Shown: positions 1 to 64,000 of the stretch, in pieces | How the letters are laid out: each line of letters begins with the position of its first letter | How positions within the stretch are numbered: position 1 is the stretch's first letter | NCBI GenBank assembly: GCA_015062385.1 | Contig: SUUT01000004.1 | Location: 8,433-72,432, forward strand | Source: Alphaproteobacteria bacterium | GTDB lineage: Bacteria; Pseudomonadota; Alphaproteobacteria; CAAHEQ01; UBA3637 | DNA length: 64,000 bases | Direction of reading: 5' to 3' | Position numbers and translations under genes: made by a program | The notes under the pieces: model-generated | The model's database searches: none | What the model saw: the letters and a program-made list of their open reading frames with translations, nothing else | Told to the model about the DNA's origin: nothing

Positions 1-449
1 TGAACAAGTGCATATTCCGGTGCAAACAATCCCATTGCTTGATCATAAATTTGTCGTTCACTGTATGTTTGTTCATGTTTGTCCGGATCTTTATACAAAT
101 CACGTAAAACTTCTGCCAAAGCAATCGGATTACCTGATTTAATTTTTTCCTGATATTCCTGTGAGCGACGACTCCATTGAACACGTTTAATTTTCGCTTT
201 ACCTGTTAACACCTGTTCAGCAGAATCCATAATAGCACAAGAAGATAATTGTCGTAAAGCGGTTGCTTCTTTTTTGATACTGGATACCGGAATTTTAACT
301 GTTGCTTTATCTTTATTAAAATTAACAGAAATGAAATCCAAACTTTGCCCTCCGATATTTTCTGATTTAATTTCAGTTACCTGTCCAACGCCCCGAGCGG
401 GGTAAACAACAAAATCACCGGGATTAAACATATATTCATCTTTTGCCAT
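1..449 (-). CDS. CarD/CdnL-family RNAP-binding transcription factor (N-terminal ~149 codons; 3' end lies beyond the window start)
   Basis: The minus-strand frame is open from pos 1 to the ATG at 449-447, with a GGAGAG RBS upstream. It reads MAKDEYMFNPGDFVVYPARGVGQVTEIKSE..., typical of the CarD_CdnL_TRCF domain. It is absent from the ORF track because the window edge truncates it. Confidence 0.7.
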   Translation of the reverse strand, partial: MAKDEYMFNPGDFVVYPARGVGQVTEIKSENIGGQSLDFISVNFNKDKATVKIPVSSIKKEATALRQLSSCAIMDSAEQVLTGKAKIKRVQWSRRSQEYQEKIKSGNPIALAEVLRDLYKDPDKHEQTYSERQIYDQAMGLFAPEYALV

Positions 450-595
450 ACTTCACTCTCCTTAAAATTAACCATACGAACAAGCTGAGTATAGCACATT
501 TTTAGAAATTTTCAAATAAAAAACAGAATAATTTTTATTTTTTTCAAATAAAAAGTCTCTAAAAAATATTAATTTTTGAAAAATACAAAAAACAC

Positions 596-624
596 TTGCA
601 TTTTAAAACAAATACTGATAAAAT
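596..624 (+). promoter_or_regulatory. Candidate sigma70 promoter of tRNA-Met
   Basis: TTGCAT (596-601), 17-nt spacer, TAAAAT (619-624), ending ~15 nt upstream of the tRNA 5' end. Confidence 0.4.
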
Positions 625-639
625 ACACTTTAATTGAAT

Positions 640-716
640 GGGTCTGTAGCGCAGTTGGTTAGAGCTGGCCGCTCATAACGGTCTGGTCGGGGGTTCGAGT
701 CCCTCCGGACCCACCA
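640..716 (+). tRNA. tRNA-Met (anticodon CAT; elongator-type, Ile2/lysidine not excluded)
   Basis: 77-nt cloverleaf with acceptor GGGTCTG/CGGACCC. The anticodon stem GGCCG/CGGTC carries loop CTCATAA. T-loop TTCGAGT and an encoded CCA are present. The G1-C72 pair argues against an initiator. Confidence 0.9.
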
Positions 717-1044
717 ATTATAAAAGTCTTATCAAAATTGATAAGACTTTTTATTTTGATATGGGATGTTCAATTCCAACATCAATTCATTTATGACTAC
801 CGTCATAATGCATTGTGTTTCATTGCGTTTCACTGCAAAACTCCGGCCACAGGCAGGTTTTTGCGGTGACGTCCTCTTTTTTTTGTGCCTTGATGAGGCC
901 TCAAAAGCCCATTGTTTGCGGGGTTTGTGAGATTCAGTGTTTCATTTATGATGTGAGCACTTTAACCACCGCTAAGAGATTTTTGATTGAAATTAAGAAA
1001 AATAGATACTTTTGGATTGACCTCGTCCAAATCAAAAAATGCCT
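711..1044 (+). repeat. Left copy of the ~334-bp direct repeat flanking island 1 (starts with the CCACCA end of tRNA-Met)
   Basis: Aligns end to end with 25527-25859, with scattered substitutions and 1-nt indels (roughly 90% identity by eye). Weaker similarity continues to ~1125 / ~25945. Confidence 0.85.
723..757 (+). terminator. Rho-independent terminator after tRNA-Met
   Basis: Stem AAAGTCTTATCA / TGATAAGACTTT with loop AAAT, followed by a T-rich run (TTTTTATTTT). Confidence 0.7.
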
Positions 1045-1133
1045 AATTTAGGTGCTTTTCTCTATCCTCAACCTCGCACCCTATATCCATCACCAGACTA
1101 CAGTTGCGAACCCCAGGCCACTTGGGAGGGATA

Positions 1134-2370
1134 CTAACAAACATCTTTTGTTATTTCTTCAAATTCTTTTTTTTGTTTTCTTGGAATATCTTCAATTTCT
1201 GTTTCTGCATAATATTTTTTCATGTCATCATAAAAATCCGTTGAGAAACAAAGTCCTTGGGCAACTAAAAGTCTTTTCGGGTCAATTGATTCAGAAGTAT
1301 GTATATATTGTGTATCTGGTAATAAAATATTTCTATACCCTTTAAAACCTCTATGACTTAATTGTTTTATTAAAATATCACGTTCATAATTATAAATTAC
1401 CTCTTTATATGCTTTTATATAAGAACCACCGCCACAGATAATTAGAGGCAAATAGCTTTCCCATTCATCTGCATTAGGATCTCTATTTATTTTTGTTCTC
1501 CATATTACTCTACCAAGTTGTTTAAAGAAGCTTTTTTCTATATTCCCTTTATTTGTTGCTTCATAGTATCTGTCAGCACCAAGTTCCAATACAGATGATT
1601 TAAAGAATGAATAAATATCTGCAGATTCATTTCGATGAATTCTGAAGGTACAGATGTCCGTTGTTCCTGCGCCTATATCTATTGCACAATACAAACCTTG
1701 TGCAGCAGAATCTTCTTGTGTTACAAAAGATGAAACAGCCGCAACAATCTCTGGAATAACTGAATACTCTATATCAGGATCGGAATTACCAATCTTTTTA
1801 TAATTGTTTAAATCTATCTTTGATTTTTTTGACAAATTATATGCTATTTTAAGAAGGTTTAAATATTTTTTATTATCTCCTGTAGAACTAAATTTAGCAG
1901 ATGGAATTCCCATTATTAATTGACCATATGATTTCTTTGTTTTTCATAAAGTCTCTATTGCTATATTTTTTTACAAACCATTCTTTAGAATATTGTATAA
2001 CAAGAGCAATAAATACCCTTAGGTAATCTGCTGAGTTTTCTTCGTTATTCATAAAATTTACTTTTAGATTTTCTAAAATTTTCTGTTTATGAGTTTTCTC
2101 ACTAATAGAAACCTTTGAAAATTTACTTGCCAACCGTTCAAAAAAATTAGGAATTTCTTGTTCTATTCTATATAGAGGCAACTCAAATTGTTTCGTTTCA
2201 AGATTTATAGCGAGTTTTGTAGGAAGTAGGTAAGTTGCATCTTCGGTTTTATCTTTTTCGAAGTCCACAACAAAAAAACTATCATCTGCAAAAAGAGGAT
2301 GTATCACAACTTTAGTAGTTGATGTTCCTATATCCAAACCAATACATAAATCTAAAATTTCTTTTTCCAT
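1134..2370 (-). pseudogene. Hsp70/actin-like (ASKHA) ATPase, split by a frameshift near 1894-1950
   Basis: ORFs 1894-2370 and 1134-1913 overlap by 20 nt in different frames. Phosphate-1 motif GLDIGTSTTKV lies in the first ORF; phosphate-2 AIDIGAGTTDI and adenosine motif IICGGGS lie in the second. The start is 3 nt after the SNF2 stop. Confidence 0.55.
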
Positions 2371-2373
2371 TTG

Positions 2374-5300
2374 TTATTCCACTTTTAAAAGGACCATACA
2401 AATATCATCTTTATCATAGATAAGTTGTTTGTTTTTTTCTATGTTTTCTAGTTTCAATAATAGATTAGATTCCATTTTTCGGAATTTTCCCTCGTTTGCA
2501 GGTATCATTTTTTCTTTATGTTCACTGATAAGTTTTTCGCGTAGCATATTAAATTTGTTACGTTTATCTTCTAAGTGATTTTCAATTGTCTTTTTCTGTA
2601 ATTCAGCACGATCGAAGTTTTTATTTTCTATTTTTTGAATTTCTTCATCATATTTTTCCTCATTTATTCCTAGAATTTCCGACGCTAAAGTTTCAAGTTC
2701 TTGATAATTAATTCCACCACGATCCGTCCAATCCAGTCCATCAGAGACAGCATTCAATATTAATTCCTCAGATAAATCATCTGAAATCGTCTCTTTTGAA
2801 TGTAAATCATATCCTGAGTATAGTATTTTAGCATAATGAGTTATTCCCTGGGCAGATACAAATGAAGCGCCAATTAAATATTCCCCTTTATTTTCTCCTT
2901 TAATACGTATGGCCGCACAAGGATATGTTGAAAAATCAATGTCTTTTATTTTTTCACGTAAAAATTTAATGATAGGATGTGTCTGATTTATAATTTCTGA
3001 ATTAGGAGATGATGCTGTTATTTTATTATTAAAAGAACATATTATATTTGAATAGTTTTGTAATATTTTAGAGTGAGAACCATACCCATTTCGTTCACAG
3101 AACTGCGAAAAATCACTGGCAAAACTAACGGGAAATGAAATAGTGTATTCATTTTCATTGTGTGTTTTACTAGATAATACTGTCGGATAAAGCTTTCTTA
3201 TCGTTCTAAGAACATAAGAAGATAAATCTTTTGCTGTGATTTTTTTTCCTTGTTCTGCTTGTATTCGTTCCAAAATGTAATCACCATATGCAGCAAGTTC
3301 AGCCGCACTGCTTTCTAATTTTTCATTTTCAATTTTTTTATTTATAATAGCTCGTTCAGTCTGCTCGATCTTTTTGCTTTGTTCTTCAGGTGACAATAGT
3401 AATAAGTTTAATGATAATTGCTTAAACATATCGCCAAGAACGACTTCAAAATCGCCTAAAACACTGGTACAAATATTGAATTTTGTATATAGTTTTTCAT
3501 AAATTCTAGCATCAATAGTACTATCGTGAAATAAATTCCATATGAGTATTTTATCAGATTTTTGTCCTATACGATCAAGACGGCCTATACGTTGTTCAAC
3601 TCTCATTGGATTCCATGGAAGATCATAGTTTATAAGTAAGCGACAGAACTGTAAATCTACACCTTCACTACCAACTTCAGATGCCAATAGTATTTTGATA
3701 TTTTCATCTTTTTGGAATTTGGATAATACTTCATCTTTACTTTTAACTTTTCCAGTTAAAAGTATAGAATCTATATTATGTTCATGTAATCTTGTATGTA
3801 AATATTCCAGAGTAGGTATGAAAGAAGAAAACAATACAATTTTTTCATCATGATACTTTGCTTGCATATCTTTTATTGTTTCTAAAAGTCTTTCAAATTT
3901 GGTATCATTTTTGAGCAATTCTTTTTCATACTTGAATTTTGATATTTTGTCGTATATGGCTCTCATAAAGTCACTAGGCAGTTTTTCTTCATCTATGTTT
4001 TCTATATCTTCATTATAGATATTCGCATTTTTTTCTTTCCAAGATTGTAAAGTTGAATATAAACAACTTGTTAACATTCGTTGCGGTTGACATAATAGAA
4101 AAAGGGTAAAACCAGGACCAGCTCCCATAACATTATTTTCAGCGTACTCATGAATAGATTTAGTAACTGTATCATATAATTCTTGTTCATATATACTCAT
4201 TTCTATTTTTTCAGGAATTGCTTCTCGAACAGCTCTGAATTCATGAACATCTCTTTTTCTTGTTCGATTATATATGTATCCAATGGAATTTATTTCATCT
4301 AATTCATATGCAATTTCTTGTGATTCTTTGAGCCCTATGGGAGCTTGTTTTTTCTTAAGTTTTTGAATAAGGCTTTCTAATTGTTTGCTATCCCTCATTA
4401 TACCAAAATGATCTGAAGCTTGAATATCTTCTAAAGCTTCTATAACTTCATCATTATTTAAATGAGAAGAAATTAATCTTTTTCGTAATTGAACTAATTG
4501 TTCATTGTTTTTTAGCATTCTATCAAAATATTCTTGGATGGGAAAATGATCTTCGTCTAGTATATTAACCAAAGAGAATAGGTCATCCGTTTTATTTTGA
4601 ATTGGAGTTGCAGATAGAAAAACAGCATAATCAGAAATTTTTCTTAAGAGGTTAGCGCACTTATGAGCTCTTGTTTCTGAATTTCTTAGATAATGAGCCT
4701 CATCTATAATAAGCATGTCAATTAGTTCTTTATCATCTTCATAGTATTTTGCTAGTTCTGCTTGTATTTGTTCGGAAGCCATTCCTTGCATGCTACAAAT
4801 TAAAGCAAAATCCTCATCTGAGTTTATTCTTTTAACAGCATCAGATGCTTTGACAATTTCTGCTTTTACACCAATTTTATTTCGTAATTCTACACGCCAT
4901 TTTTCACTTAAAACTTTTGAGCAAACAATAAATAATCTTTTAAAATCATATCGTTGTTTTAATTCAGTCCATATAAGTCCGGCTTCAATTGTTTTACCTA
5001 AACCAACTTCATCGGCAATTAAAATTGAATTAGATGGAGAGTTTATAATTTTACATACTGGTTTAAATTGATACGCATAAAAATCTGTGTTAGTAACATC
5101 CATACTATATATGATATTACTAAGATTTCCATTGATTCTTGTTTGTGTTATAACTTGGCGAACATCGTTAGCTGATGAGAATTTATTCATGCCAATTAAA
5201 TCCGGTAATGTATAACTTTCTATTGTTTGTTGTAATTCTAGTTGATCTTCAGGAATTTGTTGTAAGATACCATTATTAAATTTGATGGGCCAAATTGTTC

Positions 5301-5388
5301 TGTTTAATCTTATTTTTGAGGTACCATGAATTGTTCCAATTTTAGATGGATTTGATTTTAAAACAACAACATCTCCAATATTAAACAT
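2374..5388 (-). CDS. SNF2-family helicase/ATPase (1004 aa) with small N-terminal beta-rich domain and ~350-aa C-terminal extension
   Basis: Motifs are ADEVGLGKT (I), LIIDEAHYLRN (II), LSATP (III), and GSEGVDLQ plus WNPMRVEQRIGRLDRIGQ (V/VI). An AAGGA RBS lies 7 nt before the ATG at 5388. Confidence 0.85.
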   Translation of the reverse strand: MFNIGDVVVLKSNPSKIGTIHGTSKIRLNRTIWPIKFNNGILQQIPEDQLELQQTIESYTLPDLIGMNKFSSANDVRQVITQTRINGNLSNIIYSMDVTNTDFYAYQFKPVCKIINSPSNSILIADEVGLGKTIEAGLIWTELKQRYDFKRLFIVCSKVLSEKWRVELRNKIGVKAEIVKASDAVKRINSDEDFALICSMQGMASEQIQAELAKYYEDDKELIDMLIIDEAHYLRNSETRAHKCANLLRKISDYAVFLSATPIQNKTDDLFSLVNILDEDHFPIQEYFDRMLKNNEQLVQLRKRLISSHLNNDEVIEALEDIQASDHFGIMRDSKQLESLIQKLKKKQAPIGLKESQEIAYELDEINSIGYIYNRTRKRDVHEFRAVREAIPEKIEMSIYEQELYDTVTKSIHEYAENNVMGAGPGFTLFLLCQPQRMLTSCLYSTLQSWKEKNANIYNEDIENIDEEKLPSDFMRAIYDKISKFKYEKELLKNDTKFERLLETIKDMQAKYHDEKIVLFSSFIPTLEYLHTRLHEHNIDSILLTGKVKSKDEVLSKFQKDENIKILLASEVGSEGVDLQFCRLLINYDLPWNPMRVEQRIGRLDRIGQKSDKILIWNLFHDSTIDARIYEKLYTKFNICTSVLGDFEVVLGDMFKQLSLNLLLLSPEEQSKKIEQTERAIINKKIENEKLESSAAELAAYGDYILERIQAEQGKKITAKDLSSYVLRTIRKLYPTVLSSKTHNENEYTISFPVSFASDFSQFCERNGYGSHSKILQNYSNIICSFNNKITASSPNSEIINQTHPIIKFLREKIKDIDFSTYPCAAIRIKGENKGEYLIGASFVSAQGITHYAKILYSGYDLHSKETISDDLSEELILNAVSDGLDWTDRGGINYQELETLASEILGINEEKYDEEIQKIENKNFDRAELQKKTIENHLEDKRNKFNMLREKLISEHKEKMIPANEGKFRKMESNLLLKLENIEKNKQLIYDKDDICMVLLKVE

Positions 5389-5546
5389 CTATTATCCTTG
5401 TTCAATTTAAGTTGATAGTAAATAAGCTATATAAGCATAACCCAAAGTTTTATAAATTACAAGGTTCTAGCACTATTTTTTCTTAGATTGACTGGACTTA
5501 TTCGTTTTTCTAAGCATTCATTGTCTTGTGACGAAAGGAGTTCATT

Positions 5547-5861
5547 ATGGAAACAGTTAAAGTTTATATGGTGCGAAAACCTTCGGATTTTGAAGAAGTA
5601 AAAACTTTATGCAAAAAGTATACGCATGAGGCCGAAGAGGTCTTAATTGAAGAAACTGTCAACCTACCACCAACTTGGTATGAGGAGTTTTGCCAACGCC
5701 CATTGGATAACTACATTTTCTTATCCAGTAAAGGCGGTTATGATGATACAGGCCACCGCAAAGTAGTTGCTATAAAATGCCTAGGCAAGCCAACGCTTTA
5801 TGTTGATCCTTCCGGTTCAAGCTATTGCCGATATATGGGAGTGGAAAATGAAGACCTATAA
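5547..5861 (+). CDS. Hypothetical small protein (104 aa), mobile-element type
   Basis: ATG is preceded by AAAGGAG. No family is recognised with confidence. The ORF overlaps the next small ORF. Confidence 0.45.
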   Translation: METVKVYMVRKPSDFEEVKTLCKKYTHEAEEVLIEETVNLPPTWYEEFCQRPLDNYIFLSSKGGYDDTGHRKVVAIKCLGKPTLYVDPSGSSYCRYMGVENEDL

Positions 5862-6060
5862 AGACATTCCACCTAATCACAAAATCAGCATGCCGATGGT
5901 TTATAACCACGCAATCAGAGTACTTGATAGACTGGATAGACGACTGAGCAGACTTAACATCCCAGCGCTACCAATTAAATATAAATACGAAATCAATCGT
6001 CTTGCACATAAACTGGAACAAATGGTCGCTAAATACAAAGCCATTGAGAAGGAGTTGTAA
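5848..6060 (+). CDS. Hypothetical small protein (~70 aa)
   Basis: The internal ATG at 5848 has a GGAG RBS and overlaps the stop of the upstream ORF (translational coupling). The track ORF starts at 5800. Confidence 0.35.
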   Translation: MKTYKDIPPNHKISMPMVYNHAIRVLDRLDRRLSRLNIPALPIKYKYEINRLAHKLEQMVAKYKAIEKEL

Positions 6061-6111
6061 TATGTCCGAACCAAAATATCAAAAACCTAACTTTACAGAT
6101 CATATAGTAAA

Positions 6112-6684
6112 TTATTGAATTTGTCTTAACGATATATTGTAATCGTATGATGTTATAACAACTCTGTTAATTTTAATATATTTACCAAAATCTTTATCTG
6201 TGTTTTTTAATTTATCATTTATGGTTTCTTGTAAATTATTTAAATTAAGGAATCCTGTTTGTTTAGTATCTAAGAAACATTTTGATAATAGTAAGTGCAC
6301 CTGATTTGACACAAAGAGATATAATGGGTTTATTTGATTATTAAAATCATTATTTAGTTCATAAATTACTTTAGGGTCTATTATACGAAATTCTACTTGA
6401 GTATCAACTACAACGTTATAAGGTACAGTTTTAATATTATTACATCCAAAAGAGTGGGCTGTGCTATTAAAAGTTTGACAGCGTATATCAACAATATCAA
6501 AAGTTTGAAAAAAAGGAAATTTCCAACAAAACCTCTCACCATTTTCATAAATTTTAGTCGGTTTTCCACATGTTTTTTTTATAATATTAAAACCTTCATG
6601 TCTAAAATATAGTGGCCATATATATTCCAGGATAGTATTCCAAAATTTTAATATTAATTCCGCAAAACTTAGTGTATTATCCAT
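6112..6684 (-). CDS. SPFH/Band-7 (prohibitin-like) domain protein
   Basis: The pattern ...FPFFQTFDIVDIRCQTF...VVVDTQVEFRIIDPKVIY resembles the SPFH core (Pf..v..vd.r.q ... v.vd..v.yrI.dp). The ATG at 6684 has a GAGGTG RBS; the track ORF starts at a TTG at 6699. Confidence 0.45.
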   Translation of the reverse strand: MDNTLSFAELILKFWNTILEYIWPLYFRHEGFNIIKKTCGKPTKIYENGERFCWKFPFFQTFDIVDIRCQTFNSTAHSFGCNNIKTVPYNVVVDTQVEFRIIDPKVIYELNNDFNNQINPLYLFVSNQVHLLLSKCFLDTKQTGFLNLNNLQETINDKLKNTDKDFGKYIKINRVVITSYDYNISLRQIQ

Positions 6685-6712
6685 ATTTTCACCTCTCAAC
6701 GTATTCTTTATC

Positions 6713-7171
6713 TTACAATTTCAAATACTTCAAAAACGCATCACAACCTTCAACGATATCCCAATAGGTTTCATCAAAGTTACCGGTGTACCAAGGGTCT
6801 TTGATATTGCGGGGCTTATTTGCAAAATCTAGCAAGCGATGAATTTTATTATCCGTATCCACGCCAACGATAGATTGAATATCTTCAACATTACTATCAT
6901 CCATCGCTAAGATATAATCATAATACGCATAATCAGATGGCCGAATACGACGAGAATAATGTTCTTCAAAAGGAACGTGCATAGATTTCAACATCTCATG
7001 CGTACCATAGTGAATACCGGCATGACACATTTCATTATATCCCTCGGTGGCGGCAGAATCAATTTCAAACCGGTCAGCTAAACCGCTTTCCTCAACCATT
7101 TGCTTAAACACAAACTGCGCCATCGGCGACCGACAAATATTCCCTAAACATACAAACAGAACTTTAATCAT
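6713..7171 (-). CDS. Low-molecular-weight protein-tyrosine phosphatase (ArsC-like fold)
   Basis: P-loop VLFVCLGNICRSPMA (CX5R-S) lies at the N-terminus and the DP acid loop (IKDPWY) near the C-terminus. The start is 2-12 nt after the HNH stop. Confidence 0.85.
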   Translation of the reverse strand: MIKVLFVCLGNICRSPMAQFVFKQMVEESGLADRFEIDSAATEGYNEMCHAGIHYGTHEMLKSMHVPFEEHYSRRIRPSDYAYYDYILAMDDSNVEDIQSIVGVDTDNKIHRLLDFANKPRNIKDPWYTGNFDETYWDIVEGCDAFLKYLKL

Positions 7172-7182
7172 GATTTCCAATA

Positions 7183-7779
7183 TTATCCAAAATGTCTTTT
7201 CCTATGGCAGTTGGGGCAAAGGGCCACCGTATTTTTAAGAGTATCTTTTCCTCCTTCTGATAAAGGCTTTATATGGTGGACTTCAAGATAAGGAGTTCCA
7301 TCGCTTTTTCTGTTAAAGGGGGCTTTTTGTTTACAATCTTCACATATACCATTTGCTAAATAAAGTCTTTCTGCCACAACATCAGGATTTCTGATAAAAG
7401 TATTTGTAATTACTTGTTTTATAGTAGTTTTAGAAGTGTTTTTCTTAAGCCTTTCCAACCTTGCATCATGACTATCTTTGAACGACAATGTAATTGCACT
7501 GGCAAAATTACTGACATTAATGTTACTAAAGAACCTAAAATAATGATTAAGTCCAGCAGAATACATATGATTTCCTATGCTATCAGTTTTTATAAAATCA
7601 GTGCTATTTTGAGAATTTTTCAGAATAATCAATAAATCATTTACGTTATCGCAGCTATAAATATCTTTATTTATTATACTCTTTACATACGAAGGTACTT
7701 GTTCTGAATATTTTTTAACGGATGCTGAAGAAAGGCCTAATTCTGTTAAGTATTTTTGAAACTCACTTTTTAAATCCAT
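7183..7779 (-). CDS. HNH endonuclease (probable restriction partner of the adjacent C5-methyltransferase)
   Basis: C-terminal CEDCKQKAPF...LEVHHIKPLSEGGKDTLKNTVALCPNCHRKRH is a canonical HNH/zinc-finger motif. The ORF overlaps the MTase stop by 17 nt. Confidence 0.8.
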   Translation of the reverse strand: MDLKSEFQKYLTELGLSSASVKKYSEQVPSYVKSIINKDIYSCDNVNDLLIILKNSQNSTDFIKTDSIGNHMYSAGLNHYFRFFSNINVSNFASAITLSFKDSHDARLERLKKNTSKTTIKQVITNTFIRNPDVVAERLYLANGICEDCKQKAPFNRKSDGTPYLEVHHIKPLSEGGKDTLKNTVALCPNCHRKRHFG

Positions 7780-8905
7780 TTTTAGATCCTTTTTGATACC
7801 TATTTAACTCTCTTAGTACCATTTCTGCCATTTCTTTAATTACTGGTATTGTTACGGAATTCCCAAACAGTTTATATTGTTGGGTATCGGAAACTTCTGA
7901 AGGAAAGCTAAAAGTATCCATACCTGTTTTTTCATTCTTAAAAGCATAATTAACGAAACCTTGGAGTTTTCCCCATTCAACCGGCGTCATAACACGCACA
8001 AATTTATTATTAATAGGAGTTTGTTTCTGTCCGTACATTTTTCCGGTATATTTTTCACCGTTTTTCTTATCAAATATCAGATTTCGTTCTTTTCCTGATC
8101 CTCCCGTAGCTAAAATTGTATTAGCTATAGGATGTTCAATATTCTCGGCATTAACTATTCTGTAACCGAAACCATTACCTTTATTTTTCTCTCTAACGGC
8201 ATGTTTTTCTAATGTTTCTAAGTATCCTTGTGACATAAAAAACTTGTCGGAAACTTCTTTTTCCAGCAGGTCATTTAAGTCCGTATACAGTTGTCCCTTT
8301 CTTTTAGATGGAATATGATCTGGTAATTTGATATCAGGATATTGTTCCAAATCGAACCCTATTATATATACTCTCGGACGATTTTGAGGAATACCGAAGT
8401 CCTTTGAATTTCTGATAAAATCCTTAGGGTTATAAATAATGTTTCCGTTGTTTTCTTTTTTAACACCGATTACTTTATAATTTAGCTCAGTCAATCTTTC
8501 CAATATTATTCTGAAAGTTCTTCCGCCATCATGCGTAGTCAAGTGGTCAACATTTTCTAAAAAGACAACTTTAGGACGTTTCTTACTGCGTTTTATTATA
8601 TCTAAAATATGGAAAAATATTGTCCCTTTTACAGTATCTTCAAATCCTGCTTTTTTTCCAGCTCTACTGAATGTTTGACAAGGAAAACCTGCCAATAATA
8701 CATCATAGTCTAATTTGGAACACTTATCTTTGAATTCATCTGAAGTAAGATCATTCCTTGGATTTTCTTTGTATAAATGCTCATAAGTCTTGCTGGCGTA
8801 TTCATCAATTTCTGCAGATAATACGTTTTCAAAACCTCCTGTCATTTCAAATCCTTTACGAATTCCGCCTATACCTGCGCATAAATCTATTGTTTTATAT
8901 TTCAT
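7763..8905 (-). CDS. DNA (cytosine-5)-methyltransferase
   Basis: Motifs are DLCAGIGG (I), GFPCQTFS (IV), FLENV (VI), QNRPRVYIIG (VIII) and GNSVTIPV (X). Confidence 0.92.
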   Translation of the reverse strand: MKYKTIDLCAGIGGIRKGFEMTGGFENVLSAEIDEYASKTYEHLYKENPRNDLTSDEFKDKCSKLDYDVLLAGFPCQTFSRAGKKAGFEDTVKGTIFFHILDIIKRSKKRPKVVFLENVDHLTTHDGGRTFRIILERLTELNYKVIGVKKENNGNIIYNPKDFIRNSKDFGIPQNRPRVYIIGFDLEQYPDIKLPDHIPSKRKGQLYTDLNDLLEKEVSDKFFMSQGYLETLEKHAVREKNKGNGFGYRIVNAENIEHPIANTILATGGSGKERNLIFDKKNGEKYTGKMYGQKQTPINNKFVRVMTPVEWGKLQGFVNYAFKNEKTGMDTFSFPSEVSDTQQYKLFGNSVTIPVIKEMAEMVLRELNRYQKGSKNGFKK

Positions 8906-9317
8906 GATCTTTTCCTAGTTCTTTAATAATTTTTTCAAAACACTCTTGAGGATTTCTTATAATTTCTTTACCCCAGAATCTTAATACTTTCCATCCGTTA
9001 TTTTCAAGTTTTTTATTAACTTCTTCATCTCTTTCTATATTCCTTTCTATTTTGTTTACCCAAAAATCCTTATTTGAGTGTATTTTGTTTTTATTCTCTG
9101 TCCATTTATAACCGTGCCAAAACTCACTATCACAGAAAATAGCGACCTTCTTACTTATGAATGCAATGTCAGGTTTCCCGAACACTTTGGAGCAGTTCTT
9201 TCTGTACCTATAGCCGTTTTCCCATAATATTTTTCTTAAGGCCAATTCAATTTTACTGTCCTTATTTCTGACTGCTTTCATGTTTTTATGTCTTTGTTCC
9301 GGGGTAATCCTATCCAT
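8895..9317 (-). CDS. vsr: Very-short-patch repair endonuclease
   Basis: TPEQRHKNMKAVRNKDSKIE...GKPDIAF...FCDSEFWHGY matches the Vsr family. The gene lies next to the C5-MTase, as is typical. Confidence 0.85.
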   Translation of the reverse strand: MDRITPEQRHKNMKAVRNKDSKIELALRKILWENGYRYRKNCSKVFGKPDIAFISKKVAIFCDSEFWHGYKWTENKNKIHSNKDFWVNKIERNIERDEEVNKKLENNGWKVLRFWGKEIIRNPQECFEKIIKELGKDHEI

Positions 9318-11395
9318 TAAATTTTAACCCCCATATTTTTGGCTTTTTCATAAAGTTCATACAGTATTTGGGCTTGTTTTTCACTTGGAGGAAGAAGATA
9401 TCCTTTTGCCATTTTAGATAAAATCTCAAATTCTTTAAAACCGCAAAAAGCTCTGTTTTCATTATAAAATGTCACTAATTTTCCCCACACGCCAAAAGGA
9501 AGAGTTACCACAAAACTTTGGCGCTCTATAGTATTATCTATAGCTTGTTGTTTTTTTGCTTCTTTCTTTTCGTATTTAACAGTTTCTCTAGCAGTAGTTA
9601 TGGCATCAAACAAATAATCAGGAATATTAAAAATTAATTGCTGTATTTCTTTCCACGTATATTCACGACTGAATTTTTCACGTAAATCAGCTTCATTTTC
9701 TTGTGATTCAATATACTCTCTGATTGTGTTTATGCATATGTTAAGTACTTTTTCCAGATCTTCCGAGACATCTTGTCTATTCCATATATCGGCATAATTC
9801 AAATATGAATTTTGCTCTTTTACATATTTATACAATATTGCCAAAGCATATGCTTTAATATATGCTCTAACAGATTTTCTGCTTTTTGCCCATTCGGCAT
9901 TTTTAATAAGATTATCTGTTTTATTGGTCAGAATAATCTTAGCAATAGTTTCTTTAAAATAAGCTTCATTTATAGATAGATTATCTTTTTCTAGCATTTC
10001 TTCTATTTGCTTTGCAAATTTTGGAAAAGCTTGATTTGTTTTTGTTGACAAATACGGGGAGTTGCTGAATATCATTTCTGTCTTAGCTAACAAGTGCTTA
10101 TCAACCATTTGTTCCTTAGGATAACGCAACATAAATTCTTTTTCTTTACCATCTCGAGTATATTTGGCCTTTTCATTCAAGTATTGACCGCGAGTTCGTT
10201 CATAATACCATTTATTTTTAATTTGTTGACCACCGGACATTGGGGCCCATATTCTTTCAGAAAGCTCTTTAAATGTTTTATGGAATGGACTGTTCGAGAA
10301 AAAGTCGGATTCTTTAACCGGATTTTGACTATTGGCATATCTGGCAACTTTGCCTACAAAATCAGCATACTCTTCCTCTTTAGAAACTACGGACAATTTC
10401 ATTTGAACAAAAATATTTTTTATATCGAGTTTATTTTTATAACAATTATATATTACAGAGGTTGTTTGTCCTCCGTTCACTATTTGTAATCCGTTTAATC
10501 GAACAATTTTTAATACATTATCTTGCTTTTCAACTTCAATTGAAGATGCGGTACATGTCAACCCGTTATTATAAGCAAAAAAGCGCTCAGGTTCCTCTTT
10601 TATTGTAATCTGCATTTTTTTGTTCGTATTTCCTTTGAATTGTAAAAAGGTTCGAACATTTTGTTCTAATAATTTTTGACCATATTGATCATATATTTGA
10701 GCTAATATATCTCCAGGCATAACTACAAGATACGAGGCATAATCTTGAGCTTCTAATGAGGCAGGCAAACATAAAAGTCCTTTATCTGTATAATCGCTTA
10801 TGGACACCTCAATTTCTTGTAAATTGTTTTCTTGTGTTGATATTCTGTGTATATCTTTCAAATCAAAAACCTGAAAATCAGCTCTCAATCCTTTAATCGT
10901 TTCAAACGGAATAACTTTTGTATTTCTGGTTAATGTGCCGTTTGTAATAATTAAAAACATAATGCGTTGAATTTTACCAGAGTAAAATAATTCATATATA
11001 TACTTTGTCGATTCAACAGCCTCATCGGTAGGAGACATTATGGAATATAAGGGAGAACTTGTATTAACCGTTTCTTCAAAAAAGAGTTTCATTTTCTTAA
11101 ATTTACGTTCATACATATCCTTTGTAAGTGTTTCAATTTGTTCACCCGGAAAAAACTGACTTCCGATAATGGTCAGCAATTTACGTTCTTCATCATATGC
11201 ATAACCGGCAAATTCAATGTCTGATTGAATGTATTCACTCCAGGTGATATCTGCGACATCTCCGTCCTGCTCCAGATAACTTCCTATTTTTTGTGTAAAA
11301 ATCTGTGCTTTCGAAGCATCCTTATCTACCTGAAAATCAGTCAAAGCATCTTGGTAAAATCCTTGGTAAAAATCTTCTAATTGCATGTCTGCCAT
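9317..11395 (-). CDS. AIPR-family (abortive-infection phage-resistance) protein
   Basis: 692 aa with the central FAYNNGLT...IVNGGQTT signature of AIPR proteins. The stop overlaps the vsr start, and the start overlaps the upstream stop (TAATG). Confidence 0.7.
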   Translation of the reverse strand: MADMQLEDFYQGFYQDALTDFQVDKDASKAQIFTQKIGSYLEQDGDVADITWSEYIQSDIEFAGYAYDEERKLLTIIGSQFFPGEQIETLTKDMYERKFKKMKLFFEETVNTSSPLYSIMSPTDEAVESTKYIYELFYSGKIQRIMFLIITNGTLTRNTKVIPFETIKGLRADFQVFDLKDIHRISTQENNLQEIEVSISDYTDKGLLCLPASLEAQDYASYLVVMPGDILAQIYDQYGQKLLEQNVRTFLQFKGNTNKKMQITIKEEPERFFAYNNGLTCTASSIEVEKQDNVLKIVRLNGLQIVNGGQTTSVIYNCYKNKLDIKNIFVQMKLSVVSKEEEYADFVGKVARYANSQNPVKESDFFSNSPFHKTFKELSERIWAPMSGGQQIKNKWYYERTRGQYLNEKAKYTRDGKEKEFMLRYPKEQMVDKHLLAKTEMIFSNSPYLSTKTNQAFPKFAKQIEEMLEKDNLSINEAYFKETIAKIILTNKTDNLIKNAEWAKSRKSVRAYIKAYALAILYKYVKEQNSYLNYADIWNRQDVSEDLEKVLNICINTIREYIESQENEADLREKFSREYTWKEIQQLIFNIPDYLFDAITTARETVKYEKKEAKKQQAIDNTIERQSFVVTLPFGVWGKLVTFYNENRAFCGFKEFEILSKMAKGYLLPPSEKQAQILYELYEKAKNMGVKI

Positions 11396-11396
11396 T

Positions 11397-12350
11397 ATTT
11401 TTTCCTTTCAATCAATTCTTTGACAGCATATTTTGACATATCCGTAAAATTAATATCGTATTTCACATTTGAGATACATTCCAGAATATCTGTTACCGTT
11501 ATGCTCGGAAATTCATCGGTAACATTGTAATAAGTTACAGAAACATCTTTAACGGATACAAGGTTTTCGTATAAAAGTCCGGGTTATAACCGACCGACAA
11601 AAGTTTTTGCTCAAATACAGTAACAAGATTTTCTTTTTCGGCTCTTATTTGTTGTATTAATACGGATATAATATCCGCGAGATTGTCAGATGAGGTATCT
11701 TGAGCAAACTTATAACACACAAGAAATAAATCTTTGCTTTCTCGTGCCAGTTGCTGTTCATTCGAAATATGAACTCCGTTTTCATCATCAAAACAAGCCT
11801 TAACCTCGGCAAAAAAATCATCAAACATAAAATCTTTGTCAGCTCTTTCCGGACCTTGCCATGCTGCCAGTAATTCTTCATATGTACGAGAATATTCCGA
11901 ATGCATATATTGCAAAAATTTTAATTCCGCTATTAAGCCTATTTGGGTTCTGATATCAATTTCTTTCTTTTTCAGTCTTTGTAAGAATTTCATCCATTGT
12001 TTCATCCTTACAAACAGCGCATCTGCATATTTTTGCTTATCATCATAAACGGGGACGGATACCAGGTCTTCTCCGAAGCGATTAAAAATCTCAATATCGG
12101 CATCTTCACGCAAAGAAAGAGCAAAAACTGATTTCCCGTTCACGTCTGCTAAATTAGCATCAGCTCCGCTAAAACGAATTTGAGCAAGATCTATATGCAC
12201 AATGCCGTTAAAATTTATTGTAAGACCATACTTTCCGTTTTTCAAACAAACCCACCATATATCAGATTTAATATCTGGTGAAGCTTTAATTTTTTGTCCT
12301 TCAGATAATGATTTCCAAGGGATTGTTGTTGAATTATCATCTTTATTCAT
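11397..12350 (-). pseudogene. DUF4420-like PD-(D/E)XK protein with C-terminal frameshift (~11540-11585)
   Basis: ORF 11535-12371 stops, but a second frame stays open from ~11585 to the TAA at 11397. That frame reads ...VSVTYYNVTDEFPSITVTDILECISNVKYDINF..., a plausible family C-terminus. The shift lies in a TTTT/AAAA-rich stretch. The likely start, ATG at 12350, overlaps the Z1 stop (ATGAATAA). Confidence 0.5.
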
Positions 12351-15156
12351 ACTCATTCTCCACGTCATCACTACTTTCTTCCTGTTCTCTTATCTCTGCT
12401 CGCAATTGTTCTTGCAGTATTTTATTGTATTTAAATCCCATCAATGGATTAAATTTTGGTTTTTCAAAACTTCCGGGAAAACTAAGCGAGAAAAAAGGAA
12501 AATTCTCTTTAACCAATATTTTTTCTTTATACTTTCTATCTTCTTTACTCATATGTTCGTATAAATCAAATATATTTACAATAAGTAATGGATCATTCCT
12601 TTCGAGCCTTAGATTTTCTCGTGTTATTTCTTTAGGATACTCTTCCTTAAGTGATCCAAATTGTTCTTGTTTTTTATCTGATACAGCAAAGGATCTTTTG
12701 TCGTTCTCTAATTTATCAAAACGTGTAAACTTACAAAAAGATATATTACTCCCAGATAATTTTACTTCATTTCCATTTTGAGCATAGGGTAATACCACAC
12801 GCCAATTATGTTTTTTATTTTCTTTGATATACTTAATTAATAAATCAGAATCATTAATATTGTTAAACGATTTTGGGCATTTTTCTATTAATCCAATAAT
12901 CTTTTCTGCGGGAACATTCAACCAACGATAGCAATTTTCTGGGTCATCTGAATTATTTATTTGAGAAACTGTTTCTGGAGTCCCAAGTTGCGAAATAAAA
13001 TTTTCTGCAGTAGAAAAATAATTTGCTACTTCATCCATTTCTGAACGATTATATGTTCCTTTCTCGCGGATATGTCCATCTAAAAAGACCCCATTATCTT
13101 TATTTGCATTATACATTTTGTTTTTAGCGGTTAAAATCATTTGCGTTGCAGGATGTTGAGATACGGTAACTAAAAATTCTGTCGGAGTTTTTCCTGCTTT
13201 TTCCATACTCTTTACACAATTAACCAAGGAATTTGTTGAAATCAAGGCATTATGAAAATTATCATAATACTTTTCAGTAGTATATACTTTACATAAATCG
13301 TCATAATCACGTCTATATCCAAACCACCGCCCCATTTGTAAAAGTGTATCACACATCTTTGTATTTCTTAAAAAATAGCTCACACTGAGATTTTCTATTG
13401 TAAATCCTCTGGCTAAACTATTACCACCAACTGCTATCATATTAGTTTGGTGTTCAGAAGAATATTTAATAGATGCTTCTTTTGTATTAGACATACCGAC
13501 ATTAATACTAGCTACGATGTTTGGAAGTTCCGGAAGCATTTCATCAAAATCAGGAGTATCAAATTTTGGTGATGAAGCCCAATCACCTTCTAACATATCT
13601 TCAAAAATTTTTTCTAACGGAGCTATATATTTTAAGTATTCCGATGTTCCTTTCATCCCTGCATAATTTCTTATATTGTTTTCCAAATCCAAAAGGTATT
13701 TGGTTACTTGTTCTTTTATTGTACTATGCATATCAACCAAACAACTGACATGAATCAGCATGGAATTGTGTTTGTTTGCATATCCACGATGATTACGAAC
13801 GTATATATTAAAGATAAATAAGTTTATAGCTTCTTTAAGAGTCCTAGGTAAATCATCAACTTTATGACATGTAACACCTTTTTTCTGCTTTACCGGAAAG
13901 TATTTTTGCCAATCTTCTTTCGCTTCACCTGTATTTTCTTCCGTAAGTAATCTGATATATTCAGATTCTTCAGCGTTTTCAGGACCGAAAACTTTTTGTG
14001 GACCGAAATAATTATCAGGAGAAACCAGAGAAATAATAAAATCACTGGGATACAAATCTCTATCTTCTGAATTTTCCGCAAGCATAGGATCTATAAAAAT
14101 GTTTGCAAACGGAGTTGCTGTAAAACCTACATAAGCACTCTTTTTGAAGTTTTTTAAAACTGATCTTATTTTTTTATTTATTGCCGTTACTTCATCATAT
14201 TCTTTCTTTGTGTTAACAGATGCATTATCAGCTTCATCATCAATCAATAATAAAGATTTTTCAGACAAATCTTTACCGTCCAACCATTCAATAAGACGTT
14301 GCAGCACTGTCGTATTTTTTTTGATTACAAAAACAAGCGGAGATGTGGTATTATTTAAATTCGTTTGGTTTTGAGCTCTGCTTGAAGTAGTCTTAAAATC
14401 TCCGCTCATACGTTCGTTTGTCATGGCAAATGGTCTGAGCCTTTCCAGCTCACTCTTATCTTGCCCTCTATAATCTGTAACTGTTCCTTCGGTACAAGGT
14501 TTTTCTGGGATTTTTTCCGGTTCATCTCTATTTAAATCCGTCAGTCCTACAAAACCGCAGTTTATGCGAAATTGAGTTTGTTTTCTTAATAGAGAGGATA
14601 TACCAGCGATTATAATAATAATTTTGTATCCGGCATCAGCCGCTTTTGCTACAAGCGCAGAATAATTTGCCGTTTTACCGGATTGAACCGAACCGATAAC
14701 CATACCGCGACGCGTTATTATATCTCTAATATCCGGATTGGTCGGATCAAAAAGATAATTCATTACTTTATCACTTCTTTCATCAATCCGTTCAATAACA
14801 TCAGCTGGTAATTTGTCTTTTTTCAAAAGATACTCTTTATAGGAATTCCAATAATAATTCCTGCCATCTTTTTCACGAGTTTCAGCTGAGTCAGTCCACC
14901 AAGTGGATTTAATTCTTGTTTCAAATAATTCTGAATCCTCATCAGTCATGGTTACAGCATAAAAATGTAATAACTCTGATACTGCTCTTAAAGCATCCTC
15001 ATCAGATATAGTTATATTATGTCTTTTTTTATATCTATCCCTTGTATCTTGGACGACATTTTTTATATCCGCTTCCGTTATACTGGTTACATCTGTGAAA
15101 TTAAATGTTATTTCGGCTTTTACCAGATTTACGAAATTTTCATAATCGCTAGTCAT
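12343..15156 (-). CDS. Z1-domain P-loop NTPase
   Basis: Walker A GSVQSGKTANY and Walker B LLIDDEADNAS in a ~940-aa protein. Its context between GHKL and DUF4420/AIPR genes is typical for Z1. The probable start, ATG at 15156, overlaps the upstream stop (ATGACTAG). Confidence 0.65.
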   Translation of the reverse strand: MTSDYENFVNLVKAEITFNFTDVTSITEADIKNVVQDTRDRYKKRHNITISDEDALRAVSELLHFYAVTMTDEDSELFETRIKSTWWTDSAETREKDGRNYYWNSYKEYLLKKDKLPADVIERIDERSDKVMNYLFDPTNPDIRDIITRRGMVIGSVQSGKTANYSALVAKAADAGYKIIIIIAGISSLLRKQTQFRINCGFVGLTDLNRDEPEKIPEKPCTEGTVTDYRGQDKSELERLRPFAMTNERMSGDFKTTSSRAQNQTNLNNTTSPLVFVIKKNTTVLQRLIEWLDGKDLSEKSLLLIDDEADNASVNTKKEYDEVTAINKKIRSVLKNFKKSAYVGFTATPFANIFIDPMLAENSEDRDLYPSDFIISLVSPDNYFGPQKVFGPENAEESEYIRLLTEENTGEAKEDWQKYFPVKQKKGVTCHKVDDLPRTLKEAINLFIFNIYVRNHRGYANKHNSMLIHVSCLVDMHSTIKEQVTKYLLDLENNIRNYAGMKGTSEYLKYIAPLEKIFEDMLEGDWASSPKFDTPDFDEMLPELPNIVASINVGMSNTKEASIKYSSEHQTNMIAVGGNSLARGFTIENLSVSYFLRNTKMCDTLLQMGRWFGYRRDYDDLCKVYTTEKYYDNFHNALISTNSLVNCVKSMEKAGKTPTEFLVTVSQHPATQMILTAKNKMYNANKDNGVFLDGHIREKGTYNRSEMDEVANYFSTAENFISQLGTPETVSQINNSDDPENCYRWLNVPAEKIIGLIEKCPKSFNNINDSDLLIKYIKENKKHNWRVVLPYAQNGNEVKLSGSNISFCKFTRFDKLENDKRSFAVSDKKQEQFGSLKEEYPKEITRENLRLERNDPLLIVNIFDLYEHMSKEDRKYKEKILVKENFPFFSLSFPGSFEKPKFNPLMGFKYNKILQEQLRAEIREQEESSDDVENEYE

Positions 15157-16630
15157 ATATTTCTCCAAGCTTTTTATCAATTAAATTTTCGGCATTAACA
15201 TAGTATTCATCTGCCAAAAGTATTTTTCTGACTGTTTCTTTATCTTTTCCCATGTTTTTGTATTCAGTAATTTCTTCCACCAAAATATTTTCATCTACGG
15301 TTCTTTCTTTGACCGAATACGGATCTGTCGTCATCAGGGAGTGTAATTGTTCCTTCGGATAGCATTCCTCGAGACAAGCCAGATATCCTTTCAGACGCTG
15401 TTTTTGTTCAGTAGTCATGTTTTCGATTAATGCTTTATACCGCGGATGCTCTTCATTAATTCTGAATTCGGAAGTATCATTAAATATAACTTCCTTCCAG
15501 TAGCATTCTTTTGTTTTCTTGGAAACTATACCAGAAGCTTTATGTACCTTTTTTGATTTATCAATCGGGACGTTTATGTAATGGGATAAAATTTTTCGGA
15601 TTTCCAAATTCGGAAAAGCCGTAGATTTTTTAACATCTATTTTCCATTCTTGATCCTGATAAACATCAACATCTATTCTTATTCGGACAAGATTGGATGC
15701 GTCCTTAATGCAAGATAAACCGAACCATGTACCGTAAATCAGTAAGCGGCCTTGTCTGTATAAATAAAACCCTTGTGATCTGGTAAAACCTTCAGTAGTA
15801 GCCAATTCTTTATATTCACTTTGGGAGAGTTTATTCAGAGGCGGGAGGATGTAAGGAGTAACAGAGAGGCTCGTACCGTTAGATAATGTGTATTCATCGG
15901 TTTGAGCCTGCATTCCGGATCGGGCTGTATTTTTATTTTTGGATGTAAAAGGATCAAACGGGTCAATTCTTGTATTATTAAAATACAATTTAACCATTTG
16001 ACCGTTAAATCCGGGAAAACCTAAATATCTGTGAAAAGTTAAAGCCAAATGCTTCCTGGCATTTTTCAGTTCTTCATCAAACTCTTCTTCAGAATACCTG
16101 TCTATTTTTTCCCATAAAATCAGTGAAGCATGCTGTGTAGAATAAAATTCTTCAAATATTTGCGGGCTCATTTCATCCAGTTTGGATTTTAAATCATCAA
16201 CGGATGCTTTTTGTAACAACCAGTCATCTTTTTGAGAAAGGAAGTCCAAATCCCACGTATATCCCGAAATTGTTTGGTCACATTTTGAAAATACCGTTAA
16301 TCGCTTGCATTGTGAAAAAGAAGCTGTTTTTAACCCTAAACCGAAACGCCCCAAATCATTTTTAGCCCTGGTTTCCTTTTGTGTTCCTAAACGCATGGCT
16401 TCCTTAAGCATATCATCCGACATGCCTGTTCCATCATCAATAATAACGAGTTTATCAGTAGAAGGTAACGCATATATTTTAATGTTTTCAGCATTGGCAG
16501 AAATGCTGTTATCAATTAAATCTGCTAAAGCAGTTTCAAAGGAATATCCTATATCTCTCAGGGAAGAAAGAAACACCGAAAGTATCGGGCGTATGGTCAG
16601 ATTGTCAGAAGTAGTATCTTTATTTGTCAT
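15149..16630 (-). CDS. GHKL (HATPase_c_3 / MutL-MORC-like) ATPase
   Basis: Bergerat-fold motifs are ALADLIDNSISANA (N box) and IIDDGTGMS (G1), followed by GRFGLGLKTAS. Confidence 0.8.
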   Translation of the reverse strand: MTNKDTTSDNLTIRPILSVFLSSLRDIGYSFETALADLIDNSISANAENIKIYALPSTDKLVIIDDGTGMSDDMLKEAMRLGTQKETRAKNDLGRFGLGLKTASFSQCKRLTVFSKCDQTISGYTWDLDFLSQKDDWLLQKASVDDLKSKLDEMSPQIFEEFYSTQHASLILWEKIDRYSEEEFDEELKNARKHLALTFHRYLGFPGFNGQMVKLYFNNTRIDPFDPFTSKNKNTARSGMQAQTDEYTLSNGTSLSVTPYILPPLNKLSQSEYKELATTEGFTRSQGFYLYRQGRLLIYGTWFGLSCIKDASNLVRIRIDVDVYQDQEWKIDVKKSTAFPNLEIRKILSHYINVPIDKSKKVHKASGIVSKKTKECYWKEVIFNDTSEFRINEEHPRYKALIENMTTEQKQRLKGYLACLEECYPKEQLHSLMTTDPYSVKERTVDENILVEEITEYKNMGKDKETVRKILLADEYYVNAENLIDKKLGEIYD

Positions 16631-16841
16631 TAGTTGCTCATTATTTTTTAATCAGAATACATATTATTCTATATTATACGAAATCAAAAAGCAAGGAATA
16701 AATCAGAAAAATCAAGAAGGTAACTGGGAATTTGTTGAGGATTTTCTAAGCTATTGTCTTAATATGATTTTTCTGTTTTAGAGTATGGGGTGTGTTTTTC
16801 TAAATGATTTCAGATACATAAAATAGGGCCTATTTTCCAAA

Positions 16842-16945
16842 GTGACCAGCTAGAAGTGGCCAGTGACCAGCCAGAATTTTTTATACCCCATTATAACCCT
16901 TGTGTTTATTGGGGGGTGGGATATACCCGACCAGCCAGAATTTTT
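16842..16945 (+). repeat. Short direct repeats (GTGACCAGC x2; GACCAGCCAGAATTTTT x2)
   Basis: GTGACCAGC occurs at 16842 and 16863. GACCAGCCAGAATTTTT occurs at 16865 and 16929, each followed by ATACCC. Confidence 0.6.
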
Positions 16946-17071
16946 CTGTTTCGCTAGAAATATGGCGCGGCTTGCATCCCCGCATATGGTCTATCGACAG
17001 GAAGGACCCGTTGGCATTTTTACCCCCTAAAAAGGAGTGACTATCTATACCCAACTGGCAGTTATGGTCAT

Positions 17072-17210
17072 GTTAGTATGATACTATCCGCCAAAATCGG
17101 GCAAAATATGAGATAGTATGTAGATACTATGATACTATCCGTTAATTTGGCGAAAAACCAGAGATACTATCTTGTTAGTATCATACTATCCTTAAACTCA
17201 GAAACTATCG
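17072..17210. promoter_or_regulatory. Iteron-like cluster (>=8 copies of (G/C)ATACTATC in both orientations)
   Basis: Direct copies start at 17080, 17123, 17131, 17163 and 17182, with a degenerate one at 17202. Inverted copies start at 17072, 17112 and 17174. The cluster lies immediately 3' of the Rep-like gene. Confidence 0.6.
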
Positions 17211-17254
17211 CTAATTTGGTATTTGGAATAGGGCAGATTTGTTTATCACCTCCT

Positions 17255-18046
17255 TTACAAATATTCGCCGGTTTTGTGGGTGTGGCACAGGGCAAAGTGC
17301 CAACCGTCCAGTTTCTTACCGCTTCGTTCACACCAACCGTTAGCTACGTAATAACTATAAAAGCCTTCTAGGTTGATATGGATGTTCTTTTCGGCCACAT
17401 ACCGTTCTAACTCTGTCCAGTCCGGTGGTAGTTGTGTGAAGTGATACTTGAACTTTGCGCCCACTCCTAATCCTTGCCGAGCCAAAACATTACTAAGCTC
17501 AACTAAACCACCGCCGGTTCGTTTTTGTTCAAAAATCTCACGTCCGACTAATTTCTTTTCATTATTTACATTATTACCTTGTTTTCTTTCTTCAGTCGTT
17601 GGCGGATAATCGGCGATTAAATGGCTATCATCCAGCGAACAAGTGGCGGTGGGGTCTGGCGTAATATCCTTAAAGCCCTGATATTTATTATAGTTAATGA
17701 GCCTGACAAGTGTGGCACATCCGATACGCGTTGTTGTAATATCATTGGTGCGTTTCAGTTTGTTGAGCAGTCGTCTGATTTGCTCCTTGGATTTATCCAA
17801 AGTTTCGGCCAATCTCATATGGCTAATGACGACTTCACCCCGATGAACGATAATATCCTTAAAGGGCTTATCTTTGAAATTTGCCGTCAGCATCAGGTGG
17901 ATATATAGTTACAAAACATTTGCGTCCGAATACCAATGCCAATCTTGAAAATCGCGGTAGAACTTAATAAATCCACCTTTAACAACTTCCTTTTTGTTAG
18001 AAGACAAAGAGGTATTGTCAGACTTATGGTGTATCATATCTGTCAT
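17255..18046 (-). pseudogene. Phage/plasmid replication-organiser-like DNA-binding protein with one in-frame TAA (17909-17911)
   Basis: The ATG at 18046 (AGGAG RBS) opens 45 codons ending ...GFIKFYRDFQDWHWYSDANVL. A TAA follows, and the same frame continues LYIHLMLTANFKDKPF... into track ORF 17255-17893. The joined N-terminus matches the GFIK.hR....W.WY.D.N...f.hLLl.AN pattern of replisome-organiser proteins. Confidence 0.55.
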
Positions 18047-18077
18047 GAGAAAACTCCTGTCTTAAATTTCCGTGAAG

Positions 18078-19679
18078 TTATATTTTTTTGCGTTGTTTGA
18101 CCCAAATTGGTGGAATTTCCTCTTTTAAGATAAAGTCTGCCGGTTGAGTGCCTGCCAAAACGGATTTAATAATATCCGGCGCCAATGAAGTTAAACGAAG
18201 AATACGTCCCAAATAACCGGCATCCAGTTCTTCATGTAACGATAGTTCGGCAATAGTCATTCGACCGGAGGTTAATATCTTTTGATACTTAAACGCTTTG
18301 GAAAGGGCTTTGATAAGCTCTTTATTTGGACAAGAGTTTTGAATTAATGCTTCCGGAACTGTCACCTGTAATACACCATGCGTTCTGGAAAGAGGGACAT
18401 CTATCGTCATAACGCCATCTTTGGTTTGAGGAGCGTATTTATCCGGTAAAATATCCAGCGCCAAAGCAGTCCATTTGATTTCCAAATTATCACATTGAAC
18501 GGTAATGTTTTCAATTAACTCTTTGACTAAAAGTGATTTATCAAGTTCGCTCATCTTTGCCAAGACCTTTTCGGGATGTTGCATAATCTTAAACAGCTCT
18601 TTGGTTTTGTTGGGTGCAATTTGCTTGATAAGTCCGTTTAGAATATGTGCATCTTTTAACATTGGTGTGATAATTTGTATAATTGCTTCATCAAGAACAG
18701 CCACCGCCACCGAACCATTATGACAAGTATGATAGCCGTAGTATTTGACTTTGGTCGAGGTGTAATAATAACGCCTGCGACCATGTCCCATACTGACAGT
18801 TGGTGTCATTCTGGTATGGCAACAACCACAAGTTAAAATGCCACGCAAAATGCCGACTTCGTTTTTCTTGTACAAGCAAGAGCGTTTGGCCACATCTTTA
18901 CTGGCTCTGATTTCGGCAACTTTATCAAATGTGTCTTAATCTATAATGGCCGGGTGTTGTCCATCATACAGTTCATTTTTGTGTTTGACTTTGCCAAGGT
19001 AAACCGGATTTTTGAGTAAGCGTTTTATCATCTCTCGGCGGTATTCTATACCGTATTTATCTTTGACAAGCTTGCAAACTGCGGTAATGGATTTATGTTT
19101 TAGGTAACTTTCAAACATAAAGCGTATCATTTCGCCTTCTTCCGGTTTAATTTTGAGCTTTTTGTTGATAGCAATATAACCGGTCGGAACAGCACCGCCC
19201 ATCCACATACCTTTCTTTTTAGAGGCTGCGACTTTATCGCGAATACGCTTACCGCTGACTTCACGTTCAAACTGAGCAAATGAAAGTAAGATATTGAGCA
19301 TCAAACGGCCCATGCTGTCAGCAGTGTTGAAATTTTGTGTTACCGATACAAATGAGCAGTTGTTCTTTTCCAATATCTCAATCATTTTAGAAAAGTCAGT
19401 TAATGACCTGGTTAACCGGTCTATTTTGTAAACGACAATCATATCAACTTTGCCGGCATTGATGTCTTCTAACAGGCACTCTAAGGCAGGTCTATTCATA
19501 TTACCGCCGGAAAAACCTCCGTCATCATAATGTTCCGGAATGATTTTCCAACCTTGATGTTTCTGACTTAATACATAATTTTCACCGGCTTCACGCTGAG
19601 CTTCTAATGTATTAAACTCTTTATCCAACCCTTCTTCGGTTGATTTTCGGGTATAAATGGCACAACGAACTTCTTTCAT
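18078..19679 (-). pseudogene. Large serine recombinase with one in-frame TAA (18936-18938)
   Basis: The N-terminal resolvase domain has AIYTRKSTEEG and VYKIDRLTRS. The sequence ...GQHPAIID is followed by TAA, then the same frame continues DTFDKVAEIRASKDVAKRSCLYKK...CGCCHTRM (recombinase/zinc-ribbon domains). Frame continuity was checked codon by codon. Confidence 0.85.
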
Positions 19680-19681
19680 GG

Positions 19682-20083
19682 CTACACTCCAAAAAATTCT
19701 TTGCCGGAGATTTTCCGACCAGTTATTTCCAAAGCGATAGCCGATAAAGATTTATAAACCTGACCATCAAACTCAAAACCATCTTTCAACACATGCAGAC
19801 GATAAACATTCCCTTTGAACCGTTTGATAAGTTCTGTGCCAACGGGCAAATAAGTTGCATTATCGGGTTCATCATCCATTGTTTCAAGCAGGTGTTTGGT
19901 TGCACTGTCTAATCCGCCAAAGTGCAGTTCTTGCAATCTGTTTGTGACACGCCAGATAAAAAAGGATTTGCGAGTGGCCTTTGTCGGAAGAGAGAAAAGC
20001 TCAATATAGAGTTTGTATAACTCATCAAAATCTAATTGTGGTATGTTTTCCAAAGGAATGTCTAAATTAATATTTCTGGCCAT
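19682..20083 (-). CDS. DUF2924-family protein (usual partner of large serine recombinases)
   Basis: ...GTELIKRFKGNVYRLHVLKDGFEFDGQVYKSLSAIALEITGRKISGKEFFGV matches the DUF2924 C-terminus. The ATG at 20083 has a strong AAGGAGG RBS. The gene ends 2 nt before the recombinase start. Confidence 0.7.
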   Translation of the reverse strand: MARNINLDIPLENIPQLDFDELYKLYIELFSLPTKATRKSFFIWRVTNRLQELHFGGLDSATKHLLETMDDEPDNATYLPVGTELIKRFKGNVYRLHVLKDGFEFDGQVYKSLSAIALEITGRKISGKEFFGV

Positions 20084-20631
20084 TTGTGCCTCCTTTTGTT
20101 TGACAATGAATGCTTGCTTTTGAAACAATATCAAGTGATTTTTCGGGATTTTTCGATAAATCTTTGGGTGCTGTTTCGTTTAAGATTTCGGCCACCGCTG
20201 TTTTTAACAGTTCTATGATTTCATTCATGGTTTTATCCTTTCATAAAGTTCCTTACATACAGAACAAGTCAAAAAATCGAAAAATCGTTCTCACTTTTTT
20301 CAATTTTTTTTGTTTGCCTGACATAGGGTAAAAATCCATGAGTGGGGAAAATATTACCATGTAGAGTACATATTTTTTAATATTTTTGATAAGTCGTTGT
20401 TTTTCAAAGAATATTTTTTTCATAATTTTACCTTTCACTTAAAAATTATTTTCTTGTTGCATAAGGTAAAAAGCCCGGAGCTCGATTTTTCGTACTCAAA
20501 AAATGCAAAATTTTTCAACTTTTTTATAATGTATTGATTTTGAAGAAATATTTTCATCCGGGTTTTTATCTTTCTTTGATGTGAAAGGTTTGTTTTTCCC
20601 TTCCACCAAAAGGTAAATTCCCGAGGAAATC

Positions 20632-20711
20632 AAAATGTGCTGAAAAAAATAAATTATTTTATAAGTGATTGAATTTGCAGATAAATAAATGAGTGTCTTT
20701 TTCATTTCATG
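20632..20711 (+). repeat. Intergenic repeat module B, copy 1
   Basis: ~80 bp (AAAATGTGCTGAAAAA...TTTTTCATTTCATG), repeated at 22174-22253 with a few substitutions. Confidence 0.75.
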
Positions 20712-20960
20712 TTTTTATTGGCTATTTATGGTCGCATATTAAAGGGAGAAATGAAACATCTTCATTTCAGTATGCGGATAGATTGTAGAATATCTAGAAA
20801 TATCACAAGAAAAAGCTAATCACATAGTTGAGCAAATAAAAGCGAGTGTTATGCAATGGAAGCAAGTTGCAAAACGTTTAGGGTTATCACAAGCTGAAAT
20901 CAATAAAATGGAGCCGGCATTTAAGGTGTAGTTATTGTCTTTAAACATTATTCCACAAAG

Positions 20961-21983
20961 TTATATTATTTCCCAATGACCACCTTTATCCGGTCCGATA
21001 CGGCGAATTATACCTTCTTTTTTCAATTTATTAAGATTCCATTTTATACCATCAGGTGTTAATCCTATTTTTTCAGCTAGTTCTTTCCTTGTAGCCTTAG
21101 GATTACTTTCTAAAATTTTCAATATTTTCTGGGTAGTTTCTTGGGTGGCTTTCTGGGTAGTAACACTATCTTTTATTTGCATTTCACGATTGTCTAATAC
21201 ATTACTTTCGCCTAATAGTAGATTTCCAAAAAATTTATTTAAGAATTCCATTGTATAGGGAATATCTTTTCTTAAGTTTTGGTAATTTGATCTAACTAGA
21301 GCATTACGAAAATATTTAGCATGTTTTTCAAACAAATCATTATTGGCATCAAAAACCAGTGTATGAAGGTATTTAATAACAAAGACAGCTGGTGTTCTCG
21401 TATTGCCTTCTCCAAAAGGATGAATTTACCATATACCAGATACAAACTTTGCTAAATGCTCAACTTTTTCTTTTATAGATAACCCTTTATAAATGAACTT
21501 TTTTTCTTGTGCGAAATCATAATCTAGAGTTTCACGTAAACTGTCAGAGCGACCATAAATAACAGTATCTCCATTCAAGATAGGTTCTTCTTTTGTTATA
21601 TCGTATGTACGGATTTTACCAGCAATTTCATTATCTAATATTCCTGTAAATAGAACTTTATGAATAGAAAGAAGTTCGGTAGGACTAAAAGAAAAAGTGT
21701 GTGTCGCCAATAGTTTATTAATACGTGATGAAACCTCATCAGCCTCTTGTTCTTTTTCTTGTTCTACGGTCTGTGCAGGATTTTGTTTGTAATAGTGACG
21801 AATTTGTTTTACAGCTTCATCAGTTGAAATTTTACCTTCAATATTGTCTTTAGCTACTTCTATAAGGTATTTTGAAGGAGTTAAACCATCAACCAGTTGG
21901 AGACCAATAGCAGCCCCCCAGTTCTCAGCTTTTTTTGCCTTTTCAGGTTCACCTTGCTTTTTATATTCTTCAAAATTATCCAT
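20961..21983 (-). pseudogene. Fic-domain protein with C-terminal wHTH, one in-frame TAA (21426-21428)
   Basis: ...AKFVSGIW is followed by TAA, then the same frame continues IHPFGEGNTRTPAVFVIKYLH... (Fic motif HPFxEGNxR) and runs into track ORF 20961-21335. The C-terminal KATRKELAEKIGLTPDGIKWNLNKLKKEGIIRR looks like a wHTH. Confidence 0.8.
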
Positions 21984-22062
21984 TTATCATTGCTCCGACA
22001 CTAATTTAGCATGATTTTAGCTTATAACGTCTTATTTTTCAACATAAAAAGATTTTTTATAA

Positions 22063-22154
22063 GAAAAAATATAGATACTTTTGAAATTATAGCCCAAAAT
22101 TTGAGGTGTTTTGTGCGCTAAAAAAATGGGGATTGGTCTGAACTCGTATCTATA
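22063..22154 (+). repeat. Intergenic repeat module A, copy 1 (~90 bp with 10-bp terminal inverted repeats)
   Basis: The ends ATATAGATAC ... GTATCTATAT are inverted repeats. The whole module recurs at 25256-25345. Confidence 0.75.
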
Positions 22155-22173
22155 TATAAATTTCTGGCAAAGT

Positions 22174-22253
22174 AAAATGTGCTGAAAAACAAATCATCTT
22201 ATAAGTAATTGAATTTATAGATAAATAAAATGAGACGTCTTTTTCATTTCATG
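22174..22253 (+). repeat. Intergenic repeat module B, copy 2
   Basis: Matches 20632-20711. The small-ORF start carried on copy 1 is broken here. Confidence 0.75.
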
Positions 22254-22392
22254 ATTTTGCAATTTATCGTTCGGTAGTTTGAGAGTTTTTCGTTCGGATG
22301 TTTGAGGATTTTTTATTTCTTGATTTTACAAAAGGCATGATATTCGGTAAAATTTTTCGCTTTTCGGTAATTATTCGGTAAATATTTAAAGC

Positions 22393-22503
22393 AACACGTG
22401 ACAATTTGTCACGTGTTGGTTACAATCTGTAACCAACTGATAACTCAAAATATGTAAATTTAAACATTTATTATTCATTTTCAGTTGTCTACAATTTGTA
22501 GAC
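22393..22503. promoter_or_regulatory. Three related palindromes (operator-like) upstream of the AbiEi-like gene
   Basis: AACACGTGACAATTTGTCACGTGTT (22393-22417), GGTTACAATCTGTAACC (22418-22434) and GTCTACAATTTGTAGAC (22487-22503). All share an ACAAT-N-TGT core. Confidence 0.5.
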
Positions 22504-22740
22504 GTTTAAAATCCTTCTGCTTCCATTTTTTGTATACCTAATAAGTAATCCAAACGGTTACAAAGTGTGACGGTTTGAAGATGACCGCAAGACAGTAAAA
22601 TGCGTATTTGTGCAAGATAAATATGTTATCAACATTTAAGTATATGTAATAAACTTTTTTCTTTTATTTATTTAATTTGATAAAAAAATACTTGATTTTC
22701 TCCGCGAAGTTGTGTGTAGTAAAACCAACTGGAGAAAATT

Positions 22741-23331
22741 ATGATATGTTCCTTTGATGATTTAGCTATAAAATATAAAAACTATGTAGATGTTAAAAAT
22801 AAAATTAGGCGAGAAGTTCAATCTGGACGTTTGGTGCAAATTACAAGAGGTTTGTACGAAACAGATGCTAGAGCAGATGGTAAATATTTAGCTAGCATAA
22901 TTTGTGGACCTTCTTATTTATCGTTCGATTATGCACTATATATTTATTCATTAATACCAGAGGCTGTATATAAAACATATACATCAGCATCTTTTCAGAA
23001 AAGGAGAATGAAAAGATATGATAATTATTTTGGTGTTTTTATATATCGAGATGTTCCAGCTGATGTATACCCATTGGGTGTATTATTATATGAAGAAAAT
23101 GGTTATTCATATCAAATAGCAACACCGGAAAAGGCTTTGTGCGATAAATTATATTCTTTACCTCCAGTCAAGAATTTGACGGAGTTTAGAGCTCTTTTAT
23201 TTGAAGATCTTCGTATTGATGAAGACGAGTTGATGAAGTTAAATAAGGAAATAATTGAAAAAATAGCACCATGGTATCGTGCAAACAATTTGAAATTGTT
23301 TGTGAAATTTTTTAGAAAATGGATTAAGTAG
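22741..23331 (+). CDS. AbiEi-like antitoxin/transcriptional regulator (orphan; no AbiEii partner downstream)
   Basis: The N-terminus ...RREVQSGRLVQITRGLYE... and the C-terminus ...IATPEKALCDKLY... resemble type IV TA AbiEi proteins. A GGAG RBS is present. Confidence 0.55.
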   Translation: MICSFDDLAIKYKNYVDVKNKIRREVQSGRLVQITRGLYETDARADGKYLASIICGPSYLSFDYALYIYSLIPEAVYKTYTSASFQKRRMKRYDNYFGVFIYRDVPADVYPLGVLLYEENGYSYQIATPEKALCDKLYSLPPVKNLTEFRALLFEDLRIDEDELMKLNKEIIEKIAPWYRANNLKLFVKFFRKWIK

Positions 23332-23616
23332 CATTTTATATCCTTAAAAATTTAAGGACTGTTGTCTTTAAATAGCTCTACACATTTTATAAGTTATATT
23401 TAGCATAAAAATACACAAAATTCAGGGGTTATATTATTAAATTATACACAAAATTCTGAACATTTATGGCTGAAATATACACATTTTTCTTAATTATTAG
23501 ATGTGCTTTATATTTAATTATGTAAAATATAGTTTACAGTATATCGGTGTAATGTAAAAGATAATTTACAAAAACATCACAATGATAGCTGTTGCAATTC
23601 TGAATTTTTAATATGT

Positions 23617-25064
23617 CTAATTTCTAGTTGTTACGTATTTTTGGTTTGGATGGCTAGGTTTGTCTGGATACACTTGTTGAAGTGTACCTGAACTTATTAA
23701 TGGATATATAATGTTTTTCAAAAATTTAGATTTATTACTATATCCGAAGTGTTTCATAATTTCTGCCGCTTTTTTAGGTTCTTGGCAAAATTCAAGGACT
23801 GTGTCCCTAACTGTGTCCCTAACTGTGTCCCCAACTGTGTCACAAGGTGTAATCGATACTTTAGATGTAATATTATTATCCGTTTTATTAAATAAATTTA
23901 TTTTCCAATCTAACTTAAAAACATCGCCATCAGTTAAAATTGGTTCATGTCCAGCATATATTTTTGCGTATTTTGATATTTTACGAACGCCAGAACCTAA
24001 TTCTTCAGCCCATCCAATTTCTTTAAAAAATTTAGCAATTGTTGGATTTTTCGGATATGGAGTGTTATTATCAGGATTAATATTTCCACATATATAAGGT
24101 TTATTTCCATTTTCTGTAACTAATCTGTCGTGTTCAATGACTAATTTTGCCGGATAATGATTGGTAAATTCACGATGCATCAACAAATTTACTGTTATTT
24201 CACGAAAGAGTATAGCTCTTAAATCCTTACGAATATCACCATCTAAATAAAACGGAGATGGTAGATGTTTTGTAACAAATGCCATAATTCGGTCATAACT
24301 ATCTATTAAATTTGTTCTTATGTCATCTCGATCATCATAACGTTCAGCATCTTTAACACGTAAAATTAAGTCTGTTTTATAATGAGGTAAAATGGATTGA
24401 ATTACATCATCCTTACCAAATAACAAGGCACAAGCACGAGTATATCCTTCTTTTTGTGAGTTGAAGTCTTTTTTATACAAACCGGCACTTTTTAGTAATT
24501 GCTCATTATCCATATCCTTCCAAGGATGGTCAGGTTGTCTATTTGTAGCCATTTTACGACATTTTTCTATCAAATCTTACGTAAATCTGATAATTGGAGA
24601 CCTGGAAAAATATCATTTTCAGAATAAGACGTATCTTTGTTAAGGTACAATTGAGCAATTTGTTTAGGTTGATGAGTTATATCTAAATCAGCATCGGCAT
24701 TACATATATAAATTTTATTGCAACATACATGGACATCAGAACTTACAGGTACAAGAATGTATAAAATCATTTCTCCATCAATATTCACTTCTTCAATTGA
24801 AAGATAGAGTGGAGGATGAAATTTTGAATTATTATTAATAGTATTTACAAAATCTTTTTTATATTGAGAAATTTTATCTTTAGGAATTCCTATAATTGTG
24901 CCATTATCGGCAACGCCCAGTAAAATTTCACCACCTTGTGTATTAGAAAAAGCACAAATGGTTTCATATATACTTTTAGGTAAGCCTCCCTGAGCTTCCT
25001 TAAATTCAATTTTTAGGCCTTCACCTTGGGCTATTAATGCTCTAATTTTTTCAATCATATCCAT
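23617..25064 (-). pseudogene. AlbA_2 (Schlafen-like) + HATPase_c_4 putative DNA-binding ATPase, frameshifted at ~24570-24575
   Basis: ORF 24570-25064 ([32 protein letters not shown] is an AlbA_2 signature) and ORF 23617-24573 overlap by 4 nt in different frames. Such proteins are normally a single ~480-aa chain. Confidence 0.6.
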
Positions 25065-25255
25065 TCCTTTAAAGTTTAATTCTTTATCTTAATTTTATAA
25101 TTCCACTTTTATGCATACCAAATTTTATTAAAATTAAACAAAAAAAGCAAGGGTTAGGCATTAATTTTACATAATTTTTATTTTATTTGTATTAACTAAT
25201 TGTTTCTAAACGAATCGTAAATTTTTATTGAAGACTAAATTTATATTTTTACCCT

Positions 25256-25345
25256 GAAAAATATAGATACTTTTTGAATTATTCTTCCAAATTTGAGGTG
25301 TTTTGTGCGCTGAAAAATGGGGTTTGGTCGGAACTCGTATCTATA
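25256..25345 (+). repeat. Intergenic repeat module A, copy 2
   Basis: Matches 22063-22154 and is followed, as in copy 1, by a TTCGGTAATTATTCGGTAA(A)TATTTA motif (25371-25395 vs 22363-22388). Confidence 0.75.
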
Positions 25346-25526
25346 AATGAAGGTGTTAGTACTTTCGCTATTCGGTAATTATTCGGTAATATTTAGGTGA
25401 GATTGTTTTTTAATAACCCAGAGTAAATTTTAGATACAAGCTCAGACCAGATTGAGCTTTATCTTTTTGTAAGTGTCTGGAATATAAAGATATTCAAAAA
25501 TCTTAAATCCAATGGGGGCTTATCCA

Positions 25527-25859
25527 CCACCAATTATAAAAGTCTTATCAAAATTGATAAGACTTTTTATTTTGATATGGGATGTTCAATTCCAACATCA
25601 ATTCGTTTATGACTACCGTCATAACGCATTGTGTTTCATTGCGTCTCACCGCAAAACTCCGGCCACAGGCAGGTTTTTGCGGTACCGTCCTCTTTTTTTG
25701 TGTCCTTGATGAGGCCTCAAAAGCCCATTGTCTGCGGGGTTTGTGAGATTCTGTATTTCATTTATGATGTGAACATATGAGTCACTGCTAAGCGATTTTT
25801 TATTAAAAACACGAAAAATAGATATTTTTAGATTGACCTTGTCCAAATCAAAAATGCCT
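25527..25859 (+). repeat. Right copy of the ~334-bp direct repeat flanking island 1
   Basis: Begins CCACCAATTATAAAAG..., the same as the tRNA-Met 3' end plus its terminator hairpin. It is collinear with 711-1044. Confidence 0.85.
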
Positions 25860-26550
25860 TTTGGGGGAGGTTTTTCTTAATCCCTTATCTCATATCATCA
25901 ATCATTCATCAGAGTAAAGCCTAAGAACTCATGACCACTTGTGTAGTAATTTGCCAAACAATAGTGACAAAGTAGGACTGTTTCGTTTGCCATTTAATAC
26001 AGTGTTAAAAATATCATTTGATGAGATGATATTGAATAACGTCATAGAAGATTTCAGTTTTAACCATCAATGCTACCAAAATATCTTCGATTGATTTATC
26101 TGTATGATTCAATAGTGTTTTTAATATCTTAGTTAAATGACTGTTTTATGAAAGTTTATTTCGAACAATCAAAGTCAGATGTTTTATCATTTGTAGCTGA
26201 CGAATCGAAGTTAGAATTATGAAGTGCAGAATTTTCAGTAATATTACTCAGTTACTAAAAAGATGTGATTGTGAATAAAATTATATTTATTGTATGAGTG
26301 AAAAGAATGGAAGATGAGACTAAAAAATAATTTTAGAAAACTATAGAGGATATAAAAATGAAAAAGCGTTTTGGTTCAATGACTTAACTTTATTAATAAG
26401 GAAAATAATGTCGGAGAATCTTCTATGTTAGATACTTTAAATATATTTTTTAATGAAAAAGAATATGAATTGAGTTTTGATAATTTTTGTAAAATACCAG
26501 CTATTATTCTGCTTAATTTAAAATTTCTTTTGAGAAAAAGATAAAACGGC
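25860..26550. other. Gene-free AT-rich segment, probable decayed island remnant
   Basis: No ORF of 60 aa or more on either strand. The first ~85 bp are still weakly similar to 1045-1130. Confidence 0.35.
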
Positions 26551-26579
26551 TTGCAAATTTAAAGCAATAATGTTAAACT
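26551..26579 (+). promoter_or_regulatory. Candidate sigma70 promoter of tRNA-Glu
   Basis: TTGCAA (26551-26556), 17-nt spacer, TAAACT (26574-26579). The tRNA starts at 26591. Confidence 0.4.
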
Positions 26580-26590
26580 GCATAAAAATT

Positions 26591-26665
26591 GACCCTATCA
26601 TCTAGCGGTTAGGATACAGCCCTCTCAAGGCTGGCACACGAGTTCAAATCTCGTTAGGGTCGCCA
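26591..26665 (+). tRNA. tRNA-Glu (anticodon CTC)
   Basis: 75-nt cloverleaf with acceptor GACCCTA/TAGGGTC. The anticodon stem CAGCC/GGCTG carries loop CTCTCAA. T-loop TTCAAAT and an encoded CCA are present. Confidence 0.88.
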
Positions 26666-26678
26666 TTAAATGTAAACG
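26645..26678 (+). repeat. attL of island 2 (3' part of tRNA-Glu plus 13 nt)
   Basis: CAAATCTCGTTAGGGTCGCCATTAAATGTAAACG. A near-copy at 38021-38050 has one C>T change and a 4-nt TTAA gap. Confidence 0.75.
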
Positions 26679-26853
26679 TCCAAGGATGGGCATTTTTTCT
26701 TTTATTTTCATAATCTTATAAGAGTTCGTAAATTCATTTCTAAAAACAGGCTGTCTTTTCAAATTTACGAACTCTTGAGCGAAAATTGCCTTTAAAATCA
26801 ATACAGGTACTCTGTGATGCTGAAATTACTGTCCCAGGAATTTGCCTACTATT

Positions 26854-26878
26854 AAGTGACATTGACGTCACATAATCG
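26854..26878 (+). promoter_or_regulatory. 25-bp palindromic motif, copy 1
   Basis: AAGTGACATTGACGTCACATAATCG, intergenic, 3' of the MTase gene. Confidence 0.55.
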
Positions 26879-26927
26879 AATAAAAAAGAGGCAACCGAAG
26901 TCGCCCCTTTCATCTTGTGTTCAGACC

Positions 26928-28886
26928 TTATTTATCAGCTTCTTTTGCTTCCGTCGCTATCTTATCACCGGGAAACGTGCTGAGTAGCACCAACATCATT
27001 TTCGGACAGACGTGCTCGCCCAAGGCATCACGAACATTGTCTTCATCCTTAGAAGTCAGCATACTATCTTTCCAATGCAAGCTCTCAAAATCATCATCAA
27101 ATGCTTTGGGAGGCAATAATGGATCCAAAAAGTCGGCAGAGGCACCCATTAACAGAAGCAATTCATGGATTGAAAAGACACGCACATCAGAATAGCATCC
27201 TTTCTCAGTGAGAGGACGACCATAGTGAACGGATGAAACGTCTCCAATGCTGCCACTACCACTTGTGATGGTTGGACAGGGGTAGGCTGGGTCAACGCGT
27301 CTATAGCTCGCTTTAAAGCTTGCTCCTGCTGCTGAACCGCTTTTATTCTTTGGTTGATACAGAACCGAATTTAACCATGTGGACATCCCAGTCGGTGTAT
27401 GCTTCAAAAATTCAATTTCATGATCCGTCAATGGCAAAGCGTAATGCCACCGATTATCAGGATCGATTTCACCGGCTTCTAAACTTTTCAGCATATGGAT
27501 GGCTTCAAAAACAGTTGGGCGGAATTGATGTTTCTTCGGAAATTTCCAATCGCCCAATTCTTCCTTCCAAAATAGAATGAAACAACGTTCACGGTTTTCG
27601 GCTGTCCCATAATCAGCAGCAGATAAAATGCCGACACGTGTCTTATATTCCATCCGATTCAATTCGTCCAAAACATATTCGCCGATTGTCTTATCGCCTA
27701 AAATATTCAAGGCTTTTTCGGGGCGACTTACCAACCAAAGAGGCACATTTTCAATGATACCGGCTTTATATCCAACCGCTTCAATATTTTTCAGCGTATC
27801 GGCAAACAATGTGGCACGTTCGGTCGTTCCCTTACTATCCGCTGTATTTAAATTGGAACTATCTTGGCAAGGTGGCGAGGTAAAAACGAAGGTAGCCCCA
27901 GCCGCTCTACTTTCTGCCACAATTTCATCAAAGATGGGCTGATCGGAGATGCTTCCAATAATGGTTTTGCAGTTTGGATACAGTCGCCGGTGGGCTTTAC
28001 CGCGCCATTCATCCCATTCGTTTGCGACCGCAATTTTAATGCCTGTGACCTTTTCTACAAGGCTGGTCCCAATTCCGATATTGGCGAATAAGGAAACGGC
28101 AACGATAGGCTTTTCAAGTGTCAAAGTCTTGTCCACCGTTTCAAAGTCATCCTCTTTGGCGCACCAATCTTTCAGCATTTTCCCTTCCGTTTTTTTAGAA
28201 TCTTCATCTTGAACCTTTTTGGCAATATCCTTACTTAACGCCATAGAATGGGTCGGCACTTCACTAATTGAAATGGCATGACTGACAGCGGCATAAATGT
28301 TAGGCAATTCTAATTTTTGAAAGTCACGAATTTGGCGGGCACCTAAGCGAGGATAGCGTTCATGAACCACATCTTTTTTTGTTTTGCGACTGGCTGATTT
28401 TTTCTTCAAGCCCTTTTGTCCCTTAATAGCCTTTATATCTTGACAAATCAAATATTCAAGCAGCAACTGATAGGCAGCTTCAATTTGGACCTTCCGCAAC
28501 TGTTTGGTATACTCTTCATCTGAAAGTGGTTGACTCTTCAAAACGGTCATTTTTGCCTTCAATCGGTTTGAAACCTGATCTAGAAGTGTGGGCAAATTCT
28601 CCTTATCAGAAAGAAGAACGATCGGTAAAGTGTCAAAATTATCATTTGCACACTTAGAGGCCAAGTCCGCCAGCTCGTCTTCGGTCAAATAGTCGTTCTG
28701 AAAAATTTCTTCCAAAGTCTTGTCCTGCAAGGCATCTGGCAAAGTAAAATCTGCTTGGAATACCGCATTGTCATTGGCCGCTCTTTCCGCAGCTTCTGAT
28801 TGTGGTTCCATTGGGGTAAAAATCTCACCGTTAGCAGCCAATTTTGCTTCTTTAATAATTGTTTCTAATATACTTAGATTACTCAT
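26928..28886 (-). CDS. DNA (cytosine-5)-methyltransferase with ~290-aa N-terminal extension (no cognate nuclease adjacent)
   Basis: C-terminal-half motifs are LFANIGIGT (I), TSPPCQDSS (IV), IIENVP (VI) and AENRERCFILFW (VIII). The probable start, ATG at 28886, has an AAGGAAA RBS; the track ORF starts at 28928. Confidence 0.8.
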   Translation of the reverse strand: MSNLSILETIIKEAKLAANGEIFTPMEPQSEAAERAANDNAVFQADFTLPDALQDKTLEEIFQNDYLTEDELADLASKCANDNFDTLPIVLLSDKENLPTLLDQVSNRLKAKMTVLKSQPLSDEEYTKQLRKVQIEAAYQLLLEYLICQDIKAIKGQKGLKKKSASRKTKKDVVHERYPRLGARQIRDFQKLELPNIYAAVSHAISISEVPTHSMALSKDIAKKVQDEDSKKTEGKMLKDWCAKEDDFETVDKTLTLEKPIVAVSLFANIGIGTSLVEKVTGIKIAVANEWDEWRGKAHRRLYPNCKTIIGSISDQPIFDEIVAESRAAGATFVFTSPPCQDSSNLNTADSKGTTERATLFADTLKNIEAVGYKAGIIENVPLWLVSRPEKALNILGDKTIGEYVLDELNRMEYKTRVGILSAADYGTAENRERCFILFWKEELGDWKFPKKHQFRPTVFEAIHMLKSLEAGEIDPDNRWHYALPLTDHEIEFLKHTPTGMSTWLNSVLYQPKNKSGSAAGASFKASYRRVDPAYPCPTITSGSGSIGDVSSVHYGRPLTEKGCYSDVRVFSIHELLLLMGASADFLDPLLPPKAFDDDFESLHWKDSMLTSKDEDNVRDALGEHVCPKMMLVLLSTFPGDKIATEAKEADK

Positions 28887-29008
28887 TTTCTTTCCTTTGT
28901 TAAAAATTAAAACACCCTTTCGGGACACCTTTAATTTTATCAGGTATTAAAGGTAAACAAAAATGAATAACTTAAAATGTCTGTATTTAATATATAACTA
29001 TTTGGATA

Positions 29009-30235
29009 TTAATATTTTTTGTTATTATAATATCTTCTAATTCGTAAAATATTTGCATCTTTTTTTACTTGTTCTAAATGGGGTATGTAGTATTTGGGTG
29101 CCTGTTTTGCATAATCAATATAAACGGATTTGCTTTTAACGCACTTATAAAATGCCTGTTTTTTTACACCAACGATTTTTAAGGCTTTTTCTCTGGTACA
29201 CCAATATTTATCAAACCCTTCTTTTGTATAATCAACATCATCGATTCTTCTGCTTTTATCATAATGGTGATATTCCTCTAAACAGGCATTTACGGCTTCA
29301 ATCCCATAGTATTCTCTTGAAATGGTTTTTATGTATGTTTTACCAGTGGCTTTTCGATCCGTTGAAAAACGATACATTGAATCGCAAACCGTCACTTCGT
29401 TTATATGAAATATCTCGGCCAAATCATCTTGTGTCAGGACATAATTTTTATCAGGACGTTCTGCAACTTTACTTCTAAAATGAAATGCAACTTGAGCAGA
29501 GTGTTCGCCAGTTAAAGTTCGTGTTTCTCTATAATTTCCATTAATTGTTTGTGTTGGATTCAAATTCGTAATTGTTTGTAGCAATTCATTTTGTTGAAAA
29601 TTGCAACGTGGAATGACTGTTTGATGGTTTAAATAATCACAAAACTTTTCCAATACAAATTTACCTGTATATTTCCCTTTCAATTTATAAACAATATGTA
29701 GAGCCATATCTTCGGGATTCTTGATTTTATTATCCTGAACGATTTTAATGATTTTGTTTGAAAAATAGGCATCATGTTCTTGTTCATCAATCAATTTTGA
29801 AGGTAAAGAATGTTTAAAAACGATATCATTGAAAAGAGTCACATAGGTATATAAATCTTTCACATGGACGGTATCTATATAGTAATCTTTTCCATCAAAG
29901 AAATATAATTTAGCTTCGTTTATGTCGTCATTTGATAGCCACCCTGTTTGATACATAGGACATATAATTTTACGATAATAACCAATAGCATCACAGATTG
30001 TTATTCTATCTAACTTATATCCTTTGTTGGCCCGTTCATAGTATTTGGTTAAGACAGGTAATATCCAGTCAGATAGTTTTTTCCAAGCATATTCTGGATC
30101 TGATGTATTAGGAAATGTTTCTTTGCAAATTTCATCAATTTTTTTAAGGTAATTGTTGACGGTAGCCGCGTTTTTTAACTTGCTTTCTGATTTTTTTAAT
30201 AACCATTTCTTAAATTTCACTTTTATTGTATTCAT
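29009..30235 (-). CDS. Hypothetical protein (408 aa) with two HTH-like segments
   Basis: A long ORF in an otherwise ORF-free strand context. The segments VLTQDDLAEIFHINEVTV and WCTREKALKIVGVKKQAFY look HTH-like. No catalytic motifs are recognised, and no RHRY tyrosine-recombinase signature is seen. Confidence 0.5.
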   Translation of the reverse strand: MNTIKVKFKKWLLKKSESKLKNAATVNNYLKKIDEICKETFPNTSDPEYAWKKLSDWILPVLTKYYERANKGYKLDRITICDAIGYYRKIICPMYQTGWLSNDDINEAKLYFFDGKDYYIDTVHVKDLYTYVTLFNDIVFKHSLPSKLIDEQEHDAYFSNKIIKIVQDNKIKNPEDMALHIVYKLKGKYTGKFVLEKFCDYLNHQTVIPRCNFQQNELLQTITNLNPTQTINGNYRETRTLTGEHSAQVAFHFRSKVAERPDKNYVLTQDDLAEIFHINEVTVCDSMYRFSTDRKATGKTYIKTISREYYGIEAVNACLEEYHHYDKSRRIDDVDYTKEGFDKYWCTREKALKIVGVKKQAFYKCVKSKSVYIDYAKQAPKYYIPHLEQVKKDANILRIRRYYNNKKY

Positions 30236-30397
30236 AGCCCTATTTTATCGTATTTTTATTTAAAAGTAAAACCGAAAAATCATACTTGTTTGTTTATACT
30301 GAAAAAGGCATATAATAAGTAGCGTAAGTCTGCCATAAAGAAGCGCAAAATTGGCCTTTTTCATGAATAAAAATTTTTTTGTTCGTCTCATTTGATT

Positions 30398-30422
30398 AAG
30401 TGACATCAATGTCAGTTAATCG
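30398..30422 (+). promoter_or_regulatory. 25-bp palindromic motif, copy 2
   Basis: AAGTGACATCAATGTCAGTTAATCG, in the divergent intergenic region between 29009-30235 (-) and 30590 (+). Confidence 0.55.
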
Positions 30423-30589
30423 AAAAAGCCTGAATTTTAGCCTATTTTTAAGCTTATTTACTAACAAATCACTAAAAAAATGCACTTTTTTCTAATTTCT
30501 AGCATTTTTTTGCGTACTTTCCCACTAAACCTTGACATAATATACCTGTTAATCAAGAGTAACCCATTGATAAATGAAAGGAATTTAAA

Positions 30590-30775
30590 ATGGAAAACAA
30601 AATTGGAATGGCAAAACAAAATGGTTTGTCGGTCGAAGTTTATGATGTGGAAGGTCATTATCTTTTTTCAAGAACTGGTGAATTAGCAGGATTTACAAGT
30701 CAGACCGTTGCAGTCAAAGAAGGTAATTCTGTTTGTGTCTATGATTCAACCAGTTCATACAAATTTTCAAGATAA
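30590..30775 (+). CDS. Hypothetical small protein (61 aa)
   Basis: AAAGGAA RBS. First gene of a five-gene plus-strand operon. Confidence 0.4.
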   Translation: MENKIGMAKQNGLSVEVYDVEGHYLFSRTGELAGFTSQTVAVKEGNSVCVYDSTSSYKFSR

Positions 30776-30805
30776 TCAATAACAACAAAAGGAAAGGACA
30801 AAATC

Positions 30806-31096
30806 ATGTTAAACAAATTTAGAGAATATTTAATCAGTAAAGGTTTCAAAGAATTTAGTGCATCTAATCGTAGTTCAACAGTAATTGACTATGCCTGGCG
30901 TATATCTAAAATTATTGAACAAGAAGGGATTACAGTTGAACAGCTCTCCACAAATATCAATAAGTACATAGAACTATATGGTAAATTAGGTGAAAAGTGG
31001 AGTACAGGTCAAAGATCACATCAAAGTTATATTAATGCACTCAAAAATTTTAGAAAATTCATCTTAGTTTCACGCTTTGGAGGTCAAAATGCCTAA
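30806..31096 (+). CDS. Hypothetical protein (96 aa)
   Basis: AAAGGAAAGGA RBS. Coupled to the next ORF. Confidence 0.45.
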   Translation: MLNKFREYLISKGFKEFSASNRSSTVIDYAWRISKIIEQEGITVEQLSTNINKYIELYGKLGEKWSTGQRSHQSYINALKNFRKFILVSRFGGQNA

Positions 31097-31286
31097 ATAT
31101 CCAGAGATTACAGTCCAATTAGTAGGGCAAGACTCAAACGCATATGACCTTCTTGGAATATGCAGGCGGGCCATGATCAAAAATGGATTATCACAGTCTG
31201 AAATAGATAAATTTACACAAGAGGCAACTTCCGGCAATTATGATCATCTGTTAGCTACTTGTCTTGATTGGTTTGATGTGGAGTAA
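31089..31286 (+). CDS. Hypothetical small protein (65 aa), mobile-element type
   Basis: The ATG at 31089 is preceded by GGAGG and overlaps the upstream stop. The C-terminal ...EATSGNYDHLLATCLDWFDVE resembles small conserved phage/ICE proteins. Confidence 0.45.
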   Translation: MPKYPEITVQLVGQDSNAYDLLGICRRAMIKNGLSQSEIDKFTQEATSGNYDHLLATCLDWFDVE

Positions 31287-31288
31287 AC

Positions 31289-31615
31289 ATGACAGATACG
31301 GATAAAATCAGACAATTAAATGATATACTCAGGACTACTTTTACTGGTGGCAGGATTTTAACAACAATAGGCATTAGAAGTAAACCCGTAGAAGATGTAT
31401 CAAGAATTTTAGCCAAGGTCAGATCCTATAATAAATTCAATAAATCTAATAACGTGCATGGCGAAAGAGATTATGGTAGTTTTGCATTTAAAGGTGATGT
31501 AATTATATGGAAGATTGACTATTACGATAAAAACTATGAATTCTTGTCTGATAATCCTGCTGATCCAACAATTACAAATCGCGTTCTTACCATCCTGACT
31601 AGTGAAGAATATTGA
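31289..31615 (+). CDS. DUF3768-family protein
   Basis: ...HGERDYGSFAFKGDVIIWKIDYYDKNYEFLSDNPADPTITNRVLTILTSEEY matches the DUF3768 consensus as I remember it. The family is common on plasmids and ICEs. Confidence 0.6.
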   Translation: MTDTDKIRQLNDILRTTFTGGRILTTIGIRSKPVEDVSRILAKVRSYNKFNKSNNVHGERDYGSFAFKGDVIIWKIDYYDKNYEFLSDNPADPTITNRVLTILTSEEY

Positions 31616-31669
31616 TTTTATATAAACTTTATGATATGATTAGATAAAATAAATTGGAAAGTGTTTTAT

Positions 31670-32620
31670 ATGCCAGGATCATATCTGTATATTACGTGTT
31701 TTAAGTGTCAGAAAAAGTATCTGAAAGAGGGTAATTTAAATGGACTCCCTCTATATAAGGTTCGTAATTTTAGTATGGATGGTATTACTCAAATAATTTG
31801 CCCTGAATGTCAAGATATAATTCTTTCCATTAGTCAAGAAATGCTATATGAAATTTATTTTCAAACTGCTGTTGAACAATTTGTAGATAAGAATTATGCA
31901 GAATCCGTTTTTTTTCTTACAAAATCACGAGAAACATTTATAAAATACATCATTGAATTATTATTATATGAAAAAAATTCAGGCATTGATATAGAAGATA
32001 TATGGAGCAAAGGTGTGGCTCTTTCCGAAAGACGATTAGGTGCTTTTTTTTCATTATTCTTTTATAGATTTGGAGAGTTTTTAGATTTAAACAAAATAGA
32101 AACTAATTTACGCAATAAAGTTATGCATGATAGTGTTTATCCCACAGAAGAAGACACAATCAAGTATGCTGACAATATTTTAAACCTTTTTAATACAGTA
32201 ATGAAAAAAATTTTAGAAGAAATTGATTTAAGAATAATTATGTCATTCAATCGTGGCCAACAAAAGAAAAAAATTGATGCGTGTTTAAAAAAATTTAAAG
32301 ATAGACATATACAAATACAGTATGCTTCTGATTCTATTATTTCAAGAAATACTTTTTCAAAATCAGAAGAGGAACAAAATACTAGAAGAGAAATATTTAG
32401 TAAAAAATATCCAGATAAGTGGAAAGAATTAGCATGCCAGGCCAATAAAACAGGAAAAATTATTTATATTAACGAACAAGGGGCAGCAGAGTTGAAAAAT
32501 CGTGTTGAGGATAATGAACCTAAGATTTACCAACCGACACAATCATTTGAGAAGCTTGTGGAAATAATTAGTCAGAGAAAAAAGAGATTTGATAACCATT
32601 CTATAACTCTTGTTATATAA
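31670..32620 (+). CDS. Zinc-ribbon protein with HEPN-like Rx4H motif (candidate RNase/Abi-type effector)
   Basis: The N-terminal CFKCQKK...CPECQD forms a four-Cys ribbon. The central helical region carries ETNLRNKVMHDS (the RNxxxH pattern typical of HEPN). An alternative GTG start lies at 31661. Confidence 0.35.
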   Translation: MPGSYLYITCFKCQKKYLKEGNLNGLPLYKVRNFSMDGITQIICPECQDIILSISQEMLYEIYFQTAVEQFVDKNYAESVFFLTKSRETFIKYIIELLLYEKNSGIDIEDIWSKGVALSERRLGAFFSLFFYRFGEFLDLNKIETNLRNKVMHDSVYPTEEDTIKYADNILNLFNTVMKKILEEIDLRIIMSFNRGQQKKKIDACLKKFKDRHIQIQYASDSIISRNTFSKSEEEQNTRREIFSKKYPDKWKELACQANKTGKIIYINEQGAAELKNRVEDNEPKIYQPTQSFEKLVEIISQRKKRFDNHSITLVI

Positions 32621-32837
32621 TACAATTTTACCATTGAAATCCCAAATCAGCTTAAATCATCCGTGGTGAGCAGTTTTGTTTTTGGTATAGGTTGGCTCAT
32701 TTTTTTCATCCGTTGTGTTCGGTGGCTTGTTTCTGGCTCAATGGGATAGCAATATGTGGTTAAAAGATAAAAATTACAAATCATATCCAAATAGAACGCT
32801 CCATTACTATATCCCACAAATAGCTAATAAATTTTCT

Positions 32838-33518
32838 TCACTTACCGTCACCAAACCATTCATCTTTTTCAGTCTTACCAAATAATATATTAGATGGAAT
32901 AATACGATCTGGGTTCATCTTACTGTCTAATGTAATACTTGTCTCTTTGGTAGAATAATAAAAAATAGCGTCTTCATAACCTGCATAATCAATCTTCTTA
33001 ATATCCATAACAGACGACCTTTTCCTTCCCTTCATATCAACACCATCCACAGTCGGCAGACCCAATCTTTGACTTTTACACGTTTTAATTGTTGCATTTA
33101 TTATATCTGAATCACTATACTTACCCTGATTAAATAATATATGATAATGCCAACAACCCAAACCCTTATGATTTTCTGCAAATGTTATAAACGGTATGTA
33201 ATGATGGATCCAATGACTACCACATAATTGTCTTTCCCAGTTCTTAATTATTCTTTTAAACAGATTCAAAGATACAGTTTCATCATGGCTTCTGTAATTA
33301 GTTGGAAGTTGGATAGATATAAAATGTGTCGGCTTATACCTATCCTTCGTCCAATTCAATATCGCTTTCCTGGCCCTCTTTTGTTGTTGCTGCTGATATA
33401 AATACCTATCATCTTCTGCAGTCCTTTCTAAGCTATCTTTGTACCAGCTGGCTTTTTCATATTGTTTGACCGCTTCCATGACTGCTGTGTAATCCATCTT
33501 ATCTTCTTCTTCTTTCAT
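32838..33518 (-). CDS. Putative HUH-type replication-initiator-like protein
   Basis: ...THFISIQLP...GCWHYHILFN... gives an HUH-like H-Y-H motif preceded by a conserved beta-strand motif. Weak, from memory only. Confidence 0.3.
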   Translation of the reverse strand: MKEEEDKMDYTAVMEAVKQYEKASWYKDSLERTAEDDRYLYQQQQQKRARKAILNWTKDRYKPTHFISIQLPTNYRSHDETVSLNLFKRIIKNWERQLCGSHWIHHYIPFITFAENHKGLGCWHYHILFNQGKYSDSDIINATIKTCKSQRLGLPTVDGVDMKGRKRSSVMDIKKIDYAGYEDAIFYYSTKETSITLDSKMNPDRIIPSNILFGKTEKDEWFGDGK

Positions 33519-33818
33519 CTACTTTCCTTCTGCTACTGGTTATTACTTCTTTCATATAACGGGTATAACTCTCCTTCATCAGCACAAATAACGTTGCACA
33601 ATCCGCGATTTCAATCATATTGCAGCTCCCTTGTCTTCGTTATGGTCAGCGAAATATTTGAGCATTCCGTTTTGATGAGGATGTCTTTTACTTTTTTTCC
33701 GTGCTTTATACTTACTTTTCTTTCCATTAAGATACCCTCGCCAATTTTTATAGAACACCCAAAATTTTTAAACTCACCTAAATAATTTTTCAAATAGTAA
33801 AAAAATAGTTTTTCAAAA

Positions 33819-33843
33819 AAGTGACATCGATGTCACTTAATCG
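33819..33843 (+). promoter_or_regulatory. 25-bp palindromic motif, copy 3 (perfect palindrome core)
   Basis: AAGTGACATCGATGTCACTTAATCG, in the divergent region between 32838-33518 (-) and the recombinase gene (+). Confidence 0.55.
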
Positions 33844-34185
33844 TTTTTATATCTTAAATCAAACTTTTTTAAAATAATTTAGTAGAATTCTTTTGCTTTA
33901 CACATTCTAAACAATATCCAAAAACTGAAAGGATATTAAATGGAAGAATTGAATAAAGAATTAAAAAGGGTTTATCCCAAAGCAACAACAATTGATATAC
34001 ATAATATGATTCAAGATTTAACGGATCTTTGTGTTTGTTGTGTTAAAGCAACAATACAAATGGAAAAAAATCAAATCAAAAATAATGATAAAAAAAACCC
34101 AGAAAATAGTTCGTAAATTACAAAAAAAGATATGTCTTTTCAATAGCTTCTACGACATAATATATACAAAGAAAGGAATAAATGA

Positions 34186-35830
34186 ATGTCCAAATATGAT
34201 ATTGAAGAAGTAAAAGAAACTGAGTGTAAGCAGGCCGTTTTATTCGCCCGTGTATCTAGTTTGAAACAGGACGACGGTGTTTCAAAAGAAGCTCAAATCG
34301 CGGCAATGACAGCTTATTGTAATAAACAAGGATTTAGAATTATTAAAACATATCCCATTACAGAAAGTTCAACAATCGGTAATCGTCCAAAATTTCGTGA
34401 AATGATTGAATTTTTGAAAAAGCAAAAAGAAAAAACGGCTTTGGTTGTTCATTCTGTGGATAGATTGCAACGTGGTTTTGATGAATCCTCTCTTATCAAC
34501 CAATTAGCAAGAGATGGTATTATTGAAGTCCATTTTGTTTGTGAAAATTTCAATATAGATGATGATGTCGAACAATCCAAAGAAATGCAAAATGACATGA
34601 ATGTCTTTACAGCCAAAATGTATGTCTCTGCTTTACGTGCTCATGTAAAAAAAGCAATTAATTACAATTTAAATAATGGTGTATTTCCAGCGAAGGCACC
34701 CCTTGGATACCTTAATTATAGAGATGAAAATAATAATGCCGGTATCAAGTTGGATGAAGAACGAGCCCTAAAATTAAAAGATTGTTTTTAGAATATGCAA
34801 CTGGTTTACATTCAGGGGCGAGTTTGTGGGAAATTGCCAAAGAAATGAATCTAACCACTCGTGCCTCAAAAAAATGTAAATCTCATCTGATTAGCCCAAA
34901 TAAAATCAATGATATTTTGAGAAATCCCTTTTATTGTGGAACGATGGTTGTCAAGAAAAAAGCATATCCACATAATTATGAAAGGATCATTACCACTGAG
35001 TTATTTGAAAAAGTGAAAGATATTTTAGATAACAAAGGTAAGAAAAAAATTATTCCACATCAACAAATTTATAAAAAGAAAGCATTTATTTTTCGTGGGT
35101 TAATCAAATGTGCAGTATGTGGCTGTAGTATTACTTCTGAAGAATACATCAAAAAAAGTGGCCGTATATATCATCATTTAAGGTGTAGTCATATGAGAGG
35201 TGGTTGTAAGCAAAAGCCTGTCCCTGAACCCAAAATATTAAAACAGCTTGATGATGAAGTTTTTTCTAAATTACAAGTACCACCATCTATTTTACAAGCA
35301 CTTCAAAAAAATGTACGTATACGTTTAGAAGAAGAATCACATATTAATGCTGCATTAAAACGTCAAAATACATTAAGATTGGAAGAATTAGCAAATAAAA
35401 AGAAAATCGCTTGCTTGATGTTTATTTAGATGGTGGACTTGCAAAAGAAGAATATCAGGAAGAAAAAACAAAAGTAGAGGCTCAGAAAAAAGATCTTGAA
35501 ACAATCGGTCAAAAACATACTGAAATTACAACTGAAATCAAAGATACGGTACAAAGAATTGTTGAAATCGTTGGTAATTTATCAAATATTATGAAATCAG
35601 CTGATCCAAAAATACAAAATCAAATTTTAAAATTATTGATTAAAGATGCTGTCTTAGATGGTGATAAATTAAAATATGAAGTTCGGGTACCATTCTCTGC
35701 TTTTTTGACTGGTGATGTAAAAAAAGATATTCCGAATTATATCACTACCAATTTAGAAGAGTTCAATCAAATTGCTCACCCCGTTGGACTTATTGCAAAT
35801 TATTTACCTCTTGAAAATACCACGATTTAG
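34186..35830 (+). pseudogene. Large serine recombinase broken by two frameshifts (~34780 and ~35400)
   Basis: Three consecutive overlapping ORFs. The first is the resolvase domain (LFARVSSLKQDD, VHSVDRLQRG). The second is the recombinase domain plus zinc ribbon (CAVCGCSITSEE...LRCSH). The third is a coiled-coil C-terminus. Both shifts lie in T5 or A-rich runs. Confidence 0.85.
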
Positions 35831-35911
35831 AGCTTTTCTCTTGAAAAAAGAATCATTATCATATATACTTTGATCTTGGTAAAAGATTTTATACATTGAT
35901 TGGAGTCCACT

Positions 35912-37873
35912 ATGCCTGATGTAATCCAAGAAGTAAATATATTGAACGATGATCATACTATGTCATCCTTTATTAATGGTGATCCCTTTGAGGCTCTGAC
36001 TCAAATTATTCATAATTCTTTAGATGCAGATGCTAACACCATTAAAATTTCAATAAAATGTAGTGCCTTGGGTATTATTGAATGGATCAAAGTAATTGAT
36101 AATGGATCAGGAATTAAGCAGCCTAATAAAGACAATCCAATGGATCCGTTTCTAAGAAGAGGGTATTCAGAAAAGAAAAGTGGACAGGTCAATATTTTTA
36201 GCAGAAATGTACATGGCAAAAATGGAGAGGGACGCTTTAAAAGTTATGCATTAGGTGGTCATGTTGAGTGGATTTCTAAACGTGCAGATAGTACTACCTG
36301 TAAAATTATGGGAAACTATATGGAACCTCAAAAATTTAAATATATTAATAATTGTGATACCCCAGAAATTACATCAAGAAGTGGAACCATTTTTACTGCT
36401 TATGCCGACGATCGTAATATAAAACTTCCCAATCATGATAAACTAAAAGAAAATTTAGAGCGACATTTTGTGACAATTGTTGATGATTCACGTATCTCGA
36501 TATATTTAGATAGTGAAAAATTAAGTGCACAGCCTCATATTGATAGCACTGAAACACAAACCTTAGATCAACCATATGAGGACGTTGAAACAAAAACAAT
36601 TATATGGAAACAACAGGATACTGACAATAATAAGTTATTTTGGTGTGATAGCGGATACAATATATTAAAAGAAGACAAATTGGAAAATGGTAACAAAAAA
36701 ACAAATTTTTCGTTATATATTGCATCACAAAGAGTAGAAGAAGCTAAAAATAATAATACATTAGACTTAATTTCTTCTAATCAAGATTTTATTGAAATTG
36801 AACAGAGGGCTAGAGACAAAAAAGATGAATTTTTACTAAAACAGAGACAACTTCACTCTTATGATATTATCAAAAAATTAAAGGAAGAAAATATTTATCC
36901 CTATCAAGATAGTCAATCGTCTTCTGAACAAGTTGCTCGTAATTTATATGACAGAATTATAGTTAAAATACATGAGAAAAAGCCTAATGTACTGAAAACA
37001 AAAGAAACACGTCAATTTATTGTTTCAACCGTTAAAGTTTTATTAGAACGTGAACCAGAACATTTTGCCAATATATTACAGAAATTGCTGAATCTGACTT
37101 CAGAGGAAACTAGTGAATTTTCAAAACTATTGGATGAAACGGATCTATCCAATATCATTAAAACATCAACTATGGTGTCTAACCGTTTAAAGTTTTTAGA
37201 AGCTTTAAGGATGTTGGTTTATGGGGATATTGCCGACAAAGTAAAAGAACGTTCTCAATTGCACAAAATAGTTGCTCGAGAAGCGTGGATTTTTGGCGAA
37301 GAGTATAATTTACAAGCTTCAGACAAAACATTTGATACGACAATATCAGAAATTCGCAAAACTATTCCTAATTTCTGCGGAGAGTATGAAGTAGAAGGTG
37401 GTAGTAAAATTCCTGATTTATTTTTTACATCAAAAAGATTTTTTGCAGACCAACCATGGGCTTTAATTGTCGAATTGAAAAGACCGAAAGTTTCCATTGG
37501 AATTGATGAAGTTCAACAGATAAAAAATTATTATAATATTTTGAAGAAGCGTCCAGAATTTGCAAATTGGAAAATTGATTTCATCGTCGTATCATCTGAT
37601 ATAGATCAAGATATTTATGATGGAGAGATTAAAGATAAAAGGACTGGTTTACTAAGATACTCAGAAGAAAATCTTCTTAAAAAAATTTATGTAAAGCGTT
37701 GGGGTGATATTTTAGATCAAAATAATTGCAGTTATGCAAATTTAAAGTTATCTTTAGATATGGATATGGATCAAGATAATGGAGCTCAATATATCAGGGA
37801 CAATTTTGCAGACATTATTGACTTAGATAGTATGATTCAAGTATCAAAAGGAAATGCAAAAACGAGTTCGTAA
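35912..37873 (+). CDS. GHKL ATPase fused to a PD-(D/E)XK nuclease-like C-terminal domain
   Basis: The N-terminal ALTQIIHNSLDADANTIKI (N box) and VIDNGSGI (G1) mark the ATPase. The C-terminal ...KIPDLFF...ALIVELKRPKV gives the D...E-x-K nuclease signature. The ATG at 35912 has a GGAG RBS; the track ORF starts at a TTG at 35900. Confidence 0.6.
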   Translation: MPDVIQEVNILNDDHTMSSFINGDPFEALTQIIHNSLDADANTIKISIKCSALGIIEWIKVIDNGSGIKQPNKDNPMDPFLRRGYSEKKSGQVNIFSRNVHGKNGEGRFKSYALGGHVEWISKRADSTTCKIMGNYMEPQKFKYINNCDTPEITSRSGTIFTAYADDRNIKLPNHDKLKENLERHFVTIVDDSRISIYLDSEKLSAQPHIDSTETQTLDQPYEDVETKTIIWKQQDTDNNKLFWCDSGYNILKEDKLENGNKKTNFSLYIASQRVEEAKNNNTLDLISSNQDFIEIEQRARDKKDEFLLKQRQLHSYDIIKKLKEENIYPYQDSQSSSEQVARNLYDRIIVKIHEKKPNVLKTKETRQFIVSTVKVLLEREPEHFANILQKLLNLTSEETSEFSKLLDETDLSNIIKTSTMVSNRLKFLEALRMLVYGDIADKVKERSQLHKIVAREAWIFGEEYNLQASDKTFDTTISEIRKTIPNFCGEYEVEGGSKIPDLFFTSKRFFADQPWALIVELKRPKVSIGIDEVQQIKNYYNILKKRPEFANWKIDFIVVSSDIDQDIYDGEIKDKRTGLLRYSEENLLKKIYVKRWGDILDQNNCSYANLKLSLDMDMDQDNGAQYIRDNFADIIDLDSMIQVSKGNAKTSS

Positions 37874-37983
37874 ATTGCACACAAAGCCTCGCCAAAAAAA
37901 TCATTTTTTTTATGCGAACCTCGAGAGTTGAACGAGTAGAGTTCAGCAGTTAGTTAGCTTTTAAGAACGAAGTGAATTAAAAG

Positions 37984-38904
37984 CTATACGATGCGAAAGG
38001 GGCCCACTTGTGGGAATACCCAAATCTCGTTAGGGTTGCCAATGTAAACGGTAGGTATAAAAGCTGCTGTTTTGTTCTTTTTGATATTGAATTCTTTTTC
38101 TTGTTCTTTTTTCTTTTGTGTGTTTTGTTTCCAAATTTTACGGGGAGAAATGGGATTTTCTAGTAATTGCCATTTTATTTTATTCGGAAAATGTGTTAAA
38201 ATCATTACCTCCGGAGGTGTTAGAAACCATGTGTTATTAATGGAACGCATGATTTTTACTTTTTCAGGATTTTTTTTGCGGGATCGTATTTCTTTTTTGT
38301 AATCCTTAATGCGGGTTATATCTGCAAATGCGATATAGTTTCCGTTCATTGCCCAAGTTATATCCAGCAAATACCAATCATTGTTGATCTGTACGGCATT
38401 CCACGCATGAAGTGATTGTGATGCGTTTTCCAAGGTTAAATCATATCCTGCCGATCCATTAATACGTTCTGCATTTAAATGTGCCAAACGACACATTTTT
38501 AAAAATAAATCGGCAATGTCTCCACAAATTCCAACTCGTGTTTTATAAGGATTCCCACTGTTGAGTTTATATGAATGCTTTTTTTGATTGTTTCCGGTTA
38601 TAATGGTCGCTTTGAACGAATCATATTCAATGTGATATGCAATCCACGCAAAAATAACTCGAACCTTTAATTTTTCATCGTGTTGATATGGACGAATTAA
38701 ATAATTGACTAAATCAGATATTTTTTCAAATTCCGGCGCATTTTTAGCATATAAATCAACCGTTTGATAAGATAATGTCTCAGGTGTATTACTTGTTTCC
38801 GATTTGTATGGGGTTGACAACTTAAAATAAACAGGTTTTGGTCCTAAAGCTAAAACCGGAACACAATAAATAAGAAAGGGAATTAAAAGAATATATTTTA
38901 TCAA
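37984..38904 (-). CDS. Secreted transglutaminase-like cysteine protease-fold protein
   Basis: Cys-His-Asp triad context is GICGDIADLF, LHAWNAV and LLDITW. The signal-like N-terminus is IKYILLIPFLIYCVPVLALG. The track ORF start (38994) runs through the upstream terminator hairpin, so a TTG near 38904 is more likely. The last ~22 codons lie in island-2 DNA. Confidence 0.6.
   Translation of the reverse strand: MIKYILLIPFLIYCVPVLALGPKPVYFKLSTPYKSETSNTPETLSYQTVDLYAKNAPEFEKISDLVNYLIRPYQHDEKLKVRVIFAWIAYHIEYDSFKATIITGNNQKKHSYKLNSGNPYKTRVGICGDIADLFLKMCRLAHLNAERINGSAGYDLTLENASQSLHAWNAVQINNDWYLLDITWAMNGNYIAFADITRIKDYKKEIRSRKKNPEKVKIMRSINNTWFLTPPEVMILTHFPNKIKWQLLENPISPRKIWKQNTQKKKEQEKEFNIKKNKTAAFIPTVYIGNPNEIWVFPQVGPFRIV
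38021..38050 (+). repeat. attR of island 2 (partial duplicate of the tRNA-Glu 3' end)
   Basis: CAAATCTCGTTAGGGTTGCCAATGTAAACG, compared with 26645-26678. Confidence 0.75.
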
Positions 38905-38920
38905 TTTAGTTTCTTGAAAT

Positions 38921-38950
38921 AAAAATCCTCTGTTTAGCAGAGGATTTTTA
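38921..38950 (-). terminator. Rho-independent terminator of the small nrdD-like gene
   Basis: On the minus strand: AAAAATCCTCTG CTAA ACAGAGGATTTTT followed by T-rich sequence. Confidence 0.7.
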
Positions 38951-38957
38951 GCTGTAA

Positions 38958-39152
38958 TTAAGCGGCTTTTTCTATTTCTATATGACAGGAACAATTATCT
39001 TCTAAGAACCATTTTCGGTCATTAAATTCAGATTTTTTACCTGTATTAAATTGGCTGTATGGTCTGAAATATCCCATTACACGAGTCCAACATTCTACCG
39101 GTTGACGTTCTTGTTCATTGAGTTTTAAAATTTCATTGTCTGTCATAGACAT
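38958..39152 (-). CDS. Small (64 aa) NrdD C-terminus-like glycyl-radical domain protein
   Basis: ...CWTRVMGYFRPYSQFNTGKKSEFNDRKWF resembles the RVxGY glycyl-radical segment at the C-terminus of class III RNR. NrdR-like boxes lie upstream. Confidence 0.5.
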   Translation of the reverse strand: MSMTDNEILKLNEQERQPVECWTRVMGYFRPYSQFNTGKKSEFNDRKWFLEDNCSCHIEIEKAA

Positions 39153-39189
39153 AAGCTGCTCCTTTTTGGGTTTAAATTTATATTAATAA

Positions 39190-39235
39190 CCACAATATAT
39201 AGATGGTATAAAAGAAATAATACTATATCTTGTGT
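39190..39235. promoter_or_regulatory. Tandem NrdR-box-like operators
   Basis: CCACAATATATAGATG (39190-39205) and ATACTATATCTTGTGT (39220-39235) match the consensus acaCwAtATaTwGtgt at about 12/16 and 14/16 by eye. Box starts are 30 bp apart. Confidence 0.5.
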
Positions 39236-39627
39236 TTCTATATTTATTCATAATATTAAAAACGTGATGAAGTCAATACGTTTTTTTTATTTTTTTCATA
39301 GAGTCTTGAATCATATATAAAAAAATTTTTAAACGGATACAGAATTTTTTTTTGAAATATTTTTTTGTTTGGATCTTTGGATATGCTTTTTTTTGAAAAC
39401 ATATTGATTTTTATATTGTTTATACTGAATTGTGATTCGCTTTTTATTTCAAAATATTCATTTTTCAAAAAAGATAATCAGTTGTGTTGTTTATTTTGAA
39501 AAAAAGATAAAAAAACAGACGAAAGGATGATTTTTACTTGCAATACGAATATATGTGGTTTATGCTATCTACAGCAGGTTGCCTGCTTAGTGATTGAGTT
39601 CAATCAAACTTAACAAAGGAGTATTTT

Positions 39628-40407
39628 ATGCTTAAACAAACATTATTAGTTGCTGGTATTTTAGTGGCTGCGACATCAGCATCTGCTTTGGAATCTACAA
39701 ATCCGTTTTTTGGTCCGGCAAAAGGAACAACAGCTTCTACAACATCATATAGTTTTGCTAAAGGTTCAGTTAAGAATGCTTCGGCATATGCTAAAGGATA
39801 TGATCATGTTGTTTCTGAAAAATTATCTTATGGTTTGACAGATAGCGTGTCATTAGACGGTACAGTTTCTAATGATTGGTCAAAAATAAAAGTTGCCGGT
39901 TTGGGAACAGATACAGATGATAAAAATATTGATTTTGAATTAGGTTCTACATGGAATGCTTTAACAGGCAAAACAAAATTGCAATTAAGTGGAGCATATG
40001 GTCAAAGAGAAAGTGATTCTTCTGATAATTTAGGGGCTTATAAATATGTTGCCGGTGCTGTAAAAGCCGGTTATACCATGGGTGTTTATACACCATATGT
40101 TGCTGGTCGTGTAGAATTACCTGTTGCTCAAAATTCCAATGCAGACAACCATGCTAAATATGAAGGTAAAGCCGGTTTATATGTTTATTGTCCAAGACAA
40201 AAATGGGCATTGGATAACGGTGTTCGTATCAATTATGATGAAACAGATGAATCAAGAGTTGTTTCTTATGATTTAGAAGCTTCCTATCATTTGACAAAAA
40301 ATTGGGCTATTAGTGCGTTTGGCTCTTATGCTTTAGATGGTCAAGCAAAATATGATACGGAAATTCATGATAAAACAATTGGTTTAAGATTGAGAACATC
40401 TTTCTAA
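39628..40407 (+). CDS. Outer-membrane beta-barrel protein (porin/OMP family)
   Basis: Signal peptide MLKQTLLVAGILVAATSASA, alternating Gly/Tyr-rich amphipathic strands, and a C-terminal ...LRLRTSF with terminal Phe. Confidence 0.7.
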   Translation: MLKQTLLVAGILVAATSASALESTNPFFGPAKGTTASTTSYSFAKGSVKNASAYAKGYDHVVSEKLSYGLTDSVSLDGTVSNDWSKIKVAGLGTDTDDKNIDFELGSTWNALTGKTKLQLSGAYGQRESDSSDNLGAYKYVAGAVKAGYTMGVYTPYVAGRVELPVAQNSNADNHAKYEGKAGLYVYCPRQKWALDNGVRINYDETDESRVVSYDLEASYHLTKNWAISAFGSYALDGQAKYDTEIHDKTIGLRLRTSF

Positions 40408-40431
40408 TTTGTTTAATTATATTTCAAAAAA

Positions 40432-40461
40432 ATACCTTTCATATTTGAAGGGTATTTTTTT
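40432..40461 (+). terminator. Rho-independent terminator of the OMP gene
   Basis: ATACCTTTC ... GAAGGGTAT hairpin followed by TTTTTTT. Confidence 0.65.
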
Positions 40462-40987
40462 ATTGTATTTCAGAAAGTAGATTGGCAGATGTTGATATTT
40501 TTACCAAACTGTGGGTTTGTATGGCATAGGGGGTGTAGACGATCAAAATATAGGAATATCAGTGTTGGTTAGTGAATGTTTATGGAATCGAGATATTGTA
40601 TAAATAGTTTTGCTTTGCCATAGGAATTACGAAGTTTCGAGATGGTGCTCAGTATGAAATAATTAGTTAATAAGAGTGTTAGGTAGTGGAAATTTAAGGG
40701 TTTTAATTTAATATTGTTTATTTGTATGTGTTGAAGTGAATATCTATTTTTTATCTTTTGCATGGTTTAAGAAATTCTTTTGTGTTACTCTATGTTGTTC
40801 ATTTTTTACGTATAATAACGGATTTGTCTTGCAGTAACAATTTTTTACAAAAAAAAGATATTGATTTATGTGTGAAATCTAGTGTTTTTCGACTTTTTTT
40901 GAGGCGGTAAATCTGTTTTATGTTTTAATTGATATGATGAGGTTTAAACGGACGGAGCATTTTTGTTTTATTCTTTAAGTTTTTTTA

Positions 40988-41027
40988 TCAAAAAAAACGC
41001 CTTTCATAAGAAAGACGTTTTTTTTAA
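40988..41027 (-). terminator. Rho-independent terminator of tuf
   Basis: On the minus strand: AACGTCTTTC TTAT GAAAGGCGTT followed by TTTTTTTT. Confidence 0.65.
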
Positions 41028-41040
41028 CTATATTCGAAAA

Positions 41041-42231
41041 TTATTTTTCGATTTTTGCAACCACACCGGCGCCAACTGTATGACCACCTTCACGGATAGC
41101 AAAACGTAAACCTTCGTCCATAGCAACCGGAACGATTAATGTTACTTTTAATTTAACATTATCACCCGGCATAACCATTTCAACACCTTCAGGTAATTCA
41201 ATTGTACCTGTAACGTCTGTTGTACGGAAGTAGAATTGTGGACGATAGTTAGCAAAGAATGGAGTATGACGACCACCTTCTTCTTTGCTCAAAACATAAA
41301 CTTCTGATTCGAAGCATGTGTGCGGTGTAATTGTGCCCGGAGCAGCTAAAACTTGACCACGTTCAACTTCGTCACGTTTTGTACCACGGAGTAAGACACC
41401 AATATTATCACCAGCTTCACCTTGATCCAACAATTTACGGAACATTTCAATTCCTGTACATGTTGTTTTTGTTGTCGGGCGTAAACCAACGATTTCAACT
41501 TCTTCACCAACTTTGATAACACCGCGTTCTACACGACCTGTAACAACTGTACCACGACCGGAGATTGAGAATACGTCTTCAATCGGCATCAAGAACGGTT
41601 TGTCTTTTGGACGTTCTGGTTGTGGAATGTAAGCATCAACGGATTCCATTAATTTTAAGATAGCATCACGACCGATTTTGGCATCGCCATCATCCAAAGC
41701 AACTTTTGCGGAACCACGAATAATAGGAATATCGTCACCAGGGAATTGATATGAAGATAACAATTCACGAACTTCCATTTCAACTAAGTCTAATAATTCT
41801 TCGTCATCAACCATGTCAACTTTGTTCATGAAAACAACAATTGCAGGAACGCCGACTTGACGAGCCAACAAGATGTGTTCACGTGTTTGAGGCATTGGAC
41901 CATCAGCAGAAGAAACAACCAAAATTGCACCGTCCATTTGAGCAGCACCTGTAATCATGTTTTTGACGTAGTCAGCGTGTCCCGGACAGTCAACGTGTGC
42001 ATAGTGACGGTTTGGTGTTTCGTATTCAACGTGAGATGTAGAAATGGTAATTCCACGAGCACGTTCTTCCGGAGCTTTATCGATGTTTGCATAATCAACA
42101 AATGCAGCACCGCCTTGTTCTGCCAATACTTTTGTAATAGCAGCGGTTAATGTTGTTTTACCGTGGTCAACGTGGCCGATTGTACCAATGTTGCAATGCG
42201 GTTTATTTCTTTCGAATTTTTCTTTACTCAT
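41041..42231 (-). CDS. tuf: Elongation factor Tu
   Basis: Full-length 396 aa with [14 protein letters not shown] and NKVD GTPase motifs. The sequence is alphaproteobacterial-looking. Confidence 0.98.
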
Positions 42232-42295
42232 TATAAATTCCTTAACTGATCAGTGTTAAAAAATAAATCCTCTTAATAACGAGGATTCCCTTAAT

Positions 42296-42369
<74 letters not shown>

Positions 42370-42385
42370 TTATAATCGGGTCTTA

Positions 42386-42471
42386 TGGTGGAAGGGGAAA
42401 GATTCGAACTTTCGTAGACATAAGTCGGCAGATTTACAGTCTGCTGCCATTAACCACTCGGCCACCCTTCC
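42386..42471 (-). tRNA. tRNA-Tyr (anticodon GTA, long variable arm)
   Basis: The reverse complement is GGAAGGGTGGCCGAGTGGTTAATGGCAGCAGACTGTAAATCTGC...GTTCGAATCTTTCCCCTTCCACCA. Confidence 0.9.
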
Positions 42472-42773
42472 GGCCCAACAGACACTCTTGCTTAACAAGA
42501 GGTCTTCATTATGCCGTGAAAAAATAAACTTGTCAAGCACTTTTTTATAAATTCTATAATTGTTTGTTTTTAAATGATAAAATTTCATTTTTATAGATAA
42601 ATTTTGTTTGGAGGATAACTTTTTTTAGAAGAAATGAGAATAGAATATAAAAAATGAGTATGTAGATTAATAGATAAATATTTTGGCGAATAATAAGAAG
42701 AAATATTTTTTGTAGATTTTTTCTGTATTTTGTGTTATAATGTTTTTTACATTATTAAAAATAAGGAAAAACA

Positions 42774-43427
42774 ATGTTAAAAAAAGCAAAATTAATTTTA
42801 AAAAAATCATTTCATCGGCGATTTGGGTATTTTGGTAAGTTACAACAAGAATTAGCACAAAAAAAAGAAAAATGGATCTTGATGGAACAGGAAATGCATA
42901 AAGCGTGTGCTGATTTTTGTGCGGCAATTGGTGGAATGGAAATTAATAATATTAAAAAAATTATGAAACAATATCCGAATGTTATACATCGACCGGCAGT
43001 AGAGGATTATAATCCTCTTGGAAAACTATCCAGAGCATTGTCTTGTCAGAAATATATTCCAGAAGTTGCTGAATTGTTTATTTATTTAACACAAAACGGA
43101 ATGCGGGCAACACAACAAGATGTTGCAAATTTGTTAATACAGGAACATAATGTCCCGTTGTTAAATTATTTGTTTATACAACAACCAGATTTATTACCGA
43201 CCAATTTAGGAGTTGATACCAATAAATATGTTTCAACAGCTGTTTTTGGACAGAATCAAGCCGGGTTGTTGATGTTATATACATTGGGGGCAGTATTGCC
43301 TAAAAATAAAGAGGAACAACTATCTTCTCAAATTCACATGAATATGCGAATCTCTCATAATTATTATAAAAGTGATGCTTTTTTTGCATCTCAATTTTTG
43401 CGTAAGCATGAACAAATAAATCAATAG
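42774..43427 (+). CDS. Hypothetical protein (217 aa)
   Basis: Clean ORF between two terminator-bounded units. No family is recognised. Confidence 0.4.
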   Translation: MLKKAKLILKKSFHRRFGYFGKLQQELAQKKEKWILMEQEMHKACADFCAAIGGMEINNIKKIMKQYPNVIHRPAVEDYNPLGKLSRALSCQKYIPEVAELFIYLTQNGMRATQQDVANLLIQEHNVPLLNYLFIQQPDLLPTNLGVDTNKYVSTAVFGQNQAGLLMLYTLGAVLPKNKEEQLSSQIHMNMRISHNYYKSDAFFASQFLRKHEQINQ

Positions 43428-43610
43428 ATTTTGTGTGTTTGGAATAGTTCTATGGAATAGATGATTCTGTTATATAAGACAGAAACCAATTAGCTTTATA
43501 TGTTCTTTTCTCGGAACAATAATGGTTATTTTTTTGAAACAGAGATACAGGTTTTATTTGTTTAAATAAAAAAGACCCCTGCAGACTTGGCCGGGAAGGG
43601 CTAGCTACAA

Positions 43611-43640
43611 TAAAAAGCCTTACGATGCGTAAGGCTTTTA
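43611..43640 (-). terminator. Hairpin terminator downstream of ileS (bidirectional-looking)
   Basis: GCCTTACG / CGTAAGGC stem flanked by A-run and T-run. Confidence 0.55.
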
Positions 43641-43666
43641 AGAATATTGGTTTGATATAAGTATAA

Positions 43667-46600
43667 TTAAGCTTTTTTTACTTCAAATCGGATAGAGGAA
43701 TCACCCAATTCTTCTGCTGCAATATCTTGATTAATGCTACCTTGTGTTAATACCAAAGCTAATACTTGTTCTTTAATATAAGAACTATGTTCGGCAATGG
43801 CAGTACAAACCAATTCTGAATCACAGGAGAATGAAAGATTGATTCTGTCTGAAACATCTAATCCATTTGCTTTTCGGGCTGATTGAACCATGCGTACGAA
43901 GTCACGGGCAATACCCTCTTTTTCCAATTCAGGCAAAACTTCGGTATCTAGTTGGATAACAGCTGTATTATCCGGTAATGGTTGTCCGTTTAATCCAGAT
44001 TTCATAACAAGCCGTAATTCATATTCTTCCGGTGTTAATGTTTGTCCGCCAATGGATAATGTGGCATCTTCATTTTGTTTCCAATTGTTTGTTTTTGAAG
44101 CTGCCATGATGTCTTTCATGTATTTTCCTAATCGCTTGCCGATTAAGGGTGTTTTTAAATACAAAAATGTATCCGCAACAGATTGAATATCAGTGCTTAA
44201 TTCGATGTTTTTGACATTAACTTCATCTTTTAATACTTCTACAAAATCATAAAGTTGGGTTGCCTTTTCACCGGCTAACATCATTGATTTTAATGGTAAG
44301 CGATTGCGTAATTTGTGCTCTTCACGAATCGATTTTACGGTTGATGAAATCATGCGAACCAAATCCATTTGTTCCATCAGTTTTTCATTGATTGTTAAAC
44401 CTGATACATCCGGATAATCTGTTAAGTGAACGGATTCTTTTCCGGTTAATCCCCGATAAATATACTCGGTTGTCATTGGCATTAATGGTGCCATGATGCG
44501 ACAGAGTGTTTCTAATACTGTATAAAGTACATTAAAGGCATTTAAATCTTCGCCGTCCCAGAAGCGAGCCCGTGAACGTCGAATATACCAGTTATTTAAG
44601 ATATCCAAAAATTCCGCACAGGCATTACAAGCTTGATTTAAGTCATAACCTAACATGGCAGATTTGACATCTTCTGTTAATAAGCGTAATTTTGATAAAA
44701 TATATTTATCTAATACGTCCGGAGAATCGACGGTTTTTGTTGCTTTAATCCCCTCTGCATTGGCGTACAGACAGAAGAAGTAATAGGCATTCCAAAATGG
44801 CATTAAAGCTTTTCGAGCATTTTTTGCCACTTCTTTTCCTTCTTGATCTAATGCCACATTTCCACCTTTGATAACCGGTGAAGAAACAAAGAACCATCGT
44901 AAAGAATCAGAACCCATGGTATCCAAAATAATATTCGGATCTGGGTAGTTTTTCAGCTTTTTAGAAAGTTTTACACCTCCTTCGGCCATAATCAATCCTG
45001 TGCATAAACAGTTTTTGTATGCCGGTTTATGGTGTAAAGCCGTTCCCAAAACATGTAAGGTATAGAACCATCCCCGTGTTTGGTCAATTGCTTCTACAAT
45101 AAAGTCTGCGGGGAAGTTTCTTTCAAATCGTTCTTTGTTTTCAAATGGATAATGTACTTGTCCTTCTGGCATGGAGCCGGATTCAAACCAACAGTCAAAC
45201 ACATCAGAAACACGACGCATCATTGTTTTTCCGGATGGATCATCCGGATTCGGATAAACAACGTCATCAATCATTGGTCGATGTAGATCATTTACTTCAA
45301 TTCCGGTTTTTTCTTTAATTTCTTTGACGGAACCGAAAACATCTATACGAGGGAAATCCGGATTATCTGATTTCCATACCGGAATAGGAGTTCCCCAAAA
45401 ACGATTACGGGAAATAGACCAATCACGAGCTCCTTCTAACCATTTACCGAAACGTCCATTTTTAATGTGTTCGGGTGTCCAAGTAATTTCTTGGTTTAAA
45501 GCGACCATTTCATCTCGAAATTCTGTCACTTTTACAAACCAACCACTCATTGCTTTATAGATTAATGGTTGATCTGTTCGCCAACAATAAGGATAACTAT
45601 GGGTAATTTGTTCTTTTTTAACTAACTTACGATTTTCTTTTAACCACAACATAATTGGTTCGTTTGTTTCAAAAACCTGTATGCCTGTATAATCGGGAAC
45701 TTCTGCCGTAAAGCAACCGGCTTCATCAACCGGACAAACAACCGGAAAATCAGAACGAACAGAACGGCATACATCAAAGTCATCTTGTCCGAAACCTGGG
45801 GCAATATGAACAATACCTGTTCCATCTTCTGTTGAAACAAAATCACCGGCTAATACTTTAAAACAGCCTTTTTCTTTTAATTGTTTGAAATATGGAAACA
45901 TGGGTTCGTATGATTGACCAACCAGTTCAGCACCCGTAATAGTGCCAACAGCTTGTGCGTGTTGTAATTGTTGTTTATATCGTCCAAGTAGTGCCGTAGC
46001 CAAAACATATTTTTCATTTCCTTCCTGCATGATTGTGTATTCAACATCTTTGCCGACAGCAATCATTAAGTTAGAAGGCAATGTCCATGGTGTTGTGGTC
46101 CAAACTAAAAGATTCAATCCGCTTTCCAATTTGAATAAAACCGTAATAGCGGTATCTGTTTTGTCTTTATAACCTAAATTAACTTCAAAGTTTGAAACGG
46201 GTGTTTGTGCACTCCAAGAATAGGGTTGTACCCGATAATCTTCATAAACTAAACCTTTATCATAAAGAGCTTTAAAATTATGGATAATAGATTCCATAAA
46301 CGGTAAATCCATTGTTTTATAATCGTTATCAAAATCAACCCAACGACCAATGCGTTTAAACATGTCGGTCCAAATTGTGGCGTATTTTAAAACATTTTGA
46401 CGGCAAAATGCATTAAATTTGTCCATGCCGTATTCTTCAATGGCTTTGTGTCCGGAAACACCTAATTCTTTTTCGGCTGCCATTTCTGCCGGTAATCCGT
46501 GACAATCCCACCCTAAACGACGTTCAACACGTTTCCCGTTCATTGTTTGAAAACGGGCAATTGTATCTTTTACATATGAAATCATAATATGTCCATAATG

Positions 46601-46777
46601 GGGCAATCCGTTTGCAAACGGGGGACCGTCATAAAATACAAATTCTTCAGCTTCACGACGAATTTCTATTGACTTTTCAAATGTTTTTTCTTTTTCCCAT
46701 GAAGCGATAACATCTTTTTCCATTTCCGAAAAATTGATTTTTGCCGGTAGTTCCGGATAATATTTTTGTTGTGCCAT
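43667..46777 (-). CDS. ileS: Isoleucyl-tRNA synthetase (type 2, eukaryote-like)
   Basis: FYDGPPFANGLPHYGH (HIGH region) and KLSKKLKN (KMSKS-like). ~1036 aa counted from MAQQKYYPELP (ATG at 46777, AAAGGAAA RBS); the track ORF is extended to 46843. Confidence 0.93.
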   Translation of the reverse strand: MAQQKYYPELPAKINFSEMEKDVIASWEKEKTFEKSIEIRREAEEFVFYDGPPFANGLPHYGHIMISYVKDTIARFQTMNGKRVERRLGWDCHGLPAEMAAEKELGVSGHKAIEEYGMDKFNAFCRQNVLKYATIWTDMFKRIGRWVDFDNDYKTMDLPFMESIIHNFKALYDKGLVYEDYRVQPYSWSAQTPVSNFEVNLGYKDKTDTAITVLFKLESGLNLLVWTTTPWTLPSNLMIAVGKDVEYTIMQEGNEKYVLATALLGRYKQQLQHAQAVGTITGAELVGQSYEPMFPYFKQLKEKGCFKVLAGDFVSTEDGTGIVHIAPGFGQDDFDVCRSVRSDFPVVCPVDEAGCFTAEVPDYTGIQVFETNEPIMLWLKENRKLVKKEQITHSYPYCWRTDQPLIYKAMSGWFVKVTEFRDEMVALNQEITWTPEHIKNGRFGKWLEGARDWSISRNRFWGTPIPVWKSDNPDFPRIDVFGSVKEIKEKTGIEVNDLHRPMIDDVVYPNPDDPSGKTMMRRVSDVFDCWFESGSMPEGQVHYPFENKERFERNFPADFIVEAIDQTRGWFYTLHVLGTALHHKPAYKNCLCTGLIMAEGGVKLSKKLKNYPDPNIILDTMGSDSLRWFFVSSPVIKGGNVALDQEGKEVAKNARKALMPFWNAYYFFCLYANAEGIKATKTVDSPDVLDKYILSKLRLLTEDVKSAMLGYDLNQACNACAEFLDILNNWYIRRSRARFWDGEDLNAFNVLYTVLETLCRIMAPLMPMTTEYIYRGLTGKESVHLTDYPDVSGLTINEKLMEQMDLVRMISSTVKSIREEHKLRNRLPLKSMMLAGEKATQLYDFVEVLKDEVNVKNIELSTDIQSVADTFLYLKTPLIGKRLGKYMKDIMAASKTNNWKQNEDATLSIGGQTLTPEEYELRLVMKSGLNGQPLPDNTAVIQLDTEVLPELEKEGIARDFVRMVQSARKANGLDVSDRINLSFSCDSELVCTAIAEHSSYIKEQVLALVLTQGSINQDIAAEELGDSSIRFEVKKA

Positions 46778-46915
46778 TGTTTTTTTTCCTTTTTGTTTAA
46801 TATTGAATGCAAACAGTATGCCAAAAACAGAATTGAAAATCAAGTAAAAAACACGATATTAATCAATGTATTTTCAAATGCATTTTTATTTTCAAAATGT
46901 ATCCGAGGAATATTT

Positions 46916-47377
46916 TTAATCACGATGATACGGATGTCCGTCAATAATGGTTTTTGCCCGATATATTTGTTCGGACAAAACGACTCGTGCAAGCATATGT
47001 GGCAATGTCATCCTGCCGAAAGATAATTTGTAATCTGCCCGTTGTTTTAAAAAATCTGCATGTCCGTCTGCACCACCGATAAGAAATGCAATAGTCGACT
47101 CTCCGGCATTTTGCCATTGTCGGATTTTATCGGCAAATTCACGAGATGAAGGTGTTTTACCGGTTTCATCTAATACAACAATTTTTGCATCAGAGGGAAT
47201 TGCACTGAGCAATAAATGAGATTCGGCTTCTTTTAAGGCTAATCCGGATAATGCTTTTTTTTCTTCTAATTCTTTTATGGTAATATTCCACCGTGTTTTA
47301 CGGATATACTCTTGAATAAGAATATTTTCCGGTGATTGTTTTTTTAATTTGCCGATAGCAGTAATGATGATGTTCAT
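46916..47377 (-). CDS. rlmH: 23S rRNA (pseudouridine1915-N3)-methyltransferase RlmH
   Basis: 153-aa SPOUT protein with ...FLIGGADGH...LSFGRMTLPHMLARVVLSEQIYRA...GHPYHRD. Confidence 0.85.
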   Translation of the reverse strand: MNIIITAIGKLKKQSPENILIQEYIRKTRWNITIKELEEKKALSGLALKEAESHLLLSAIPSDAKIVVLDETGKTPSSREFADKIRQWQNAGESTIAFLIGGADGHADFLKQRADYKLSFGRMTLPHMLARVVLSEQIYRAKTIIDGHPYHRD

Positions 47378-47790
47378 TGGATTGGTCGTTTACAATATTT
47401 GTTTGGGAGTAGGTTTGTTATGGTTTCAATTGTCCAACCTTGTTCATTTTGGGCAGGGACAATAACACGAGCCGTACTTTGACTGTAATCTGCAATATAT
47501 TCCCGACATTTTCCACAGGGAGATATAATATATCCGTCTATATCCCGAACGGCAACAATCATATCAATCTCCATTCCCTTTTCAGCAGTTAATGCGATAC
47601 CGATTGTAATGATTTCTGCACATGTTGCAACAGATGGTTGTGTTGTTCCCACATGGAGACCCGCAAAAATTTTTCCGCTTTTTGTTATTAATGCCGCAGC
47701 AACAACGGTATGATGTCCTTCTTTTTCATATCGTTCTTTTAAAAGGGTTCGTGCTGTTTCAATCAGTTTTTCCGGAATTGTTTTTTCCAT
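47374..47790 (-). CDS. cdd: Cytidine/deoxycytidine deaminase-family protein
   Basis: Zinc ligands are TCAEI (C/HAE) and SPCGKCREY (PCxxC). The ATG at 47790 has an AAGGA RBS. Confidence 0.65.
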   Translation of the reverse strand: MEKTIPEKLIETARTLLKERYEKEGHHTVVAAALITKSGKIFAGLHVGTTQPSVATCAEIITIGIALTAEKGMEIDMIVAVRDIDGYIISPCGKCREYIADYSQSTARVIVPAQNEQGWTIETITNLLPNKYCKRPIQ

Positions 47791-47791
47791 T

Positions 47792-48565
47792 TTAATTATC
47801 CTTTTCAATTAATCCTTCTATCATTTTATCCATGGCGTCTCGTTCAGTTTGATTATATTGAGGCGTATTGTTGTTTTGTTCTTTTTTGATGGCATTTTTC
47901 AATTTGTTTTTGGCTTTTTTTTCGGCGTGTTTTTTTATGCTTTCCGATGCATCTTTTTTTACCTCTTTAACAAAATTGTCTATTGCCTTTTGATGTGATT
48001 TTTTGGGTAAAGTATGTGAACGTTTTAATTCGGTTCCGATTTTTTTCTCTTTGGTTTCTTGTTGCGATATACCTAAATCAGATTGAACGTTTTCCGGTAT
48101 AAATTTTTTCATAAAGTTGACTGTTTTTTGAATATAAACTAATGAAACATTACTTTTTTTCAATTCTTCCATTTGATCATCTGAAATGGCAACGGAAATG
48201 CCTATATACACAAGAGCCATTAACAAAACAGCACGAATAACGCCAAAAATCATCCCAAGTATACGGTCCAATCCGCTGAGAGAACTTTGACGTAATTTTT
48301 TATTAATATGGGAGTTGATTAAGGTCATTATAACTAAAATAATTAATGCAATAAGTACGGAACCACATAAGCCAGCCAGTTTTTCATTTTCAATAAATTT
48401 TTGCATAATCGGTTGCATATGAGCATAACTGAATACGGCACCGAATGCTGCTAAAATCCAAGAAGAAATACCCAGTAATTCGGTGACAAGACCTCTGTAA
48501 AGAGCAAACAAAATTGAAAAAACAAGTGTACCTAATGCAATAATATCAATAATTCCCATACTCAT
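47792..48565 (-). CDS. cvpA: CvpA-family membrane protein
   Basis: Four N-terminal TM helices with a CvpA-like start (IIDIIALGTLVFSILFALYRGLVTELL) and a Lys-rich C-terminal tail. It lies adjacent to radA. Confidence 0.6.
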   Translation of the reverse strand: MSMGIIDIIALGTLVFSILFALYRGLVTELLGISSWILAAFGAVFSYAHMQPIMQKFIENEKLAGLCGSVLIALIILVIMTLINSHINKKLRQSSLSGLDRILGMIFGVIRAVLLMALVYIGISVAISDDQMEELKKSNVSLVYIQKTVNFMKKFIPENVQSDLGISQQETKEKKIGTELKRSHTLPKKSHQKAIDNFVKEVKKDASESIKKHAEKKAKNKLKNAIKKEQNNNTPQYNQTERDAMDKMIEGLIEKDN

Positions 48566-48580
48566 AATAAACTCCTTTGT

Positions 48581-49966
48581 TTATCCTTGAAAAGTTTCTG
48601 CAAGTGTTTTTAAATGCCCGATATGTGTTAAACGCATAGATGATTTTTTAAGTGGTTTTTCTTGGCGAGATGGCGGGATAAGTGCTCGTTCAAATCCTAA
48701 TTTTTCAGCTTCTTTTAATCTTAAATCAGGTTGAGGAACTGCACGAATTTCTCCGGATAAACCAATTTCTCCGAAAATAATCATGTCTGCGGGTACCGCC
48801 CGTTGTGTTAACGATGAAATAATGGCGGTTGCAACAGCCATGTCACAGGCGGGTTCTGTTACACGCAAACCGCCTGCGACATTTAAGTAAATATCTTTAT
48901 TGACAAGAGAAATGCCACAGCGTGTTTCCAAAACAGCCAAGACCATGGCCAACCGATTAGCATCCCAACCGACAACGGCTCTGCGGGGAGATACACCGCT
49001 TTGGGGAGCAACAAGTGCTTGTATTTCAACCAACATTGGACGAGAGCCTTCTATACCGGCATATACGCAACTACCGGCGACATTGCCTCGTCGTTCGGCT
49101 AAAAATAATGCGGACGGATTAGGAACTTCTCGTAATCCTTCTTCGCCCATTTCAAAAACACCGATTTCATCTGTAGCCCCAAAGCGATTTTTAACTGAAC
49201 GCAAAATGCGAAAATGATGACCTCGATCACCCTCAAAATAAAGTACAGTATCAACCATGTGTTCTAAAACACGAGGTCCTGCCAATGTACCTTCTTTTGT
49301 GACATGTCCAACTAAAAACAAAACAAAATTACGTCGTTTTGCTAGTCGGATTAATTCATGTCCGGCTGAACGAACTTGTCCGACTGTTCCGGGGGCGGAA
49401 TCTAATGTGTCCGTGAACATTGTTTGAATAGAATCGATGACAACAATATCAGCTGTATCCGGTGAATCCAATGTTGCAACAATATCTCTTACATTTGCTG
49501 TACTTGCTAAATCTACGGTTGCATTTGCCAGTCCTAAACGCATGGCTCTTAATCGAACCTGATCAACAGATTCTTCTCCGGAAATATAAATACACTTTGT
49601 TGGTGAACCGTTTTTGTTGACCCCTTGTGACAGTTTAGATACGGCCTGTAATAATAAAGTTGACTTGCCTATTCCGGGGTCTCCACCGACAAGAATAACC
49701 GATCCGGGAACCAAACCGCCTCCGGCAACCCGATCCAGTTCGCCAATTTGAGATTTTAATCTGAAAACAACTTCCGGAGCTCCTTTTAAATCTGAAAAAA
49801 TTATTTTTTTTCCTCCCCGACCACCTGTTGCGGTTGGGCTTTCTTTTTGTGGTTCTTCTTCCTCGATAATCGTGTTCCACTCTCCACAAGCATCACATTT
49901 TCCGGTCCAACGGAGATAGATGCTACCACAAGATTGACAGACATACCGTGTATTCTTTTTTGCCAT
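48581..49966 (-). CDS. radA: DNA repair protein RadA/Sms
   Basis: N-terminal zinc finger CQSCGS...CDACGEWN, Walker A GDPGIGKST, KNRFG motif and a Lon-like C-terminal domain. Confidence 0.95.
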   Translation of the reverse strand: MAKKNTRYVCQSCGSIYLRWTGKCDACGEWNTIIEEEEPQKESPTATGGRGGKKIIFSDLKGAPEVVFRLKSQIGELDRVAGGGLVPGSVILVGGDPGIGKSTLLLQAVSKLSQGVNKNGSPTKCIYISGEESVDQVRLRAMRLGLANATVDLASTANVRDIVATLDSPDTADIVVIDSIQTMFTDTLDSAPGTVGQVRSAGHELIRLAKRRNFVLFLVGHVTKEGTLAGPRVLEHMVDTVLYFEGDRGHHFRILRSVKNRFGATDEIGVFEMGEEGLREVPNPSALFLAERRGNVAGSCVYAGIEGSRPMLVEIQALVAPQSGVSPRRAVVGWDANRLAMVLAVLETRCGISLVNKDIYLNVAGGLRVTEPACDMAVATAIISSLTQRAVPADMIIFGEIGLSGEIRAVPQPDLRLKEAEKLGFERALIPPSRQEKPLKKSSMRLTHIGHLKTLAETFQG

Positions 49967-50769
49967 TATTTTACAGCCTTTACCTCTACGTTAATTGGTC
50001 CGGCAGCACTGCCGGTAACGAATTGCCGTACATATGGATTTGTTGTTTTATCTAATTCTTTTACTGTGCCAATCCAAATAATTTTTCCTTCATATAACAT
50101 TGCGATTCTATCGGCAATCTTACGGGCGGAACTCATGTCATGTGTAATTGTTAATGCCGTTGCCCCTAATGTTTTGACGGTGGAAACAATTAAATCATTA
50201 ATAACATCAGACATAATCGGATCCAACCCGGTTGTGGGTTCATCAAAGAAAATAACAGCAGGATTTGTTGCAATGGCGCGGGCCAATCCGACACGTTTTT
50301 TCATGCCCCCGGATAAATCCGAGGGATAGACATCGGCAACAGTTTCGTTTAATCCGACTTGTGCCAGTTTTTCAATGGCAATTTTTTTTGCTTCCGCAGG
50401 AGATATTTTTTTGTTTTGAGTAAGCGAGAAAGCAACATTTTCCCAAACATTTAAACTGTCAAATAAAGCTCCGCTTTGAAATAGCATGCCGATTTGTGAG
50501 CGTAAAGCATCTTGTTCTTTCTTTGAAAGTTTATCTAAGTGTTTTCCATCAATTTCCACATGACCTTTATCTGGGGACAACAAACCTAAAATGCATTTTA
50601 ACGTGACGGACTTTCCTGTTCCCGAACCGCCAATGATGACAAGGGATTCTCCAGGATAGATATCCAAATCAACACCCGATAAAACTTTTTTTGAGCCAAA
50701 ACTTTTTTTGACACCGACAAGTCTGATTTTAGGATTTTGTGTGTTTTTTTGTTTTTTAAAAAGTGCCAT
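49966..50769 (-). CDS. mlaF: ABC transporter ATP-binding protein, MlaF-like
   Basis: Walker A GGSGTGKS, signature LSGGMKKR and Walker B IFFDEPT. Paired with an MlaE-like permease. Confidence 0.8.
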   Translation of the reverse strand: MALFKKQKNTQNPKIRLVGVKKSFGSKKVLSGVDLDIYPGESLVIIGGSGTGKSVTLKCILGLLSPDKGHVEIDGKHLDKLSKKEQDALRSQIGMLFQSGALFDSLNVWENVAFSLTQNKKISPAEAKKIAIEKLAQVGLNETVADVYPSDLSGGMKKRVGLARAIATNPAVIFFDEPTTGLDPIMSDVINDLIVSTVKTLGATALTITHDMSSARKIADRIAMLYEGKIIWIGTVKELDKTTNPYVRQFVTGSAAGPINVEVKAVK

Positions 50770-50778
50770 AAATTTCTC

Positions 50779-51564
50779 CTAAATGGAAAAGAACAATTCC
50801 GTCAAAATGTAGTTGAAAATTAAAATTAAAATGCTGGATGAAACAACGGCATTTGTTGTTGCCTGACCAACACCTTGTGCACCGCCTTTTGAGTGGAAAC
50901 CGTTATAACAGCCTAATAGAGTAATAATAAACCCAAAAACAGCGGCTTTTGTTAAACCGGAAATAATATCCATTGGTTTTAAGTATTCCCAAGTACTCAT
51001 CAGATAGGTTGAGGCGTTAAAGTCTAATTTGGAAACACCAATCATATAACCACCGCAAATACCGATAATGTCCCCAATTAATACAAGTATCGGTAACATT
51101 AAAATACCGGAAACAATTCGGGGAACAATTAAATATTTAAAGGGGTTGGTTGATAGCGTGGAAAGTGCATCAATTTGTTCGGTCACACGCATTGTCCCGA
51201 TTTCAGCGGCCATGGCAGCCCCAATTCTTCCGGCAACCATTAATCCAGCCATAACAGGGGCTAATTCTCGGGTGACGGCAACCAAAACAACCATTGCAAC
51301 TGCACCTTCTGCCGAAAATTGAGCAAATCCTGTATATGTTTGTAAAGCAATAACCATGCCGGCAAATAAAGTTGTTAATGCAACAACCGGTAAAGAATAA
51401 AAACCAATCTCTATAAATTGTTTTAAAAACGCTTTACCATAAAATGGTGGTGTAAAACAATGGTATATTGTTTCTAATGCAAATAATCCTAATTCACCGG
51501 CAGATTTTAAAAATGATAAAACCACATGACCTAATTTATTTACAAATTGTAATTCTAATTTCAC
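50779..51564 (-). CDS. mlaE: ABC transporter permease, MlaE-like
   Basis: 261-aa polytopic protein with the MlaE-type ...TRELAPVMAGLMVAGRIGAAMAAEIGTMRVTEQIDAL... segment. Confidence 0.8.
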   Translation of the reverse strand: MKLELQFVNKLGHVVLSFLKSAGELGLFALETIYHCFTPPFYGKAFLKQFIEIGFYSLPVVALTTLFAGMVIALQTYTGFAQFSAEGAVAMVVLVAVTRELAPVMAGLMVAGRIGAAMAAEIGTMRVTEQIDALSTLSTNPFKYLIVPRIVSGILMLPILVLIGDIIGICGGYMIGVSKLDFNASTYLMSTWEYLKPMDIISGLTKAAVFGFIITLLGCYNGFHSKGGAQGVGQATTNAVVSSSILILIFNYILTELFFSI

Positions 51565-51677
51565 GGCTAAACCCTTTCTTACTTTGTTTCAACTATACTC
51601 TGAACAATCAAAAAAAGCAAACAAAAAGTGTGGTATGAAAAAAGGCATTTCGAAATGCCTTTTTAAAAATGAATATA

Positions 51678-53306
51678 TTATGTTCTAACCGAAGGTTCTG
51701 TTCTGCCCGTAAATGTGTAAATATTTGAAAATTGTTTAAATGTTTCTACCAGTGGTTCTATGTATGTAAGTGCATTATGTGTTAACTCAGTTGGGTTTGT
51801 TTCTCGTTTCATATAATAGACCCGTAAAGTTGCTCCGCTACTGCCTGTTCCGGATAAACGCATAAAAATGCGGGCGTTGTCAAACAACACACAATATCCT
51901 TGTCGATGTGCCTGTTCTCCGGTAACGGGGTCGGTATATTCAAATATTCCTGTTTCAGTAATTTTAAAACCATTGATTTCTTTTCCGACAAAAGAAGACA
52001 GATTTTGTTCTAATGCATCAAGCATTTGTTTTGCCTGTTCTGAATCTAAGCCTTCATAACTTTGTGTAGAATTATAAACACGTCCGTATTTTTTCCAAAG
52101 TTCTTCCGTTAGTGTTTGAACAGATTTTCCGGTTAATGCAATAATGTTTAACCAAAATAAAATCGCCCAAATGCCATCTTTTTCGCACAAATGGAATGAT
52201 CCCGAGCCAAAACTTTCTTCTCCGCACAATGTGATTTTTTGTGTTTCTAAAAGTGAACTGAAAAATTTCCAACCGGTAGGTGTTGCATATACCGGTAGAT
52301 TTTTTGCTTTTAAAACATAGTCAACAGCATTAGCTGTCGGCATGGAGCGAGCTACCCCGTACATTTTTCCTTGATAGAACGGGATTTTGTCGGCATATTC
52401 TGTTAAAATGGCTAAACTGTCGGCCGGAGAAACGAAAAATCGATTGCCTAAAATCATATAACGGTCACCATCCCCATCGGAGGCAGCTCCAAAATCAGGT
52501 GCATCGGGAGCATACATTTTATCGACCAGTTCTTTGGCATATGTCAGATTTGGTTCGGGATGTAATCCACCAAAATCCGGAAGGGGATTAGCATTTTGAA
52601 CGCAGTTTTTGGGAGCTCCGAGCATTTCTTCAAAAATACGTTTAGCATAGGGACCGGTAACCGCATTCATCGCATCATATATCATTGTAAAGCCATTTTG
52701 AAATAATGAGCGAATGGCATCGAAATCAAAAATTGTTTCCATGTATTGAGCATAATCATCAATAGAATCGACAATCTCAATAATCGTTGTTCCAAAGGAT
52801 TGTTCTCCGATTTTGGATAAATCAATATCTGGCATATTGCAAGACCAATAATGATCAATTGTTTTTGATTTTTCTGAGATAATATCAGTTAAATTTTGTG
52901 GAGCAGGGGCTCCTTGTTCTGTATCATATTTAATGCCAAAATCACCGTTTGGTCCACCGGGATTGTGGCTTGCCGATAAAATAATACCGCCGAATGCTTT
53001 GCGTTTAACGATTAAATGAGAAGCTGCCGGTGTTGATAAAATACCGTTTTGACCGATAATCAGTCTGCCAAATTGATTCGCAATGGCAATTTTGATAATG
53101 GATTGAATTGCCTGAGCGTTAAAATATCTGCCGTCACCGCCGATAACAAGTGTTTGCCCTTCAAATCCGGTTAAAGAATTAAAAATTGATTGTACAAAAT
53201 TTTCTAAATAATTCGGTTGTTTAAAAACAGATACTTTTTTACGTAACCCCGATGTTCCGCAAACTTGATCGGTATATGGTTGCGTTTTAATTGTACAAAT
53301 TTCCAT
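51678..53306 (-). CDS. pgm: Phosphoglucomutase (alpha-D-glucose-phosphate specific)
   Basis: 542 aa. Active-site SASHNPGGPNGDFGIKY, metal loop ASDGDGDR and sugar loop GEESFG. Confidence 0.92.
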   Translation of the reverse strand: MEICTIKTQPYTDQVCGTSGLRKKVSVFKQPNYLENFVQSIFNSLTGFEGQTLVIGGDGRYFNAQAIQSIIKIAIANQFGRLIIGQNGILSTPAASHLIVKRKAFGGIILSASHNPGGPNGDFGIKYDTEQGAPAPQNLTDIISEKSKTIDHYWSCNMPDIDLSKIGEQSFGTTIIEIVDSIDDYAQYMETIFDFDAIRSLFQNGFTMIYDAMNAVTGPYAKRIFEEMLGAPKNCVQNANPLPDFGGLHPEPNLTYAKELVDKMYAPDAPDFGAASDGDGDRYMILGNRFFVSPADSLAILTEYADKIPFYQGKMYGVARSMPTANAVDYVLKAKNLPVYATPTGWKFFSSLLETQKITLCGEESFGSGSFHLCEKDGIWAILFWLNIIALTGKSVQTLTEELWKKYGRVYNSTQSYEGLDSEQAKQMLDALEQNLSSFVGKEINGFKITETGIFEYTDPVTGEQAHRQGYCVLFDNARIFMRLSGTGSSGATLRVYYMKRETNPTELTHNALTYIEPLVETFKQFSNIYTFTGRTEPSVRT

Positions 53307-53356
53307 TTGTTGTCTCCCCCAATATTTTAATGATAATAAAAAGTATTTCTTTTATA

Positions 53357-54151
53357 TCATTTGTTCATGGGGTTATCAAGAGTTTTTGAAAAAATATTTT
53401 CCATTAGGGCCAAAACTTCTTGTTTTGCAGCGTTTGCAGAAACAGAGGTCGGCATATTTAACCCGTTTTCTTTTAAATCCATCATTGTGAGCCCTTTTAA
53501 AAAGAGTTCACGGAATACGACACGTTCAGATATACCGCTAGAAAGTGTATAGTGAATTCGTCTGGAAAGTGCGTTAAGTAAAACACTCATTAATTGAGAG
53601 TTTTTACTTTTGCTGTATGTTTGACGATTACGGACAACAATCCAGTTTAAAGGCGGTTTTCGTTCAATCATTCGTTGTTGACGTGTTGACCAAACAACTT
53701 GTGAAAAATGACTGGGACCTTTTATTTTTAAAGAGTTGGTATCTACTTGTGCCAGTACATCTAAATCTACTAAACTATCATTAATCGGTGTAATTAAAGT
53801 ATCTGCCAAAACCATTGCTTCTTGTGCAATGTCGTTAGAAGCCCCAGGTGTATCAATAATAATAAAATCCACCTTGTCTTTTACTTTATCAATTTCCCCA
53901 CGGATTGTATAGATTCGGGCAATATCTTCATTCCAAAGTGTATGTTGGGACATCGGTAAGGGTAAACCCATATCTTTGCGAAAAGCTTCTCGGTTATCAA
54001 TATAATGAGATAGAGAACCTTGTGGATAATCCAAGTCAAAAGAGGCAACTGTTTTTCCTAAACGAAGTAATCCGACAATGACGTGCATTGCAAGTGTTGA
54101 TTTACCTGTTCCGCCTTTTTCATTGGCAAAGACAATAATTTTTGCTGACAT
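53357..54151 (-). CDS. mipZ: ParA/MinD-superfamily ATPase, MipZ-like
   Basis: Deviant Walker A NEKGGTGKST. The protein is collinear with my memory of Caulobacter MipZ (IIDTPG..., VVRNR..., RVVFRELF...GLT..DL). Confidence 0.6.
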   Translation of the reverse strand: MSAKIIVFANEKGGTGKSTLAMHVIVGLLRLGKTVASFDLDYPQGSLSHYIDNREAFRKDMGLPLPMSQHTLWNEDIARIYTIRGEIDKVKDKVDFIIIDTPGASNDIAQEAMVLADTLITPINDSLVDLDVLAQVDTNSLKIKGPSHFSQVVWSTRQQRMIERKPPLNWIVVRNRQTYSKSKNSQLMSVLLNALSRRIHYTLSSGISERVVFRELFLKGLTMMDLKENGLNMPTSVSANAAKQEVLALMENIFSKTLDNPMNK

Positions 54152-54644
54152 ATGAATCCTTTTATTGTAAATTTGGTTTTTAATTTTGAACTATATTTAT
54201 TTATAATACTTCATTTTTTGTTTTTTGTCAAGTCATTTTGCCGATAATAGCATGTGTTTTGTTTAATTTTTCCTTGTTTAAATAAATTTGTTAACTTTTT
54301 AGTAAAACGGATAAAGAAACACAGACCGGTAGATGTGAAAAAAGGAAAGATTTTTTGTTTGTTGCAGGTATATAGAATTCTTGTGGTGTCACTTGACACC
54401 GAGGGACTTTGACAAGAAAAAGATGAATTGATATAATGCAAATGTAACAATAACAGGAGAAGTAAAATGATAATTAATTTAGTACGATTAATAGAAGTAT
54501 TAAGTGCCAAAAGGAGTAGGCTTTATAAGATCGGCGTAATTTCGTATTCATTTAAGTTGAGCCGGGAAGGAGCTGAACGACTGGTAGATAAATATGGGGC
54601 AAATACGGTATTTAGACCGGAACAGCCGGATTAATCGGAAATAT

Positions 54645-55140
54645 GGTACAGATTAACATTCACAACAATATGATACAATAAATGACGTTGACGTTTTGAA
54701 TAAAACAATGTTGCAACTTGACATTCAAAACCAATATGATACAATATTCGCCAAGTTCTTCTTTTGTAGCCTTTAGTTGCAACTTGACATTCAAAACCAA
54801 TATGATACAATTTAATGAAAAATATGTTGTTATGCCTTCAGTTGCAACTTGACATTCAAAACCAATATGATACAATAAATTTATTGAAGAATACAAGGAG
54901 TATTTGGTTGCAACTTGACATTCAAAACCAATATGATACAATTGACGACGCAAACGTTTTAAACGAAACGATGTTGCAACTTGACATTCAAAACCAATAT
55001 GATACAATCCAGTTAATTGAAAAGTACGAGGATTTAAAGTTGCAACTTGACATTCAAAACCAATATGATACAATCAGTGGAATTTATTTGCGTTTGAATT
55101 TTCTGTTGCAACTTGACATTCAAAACCAATATGATACAAT
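54645..55140 (+). CRISPR. CRISPR array: 7 identical 36-bp repeats plus 1 degenerate terminal repeat, 7 spacers of 29-30 bp
   Basis: The repeat is GTTGCAACTTGACATTCAAAACCAATATGATACAAT. Copies lie at 54710-54745, 54776-54811, 54841-54876, 54907-54942, 54973-55008, 55039-55074 and 55105-55140. The degenerate copy is at 54645-54679. Orientation is set by the tracrRNA anti-repeat and terminator. Confidence 0.97.
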
Positions 55141-55369
55141 ACATCCGAATAAATGGTTGAAAAAACGATTCATTTTTCGGATGCATTGTTTAAAAAATGA
55201 TCTTTTTAAGCATGAATTTTGGGGCATTTTGGCATTTTTTTTAGGTGTTTTTTACGTTGTTTTTCTATCAAAACGATTCATTTTTTTACTTGATTCGCAT
55301 TTTTTTGAGCACAAAACCGAAAAAATTGCCCATTTTTTTTTAGAAAATTATAAAAAAAATAAAATTATT

Positions 55370-55705
55370 TTAAAATAATTCAAATTGATCCGGATGTTTT
55401 TTACGTGTTTTTGCAATGCGATTTTGAATATGAATAATATTTGCAAATTGTTTGTCCGTAAAAAACAAAATGTTAATATCCCCATAGGCCGGATTATTGC
55501 GTTGAATTGCTCGTATAAATTTTTGCGAATTTTCTTGTGTCCCCGTAAATTGAACGTAAACAGAAAATTGCACCATTTCAAAGCCCTCATCCAGTAAAAA
55601 TTTTCTAAATTTTGTTGCCGATTTTCGTTGTGCTGCCGTTTCTGTCGGCAAATCAAACATGACCATCATCCACATAAGTTTTCGTCCGTTGATTCGGTTA
55701 GTCAT
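55370..55705 (-). CDS. cas2: CRISPR-associated endoribonuclease Cas2
   Basis: ~111 aa from the ATG at 55705 (AAGGA RBS), overlapping the cas1 stop by 8 nt. ...MVMFDLPTETAAQRKSATKFRKFLLDEGFEMVQFSVY is the Cas2 ferredoxin-fold start. Confidence 0.85.
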   Translation of the reverse strand: MTNRINGRKLMWMMVMFDLPTETAAQRKSATKFRKFLLDEGFEMVQFSVYVQFTGTQENSQKFIRAIQRNNPAYGDINILFFTDKQFANIIHIQNRIAKTRKKHPDQFELF

Positions 55706-56603
55706 TTCTATCATCCTTAAACAAATAAGGAGAAAAATTAAATTCAATATTTTGTGTTTTATAAATATGAATCAAATCCCATACACATTGTTGCAAAAGC
55801 ATATAGAGCGGAGACGAACCACTCATTGTGGCATATTCTTTTGTCAGTAATCCCGCAAATGCAGCTTTGTGTGTTGATGTTAATTCGGTTAACGATTCGT
55901 TGTTTAATAAAAGTTTATATACCGTTGCATCCACAATTGGTCTAAATGGTTCAATTAAATCATCTACCAAACAAAACGGATTAAGTTTATTATGATGTTC
56001 TATGCCATAAGCCGGATTTAGCCCCGCTGCAACAACATATCGGGCAAGTGCTGCCCGAATAACGGCATACCCGTAATTTAAAAAAGCATTGATTCCGTCT
56101 GAATCTCGGTTTCTGACAAAATTATTGCCGAATAATGATTTAAAATATAATTTTGCAGCGTATCCTTCTTTGTTGTCCGTATCTCCGGATAAAACAAAAT
56201 GATGTAAATTGGTTAACGGATTTTCTTTTTCAAATAGTTGTAAAACCCGAGATTGGTTTTTGATTTTTTCCTGAATAATTCTTTGCCACACTTTTTTATA
56301 AAGCGGTTTTTTTTGTTCTATTTGTAAATATTGAATTTCCGTTTGTCGTACATGACCGATAAAGGACAGTAACATGCCACTAGGCAAATAATTGTGTCCT
56401 AAAATAATGAGGGGAATACTTTCTTCGCATAGTCGTTGAAGCAGATTTTGTGTATAGACAATTTGATGTGCCGTTATAATTAAGGCACAAATATGATTAA
56501 AGGGAACGTCAGAAACGTTCCCCTCTCTTTCAATACGTAAAAAACCACGATAAGCTGATAGTTTTTGATTGTTGGTTGCAATTTCTATAATTCTATTGGG
56601 CAT
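55698..56603 (-). CDS. cas1: CRISPR-associated integrase Cas1 (type II)
   Basis: 301 aa from the ATG at 56603 (GGGAG RBS), overlapping the cas9 stop by 11 nt. ...NAFLNYGYAVIRAALARYVVAAGLNPAYGIEHH is the Cas1 catalytic region. Confidence 0.9.
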   Translation of the reverse strand: MPNRIIEIATNNQKLSAYRGFLRIEREGNVSDVPFNHICALIITAHQIVYTQNLLQRLCEESIPLIILGHNYLPSGMLLSFIGHVRQTEIQYLQIEQKKPLYKKVWQRIIQEKIKNQSRVLQLFEKENPLTNLHHFVLSGDTDNKEGYAAKLYFKSLFGNNFVRNRDSDGINAFLNYGYAVIRAALARYVVAAGLNPAYGIEHHNKLNPFCLVDDLIEPFRPIVDATVYKLLLNNESLTELTSTHKAAFAGLLTKEYATMSGSSPLYMLLQQCVWDLIHIYKTQNIEFNFSPYLFKDDRND

Positions 56604-59600
56604 GTGATATTCTCCCTGTTGGTGAAATGAAAACTTGTTTGGCTTGATATTTTTGCAAGGATTGGGCACTGGAACACCACGATTTTGAGTCTGCTTCTTC
56701 TTTTGCAATGTTATGGGGAATAATATAAATACGACCATCACTGGAAATCTTCTTTACTCTAAATAAAACTTCTGTTCTTTCCAATAACGGATTTTGAGTA
56801 AAGATTTGACGGACATAATTTTGAATGCCTTTGGGGAAATCTTCCTGATAGGCTTGTTCTTTTGTAAAGAAGCCCAAAACCATGTCATTGCGTTTTAAGC
56901 ACATGATTCGTTTTGCGTTCGGATATCGGTTTTTCCAGTAAAAAATGTTTTCATTACGGGATGTCCGAATGGTTGCGTTATAATTAGAAATAATTTCACT
57001 TTTCCACTCGCCGGCATCTTTTGTCGGAACACCGTTTATTTTGTTAGTCGGATTAATTTGATAAATTTCAGCACAAAAATTACCTCCGCCGACAAACCAT
57101 TTGAACGCCTTTGTTGCAGCTATTCTTAAATTTTGTACAGCCGTTGCTTCTTGTATCATTAATGCTTTTTTAATGGCTTTTTCAGCGGATGTTTTAGCAT
57201 TTAAATATTTTGCTTTTCGTTCTATTATAAACCAGTTTTTATACGCATCGTAATAGGCTTGTTTATCTTCTTTTGTATAAAATATCGGAATATATTCCGT
57301 AATGTCTTTTTCTACGATTTTTTTGTTTGAACCATTACCGGTTTTAAAACGGGCGGTTAAGGAATTTTCATCAATAAACGATTTTAATCCGTAAGCCGTA
57401 TCTTCATGTAGTTGACCGACAGTTGCATTTCTATCTGAAACATTTTTGAGTTTGGGTTTGTGCGAAATAGAAATATTTTGTACTTGATTGAGTATTTCTG
57501 ATATACTCAATGTTGACGGCATAGGAATGTATTGTTTAATAATTGCAGCTTCCCGTTCTTTAACAAAATCTTTGATGCGGGTTCGTAAGTTTTCTTTTTC
57601 CTCTTTTGAAACAGATGAATCTTTAAATTTATAAAATTCATCTTTAAATTCTTCAATGGCAGAATATCGTACATTTTTCAGTTGATGTGCCGTATTGTTT
57701 ATTTGTCCACGGTCAATGGTTGCAACAATTATAGCATCTATGGCATGATGATTATGATAAGACCGATATTCTTCGGCTTCTTCTTTGTTTTTATATTGAT
57801 TTAATCCCCAAGACTTGCGAATCATAGCCGTAAGTTGTCCGACAACGGCTTGCACTGTTTTTTTACCGTCTTCACGCACAATCGGTAATAAGTAATCTTG
57901 GAGTAGGCGTGTCATATAACGGGTGTCATTTAGTGAACGAGCAATCGGACCTTCTTTTTCTTCAAATTTTGCCATAGCATTTTTGCTAAATCGCCATTGT
58001 TGTTCCAGACTTAATTTTTTGACTCTACGTTGAATGTCGGCCCATGTAATTTTAGGGGCGTACGTATCATCATGAAAGGCTTCAAACGGTGTTCTGTTGG
58101 CTTTTATTTTATTTGCCCATGCCGAAGCAATGACTTTATTATGAATGGAATTATCCAAACTGCGGGAGAACGGAATCAAATGTTCAATTTGAAACCGATC
58201 GCCGTTCATTAAATCAGCTACTGATATCTTTTCGCCGGTAAAAGGACACTCCCGACAATTAAGCGGATTTTCTCCTTTGGGTGTTCCCAGCGTTTTCCAA
58301 ATTTTGTATTTTTCAATATCCCGTTTTGTCCATGCACGATTTTCTATTTTTTCATTTAATTCTTGTAAAATACGCTGGTTTTCCAGTTCGTTTTTATCAC
58401 GAGTATCAGACAATTTTTTGCGTTCTTCCGTTGAAGCATTTAAATCACGGGCATATTCAATGGAAATGTCAAACGGTTTTCCGTATCTGTGGATTAATTC
58501 ATTAACCAAATGCCGAATTTGATTTAAGGCCACATGAACGGTTGCATTATTGATTTTGCCATATTTTTCTTCCGGTGTTTTTGGATTATTTTTTTGCCCG
58601 ATACAACTTTGTGCCAATATTTCACCATAATAGGGCAAAGTATTTAAACTCGTATGATTTTTAAAACTATGATGATATCCGACTTCTTTACAGGCAACGT
58701 CATAAGGCATTCCCAATTTCATTGCTGAAACAATTTTATTTAATGCTTTTTCGGATAAGGAACCATATCCGTCTTCTAAATCTACATCATATAAAAGAGC
58801 GGTTGCTGCTGATGTTGAAAAGGAAAATGTTGAGCACAAATATTGGATAATCAGTTTATCTTGTTGCTCTATGGAGAGTGTTTTAGGAAAATCAATGTAT
58901 TCGGTTGGTCGGCTCAATACTTTTATGATTGTTTCTTTTTGTGAAACAGTTAATTGTTTCCATTCTTCGTAAACAATCGGAACCATCCCGATGGCGTGTT
59001 CCGTTGTGTCAACATAGATACCTTTTGTATTGGTATCCACAGAACCGGATTTGCGTTCAAAATTAAAAAGACCTTTTTTATCTAATCCTAGTAATTTTTT
59101 AATGGAACTATATGTTAAAATCGGCTGTTTTGTTTTAACGTACTCTGTCGGATTTTTAAGAATGTGAATTAATTTTTCTATTTGTTGTTTGGTAAGACCT
59201 TCGTATTCAGATGATGTTTCCGGAGCAAAAGTTAAATTTAAAATGTGTTGCCACATGCGGTGTTCCTGAAAAAGCGGATGTGCTTTTGCAATACGTCTTT
59301 CCTTTGGTTCAAACGGGCAAAAGCCTTCTTCCGCTTCTTTAAGCGGTCGTTGAAAAAACAAAATATTTTCTATTTTTTCCCGAACTTCCGGTGTTAATAG
59401 TTGTGGATAAAATTCTCGCTGTTTATCAAAAATTTTATAAAATTCTTCTTTATAGAGCTCCCGAAACGGAAATTCCGCACCGATAAATTTACCGAAGGCA
59501 TCAAATGTATTTTTTAGCCGAATCGGTTGATTGGGCTTTTCTTGATGACACAAATATAAATATTCGCCATAGGTACGGGCATTTAATGTTTTTATTTTTT

Positions 59601-60042
59601 CTTGTAACAGACAGTACCCCTCTTTTAATTTTCCGCCTTCTTCTTTGTTGTCCTTTCGATTGGATAGAAATCCTTTTCTTTGTACTAAATGAAAAAAGAT
59701 CCGTCCCAACTCGTAACAATCAACCTTTTTATCCAAAGCTAGGACACGCAGTAAATATGGATTAAGGGATTTTAAATTTTGTTGTTCCATACGAGATTGC
59801 GGAAACAAACCAAGTTCAACCAATGTTTTTAACAAAAATTGTTTTTGAATATGTTTGCGGGTTTGTAATTTTCGAGCTCCTCTTGCCATACGGCGTTTTA
59901 CACAAAGGGATGCTTTTGTTTTGTCATCTCGTCCGTCATCAAAAATACGGACACCGGTATCAATCAAATTCATGTTATCAATATCATATACTGCCCATCC
60001 GATTGATGTTGCCCCCATATCTAAACCTAATCTATATTTCAT
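56593..60042 (-). CDS. cas9: Cas9 (type II-C architecture, ~1149 aa)
   Basis: RuvC-I MKYRLGLDMGATSIGWAV, HNH IEHLIPFSRSLDNSIHNKVIASAWANKIKANRTP and RuvC-III HHAIDAIIVA. There is no csn2 or cas4 in the locus. The ATG at 60042 is more plausible than the track start at 60108. Confidence 0.93.
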   Translation of the reverse strand: MKYRLGLDMGATSIGWAVYDIDNMNLIDTGVRIFDDGRDDKTKASLCVKRRMARGARKLQTRKHIQKQFLLKTLVELGLFPQSRMEQQNLKSLNPYLLRVLALDKKVDCYELGRIFFHLVQRKGFLSNRKDNKEEGGKLKEGYCLLQEKIKTLNARTYGEYLYLCHQEKPNQPIRLKNTFDAFGKFIGAEFPFRELYKEEFYKIFDKQREFYPQLLTPEVREKIENILFFQRPLKEAEEGFCPFEPKERRIAKAHPLFQEHRMWQHILNLTFAPETSSEYEGLTKQQIEKLIHILKNPTEYVKTKQPILTYSSIKKLLGLDKKGLFNFERKSGSVDTNTKGIYVDTTEHAIGMVPIVYEEWKQLTVSQKETIIKVLSRPTEYIDFPKTLSIEQQDKLIIQYLCSTFSFSTSAATALLYDVDLEDGYGSLSEKALNKIVSAMKLGMPYDVACKEVGYHHSFKNHTSLNTLPYYGEILAQSCIGQKNNPKTPEEKYGKINNATVHVALNQIRHLVNELIHRYGKPFDISIEYARDLNASTEERKKLSDTRDKNELENQRILQELNEKIENRAWTKRDIEKYKIWKTLGTPKGENPLNCRECPFTGEKISVADLMNGDRFQIEHLIPFSRSLDNSIHNKVIASAWANKIKANRTPFEAFHDDTYAPKITWADIQRRVKKLSLEQQWRFSKNAMAKFEEKEGPIARSLNDTRYMTRLLQDYLLPIVREDGKKTVQAVVGQLTAMIRKSWGLNQYKNKEEAEEYRSYHNHHAIDAIIVATIDRGQINNTAHQLKNVRYSAIEEFKDEFYKFKDSSVSKEEKENLRTRIKDFVKEREAAIIKQYIPMPSTLSISEILNQVQNISISHKPKLKNVSDRNATVGQLHEDTAYGLKSFIDENSLTARFKTGNGSNKKIVEKDITEYIPIFYTKEDKQAYYDAYKNWFIIERKAKYLNAKTSAEKAIKKALMIQEATAVQNLRIAATKAFKWFVGGGNFCAEIYQINPTNKINGVPTKDAGEWKSEIISNYNATIRTSRNENIFYWKNRYPNAKRIMCLKRNDMVLGFFTKEQAYQEDFPKGIQNYVRQIFTQNPLLERTEVLFRVKKISSDGRIYIIPHNIAKEEADSKSWCSSAQSLQKYQAKQVFISPTGRISHAQ

Positions 60043-60109
60043 TTTTATACCTTTCATCAAAAAATTAAATAATATTTTATGTGTATCATACTTTTTTACT
60101 AAAAACAAG

Positions 60110-60138
60110 TTGACAAATTATGAAAAATAGGGCATAGT
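60110..60138 (+). promoter_or_regulatory. Candidate promoter of tracrRNA
   Basis: TTGACA (60110-60115), 17-nt spacer, CATAGT (60133-60138). Divergent from cas9. Confidence 0.45.
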
Positions 60139-60145
60139 GTTTTTA

Positions 60146-60249
60146 TCGAAACTTTTTAGTGACAACAAAAATTGGTTTTGAATGTCAAGTTGCTAATAAG
60201 AAATTTATTTCGATATTAAACGCCTTTACTTCGGTAAGGGCGTTTTTTT
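60146..60249 (+). ncRNA. tracrRNA
   Basis: The anti-repeat ATTGGTTTTGAATGTCAAGTTGC (60171-60193) is the perfect reverse complement of repeat positions 4-26. It is followed by an AT-rich linker and a terminator hairpin CGCCTTTAC-TTCG-GTAAGGGCG plus T7 (60221-60249). The 5' end is inferred from the promoter only. Confidence 0.8.
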
Positions 60250-60347
60250 ATGATAAAAATAAAAAAATGATAACGAGTTCTTGCATTTTGAAAAAAAGTG
60301 ACTATATGTGTATGCACTAGGTGCATCATTTAGAATAAGGATTAAAA

Positions 60348-62210
60348 ATGACCGAAAAAAAAGAAGAAAAAGTTGAGTTTAAAGCAGAAGTCAGTAAAGT
60401 TTTGGATATTGTTATTCATTCGCTTTATTCAAATGCCGAAATATTTTTAAGAGAATTGGTATCTAATGCATCGGATGCGTGTGATAAGTTAAGATATGCA
60501 TTACTTATTCATCCGGAATTGGCTCCGGAAACGGAACCGGCCAAAATTACAATAGAACCAAATGCAAAAAATGATACATTAACAATTACCGATACCGGTA
60601 TTGGGATGACAAAAGAAGATTTGATTAATCATTTGGGAACAATTGCTCGGTCAGGGTCGGCTGAATTTGTTAATGCGTTAACCGGTGATAAACAAAAAGA
60701 TATGGCACTTATCGGACAATTTGGGGTCGGCTTTTATGCGGCATTTATGGTTGCTGATAAAGTAACTGTTTACACACGTAAAGTTGGTGCCGATTCAGGG
60801 TATGTTTGGGAATCGGCAGGGGCAGATTCTTTTACAATCAGTGCGGATGAAACATTACCGATTGGAACAAGTGTGGTGTTGCATTTAAAACCGGAAGCAA
60901 AGGAATATTTGGAACCGGTCCGGTTACGATATTTAATTCGTCAATATTCTGATCATATTGAATGGCCGATTATTTTAAAAAACGAAGATAAAACCGAAAC
61001 GATTAATTCATCCAGTGCCTTATGGGCTAAACCTAAAACTGATATATCACCGAAACAATATAAAGATTTTTATCAAACTGTTTCGCATGCTTTTGATGAG
61101 CCGTGGATGACGTTACATTATAAAGCAGAAGGAATTATAAATTATACGGCACTTATGTTTATCCCTACGAAACAGCCATTTAATTTATTTCAGCCGGATA
61201 GAAAATCAGGGATTCAGTTATATGTTAATCGTGTGTTTATATCTGATGATATTAAAGGAATTATGCCCAATTATTTGCGTTTTGTGACAGGAGTTATTGA
61301 TACAAACGATTTGCCGTTAAACGTTAGTCGGGAAATGCTTCAAAAAACACCGGTAATTGCTAAAATTAAAAAGGGTATTGTTAAAAGAATTTTATCTGAA
61401 CTGAAAAAACGATCAGAAGATAAAGCGGATTATTTGAAATTTTGGGAAAGTTTTGGTATCGTCTTTAAAGAAGGATTGTATGAGCCGGTTGATGAACGGG
61501 AAGAAGTTGCCGAGTTGTGCCGTTTTCATTCAACATTGAATGATGATTTTATCGGTTTTGCCGATTATGTCAATGCAATGCGACCGGAACAGGAACATAT
61601 TTACTATTTGTCCGGAAAAGATGTAAATACCTTAAAAAATAATCCACAGTTAGAAGGTTTTATTGCTCGTAAAATTCCGGTGTTGTTATTAACGGATCCG
61701 ATTGATGAATTTTGGGTGCAAACATATCAAGATTATAAAGGAAAAAAGTTTGTTTCAGTTATGCATGCGAAACAGGATTTGGAAAAAATTGCATTAGATA
61801 CACAACAAGAAGGGGATGTATTATCTGAAAAACAATCTAAAGCCATAACGGAACAAATTAAAAAAGTTTTAGGCGATAAAGTTAATGATGTGCAGTTAAC
61901 GGAACGATTAACAAAAAGTCCGATTGCATTAATTACACCGGAAGGGCAAATGAGTTTACATTTAGAGCAACTGATGAAGGCTCATGGACAACAGATAGCA
62001 ATGAAAAGTGAACGTGTTGTTGAGATAAATCCCCGTCATCCGCTTATTTTGAAATTGGCAGATTTGATTGAACGAAAGGAATCGATAGATAAGGTAAATG
62101 ATGCGATTTGGGTCTTGTATGATCAAACTTTGATTGCCGAGGGGGAACCGATTTCGGATCCGGCCTTGTTTACAAAACGATTGAGTCGTTTTATCTTATC
62201 CGGTTTATAA
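60348..62210 (+). CDS. htpG: Molecular chaperone HtpG (Hsp90)
   Basis: 620 aa with ...FLRELVSNASDACDKLRY..., GQFGVGFYAAFMVADKV and a typical middle and C-terminal region. Confidence 0.95.
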   Translation: MTEKKEEKVEFKAEVSKVLDIVIHSLYSNAEIFLRELVSNASDACDKLRYALLIHPELAPETEPAKITIEPNAKNDTLTITDTGIGMTKEDLINHLGTIARSGSAEFVNALTGDKQKDMALIGQFGVGFYAAFMVADKVTVYTRKVGADSGYVWESAGADSFTISADETLPIGTSVVLHLKPEAKEYLEPVRLRYLIRQYSDHIEWPIILKNEDKTETINSSSALWAKPKTDISPKQYKDFYQTVSHAFDEPWMTLHYKAEGIINYTALMFIPTKQPFNLFQPDRKSGIQLYVNRVFISDDIKGIMPNYLRFVTGVIDTNDLPLNVSREMLQKTPVIAKIKKGIVKRILSELKKRSEDKADYLKFWESFGIVFKEGLYEPVDEREEVAELCRFHSTLNDDFIGFADYVNAMRPEQEHIYYLSGKDVNTLKNNPQLEGFIARKIPVLLLTDPIDEFWVQTYQDYKGKKFVSVMHAKQDLEKIALDTQQEGDVLSEKQSKAITEQIKKVLGDKVNDVQLTERLTKSPIALITPEGQMSLHLEQLMKAHGQQIAMKSERVVEINPRHPLILKLADLIERKESIDKVNDAIWVLYDQTLIAEGEPISDPALFTKRLSRFILSGL

Positions 62211-62270
62211 AAAATAGTGTCCGATATATTGTTTTTTTAAAAATACAGACTGTTATTTGGAGTCATTTAA

Positions 62271-62320
62271 ACGGCAAATTTTTACGGCAGGAAACTGTTT
62301 GAAAATTTGCCGTGTTTTTT
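62271..62320 (+). terminator. Rho-independent terminator of htpG
   Basis: ACGGCAAATTT ... AAATTTGCCGT stem followed by GTTTTTT. Confidence 0.6.
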
Positions 62321-62545
62321 GCGAATCTTCAATTTTTTGAATTATTTTTGTTTTTCAATGGGTTGTTTCTTCTTTTTGAGGCTGTTTTTCTTTTAATGTG
62401 ACAGGGTGTTTTTTTTGTCAACTCTGTCCATATTTTAAGGGATAATTTCTTAGTAAAAAAATAATTGTTTTTGAATGACTTTTCAAAAAGGTTTTTTGAT
62501 GAATAAGAAATACATTGACAAGATGTGTTGAAAGGTGTTTGCTAA

Positions 62546-62581
62546 ATCATACATATAGATTCGCATTACTATATATTGTGT
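62546..62581. promoter_or_regulatory. NrdR-box-like operators upstream of nrdD
   Basis: TTACTATATATTGTGT (62566-62581, ~14/16 to the consensus) and the weaker ATCATACATATAGATT (62546-62561). The proximal box shares CTATATATTGTG with the proximal box at 39190-39205 read on the minus strand. Confidence 0.45.
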
Positions 62582-62609
62582 TTAACAGATATAAAAGGAG
62601 TATAAAAAA

Positions 62610-64000
62610 ATGTTAAATGTCGTGCAAGGGGAAGATAAAAGCAATATTGATTTGGGACCGTTGACGGAAGTTATTAAACGTGATGGCGAAAAACATGCTT
62701 TTGATGCTTCTAAAATTGCGATGGCAATTACACGTGCCGGTGAAGCAACCAATGAATTCAGTTCAGATGAAGCATGGCTTTTAACACGACAGGTTATTAA
62801 GGTTTTAAAACATAAATTTGCTTTTGGTACTATTCCGGCTATTGAGCAAATTCAAGATGTTGTTGAACAGGTTTTAATTTCTTCCAATTACTATAAAACG
62901 GCTCGTTCGTATATTGTTTATCGGGAGCAACGAGATAAAATGCGTAAAGATAAACATGCTGCCATTGATGCCATTTCTTCCATTAATGAATATTTGGATC
63001 GTTCGGATTGGCGGGTTAATGCCAATGCCAATCAAGGATATTCTTTGGGTGGTTTGATTTTGAATGTTTCCGGAAAAGTTGTTGCCAATTATTGGTTAAA
63101 CCATGTTTATACGCCTGAAATCGGAGAAGCACATCGGAACGGTGATTACCATATTCATGATTTGGATATGTTGTCCGGATATTGTGCCGGTTGGTCTTTG
63201 CGTGTTTTGTTGACGGAAGGATTTAACGGTGTTCCGAATAAAGTGGAGTCCAAACCGCCACGGCATTTGGTTTCTGCATTTAGTCAGATGATTAATTTCT
63301 TGGGTACATTGCAAAATGAATGGGCCGGGGCTCAGGCCTTTTCTTCTGCCGATACTTATTTGGCTCCGTTTGTTCGTATTGAAAAATTAACATACGAAGA
63401 AGTTAAACAGGCAATGCAGTCCTTTGTTTTTAACTTAAATGTACCGTCTCGTTGGGGAACACAAACACCGTTTACCAATTTAACATTTGATTGGACGTGT
63501 CCGGAAGATTTAAAAGACAGACATCCGATTATCGGTGGTGTAGAACAAGATTTTACGTATGGTGAATTGCAATCAGAAATGGATATGATTAACAGAGCAT
63601 TTTTGGAAGTAATGGGTGAAGGAGATGCAAAAGGTCGTCCGTTTACATTTCCGATTCCAACCTATAATATCACAAATGAATTTCCATGGGATTCACCAAA
63701 TATAGAATATTTGTTTGAAATGACAGCGAAATATGGGTTGCCCTATTTTTCAAATTATTTGAATTCAGATATGAAACCCAGTGATGTCCGATCCATGTGT
63801 TGTCGTTTGCGTTTGGATTTGACTGAATTGAAAAAACGGGGCGGGGGCTTGTTTGGTTCTGCCGAACAAACTGGTTCTATCGGTGTTGTGACGATTAACT
63901 GTGCTCGTTTGGGATATTTGTATAAAGGAAATAAAAAAGAATTATACAAAAGATTAGATGAATTGTTGGAATTAGCCAAAACATCATTGGAAATTAAACG
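62610..64000 (+). CDS. nrdD: Anaerobic ribonucleoside-triphosphate reductase NrdD (5' ~463 codons; continues past window end)
   Basis: The ATG at 62610 follows an AAAAGGAG RBS. An N-terminal ATP-cone (VIKRDGEKHAFDASKI...YIVYREQRD) is followed by YHIHDLDMLSGYCAGWSL..., typical of class III RNR. The frame stays open to the window edge, so it is absent from the ORF track. Confidence 0.88.
   Translation, partial: MLNVVQGEDKSNIDLGPLTEVIKRDGEKHAFDASKIAMAITRAGEATNEFSSDEAWLLTRQVIKVLKHKFAFGTIPAIEQIQDVVEQVLISSNYYKTARSYIVYREQRDKMRKDKHAAIDAISSINEYLDRSDWRVNANANQGYSLGGLILNVSGKVVANYWLNHVYTPEIGEAHRNGDYHIHDLDMLSGYCAGWSLRVLLTEGFNGVPNKVESKPPRHLVSAFSQMINFLGTLQNEWAGAQAFSSADTYLAPFVRIEKLTYEEVKQAMQSFVFNLNVPSRWGTQTPFTNLTFDWTCPEDLKDRHPIIGGVEQDFTYGELQSEMDMINRAFLEVMGEGDAKGRPFTFPIPTYNITNEFPWDSPNIEYLFEMTAKYGLPYFSNYLNSDMKPSDVRSMCCRLRLDLTELKKRGGGLFGSAEQTGSIGVVTINCARLGYLYKGNKKELYKRLDELLELAKTSLEIK

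Follow-up and report, generated by a model that had tools for sequence, protein, structure and literature searches.

RapA (HepA) is the RNA polymerase-associated Swi2/Snf2 recycling factor of Escherichia coli, a housekeeping protein, and in the eukaryotic SWI/SNF, INO80 and SWR1 remodellers a Snf2-family motor works with actin-fold ATPase subunits (actin/Arp modules). DrmD is reportedly the SNF2 helicase of class 1 DISARM, and RapA-like Snf2 helicases are essential, yet mechanistically unexplained, parts of DISARM, ARMADA and BREX. Two RapA-like helicases, ArmA and BrxHII, belong to the multi-gene defence systems ARMADA and BREX, respectively (PMC13463889, PMC12458937), and the Hsp70-like proteins CnuD and CnuCD belong to type III CoCoNuT McrBC systems (PMC11090510). 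A stretch of 64,000 nucleotides from an alphaproteobacterium (hereafter referred to as the window) carries two adjacent genes, one for a SNF2 ATPase and one for an ATPase of the ASKHA (Hsp70/actin) fold, which we compared with these systems.

The SNF2 gene (2374-5388, minus strand) is intact and encodes a RapA/DrmD-like protein of 1004 aa, as judged from the list of open reading frames, the motifs and the profile matches. The motifs DEVGLGKT, DEAH, SATP and QRIGRLDRIGQ all fall in columns that are invariant in an alignment of 34 family sequences, the protein has motifs I (GxGKT), II (DExH), III and VI of Swi2/Snf2 ATPases in two RecA lobes, and the Pfam models SNF2-rel_dom (PF00176, 77.9 bits) and Helicase_C (PF00271, 71.2 bits) both match above their cut-offs. 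The original prediction of a 1004-aa SNF2 ATPase with intact motifs was thus borne out, and the small N-terminal domain and uncharacterised C-terminal region of about 350 aa that it described are both real. Six short beta strands form an N-terminal beta-barrel (approximately residues 7-52), the core spans approximately residues 100-650, and the helical and alpha/beta region that follows (approximately residues 650-1004) includes a long helical hairpin (895-987). Profile searches of the PDB and Pfam gave no sequence match for this C-terminal region (355 aa), and on these searches a nuclease or other known domain was rejected for it.

The SNF2 stop codon and the start of the ASKHA gene are separated by three nucleotides (2371-2373, minus strand; TAA, then CAA, then ATG), as had been stated from the sequence; the translational linkage proposed along with it is putative. 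The ASKHA gene (1134-2370, minus strand) encodes 411 aa in its intact form and is a pseudogene here, split into an upstream fragment (1894-2370, minus strand; 158 aa) with GLDIGTSTTKV and a downstream fragment (1134-1913, minus strand; 259 aa) with AIDIGAGTTDI and IICGGGS; the family profile scored both halves (E = 8e-53 and 2e-92). Residues D13, G15 and K20, D231, G233, T236 and D238, and G313-G315 are invariant, and the phosphate-1 (DIGTSTTK), phosphate-2 (DIGAGTTD) and adenosine (GGGS) motifs of the ASKHA superfamily occur together with its duplicated RNase-H-like lobes. The AlphaFold2 model (pLDDT 86) had Hsp70 nucleotide-binding domains (Ssz1, DnaK) and MreB as its best PDB matches in Foldseek (probability 1.0), confirming the ASKHA-fold assignment first made from the three motifs. 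The 411 aa comprise the nucleotide-binding domain and a 40-residue tail, which is conserved, disordered and ends in [YF][IV][ST]K[DE]M[CV]. Clustered at 50% identity, the family comprises at least 1389 clusters. It is not covered by any Pfam or NCBIfam model, and a full-text literature search, mostly outside subscription journals, returned no paper describing it. A pattern scan of 185,579 species genomes recovered only 3 loci, a count that is too low for the family, given the scan's dependence on patterns.

Together, the two genes make up an indel unit of about 4.3 kb (1137-5437, minus strand), present here and in the contig of a 97%-identical relative (L010). The leader of this cassette (5389-5437, minus strand; 49 nt) has AAGGA 7-8 nt 5' of the SNF2 ATG, and GTGGA lies approximately 8-10 nt 5' of the ASKHA ATG, on the same strand, within the end of the SNF2 gene. 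A survey of homologues for co-occurrence, proposed with the original prediction, found the SNF2 and ASKHA genes adjacent at 19/19 loci examined, 13 reached from the ASKHA side, four from the helicase side and two on plasmids of cultured bacteria. The SNF2 gene was directly 5' of the ASKHA gene at all 13 ASKHA-side loci, the ASKHA gene was directly 3' of the SNF2 gene for all four distant SNF2 homologues, which had been picked by the length of their contigs, and the spacing at 16 other loci ranged from -41 to +74 nt. All-against-all comparison of the neighbouring open reading frames of 13 loci identified no third conserved gene. The small divergent upstream frames 5547-5861 and 5800-6060 were rejected as candidates, as neither belongs to a Pfam family or is related to the gene lying upstream at L001. 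The pairwise identities of the SNF2 and ASKHA proteins were correlated (r = 0.97; 0.93 for pairs with <60% identity), a correlation that partly reflects shared descent, and dN/dS values of 0.07 (SNF2) and 0.15 (ASKHA) indicated purifying selection on both genes. The cassette is inherited, exchanged and conserved as a single, self-contained unit.

Judged by profile score, the predicted helicase is the closest sub-threshold relative of DrmD. The NCBIfam model DISARM_DrmD (NF038317) matched it over its full length with 378.4 bits, below the cut-off of 610; residues 53-987 are colinear with model positions 56-990 of 1021, and the RapA-like architecture is common to both helicases. When 401 genomes were searched with this model, seven scored 838-1366 bits, and the next tier (378-445 bits, full length) consisted of exactly the six ASKHA-positive genomes. 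In class 1 DISARM the locus also encodes the helicase DrmA and DrmB (DUF1998/MZB). A DUF1998 gene lies 5-11 kb away at six of the seven true DrmD loci, four of the five other ASKHA-positive genomes had none, and DUF1998 (PF09369) had no match anywhere in the window's own genome, which is 99% complete. No N6-adenine methylase (DrmMI in DISARM) and no PLD nuclease (DrmC in DISARM) is encoded within 11 kb of the cassette, and the SNF2 gene is followed by that of the ASKHA ATPase, whereas in DISARM drmD is followed by drmMI-drmA-drmB-drmC. A PADLOC model labelled DrmD (PDLC02623) did match the SNF2 protein (E = 7e-221, 734 bits), but true DrmD proteins match PDLC02621 and not PDLC02623, and the ASKHA-linked helicases match only the latter. 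On these matches PDLC02623 in effect models the SNF2 family of the pair; orphan PADLOC 'DrmD' calls lacking the rest of DISARM may therefore really be the SNF2-ASKHA pair. Membership of DISARM was rejected on the bit score, the missing DUF1998, methylase and PLD genes and the different PADLOC model. The original view that DISARM does not fit is correct for the system, but it overlooked the helicase as the nearest relative of DrmD. Very probably, the pair is a two-gene unit that is conserved, inherited together and separate from DISARM.

In structure, the top Foldseek match of the SNF2 model was E. coli RapA, over approximately 1000 aligned columns (6bog and 8t0l; E = 5e-32 to 3e-30, TM 0.42-0.49). 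RapA was also the top PDB sequence match, and both proteins have an N-terminal beta-barrel before the motor. However, identity was only 16-17%, the NCBIfam RapA model (NF003426) gave 156.8 bits against a cut-off of 576, and the gene described here is an accessory one that is carried on an island and has an ATPase gene as its partner, whereas RapA is a core, vertically inherited protein. Assignment as RapA proper was rejected on this score, on the absence of the cassette from 20/20 congeners and on the presence of a separate RapA-like gene elsewhere in the window's genome (G000 contig 12). ArmA and BrxHII belong to the same helicase class, and the PADLOC BrxHI and BrxHII models matched the C-lobe of the motor with 222 bits, but a PglX-like methylase also belongs to ARMADA and BREX, as do YprA/DUF1998 helicases or other BREX genes, and the pair is linked to none of these. 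The Hma system was also rejected, as HmaA scored 192 bits over part of the motor only, against 734 for PDLC02623, and the cassette has no methylase.

The ASKHA protein shares its fold with Hsp70 nucleotide-binding domains and actins (DnaK, Ssz1, MreB, ParM and FtsA; Foldseek TM approximately 0.45-0.5), but with approximately 10-13% identity it is equally far from chaperones and actins. It gave no match to the Pfam HSP70, MreB or actin families and, unlike Hsp70, it has no C-terminal substrate-binding domain but its own conserved tail; an Hsp70 chaperone proper was rejected on these grounds. The match to pCBH ParM was weak (E = 0.005), as was that of one family member (P0004) to the phage 'partition protein' family phrog_691 (E = 6.5e-6), which the other ASKHA members did not match. 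A ParMRC partition system was rejected, given these weak local similarities, the lack of a conserved small ParR-like adaptor gene and matches in only 4/72,556 plasmids. CnuD and CnuCD of CoCoNuT and the PADLOC candidate PDC-M61B are precedents for Hsp70-fold ATPases within defence operons, but in CoCoNuT the substrate-binding domain is retained, the ATPase motifs are degenerate and the partners are McrB GTPases rather than SNF2. PDC-M61B was the sole PADLOC model matching the ASKHA protein (E = 1e-6 to 7e-9), over approximately 50 of 588 model positions around the phosphate-2 motif. PDC-M61A was not among the best 25 of the 45 PADLOC matches of the helicase, a search of the 401 genomes with PDC-M61B found nothing, and PDC-M61 was rejected as a named relative because only about 50 residues match. 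The eukaryotic actin/Arp modules likewise combine a Snf2 motor with an actin-fold ATPase, an analogy only, for interface and pairing alike; in the model, the SNF2 hairpin could act as a docking helix, but the bacterial partner is no nearer to actin than to Hsp70.

The island is flanked by a tRNA-Met gene (640-716, plus strand), outside the module. The CarD-tRNA-Met locus was present in 20/20 genomes of the same genus and the cassette in none of them; it occurred sporadically in the phylum (5/400 genomes). In a sister species of the same genus (G008), a 148-aa DUF1810 gene replaces the cassette at exactly this position beside the same tRNA-Met, its neighbours being Ppl and a type I restriction-modification system, and homology with the cassette-free sister island starts at approximately 5436-5438. 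In the window, the cassette lies at the edge of the defence island, adjoining the Mza operon and an HNH gene, in agreement with its earlier description as outermost cargo; the neighbours within 11 kb are SPFH, LMW-PTP, HNH, a C5 methylase (Dcm), Vsr and MzaB-E. The position it occupies is a swappable slot of an anti-phage defence hotspot at tRNA-Met. Plasmid pAA03 of Aminobacter aminovorans KCTC 2477 carries an intact pair with Hachiman, restriction enzymes and AbiEii nearby; the neighbours are a type I HsdR and GmrSD at L033, a methylase, a helicase and a MORC-like ATPase (HATPase) at L030, and type I S genes and recombinases at L004. No recognisable defence neighbours were found at L001 (beside mnmG), L031 or L008 (in a metal-resistance island). 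Searches by tblastn matched 4/72,556 plasmids and none of 50,697 phage records, and a phage origin of the cassette was rejected on the latter result. Always travelling together and lodged at an exchangeable position of an anti-phage island, the two genes are a credible candidate for a new defence module.

The databases and full-text literature searched (mostly outside subscription journals) contained no description of a SNF2 and Hsp70/actin-like pair, nor is it mentioned in the surveys of CoCoNuT and YprA. The earlier statement that the pair matches no named system therefore holds as to the name, but has to be qualified by the relationship of the helicase to DrmD. A role in defence against mobile elements, assigned through guilt by association, is reasonably likely, and the best overall explanation, in which we place moderate confidence, is an autonomous two-gene module, with a RapA/DrmD-like motor and an ASKHA switch, in a defence hotspot. 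The invariance of the helicase motifs and of the ASKHA phosphate-1, phosphate-2 and adenosine motifs was counted in favour of predicted catalytic competence. Such an anti-phage or anti-plasmid module might work with the ASKHA protein bound to the motor as an ATP/ADP-dependent switch or sensor, for which the tail is a candidate docking peptide. A cue from the invader would cause the switch to free the SNF2 translocase, whose target could then be the invader's DNA or the RNA polymerase bound there; complexes engaged in replication or transcription would be stripped off or stalled, and the DNA left uncut. This gated-translocase mechanism specifically is put forward tentatively. A still bolder formulation, which we consider unlikely, is that of an autonomous, nuclease-free, methylase-free immune module in which the nucleotide state of the docked ASKHA protein gates the motor, as a prokaryotic counterpart of Snf2-actin/Arp assemblies; docking would perhaps involve the C-terminal tail and the long helical hairpin of the motor, and invaders would be stopped by the eviction or stalling of their replication or transcription machinery, with no cutting of DNA. 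The reliance on guilt by association, the absence of a nuclease or effector domain, and that of defence neighbours at some loci, were counted against a defence role. Here the nearest DrmD relative is accompanied by no methylase, nuclease or YprA helicase, and its one obligate partner comes from a large, unnamed ATPase family. If the pair defends cells, it would offer a minimal system for finding out what RapA-like motors do, and an Hsp70/actin-fold switch would join the known parts of bacterial immunity.

Two other roles were weighed against that of an autonomous defence module, and we consider each of them improbable. The pair might not be autonomous and might instead assist restriction-type systems encoded beside it, boosting or licensing them, as DrmD, ArmA and BrxHII would in DISARM, ARMADA and BREX, with the motor delivering or clearing DNA for nucleases encoded next door. 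It is often found at the tail of operons resembling restriction-modification systems (Mza with Dcm here, L033, L030 and pAA03), and its described helicase relatives all belong to multi-gene systems with a methylase (PMC13463889, PMC12458937), but the neighbouring systems vary from locus to locus and are missing at L001, L008 and L031, the 4.3-kb cassette moves independently of its neighbours, and no third gene is conserved. Alternatively, the pair might serve the host or a mobile element outside defence, as a mobile RapA paralogue with a chaperone-like partner recycling stalled RNA polymerase during stress, or in maintenance or partition, with the actin-fold protein forming polymers as ParM does. 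The full-length structural similarity to RapA would fit the former; the weak phrog_691 and pCBH ParM matches, the four plasmid matches and some loci that lie in a resistance or mobile-element context and lack defence genes also count towards a non-defence role. Against it stand the separate RapA-like gene of this genome, the sporadic distribution (0/20 congeners), the absence of a conserved ParR-like adaptor or other third gene, the rarity on plasmids and absence from phage records, the failure of other ASKHA family members to match phrog_691, and the defence-island cargo found in the slot of the sister species.

The state of the copy in the window is a separate question. The ASKHA gene is interrupted by a one-base insertion (1913-1915, minus strand), reading AATAATGGG here and AATATGGG in relatives (AAT-ATGGG in L010); the intact 411-aa homologues run IIWSINMGIPSAKF through the break point, and L010 has no insertion and encodes an intact protein of this length. 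The original prediction had left open an inactive copy or a sequencing artefact, with a check of reads at 1894-1950. Four faecal-metagenome runs (X1-X4; 12-16x), which may include the sample from which the window was assembled, confirmed the extra base, with zero differences in their Logan contigs, whereas in four runs of different studies (X7, X8, X10 and X11; approximately 99% identical) the contigs have one base fewer at 1913 and encode the intact 411-aa protein, in a comparison at contig level in which minority variants are invisible. The frameshift is therefore a strain-specific mutation and not an assembly or sequencing artefact, the latter being rejected on the L010 comparison and the contigs of all eight runs, so that this ASKHA copy is most likely inactive. 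The cassette copy of this genome is a fresh pseudogene with respect to its ASKHA gene; as the recent insertion cuts the ASKHA protein short within a core beta strand (model residues 145-155), the two-gene module is most probably non-functional in this strain, with the helicase gene still intact. That the copy remains active despite the frameshift, through tolerance of it or through a regulatory role (phase variation, programmed frameshifting or a split protein that still works), seems highly improbable: the downstream frame does have an ATG exactly at codon M153, with a 20-nt overlap with the upstream frame, and the flanks have not decayed further, with just 11 differences from L010 over 1236 nt, but the break falls in the middle of that strand, the site AATAAT is neither a homopolymer nor a known slippery motif, and the near-identical strains of the four other runs all have an uninterrupted ASKHA gene. 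The broken copy shows that the module is dispensable in this strain, an observation that was counted against a defence role.

The SNF2 helicase ORF (2374-5388, minus strand) encodes a protein of 1004 aa. The Pfam domains SNF2-rel_dom and Helicase_C were both detected, and the DEVGLGKT, DEAH, SATP and QRIGRLDRIGQ motifs correspond to invariant columns of the family alignment (n=34 sequences), in agreement with the original prediction of a SNF2 ATPase with intact motifs. After a gap of 3 nt, two ORFs that overlap each other (158 and 259 aa; 1134-2370) follow on the same strand. Combined, they make up a single ASKHA-type ATPase (Hsp70/actin fold), the intact 411-aa homologues of which (91%, 85%, 84% identity and lower) are uninterrupted over the break (...IIWSINMGIPSAKF...). 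The predicted presence of a frameshifted ASKHA gene immediately beyond the SNF2 stop codon was thus confirmed.

The association of these two genes was assessed from both sides. A full-length helicase homologue (30-99% identity) lay directly upstream at every ATPase locus with enough upstream sequence, and the 3' end of the helicase gene was still visible on the truncated contig L012. Conversely, the gene downstream of all four helicase homologues at 36-37% identity, selected solely for their long contigs, had no Pfam assignment and matched the ATPase profile (E=1e-100 to 1e-121). The intergenic spacing ranged from -41 to +74 nt. The pair is also present on two plasmids of cultured bacteria, pAA03 of Aminobacter aminovorans KCTC 2477 (WP_067969856.1 and WP_157097306.1) and pCHL69-1 of Cyanobacterium sp. 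HL-69 (AUC62497 and AUC62498), annotated in RefSeq/GenBank as "helicase-related protein" or "SNF2 family helicase" followed by "hypothetical protein". All-against-all comparison of the neighbouring ORFs identified no third conserved gene, only the helicase and the ATPase. Pairwise identities of the two proteins were strongly correlated over 17 loci (r=0.97; 0.93 below 60% identity), and dN/dS was 0.07 (helicase) and 0.15 (ATPase). The pair therefore displays obligate linkage and co-evolution, with no conserved nuclease or methylase.

Structure prediction yielded a RapA-like helicase and an ASKHA-fold ATPase. In the AlphaFold2 model of the helicase (pLDDT 79), short beta strands form an N-terminal barrel (residues 7-52) ahead of the Snf2 core; the C-terminal region is made up of helices, an alpha/beta domain (738-883), a helical hairpin of 60 residues (895-987) and a last strand. 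Foldseek ranked Escherichia coli RapA (about 1000 aligned columns) far above every eukaryotic remodeller, and RapA was also the top PDB sequence match, identifying the protein as an intact Snf2 motor built like RapA. Pfam and PDB sequence searches gave no match for the C-terminal 355 residues, in which no nuclease motif was recognised; the small N-terminal domain and the uncharacterised C-terminal region of about 350 aa noted originally were therefore both recovered.

The ATPase model (pLDDT 86) most closely resembled the nucleotide-binding domains of Ssz1 and DnaK, and MreB (TM about 0.45-0.5, 10-13% identity). The phosphate-1, phosphate-2 and adenosine motifs are invariant, and the ASKHA partner is predicted from its sequence to be ATPase-competent. 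Searching 1.84 billion representatives with the family profile returned 3373 clusters at E≤1e-3, of which 1389 reached E≤1e-30; Pfam, NCBIfam and PHROGs contained no model for the family, other than a weak partition-protein match of one member. About one quarter of the 202 members checked carry an N-terminal extension of about 50 residues or more beyond the profile (maximum 228), and the clade of the window represents the minimal form of the family. The core is followed by a tail of 45 residues (about 367-411 in the family member P0004), modelled with low confidence yet conserved family-wide, with the pattern EIEDI, about 12 variable residues and [YF][IV][ST]K[DE]M[CV] at the extreme C-terminus. 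This tail, which resembles the terminal EEVD peptide serving for docking in Hsp70, is possibly a docking peptide.

The cassette is flanked upstream by genes for an SPFH protein, an LMW phosphatase, an HNH nuclease, Dcm, Vsr, MzaE, MzaD, MzaC and MzaB, and downstream by tRNA-Met and carD. The SPFH-like and LMW-phosphatase genes (6112-7180) separate it from the HNH/Mza operon; an LMW phosphatase gene is also found in the related islands of L010, a contig of another uncultured alphaproteobacterium, and of the sister species G008 (88% identity), and an LMWPc gene lies near the pair at locus L008. The carD-tRNA-Met locus was present in all 20 same-genus genomes, and the ATPase in none of them. In G008, a related island occupies the same site (contig 8, 2544-13681): its sequence is shared with the window up to position 1136 and resumes at about 5437, the 4.3-kb cassette being replaced by a 148-aa DUF1810 gene. 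The remainder of this island encodes the LMW phosphatase, a Ppl-type protein (PHP + ATPase), a type I restriction-modification system (HsdR, S, M) and an AlbA_2/Schlafen-like protein. As the DUF1810 gene lies between shared flanks, the cassette is exchangeable cargo of a defence hotspot, consistent with its predicted position in a defence-rich island. The cassette and its immediate flanks (window 872-6039, L010 3283-8450) are 97% identical in the window and L010, whereas identity falls to 88% for the adjoining LMW-phosphatase gene and 89% for tRNA-Met, which suggests that the cassette was recently transferred or recombined. A sequence of about 200 nt is directly repeated in the window (843-1040 and 25662-25860, about 24.6 kb apart; about 88% identity). 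Its first copy lies just beyond the ASKHA stop codon, and the repeat also follows the ASKHA gene in L010 and is present in G008; it may bracket the first island or mark recombination joints between cassettes. Two small overlapping ORFs without a Pfam family (5547-5861 and 5800-6060, plus strand) diverge from the SNF2 gene. The former, with a weak match to phrog_21303 (E=1e-4), is common to L010 and in part to G008, but is not conserved at other loci and was therefore placed outside the module.

At the break, the window reads AATAATGGG, versus AAT-ATGGG in L010, and the site is not a homopolymer. Logan contigs from four faecal-metagenome runs, which may include the source sample of the window and in which minority alleles are hidden, reproduced the version in the window exactly at 12-16x, and about 99%-identical contigs from four runs of other studies lacked one base at 1913. 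Of the two explanations originally offered, inactivation was thus retained and a sequencing artefact discarded. The break falls inside a predicted beta strand (residues 145-155), so the ATPase product of this copy is almost certainly dead according to the model; a tolerated frameshift seems very improbable. The ASKHA gene differs from that of L010 by only 11 substitutions, with no further decay, indicating that the lesion is young. The frameshift is real and recent, and this copy is a fresh pseudogene.

Elsewhere, the pair neighbours Hachiman, restriction enzymes and AbiEii; type I HsdR and GmrSD; a methylase, a helicase and a MORC-like ATPase; type I specificity genes and recombinases; Fic genes; and toxin-antitoxin genes. 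Three contexts contained no recognisable defence genes. Restriction systems recur in these surroundings, and the pair might be an accessory to them; we consider this unlikely, as the adjacent systems vary between loci and the unit has no third conserved gene. A role outside defence, in RNA polymerase recycling or partition, would be compatible with the RapA architecture and with the partition-protein match, and appears similarly improbable for a cassette exchanged at a defence hotspot. The proposal of a new defence module holds for the conserved unit and its slot in the hotspot; the defence role and its mechanism are what we infer. The helicase and the ASKHA protein would form a complex in which the latter may serve as a sensor or gate that depends on nucleotide; once released, the motor would act on the DNA of the invader, or on RNA polymerase attached to that DNA, and could thereby block replication or transcription.

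In PADLOC, the helicase receives the label DrmD through a full-length match to PDLC02623 (E=7e-221). The NCBIfam model DISARM_DrmD (NF038317) also aligned over the full length, with 378 bits, below its cut-off of 610. A DUF1998 gene near DrmD is expected for DISARM. Among 401 genomes of the phylum, seven had DISARM_DrmD scores of 838-1366 bits, with a DUF1998 gene 5-11 kb away in six, and the tier beneath (378-445 bits, full length) comprised exactly the six ATPase-family genomes. DUF1998 was absent throughout the genome of the window and from four of the five other ATPase-positive genomes. In the fifth (G380), DUF1998 occurs only in a helicase gene of 2140 aa, situated about 14 kb away from the pair and regarded as a distinct system of the same island. 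This helicase is Druantia/ARMADA-like and a second SNF2-like gene adjoins the pair (contig 1, 192072-212000), placing the latter within a large helicase-rich defence island. At E≤1e-100, three true DrmD proteins matched PDLC02621 and related models, not PDLC02623, which was the sole match of two ASKHA-linked helicases. These score tiers, the absence of DUF1998 and the split between PADLOC models identify the helicase, at the sequence level, as a family of its own with DrmD as its nearest neighbour, and PDLC02623 in effect models this family. A DISARM identity for the pair was rejected on the same grounds; the original exclusion of DISARM was correct for the system, but overlooked the proximity of the helicase to DrmD. 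Full-text literature searches found no paper describing the pair, which is unmentioned in the CoCoNuT census and the YprA/ARMADA survey. The cassette belongs to the defence theme of RapA/DrmD-like helicases, and its partner family is undescribed. PDLC02572, labelled DrmA, looks mislabelled, because true DrmD-type SNF2 proteins score 741-1576 bits against it along their whole length; orphan DISARM calls made through PDLC02572 or PDLC02623 call for caution. A second RapA-like SNF2 gene of 968 aa, outside the window in the same genome (contig 12, 116891-118765), matched NF038317 over the core only (273 bits) and is probably the housekeeping RapA.

Follow-up and report, generated by a model that had tools for sequence, protein, structure and literature searches.

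Operons that couple a MORC or paraMORC ATPase to a distinct superfamily II (SFII) helicase and a restriction endonuclease (RE)-fold nuclease were described by Iyer, Abhiman & Aravind 2008 (PMC2292703). In the third type of MORC operon defined there, the helicase carries the motif DThhQXuRhFG and the neighborhoods include DCM, VSR and AIPR; HNH proteins are mentioned in that work only with SWI2/SNF2-type operons and with paraMORC1. Miller et al. 2022 (PMC9523054) later presented such operons under the name 'putative defence system, type II'; like the earlier study, theirs is purely computational. The mzaABCDE genes are reported to constitute a validated anti-phage system (Gao et al. 2020, as cited in PMC9523054), and the account of canonical Mza given in PMC9523054 includes a sigma-factor-like MzaA and has no methylase in the definition. 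An operon of Prevotella intermedia combines AIPR and Z1 genes with that of an active m5C methylase (GCWGC) and has no recognized restriction enzyme. Systems composed of a MORC-like ATPase, Z1, DUF4420 and AIPR are widespread, as illustrated by the more than 5,000 homologues found in our search with AIPR, and they have been linked computationally to the origin of the eukaryotic MORC chromatin ATPases.

Here, we describe a locus of this operon type in which a cytosine methylase, a Vsr endonuclease and an McrA-family HNH nuclease follow the ATPase/Z1/DUF4420/AIPR quartet. We suggest, with a probability of roughly 0.6, that the locus is one two-layer defense operon in a mobile defense island. It lies in a 64,000-nucleotide stretch of DNA from Alphaproteobacteria bacterium (GCA_015062385.1 SUUT01000004.1:8433-72432), the whole of which is referred to as the window, and consists of seven minus-strand ORFs at 7183-16630 that overlap or abut. 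These ORFs and the flanking features discussed below are as follows.

15149..16630, minus strand: GHKL ATPase, MORC/MutL-like (MzaB-like, paraMORC class); from Pfam, PADLOC, NCBIfam, PDB and motifs
12343..15156, minus strand: Z1-domain superfamily II helicase/translocase (MzaC-like); from Pfam, PADLOC, NCBIfam and motifs
11535..12350, minus strand: DUF4420 PD-(D/E)XK nuclease (MzaD-like), truncated by a frameshift to 271 aa; from Pfam, PADLOC and NCBIfam
11395..11579, minus strand: C-terminal remnant of DUF4420, out of frame; from alignment to L001 and L002
9317..11395, minus strand: AIPR protein (MzaE-like); from Pfam, PADLOC and NCBIfam
8895..9317, minus strand: Vsr very-short-patch repair endonuclease; from Pfam and NCBIfam TIGR00632
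7763..8905, minus strand: Dcm-family C5 cytosine DNA methyltransferase; from Pfam, NCBIfam and motifs
7183..7779, minus strand: McrA-family HNH nuclease with an uncharacterized seven-helix N-terminal domain; from Pfam, PADLOC, PDB and AF2
6713..7171, minus strand: low-molecular-weight (LMW) phosphotyrosine phosphatase, downstream flank, not counted in the system; from Pfam LMWPc (3e-35)
18078..19679, minus strand: large serine recombinase belonging to the island, its frame broken by a TAA stop; from domain matches

The seven overlapping or abutting genes claimed in the preliminary description are borne out by the junctions, which we read directly. GHKL/Z1 and Z1/DUF4420 each overlap by 8 nt (ATGACTAG and ATGAATAA, respectively), the frame of the DUF4420 remnant meets AIPR at TAATG, as does AIPR with Vsr, Vsr and Dcm overlap by 11 nt, and the Dcm stop and the HNH start overlap by 17 nt. 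The likely start of Z1 is the ATG at 15156, while the mechanical ORF start is a TTG at 15180. Beyond the HNH stop, the LMW phosphatase follows after 11 nt and a Band7 gene after a further ~28 nt. Thus, tight packing runs past the seven genes, and spacing alone does not delimit the functional unit. Scans for promoters and terminators across 5300-18200 gave sites no more numerous than in shuffled sequence; it is the gene overlaps and the conserved synteny, not such signals, that suggest an operon.

Every named family passed its Pfam gathering score, and the profile searches thereby uphold the family assignments made at first reading. The GHKL ATPase (Pfam HATPase_c_3, 4e-37; PADLOC MzaB, 1.7e-62; NCBIfam MzaB, 275 bits, cut-off 850) has intact ATP-binding motifs in its translation (DLIDNS, IIDDGTGM and GRFGLGLK) and matches MORC2 at ~3e-5 among PDB sequences. 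The Z1 protein (Pfam Z1, 2e-65; PADLOC MzaC, 8e-108, and Helicase_II, 3e-42; NCBIfam MzaC, 447 bits, cut-off 1500) contains a Walker A motif (GSVQSGKT), a Walker B motif (LLIDDEAD) and the sequence DTLLQMGRWFG. The DUF4420 protein (Pfam DUF4420, 1e-39; PADLOC MzaD, 1e-11) reaches 88 bits with NCBIfam MzaD after frame repair (cut-off 420), and the frameshift falls downstream of its D...EVK motif (DFMFDDFFAEVK). The AIPR protein (Pfam AIPR_N, 8e-23, and AIPR, 7e-86; PADLOC MzaE, 7.5e-45; NCBIfam MzaE, 222 bits, cut-off 1050) carries an NGGQT motif that is invariant in alignment A3. Searches of PDB sequences with Z1, AIPR and DUF4420 gave nothing usable, and Z1 had no PDB sequence relative at all.

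The locus shares with Mza, by PADLOC and NCBIfam, homologues of MzaB, MzaC, MzaD and MzaE in conserved order. However, the quartet scores only ~20-30% of the NCBIfam equivalog cut-offs, none of which is reached, MzaA is missing, and Dcm, Vsr and HNH are present. When MzaA was sought, the 212-aa ORF that precedes the GHKL gene had no match in Pfam or PADLOC; in the Thalassospira locus, which is annotated with mzaE at NCBI, a sigma-70 family gene occupies the MzaA position. The resemblance to the operons of Iyer 2008 and Miller 2022 extends to the gene families and the association with a cytosine methylase and Vsr. For the third type of Iyer 2008 specifically, the GHKL ATP motifs, the SFII helicase, the RE-fold nuclease (frameshifted here), and the methylase and Vsr are all present, and the C-terminal helicase motif is the same (DTLLQMGRWFG here versus DThhQXuRhFG). 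By contrast, an McrA-type HNH nuclease is present here but is not included in the Z1-type operons of either study. Thus, the HNH gene is new relative to earlier operon descriptions, while the operon type itself has already been described and the locus does not represent a new kind of system. The preliminary description was accordingly right that the neighborhood of quartet, Dcm and Vsr is known from comparative work (PMC2292703, PMC9523054), but the quartet it left unnamed is called Mza-like by PADLOC and NCBIfam. It had also stated that no mechanism is established; the literature searched gave none, canonical Mza included, and contained no experiment on the Dcm-linked subtype.

Vsr (Pfam Vsr, 2e-25) scores 151 bits with NCBIfam TIGR00632 and exceeds the cut-off of 97.85. 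Dcm (Pfam DNA_methylase, 2e-67; NCBIfam dcm, 252 bits, cut-off 100.65) contains the motifs DLCAGIGG, GFPCQ, ENV, QNRPR and GNSV, and its closest solved full-length relative is Shigella/E. coli Dcm (3lx6/3me5, 2.5e-40). The full-length alignment of Dcm and the overlapping Vsr gene are shared with the E. coli Dcm-Vsr pair and M-V-R Type II arrangements, but here the two genes form part of a seven-gene operon that also encodes two NTPases. A CCWGG-like target, at which the full-length similarity to E. coli Dcm hints, is only a lead. In the window, CCWGG is under-represented (0.59), and because many GC-rich palindromes are similarly depleted (CCNGG, 0.53; GGCC, 0.61; GATC, 0.49), the palindrome test does not discriminate the Dcm target.

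Two observations support the idea that the quartet is functionally tied to the C5-methylase and Vsr. First, on the point that the preliminary description had proposed to check, the quartet co-occurs with C5-methylases in other genomes, and it does so across distant taxa. The contig search with a single protein yielded only three close relatives, and plasmid tblastn and look-ups of proteins supplied the wider context. A methylase and Vsr that are 90-93% identical to those in the window stand beside the quartet in L001, L002 and L029, all of which have neither HNH nor another recognizable restriction enzyme; at greater distance, methylase and quartet are likewise joined with no such enzyme in Rhizobium etli, L033 and Oceanobacillus iheyensis. 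Quartet and C5-methylase also occur together in gut alphaproteobacterial relatives and on plasmids of Thalassospira, Hymenobacter and R. etli, they are kept together at AIPR identities of 47% (L033) and 41% (O. iheyensis), and the association can be followed to identities as low as about 31-47%. In Rhodovastum and Priestia, only a Z1 plus PD-(D/E)XK core lies beside the methylase (AIPR is not annotated in either, nor is the GHKL ATPase in Priestia). Second, in L032, an AIPR protein that is 81% identical is followed by a Dcm of only 26% identity and an inverted Vsr of 41% identity. Judged by these identities, this pair is a non-orthologous displacement of the original. Because the link both recurs in distant taxa and survives such a replacement, the association appears to be functional.

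We therefore favor a scenario with two layers of defense. Layer 1 would be an NTP-dependent restriction-modification system of the Mza-like, or paraMORC-Z1, class. The Dcm-family methylase would mark host DNA at its target sites, and Vsr would repair the T:G mismatches that arise by deamination of 5-methylcytosine. The GHKL ATPase, the Z1 helicase/translocase, the DUF4420 nuclease and AIPR would together form the restriction machinery, which may sense unmethylated incoming DNA, clamp or translocate it with ATP and then cleave it. Layer 2 would be the McrA-family HNH nuclease, an add-on cassette kept co-transcribed with the methylase in one sub-lineage, most likely acting independently of the methylase in a Type IV-like manner and aimed at foreign-modified DNA that escapes layer 1. 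Because Mza, in the account given in PMC9523054, is not defined by a methylase, it is from gene linkage that we infer methylation-based self-recognition; the functions given to the four proteins, the order of events and the specificity of HNH are likewise proposals.

Whether the system still operates in this strain is a separate matter. We see about an even chance that this copy is a non-functional relic in which only the methylase and Vsr, and perhaps HNH, act, and which is kept by inertia or for the methylase; this reading is compatible with the two-layer explanation because it concerns the state of the copy and not the nature of the system. The C-terminal frameshift in the DUF4420 gene, suspected from the outset within 11540-11585, is a single-base deletion at 11579/11580. 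DNA alignment identifies the missing base as C (CCCGG-ACTTTT in the window versus CCCGGCACTTTT in L001 and L002), and with the base re-inserted, the protein has 318 aa, equal to the length of intact homologues. The remnant at 11395-11579 aligns at 90% with the C-terminus of DUF4420 of L001 and L002, where the gene is in a single frame, and the gene is intact (318-320 aa) in all HNH-free and HNH-bearing relatives checked. Four independent assemblies (L036-L039), all 100% identical to the operon across 9448 bp, carry the very same deletion; the deletion is therefore real, and assembly error is ruled out as its cause. Programmed frameshifting was considered and is unlikely, since the relatives all encode DUF4420 in one frame.

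Beyond this fixed frameshift, the relic reading gains from the serine recombinase of the island, in which one ORF holds the Resolvase and Recombinase domains and the following ORF Zn_ribbon_recom, the two being separated by a nonsense codon in the same frame where L002 has Gln. Moreover, restriction-modification systems usually decay by loss of the nuclease and retention of the methylase. On the other hand, the remaining six genes are intact and retain every catalytic motif, and the truncation costs DUF4420 only some 50 C-terminal residues out of 318 and spares the D...EVK motif. Given the broken DUF4420 gene, the locus is probably a decaying copy, and given the truncation together with the recombinase nonsense codon, layer 1 restriction in this strain is likely to be impaired; the genes for the methylase, Vsr and HNH are still intact.

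The HNH protein (Pfam HNH, 2e-14; PADLOC mREase_IV, 6e-23) has a catalytic domain with paired CxxC motifs. Residues 122-197 match EcoKMcrA (6ghc) at 1.3e-21 by sequence, and the AF2 model (pLDDT 88.8) matches it at 6.9e-9 by fold; the top Foldseek matches are EcoKMcrA, ScoMcrA and TagI, and these matches are dominated by the HNH part. The protein thus shares its catalytic domain with modification-dependent, Type IV enzymes but differs from them in its N-terminal domain, an all-helical, confidently modeled (AF2) bundle of seven helices and ~115 residues. Searched alone against Pfam at E<=10, this domain returned nothing meaningful, and it had no detectable likeness by Foldseek or Pfam to the McrA 5mC-binding domain, SRA or SBD. 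The McrA/Type IV-like catalytic domain points to a separate specificity rather than to a second blade of the same enzyme, which speaks against the earlier proposal of one multi-enzyme system with two nuclease folds. A Type IV role is suggested by just this catalytic-domain kinship and by one stand-alone homologue, in Pseudomonas sp. SCB32, which is 37% identical over 97% of the query and lies beside an Mrr_cat protein with no methylase.

All close HNH homologues examined adjoin Dcm, and wherever an HNH-bearing locus was examined, HNH is the seventh gene, at HNH identities of 53-63% and with differing flanks. The sources of these operons are all related, low-GC MAGs or metagenomes of gut alphaproteobacteria, and shared ancestry, without functional coupling, could account for the conserved position. 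HNH is absent from L001, L002, L026 and L029, and in HNH-free close relatives, the slot after Dcm holds an OLD-family nuclease, PHP/ATPase proteins or, as in L029, nothing. Hence, HNH is not obligatory but is conserved in one sub-lineage, and with other genes or none in the slot of the closest relatives and a distant homologue that stands alone, the view of HNH as a dedicated part of the system does not hold.

It is unlikely, in our judgment, that the locus comprises two independent systems, i.e., a methylation-independent Mza-like quartet next to a Type II restriction-modification system in which HNH is cognate to Dcm and Vsr is a companion. HNH-fold Type II enzymes do exist, the HNH and Dcm genes overlap by 17 nt, and in other loci a classical restriction enzyme separates the methylase from the quartet or core (a 'restriction endonuclease' in Thalassospira, an AlwI-family enzyme in Priestia). 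Canonical Mza, as portrayed in PMC9523054, also has MzaA and lacks a methylase in its definition. However, methylase and Vsr stay with the quartet in the HNH-free L001, L002, L029, R. etli, L033 and O. iheyensis, and the non-orthologous Dcm/Vsr displacement occurred beside the quartet. The closest relatives of the HNH domain are modification-dependent enzymes, and the distant homologue has no nearby methylase. Finally, the HNH N-terminal domain and the Dcm variable region do not co-vary among the window, L008 and L016: between the window and L008, Dcm is 90% and the HNH N-terminal domain 43% identical, and between L008 and L016, the values are 66% and 69%, respectively.

Similarly doubtful is a scenario in which HNH is an integral second nuclease docked by its N-terminal domain on Z1, the GHKL ATPase or AIPR, so that PD-(D/E)XK and HNH both cut, and in which other lineages swap in different effectors (OLD nuclease, PHP-ATPase). 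The seventh position and the close coupling maintained through 53-63% HNH identity would fit, as would an all-helical N-terminal domain with no match to a DNA-reader fold and slot occupants in relatives that are also of nuclease or ATPase type. Nevertheless, the slot of L029 is empty, distant quartet-plus-Dcm systems are without any such gene, and the stand-alone Pseudomonas homologue implies a self-sufficient protein; OLD and PHP-ATPase genes are, moreover, typical free-standing defense genes of island hot spots. We give still less credence to HNH being an exchangeable second effector recruited by the MORC-like ATPase/Z1 machinery via the helical domain, rather than a separate Type IV enzyme; if true, the post-methylase slot would be an effector socket with HNH, OLD nuclease and PHP-ATPase as plug-ins, and in this strain HNH could sustain the system even with DUF4420 broken.

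The lineage offers a natural comparison set, with closely related operons that have or lack HNH, a varied post-methylase slot, swapped Z1 and methylase alleles and one naturally nuclease-defective copy. This set could help to tell apart what the methylase, the quartet and HNH each contribute.

Two reviews differ on AIPR, one assigning it an N-terminal HEPN domain and the other a ParB-like nuclease, and our analyses confirmed neither. Foldseek of the AF2 model of AIPR (pLDDT 82.7) against PDB folds gave no match below E = 0.1. The best of the weak matches were to nuclease domains (MspJI, McrC, Shedu and FokI), which we take as a hint, and not as a result, that AIPR may have an RE-like N-terminal domain. 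As for the downstream flank, the LMW phosphatase gene trails whichever cassette fills the post-Dcm slot in L001, L002, L004 and L026.

Seven successive minus-strand ORFs at 7183-16630 of the window encode a GHKL ATPase, Z1, DUF4420 and AIPR proteins, Vsr, a Dcm-type C5-methylase and an HNH protein. In profile searches, all the family names proposed in the preliminary description pass the Pfam gathering score (HATPase_c_3, Z1, DUF4420, AIPR_N and AIPR, Vsr, DNA_methylase and HNH). The translations carry the motifs DLIDNS, DDGTGM and GRFGLGLK (GHKL), GSVQSGKT and LLIDDEAD (Z1), D...EVK (DUF4420), DLCAGIGG, GFPCQ, ENV, QNRPR and GNSV (methylase) and CxxC...HH...N...CxxCH (HNH). The overlapping or abutting codons described for these genes were borne out by direct reading of the junctions, as follows.

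GHKL/Z1, minus strand: ATGACTAG, 8-nt overlap
Z1/DUF4420, minus strand: ATGAATAA, 8-nt overlap
DUF4420 remnant frame/AIPR, minus strand: TAATG
AIPR/Vsr, minus strand: TAATG
Vsr/Dcm, minus strand: 11-nt overlap
Dcm/HNH, minus strand: 17-nt overlap

The next two genes after HNH, encoding LMW-PTP and Band7, are close-packed as well and, therefore, the limits of the unit cannot be drawn from spacing alone. Scans for promoters and terminators in the operon region were uninformative. The ∼620-bp gap between the GHKL start and an upstream 212-aa ORF (16631-17254) contains no convincing ORF and is likely a promoter or regulatory region. The 212-aa ORF, which has no Pfam or PADLOC hit, is kept in the related locus L002 and in two assemblies matching the operon (L037 and L038).

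Several lines of evidence place the four large proteins, i.e., the quartet. First, PADLOC identifies them as MzaB (1.7e-62), MzaC (8e-108), MzaD (1e-11) and MzaE (7.5e-45). NCBIfam returns the same names at scores of ∼20-30% of the equivalog cut-offs, and neither Pfam nor PADLOC found an MzaA-like gene at the locus. Miller et al. 2022 (PMC9523054) cite mzaABCDE (Gao et al. 2020) as an anti-phage system that has been validated and whose MzaA is sigma-factor-like. Thus, the quartet is homologous to MzaB-E but falls below the equivalog cut-offs, and the locus is without MzaA. Second, the Dcm/Vsr-linked form found here agrees with two computationally described systems, one being the third type among the MORC operons of Iyer et al. 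2008 (PMC2292703) and the other the “type II putative defence system” reported by Miller et al. 2022 (PMC9523054); the helicase motif reads DTLLQMGRWFG here compared to DThhQXuRhFG in Iyer et al. 2008 (PMC2292703). Consistent with the earlier statement that the system has no experimentally established mechanism, the literature searched yielded no mechanistic paper on the Dcm/Vsr-linked system or Mza. Altogether, the locus belongs to a known, named class. Published statements on the AIPR fold contradict one another; our AIPR model (pLDDT 82.7) had no significant match among PDB folds, and its weak matches to RE-fold nuclease domains are a hint only.

The co-occurrence of quartet and C5-methylase argues that the methylase belongs to the quartet system. 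The two are found together in every close relative examined, and they still are where AIPR is only 47% (locus L033) or 41% (Oceanobacillus iheyensis) identical, as well as in plasmid-borne loci of Thalassospira, Hymenobacter and Rhizobium etli. On Rhodovastum and Priestia plasmids, only the Z1 and PD-(D/E)XK core adjoins the methylase; AIPR is unannotated in both, as is the GHKL ATPase in Priestia. Among the plasmid loci examined, only that of Terribacillus lacks a methylase. At a further locus (L032, 1107-2617), an AIPR 81% identical to that of the window is followed by a methylase of 26% identity and an inverted Vsr of 41% identity. That a non-orthologous pair has taken the place of Dcm/Vsr here speaks for a requirement for the function and not just for the gene. 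An active m5C methylase of Prevotella intermedia (GCWGC) has been classed as “orphan” although AIPR and Z1 genes share its operon. The alignment of the window methylase with Shigella/E. coli Dcm spans the whole protein, and a CCWGG-like target can be taken from it only as a lead; statistics on palindromes were not discriminating.

An McrA-type HNH protein as the seventh gene is recurrent and previously undescribed for this class, and it occupies a variable slot after the methylase. Homologues with 53-63% identity at 99-100% query coverage hold exactly the same seventh position, which is kept in operons with differing flanking genes and is also found in the most abundant operon type (AIPR cluster of 159 members on 183 contigs). 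However, the closest relatives, L001 and L002, are without HNH while their methylases are 90-93% identical, and in Pseudomonas sp. SCB32 a homologue (37% identity, 97% query coverage) stands alone beside Mrr_cat with no methylase. Thus, the proposal that HNH is a dedicated part of the operon holds only in part. After the methylase, L001 has a 922-aa protein (17408-20176) and DUF2130, L002 an OLD-family AAA_15/TOPRIM nuclease (17440-19098) and L026 a 771-aa ATPase (13643-15958), while the slot is empty in L029. These slot genes are defence-like and unrelated to one another. The large ATPases encoded in the L001 and L026 slots differ from each other, though both have a PHP-like N-terminus; for these proteins, Pfam gives no family or P-loop only. 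The slot, bounded by the Dcm and LMW-PTP genes, looks like a cassette-exchange hot spot, and we read HNH as an add-on cassette kept co-transcribed by one sub-lineage.

HNH is most likely Type IV-like. Residues 122-197 match EcoKMcrA in sequence (1.3e-21), and the top structural matches of its AF2 model (pLDDT 88.8) are EcoKMcrA, ScoMcrA and TagI, all modification-dependent enzymes. The seven-helix N-domain matched nothing known in structure or Pfam searches. HNH evolves fastest among the seven genes, and its N-domain and the methylase variable region showed no co-variation. Alternatively, HNH may be the Type II cognate restriction enzyme of the methylase or an integral effector of the quartet machinery. 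A 339-aa homologue of the HNH protein (P0011) has an extra ∼140-residue N-terminal domain before the helical domain that both share; this extra domain has no Pfam match and looked PUA/EVE-like by eye.

Beyond the gene content, linkage and state of this copy, which were observed here, we infer the steps of a two-layered mechanism from family knowledge and Iyer et al. 2008 (PMC2292703). The methylase would mark self DNA, with Vsr limiting the mutational cost of 5mC, and the GHKL ATPase, Z1 translocase, DUF4420 nuclease and AIPR would recognise DNA that lacks the methyl mark and, driven by ATP, cut it. In a second layer, HNH would cover DNA with foreign modifications.

Two mutations in this copy of the island point to decay. 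The DUF4420 ORF ends at 11535, and its final 62 codons run on in another frame to the AIPR start. In alignment with two relatives, one C is missing at 11579/11580 (CCCGG-ACTTTT compared to CCCGGCACTTTT); with the C put back, the ORF encodes 318 aa, as intact homologues do. The C-terminal frameshift suspected earlier is real. Four independent assemblies (one from JGI, 3300022660, and three from ENA samples, ERZ27248351, ERZ27248370 and ERZ27248306) match the whole 9448-bp operon, including the deletion, at 100% identity; the deletion is, therefore, fixed in a circulating strain and is no assembly error. The truncation probably disables or weakens the first of the two layers in this strain. Similarly, the large serine recombinase of the island (18078-19679) has an in-frame TAA at ∼18936-18938 where L002 has Gln, and in L037 it is called with the same split (247-aa and 243-aa products). 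The island is probably immobilised.

Sequence comparison among relatives indicates that the operon is a mosaic formed by internal recombination. L015 is 99% (Z1) and 93% (DUF4420) identical to the window but only 69% (methylase) and 55% (HNH), while it is almost identical to L012 in GHKL, AIPR, Vsr, Dcm and HNH; this mixture of window-like and L012-like genes argues for recombination inside the operon. Z1 is most variable in its first ∼60 residues and at ∼720-780. Further defence-type genes lie upstream of the operon (20000-29000), and a SNF2 helicase lies on its other side.

2374-5388: SNF2 helicase, 1004 aa, full-length PADLOC DrmD match (7e-221)
21426-21983: PDC-S72-like
22741-23331: AbiEi
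23617-24573: HATPase_c_4/Fic-like_C protein
24570-25064: Schlafen AlbA_2
26591-26665: tRNA-Glu
26928-28928: second C5-methyltransferase, 666 aa, in a GC-richer segment beside tRNA-Glu

The SNF2 helicase scores 378 bits against the NCBIfam DISARM_DrmD cut-off of 610, and no DrmA, DrmB or DrmC was seen near it. After the helicase gene come two small ORFs (1894-2370 and 1134-1913) without a Pfam family, the latter having only a weak PADLOC match to PDC-M61B (6.5e-07).
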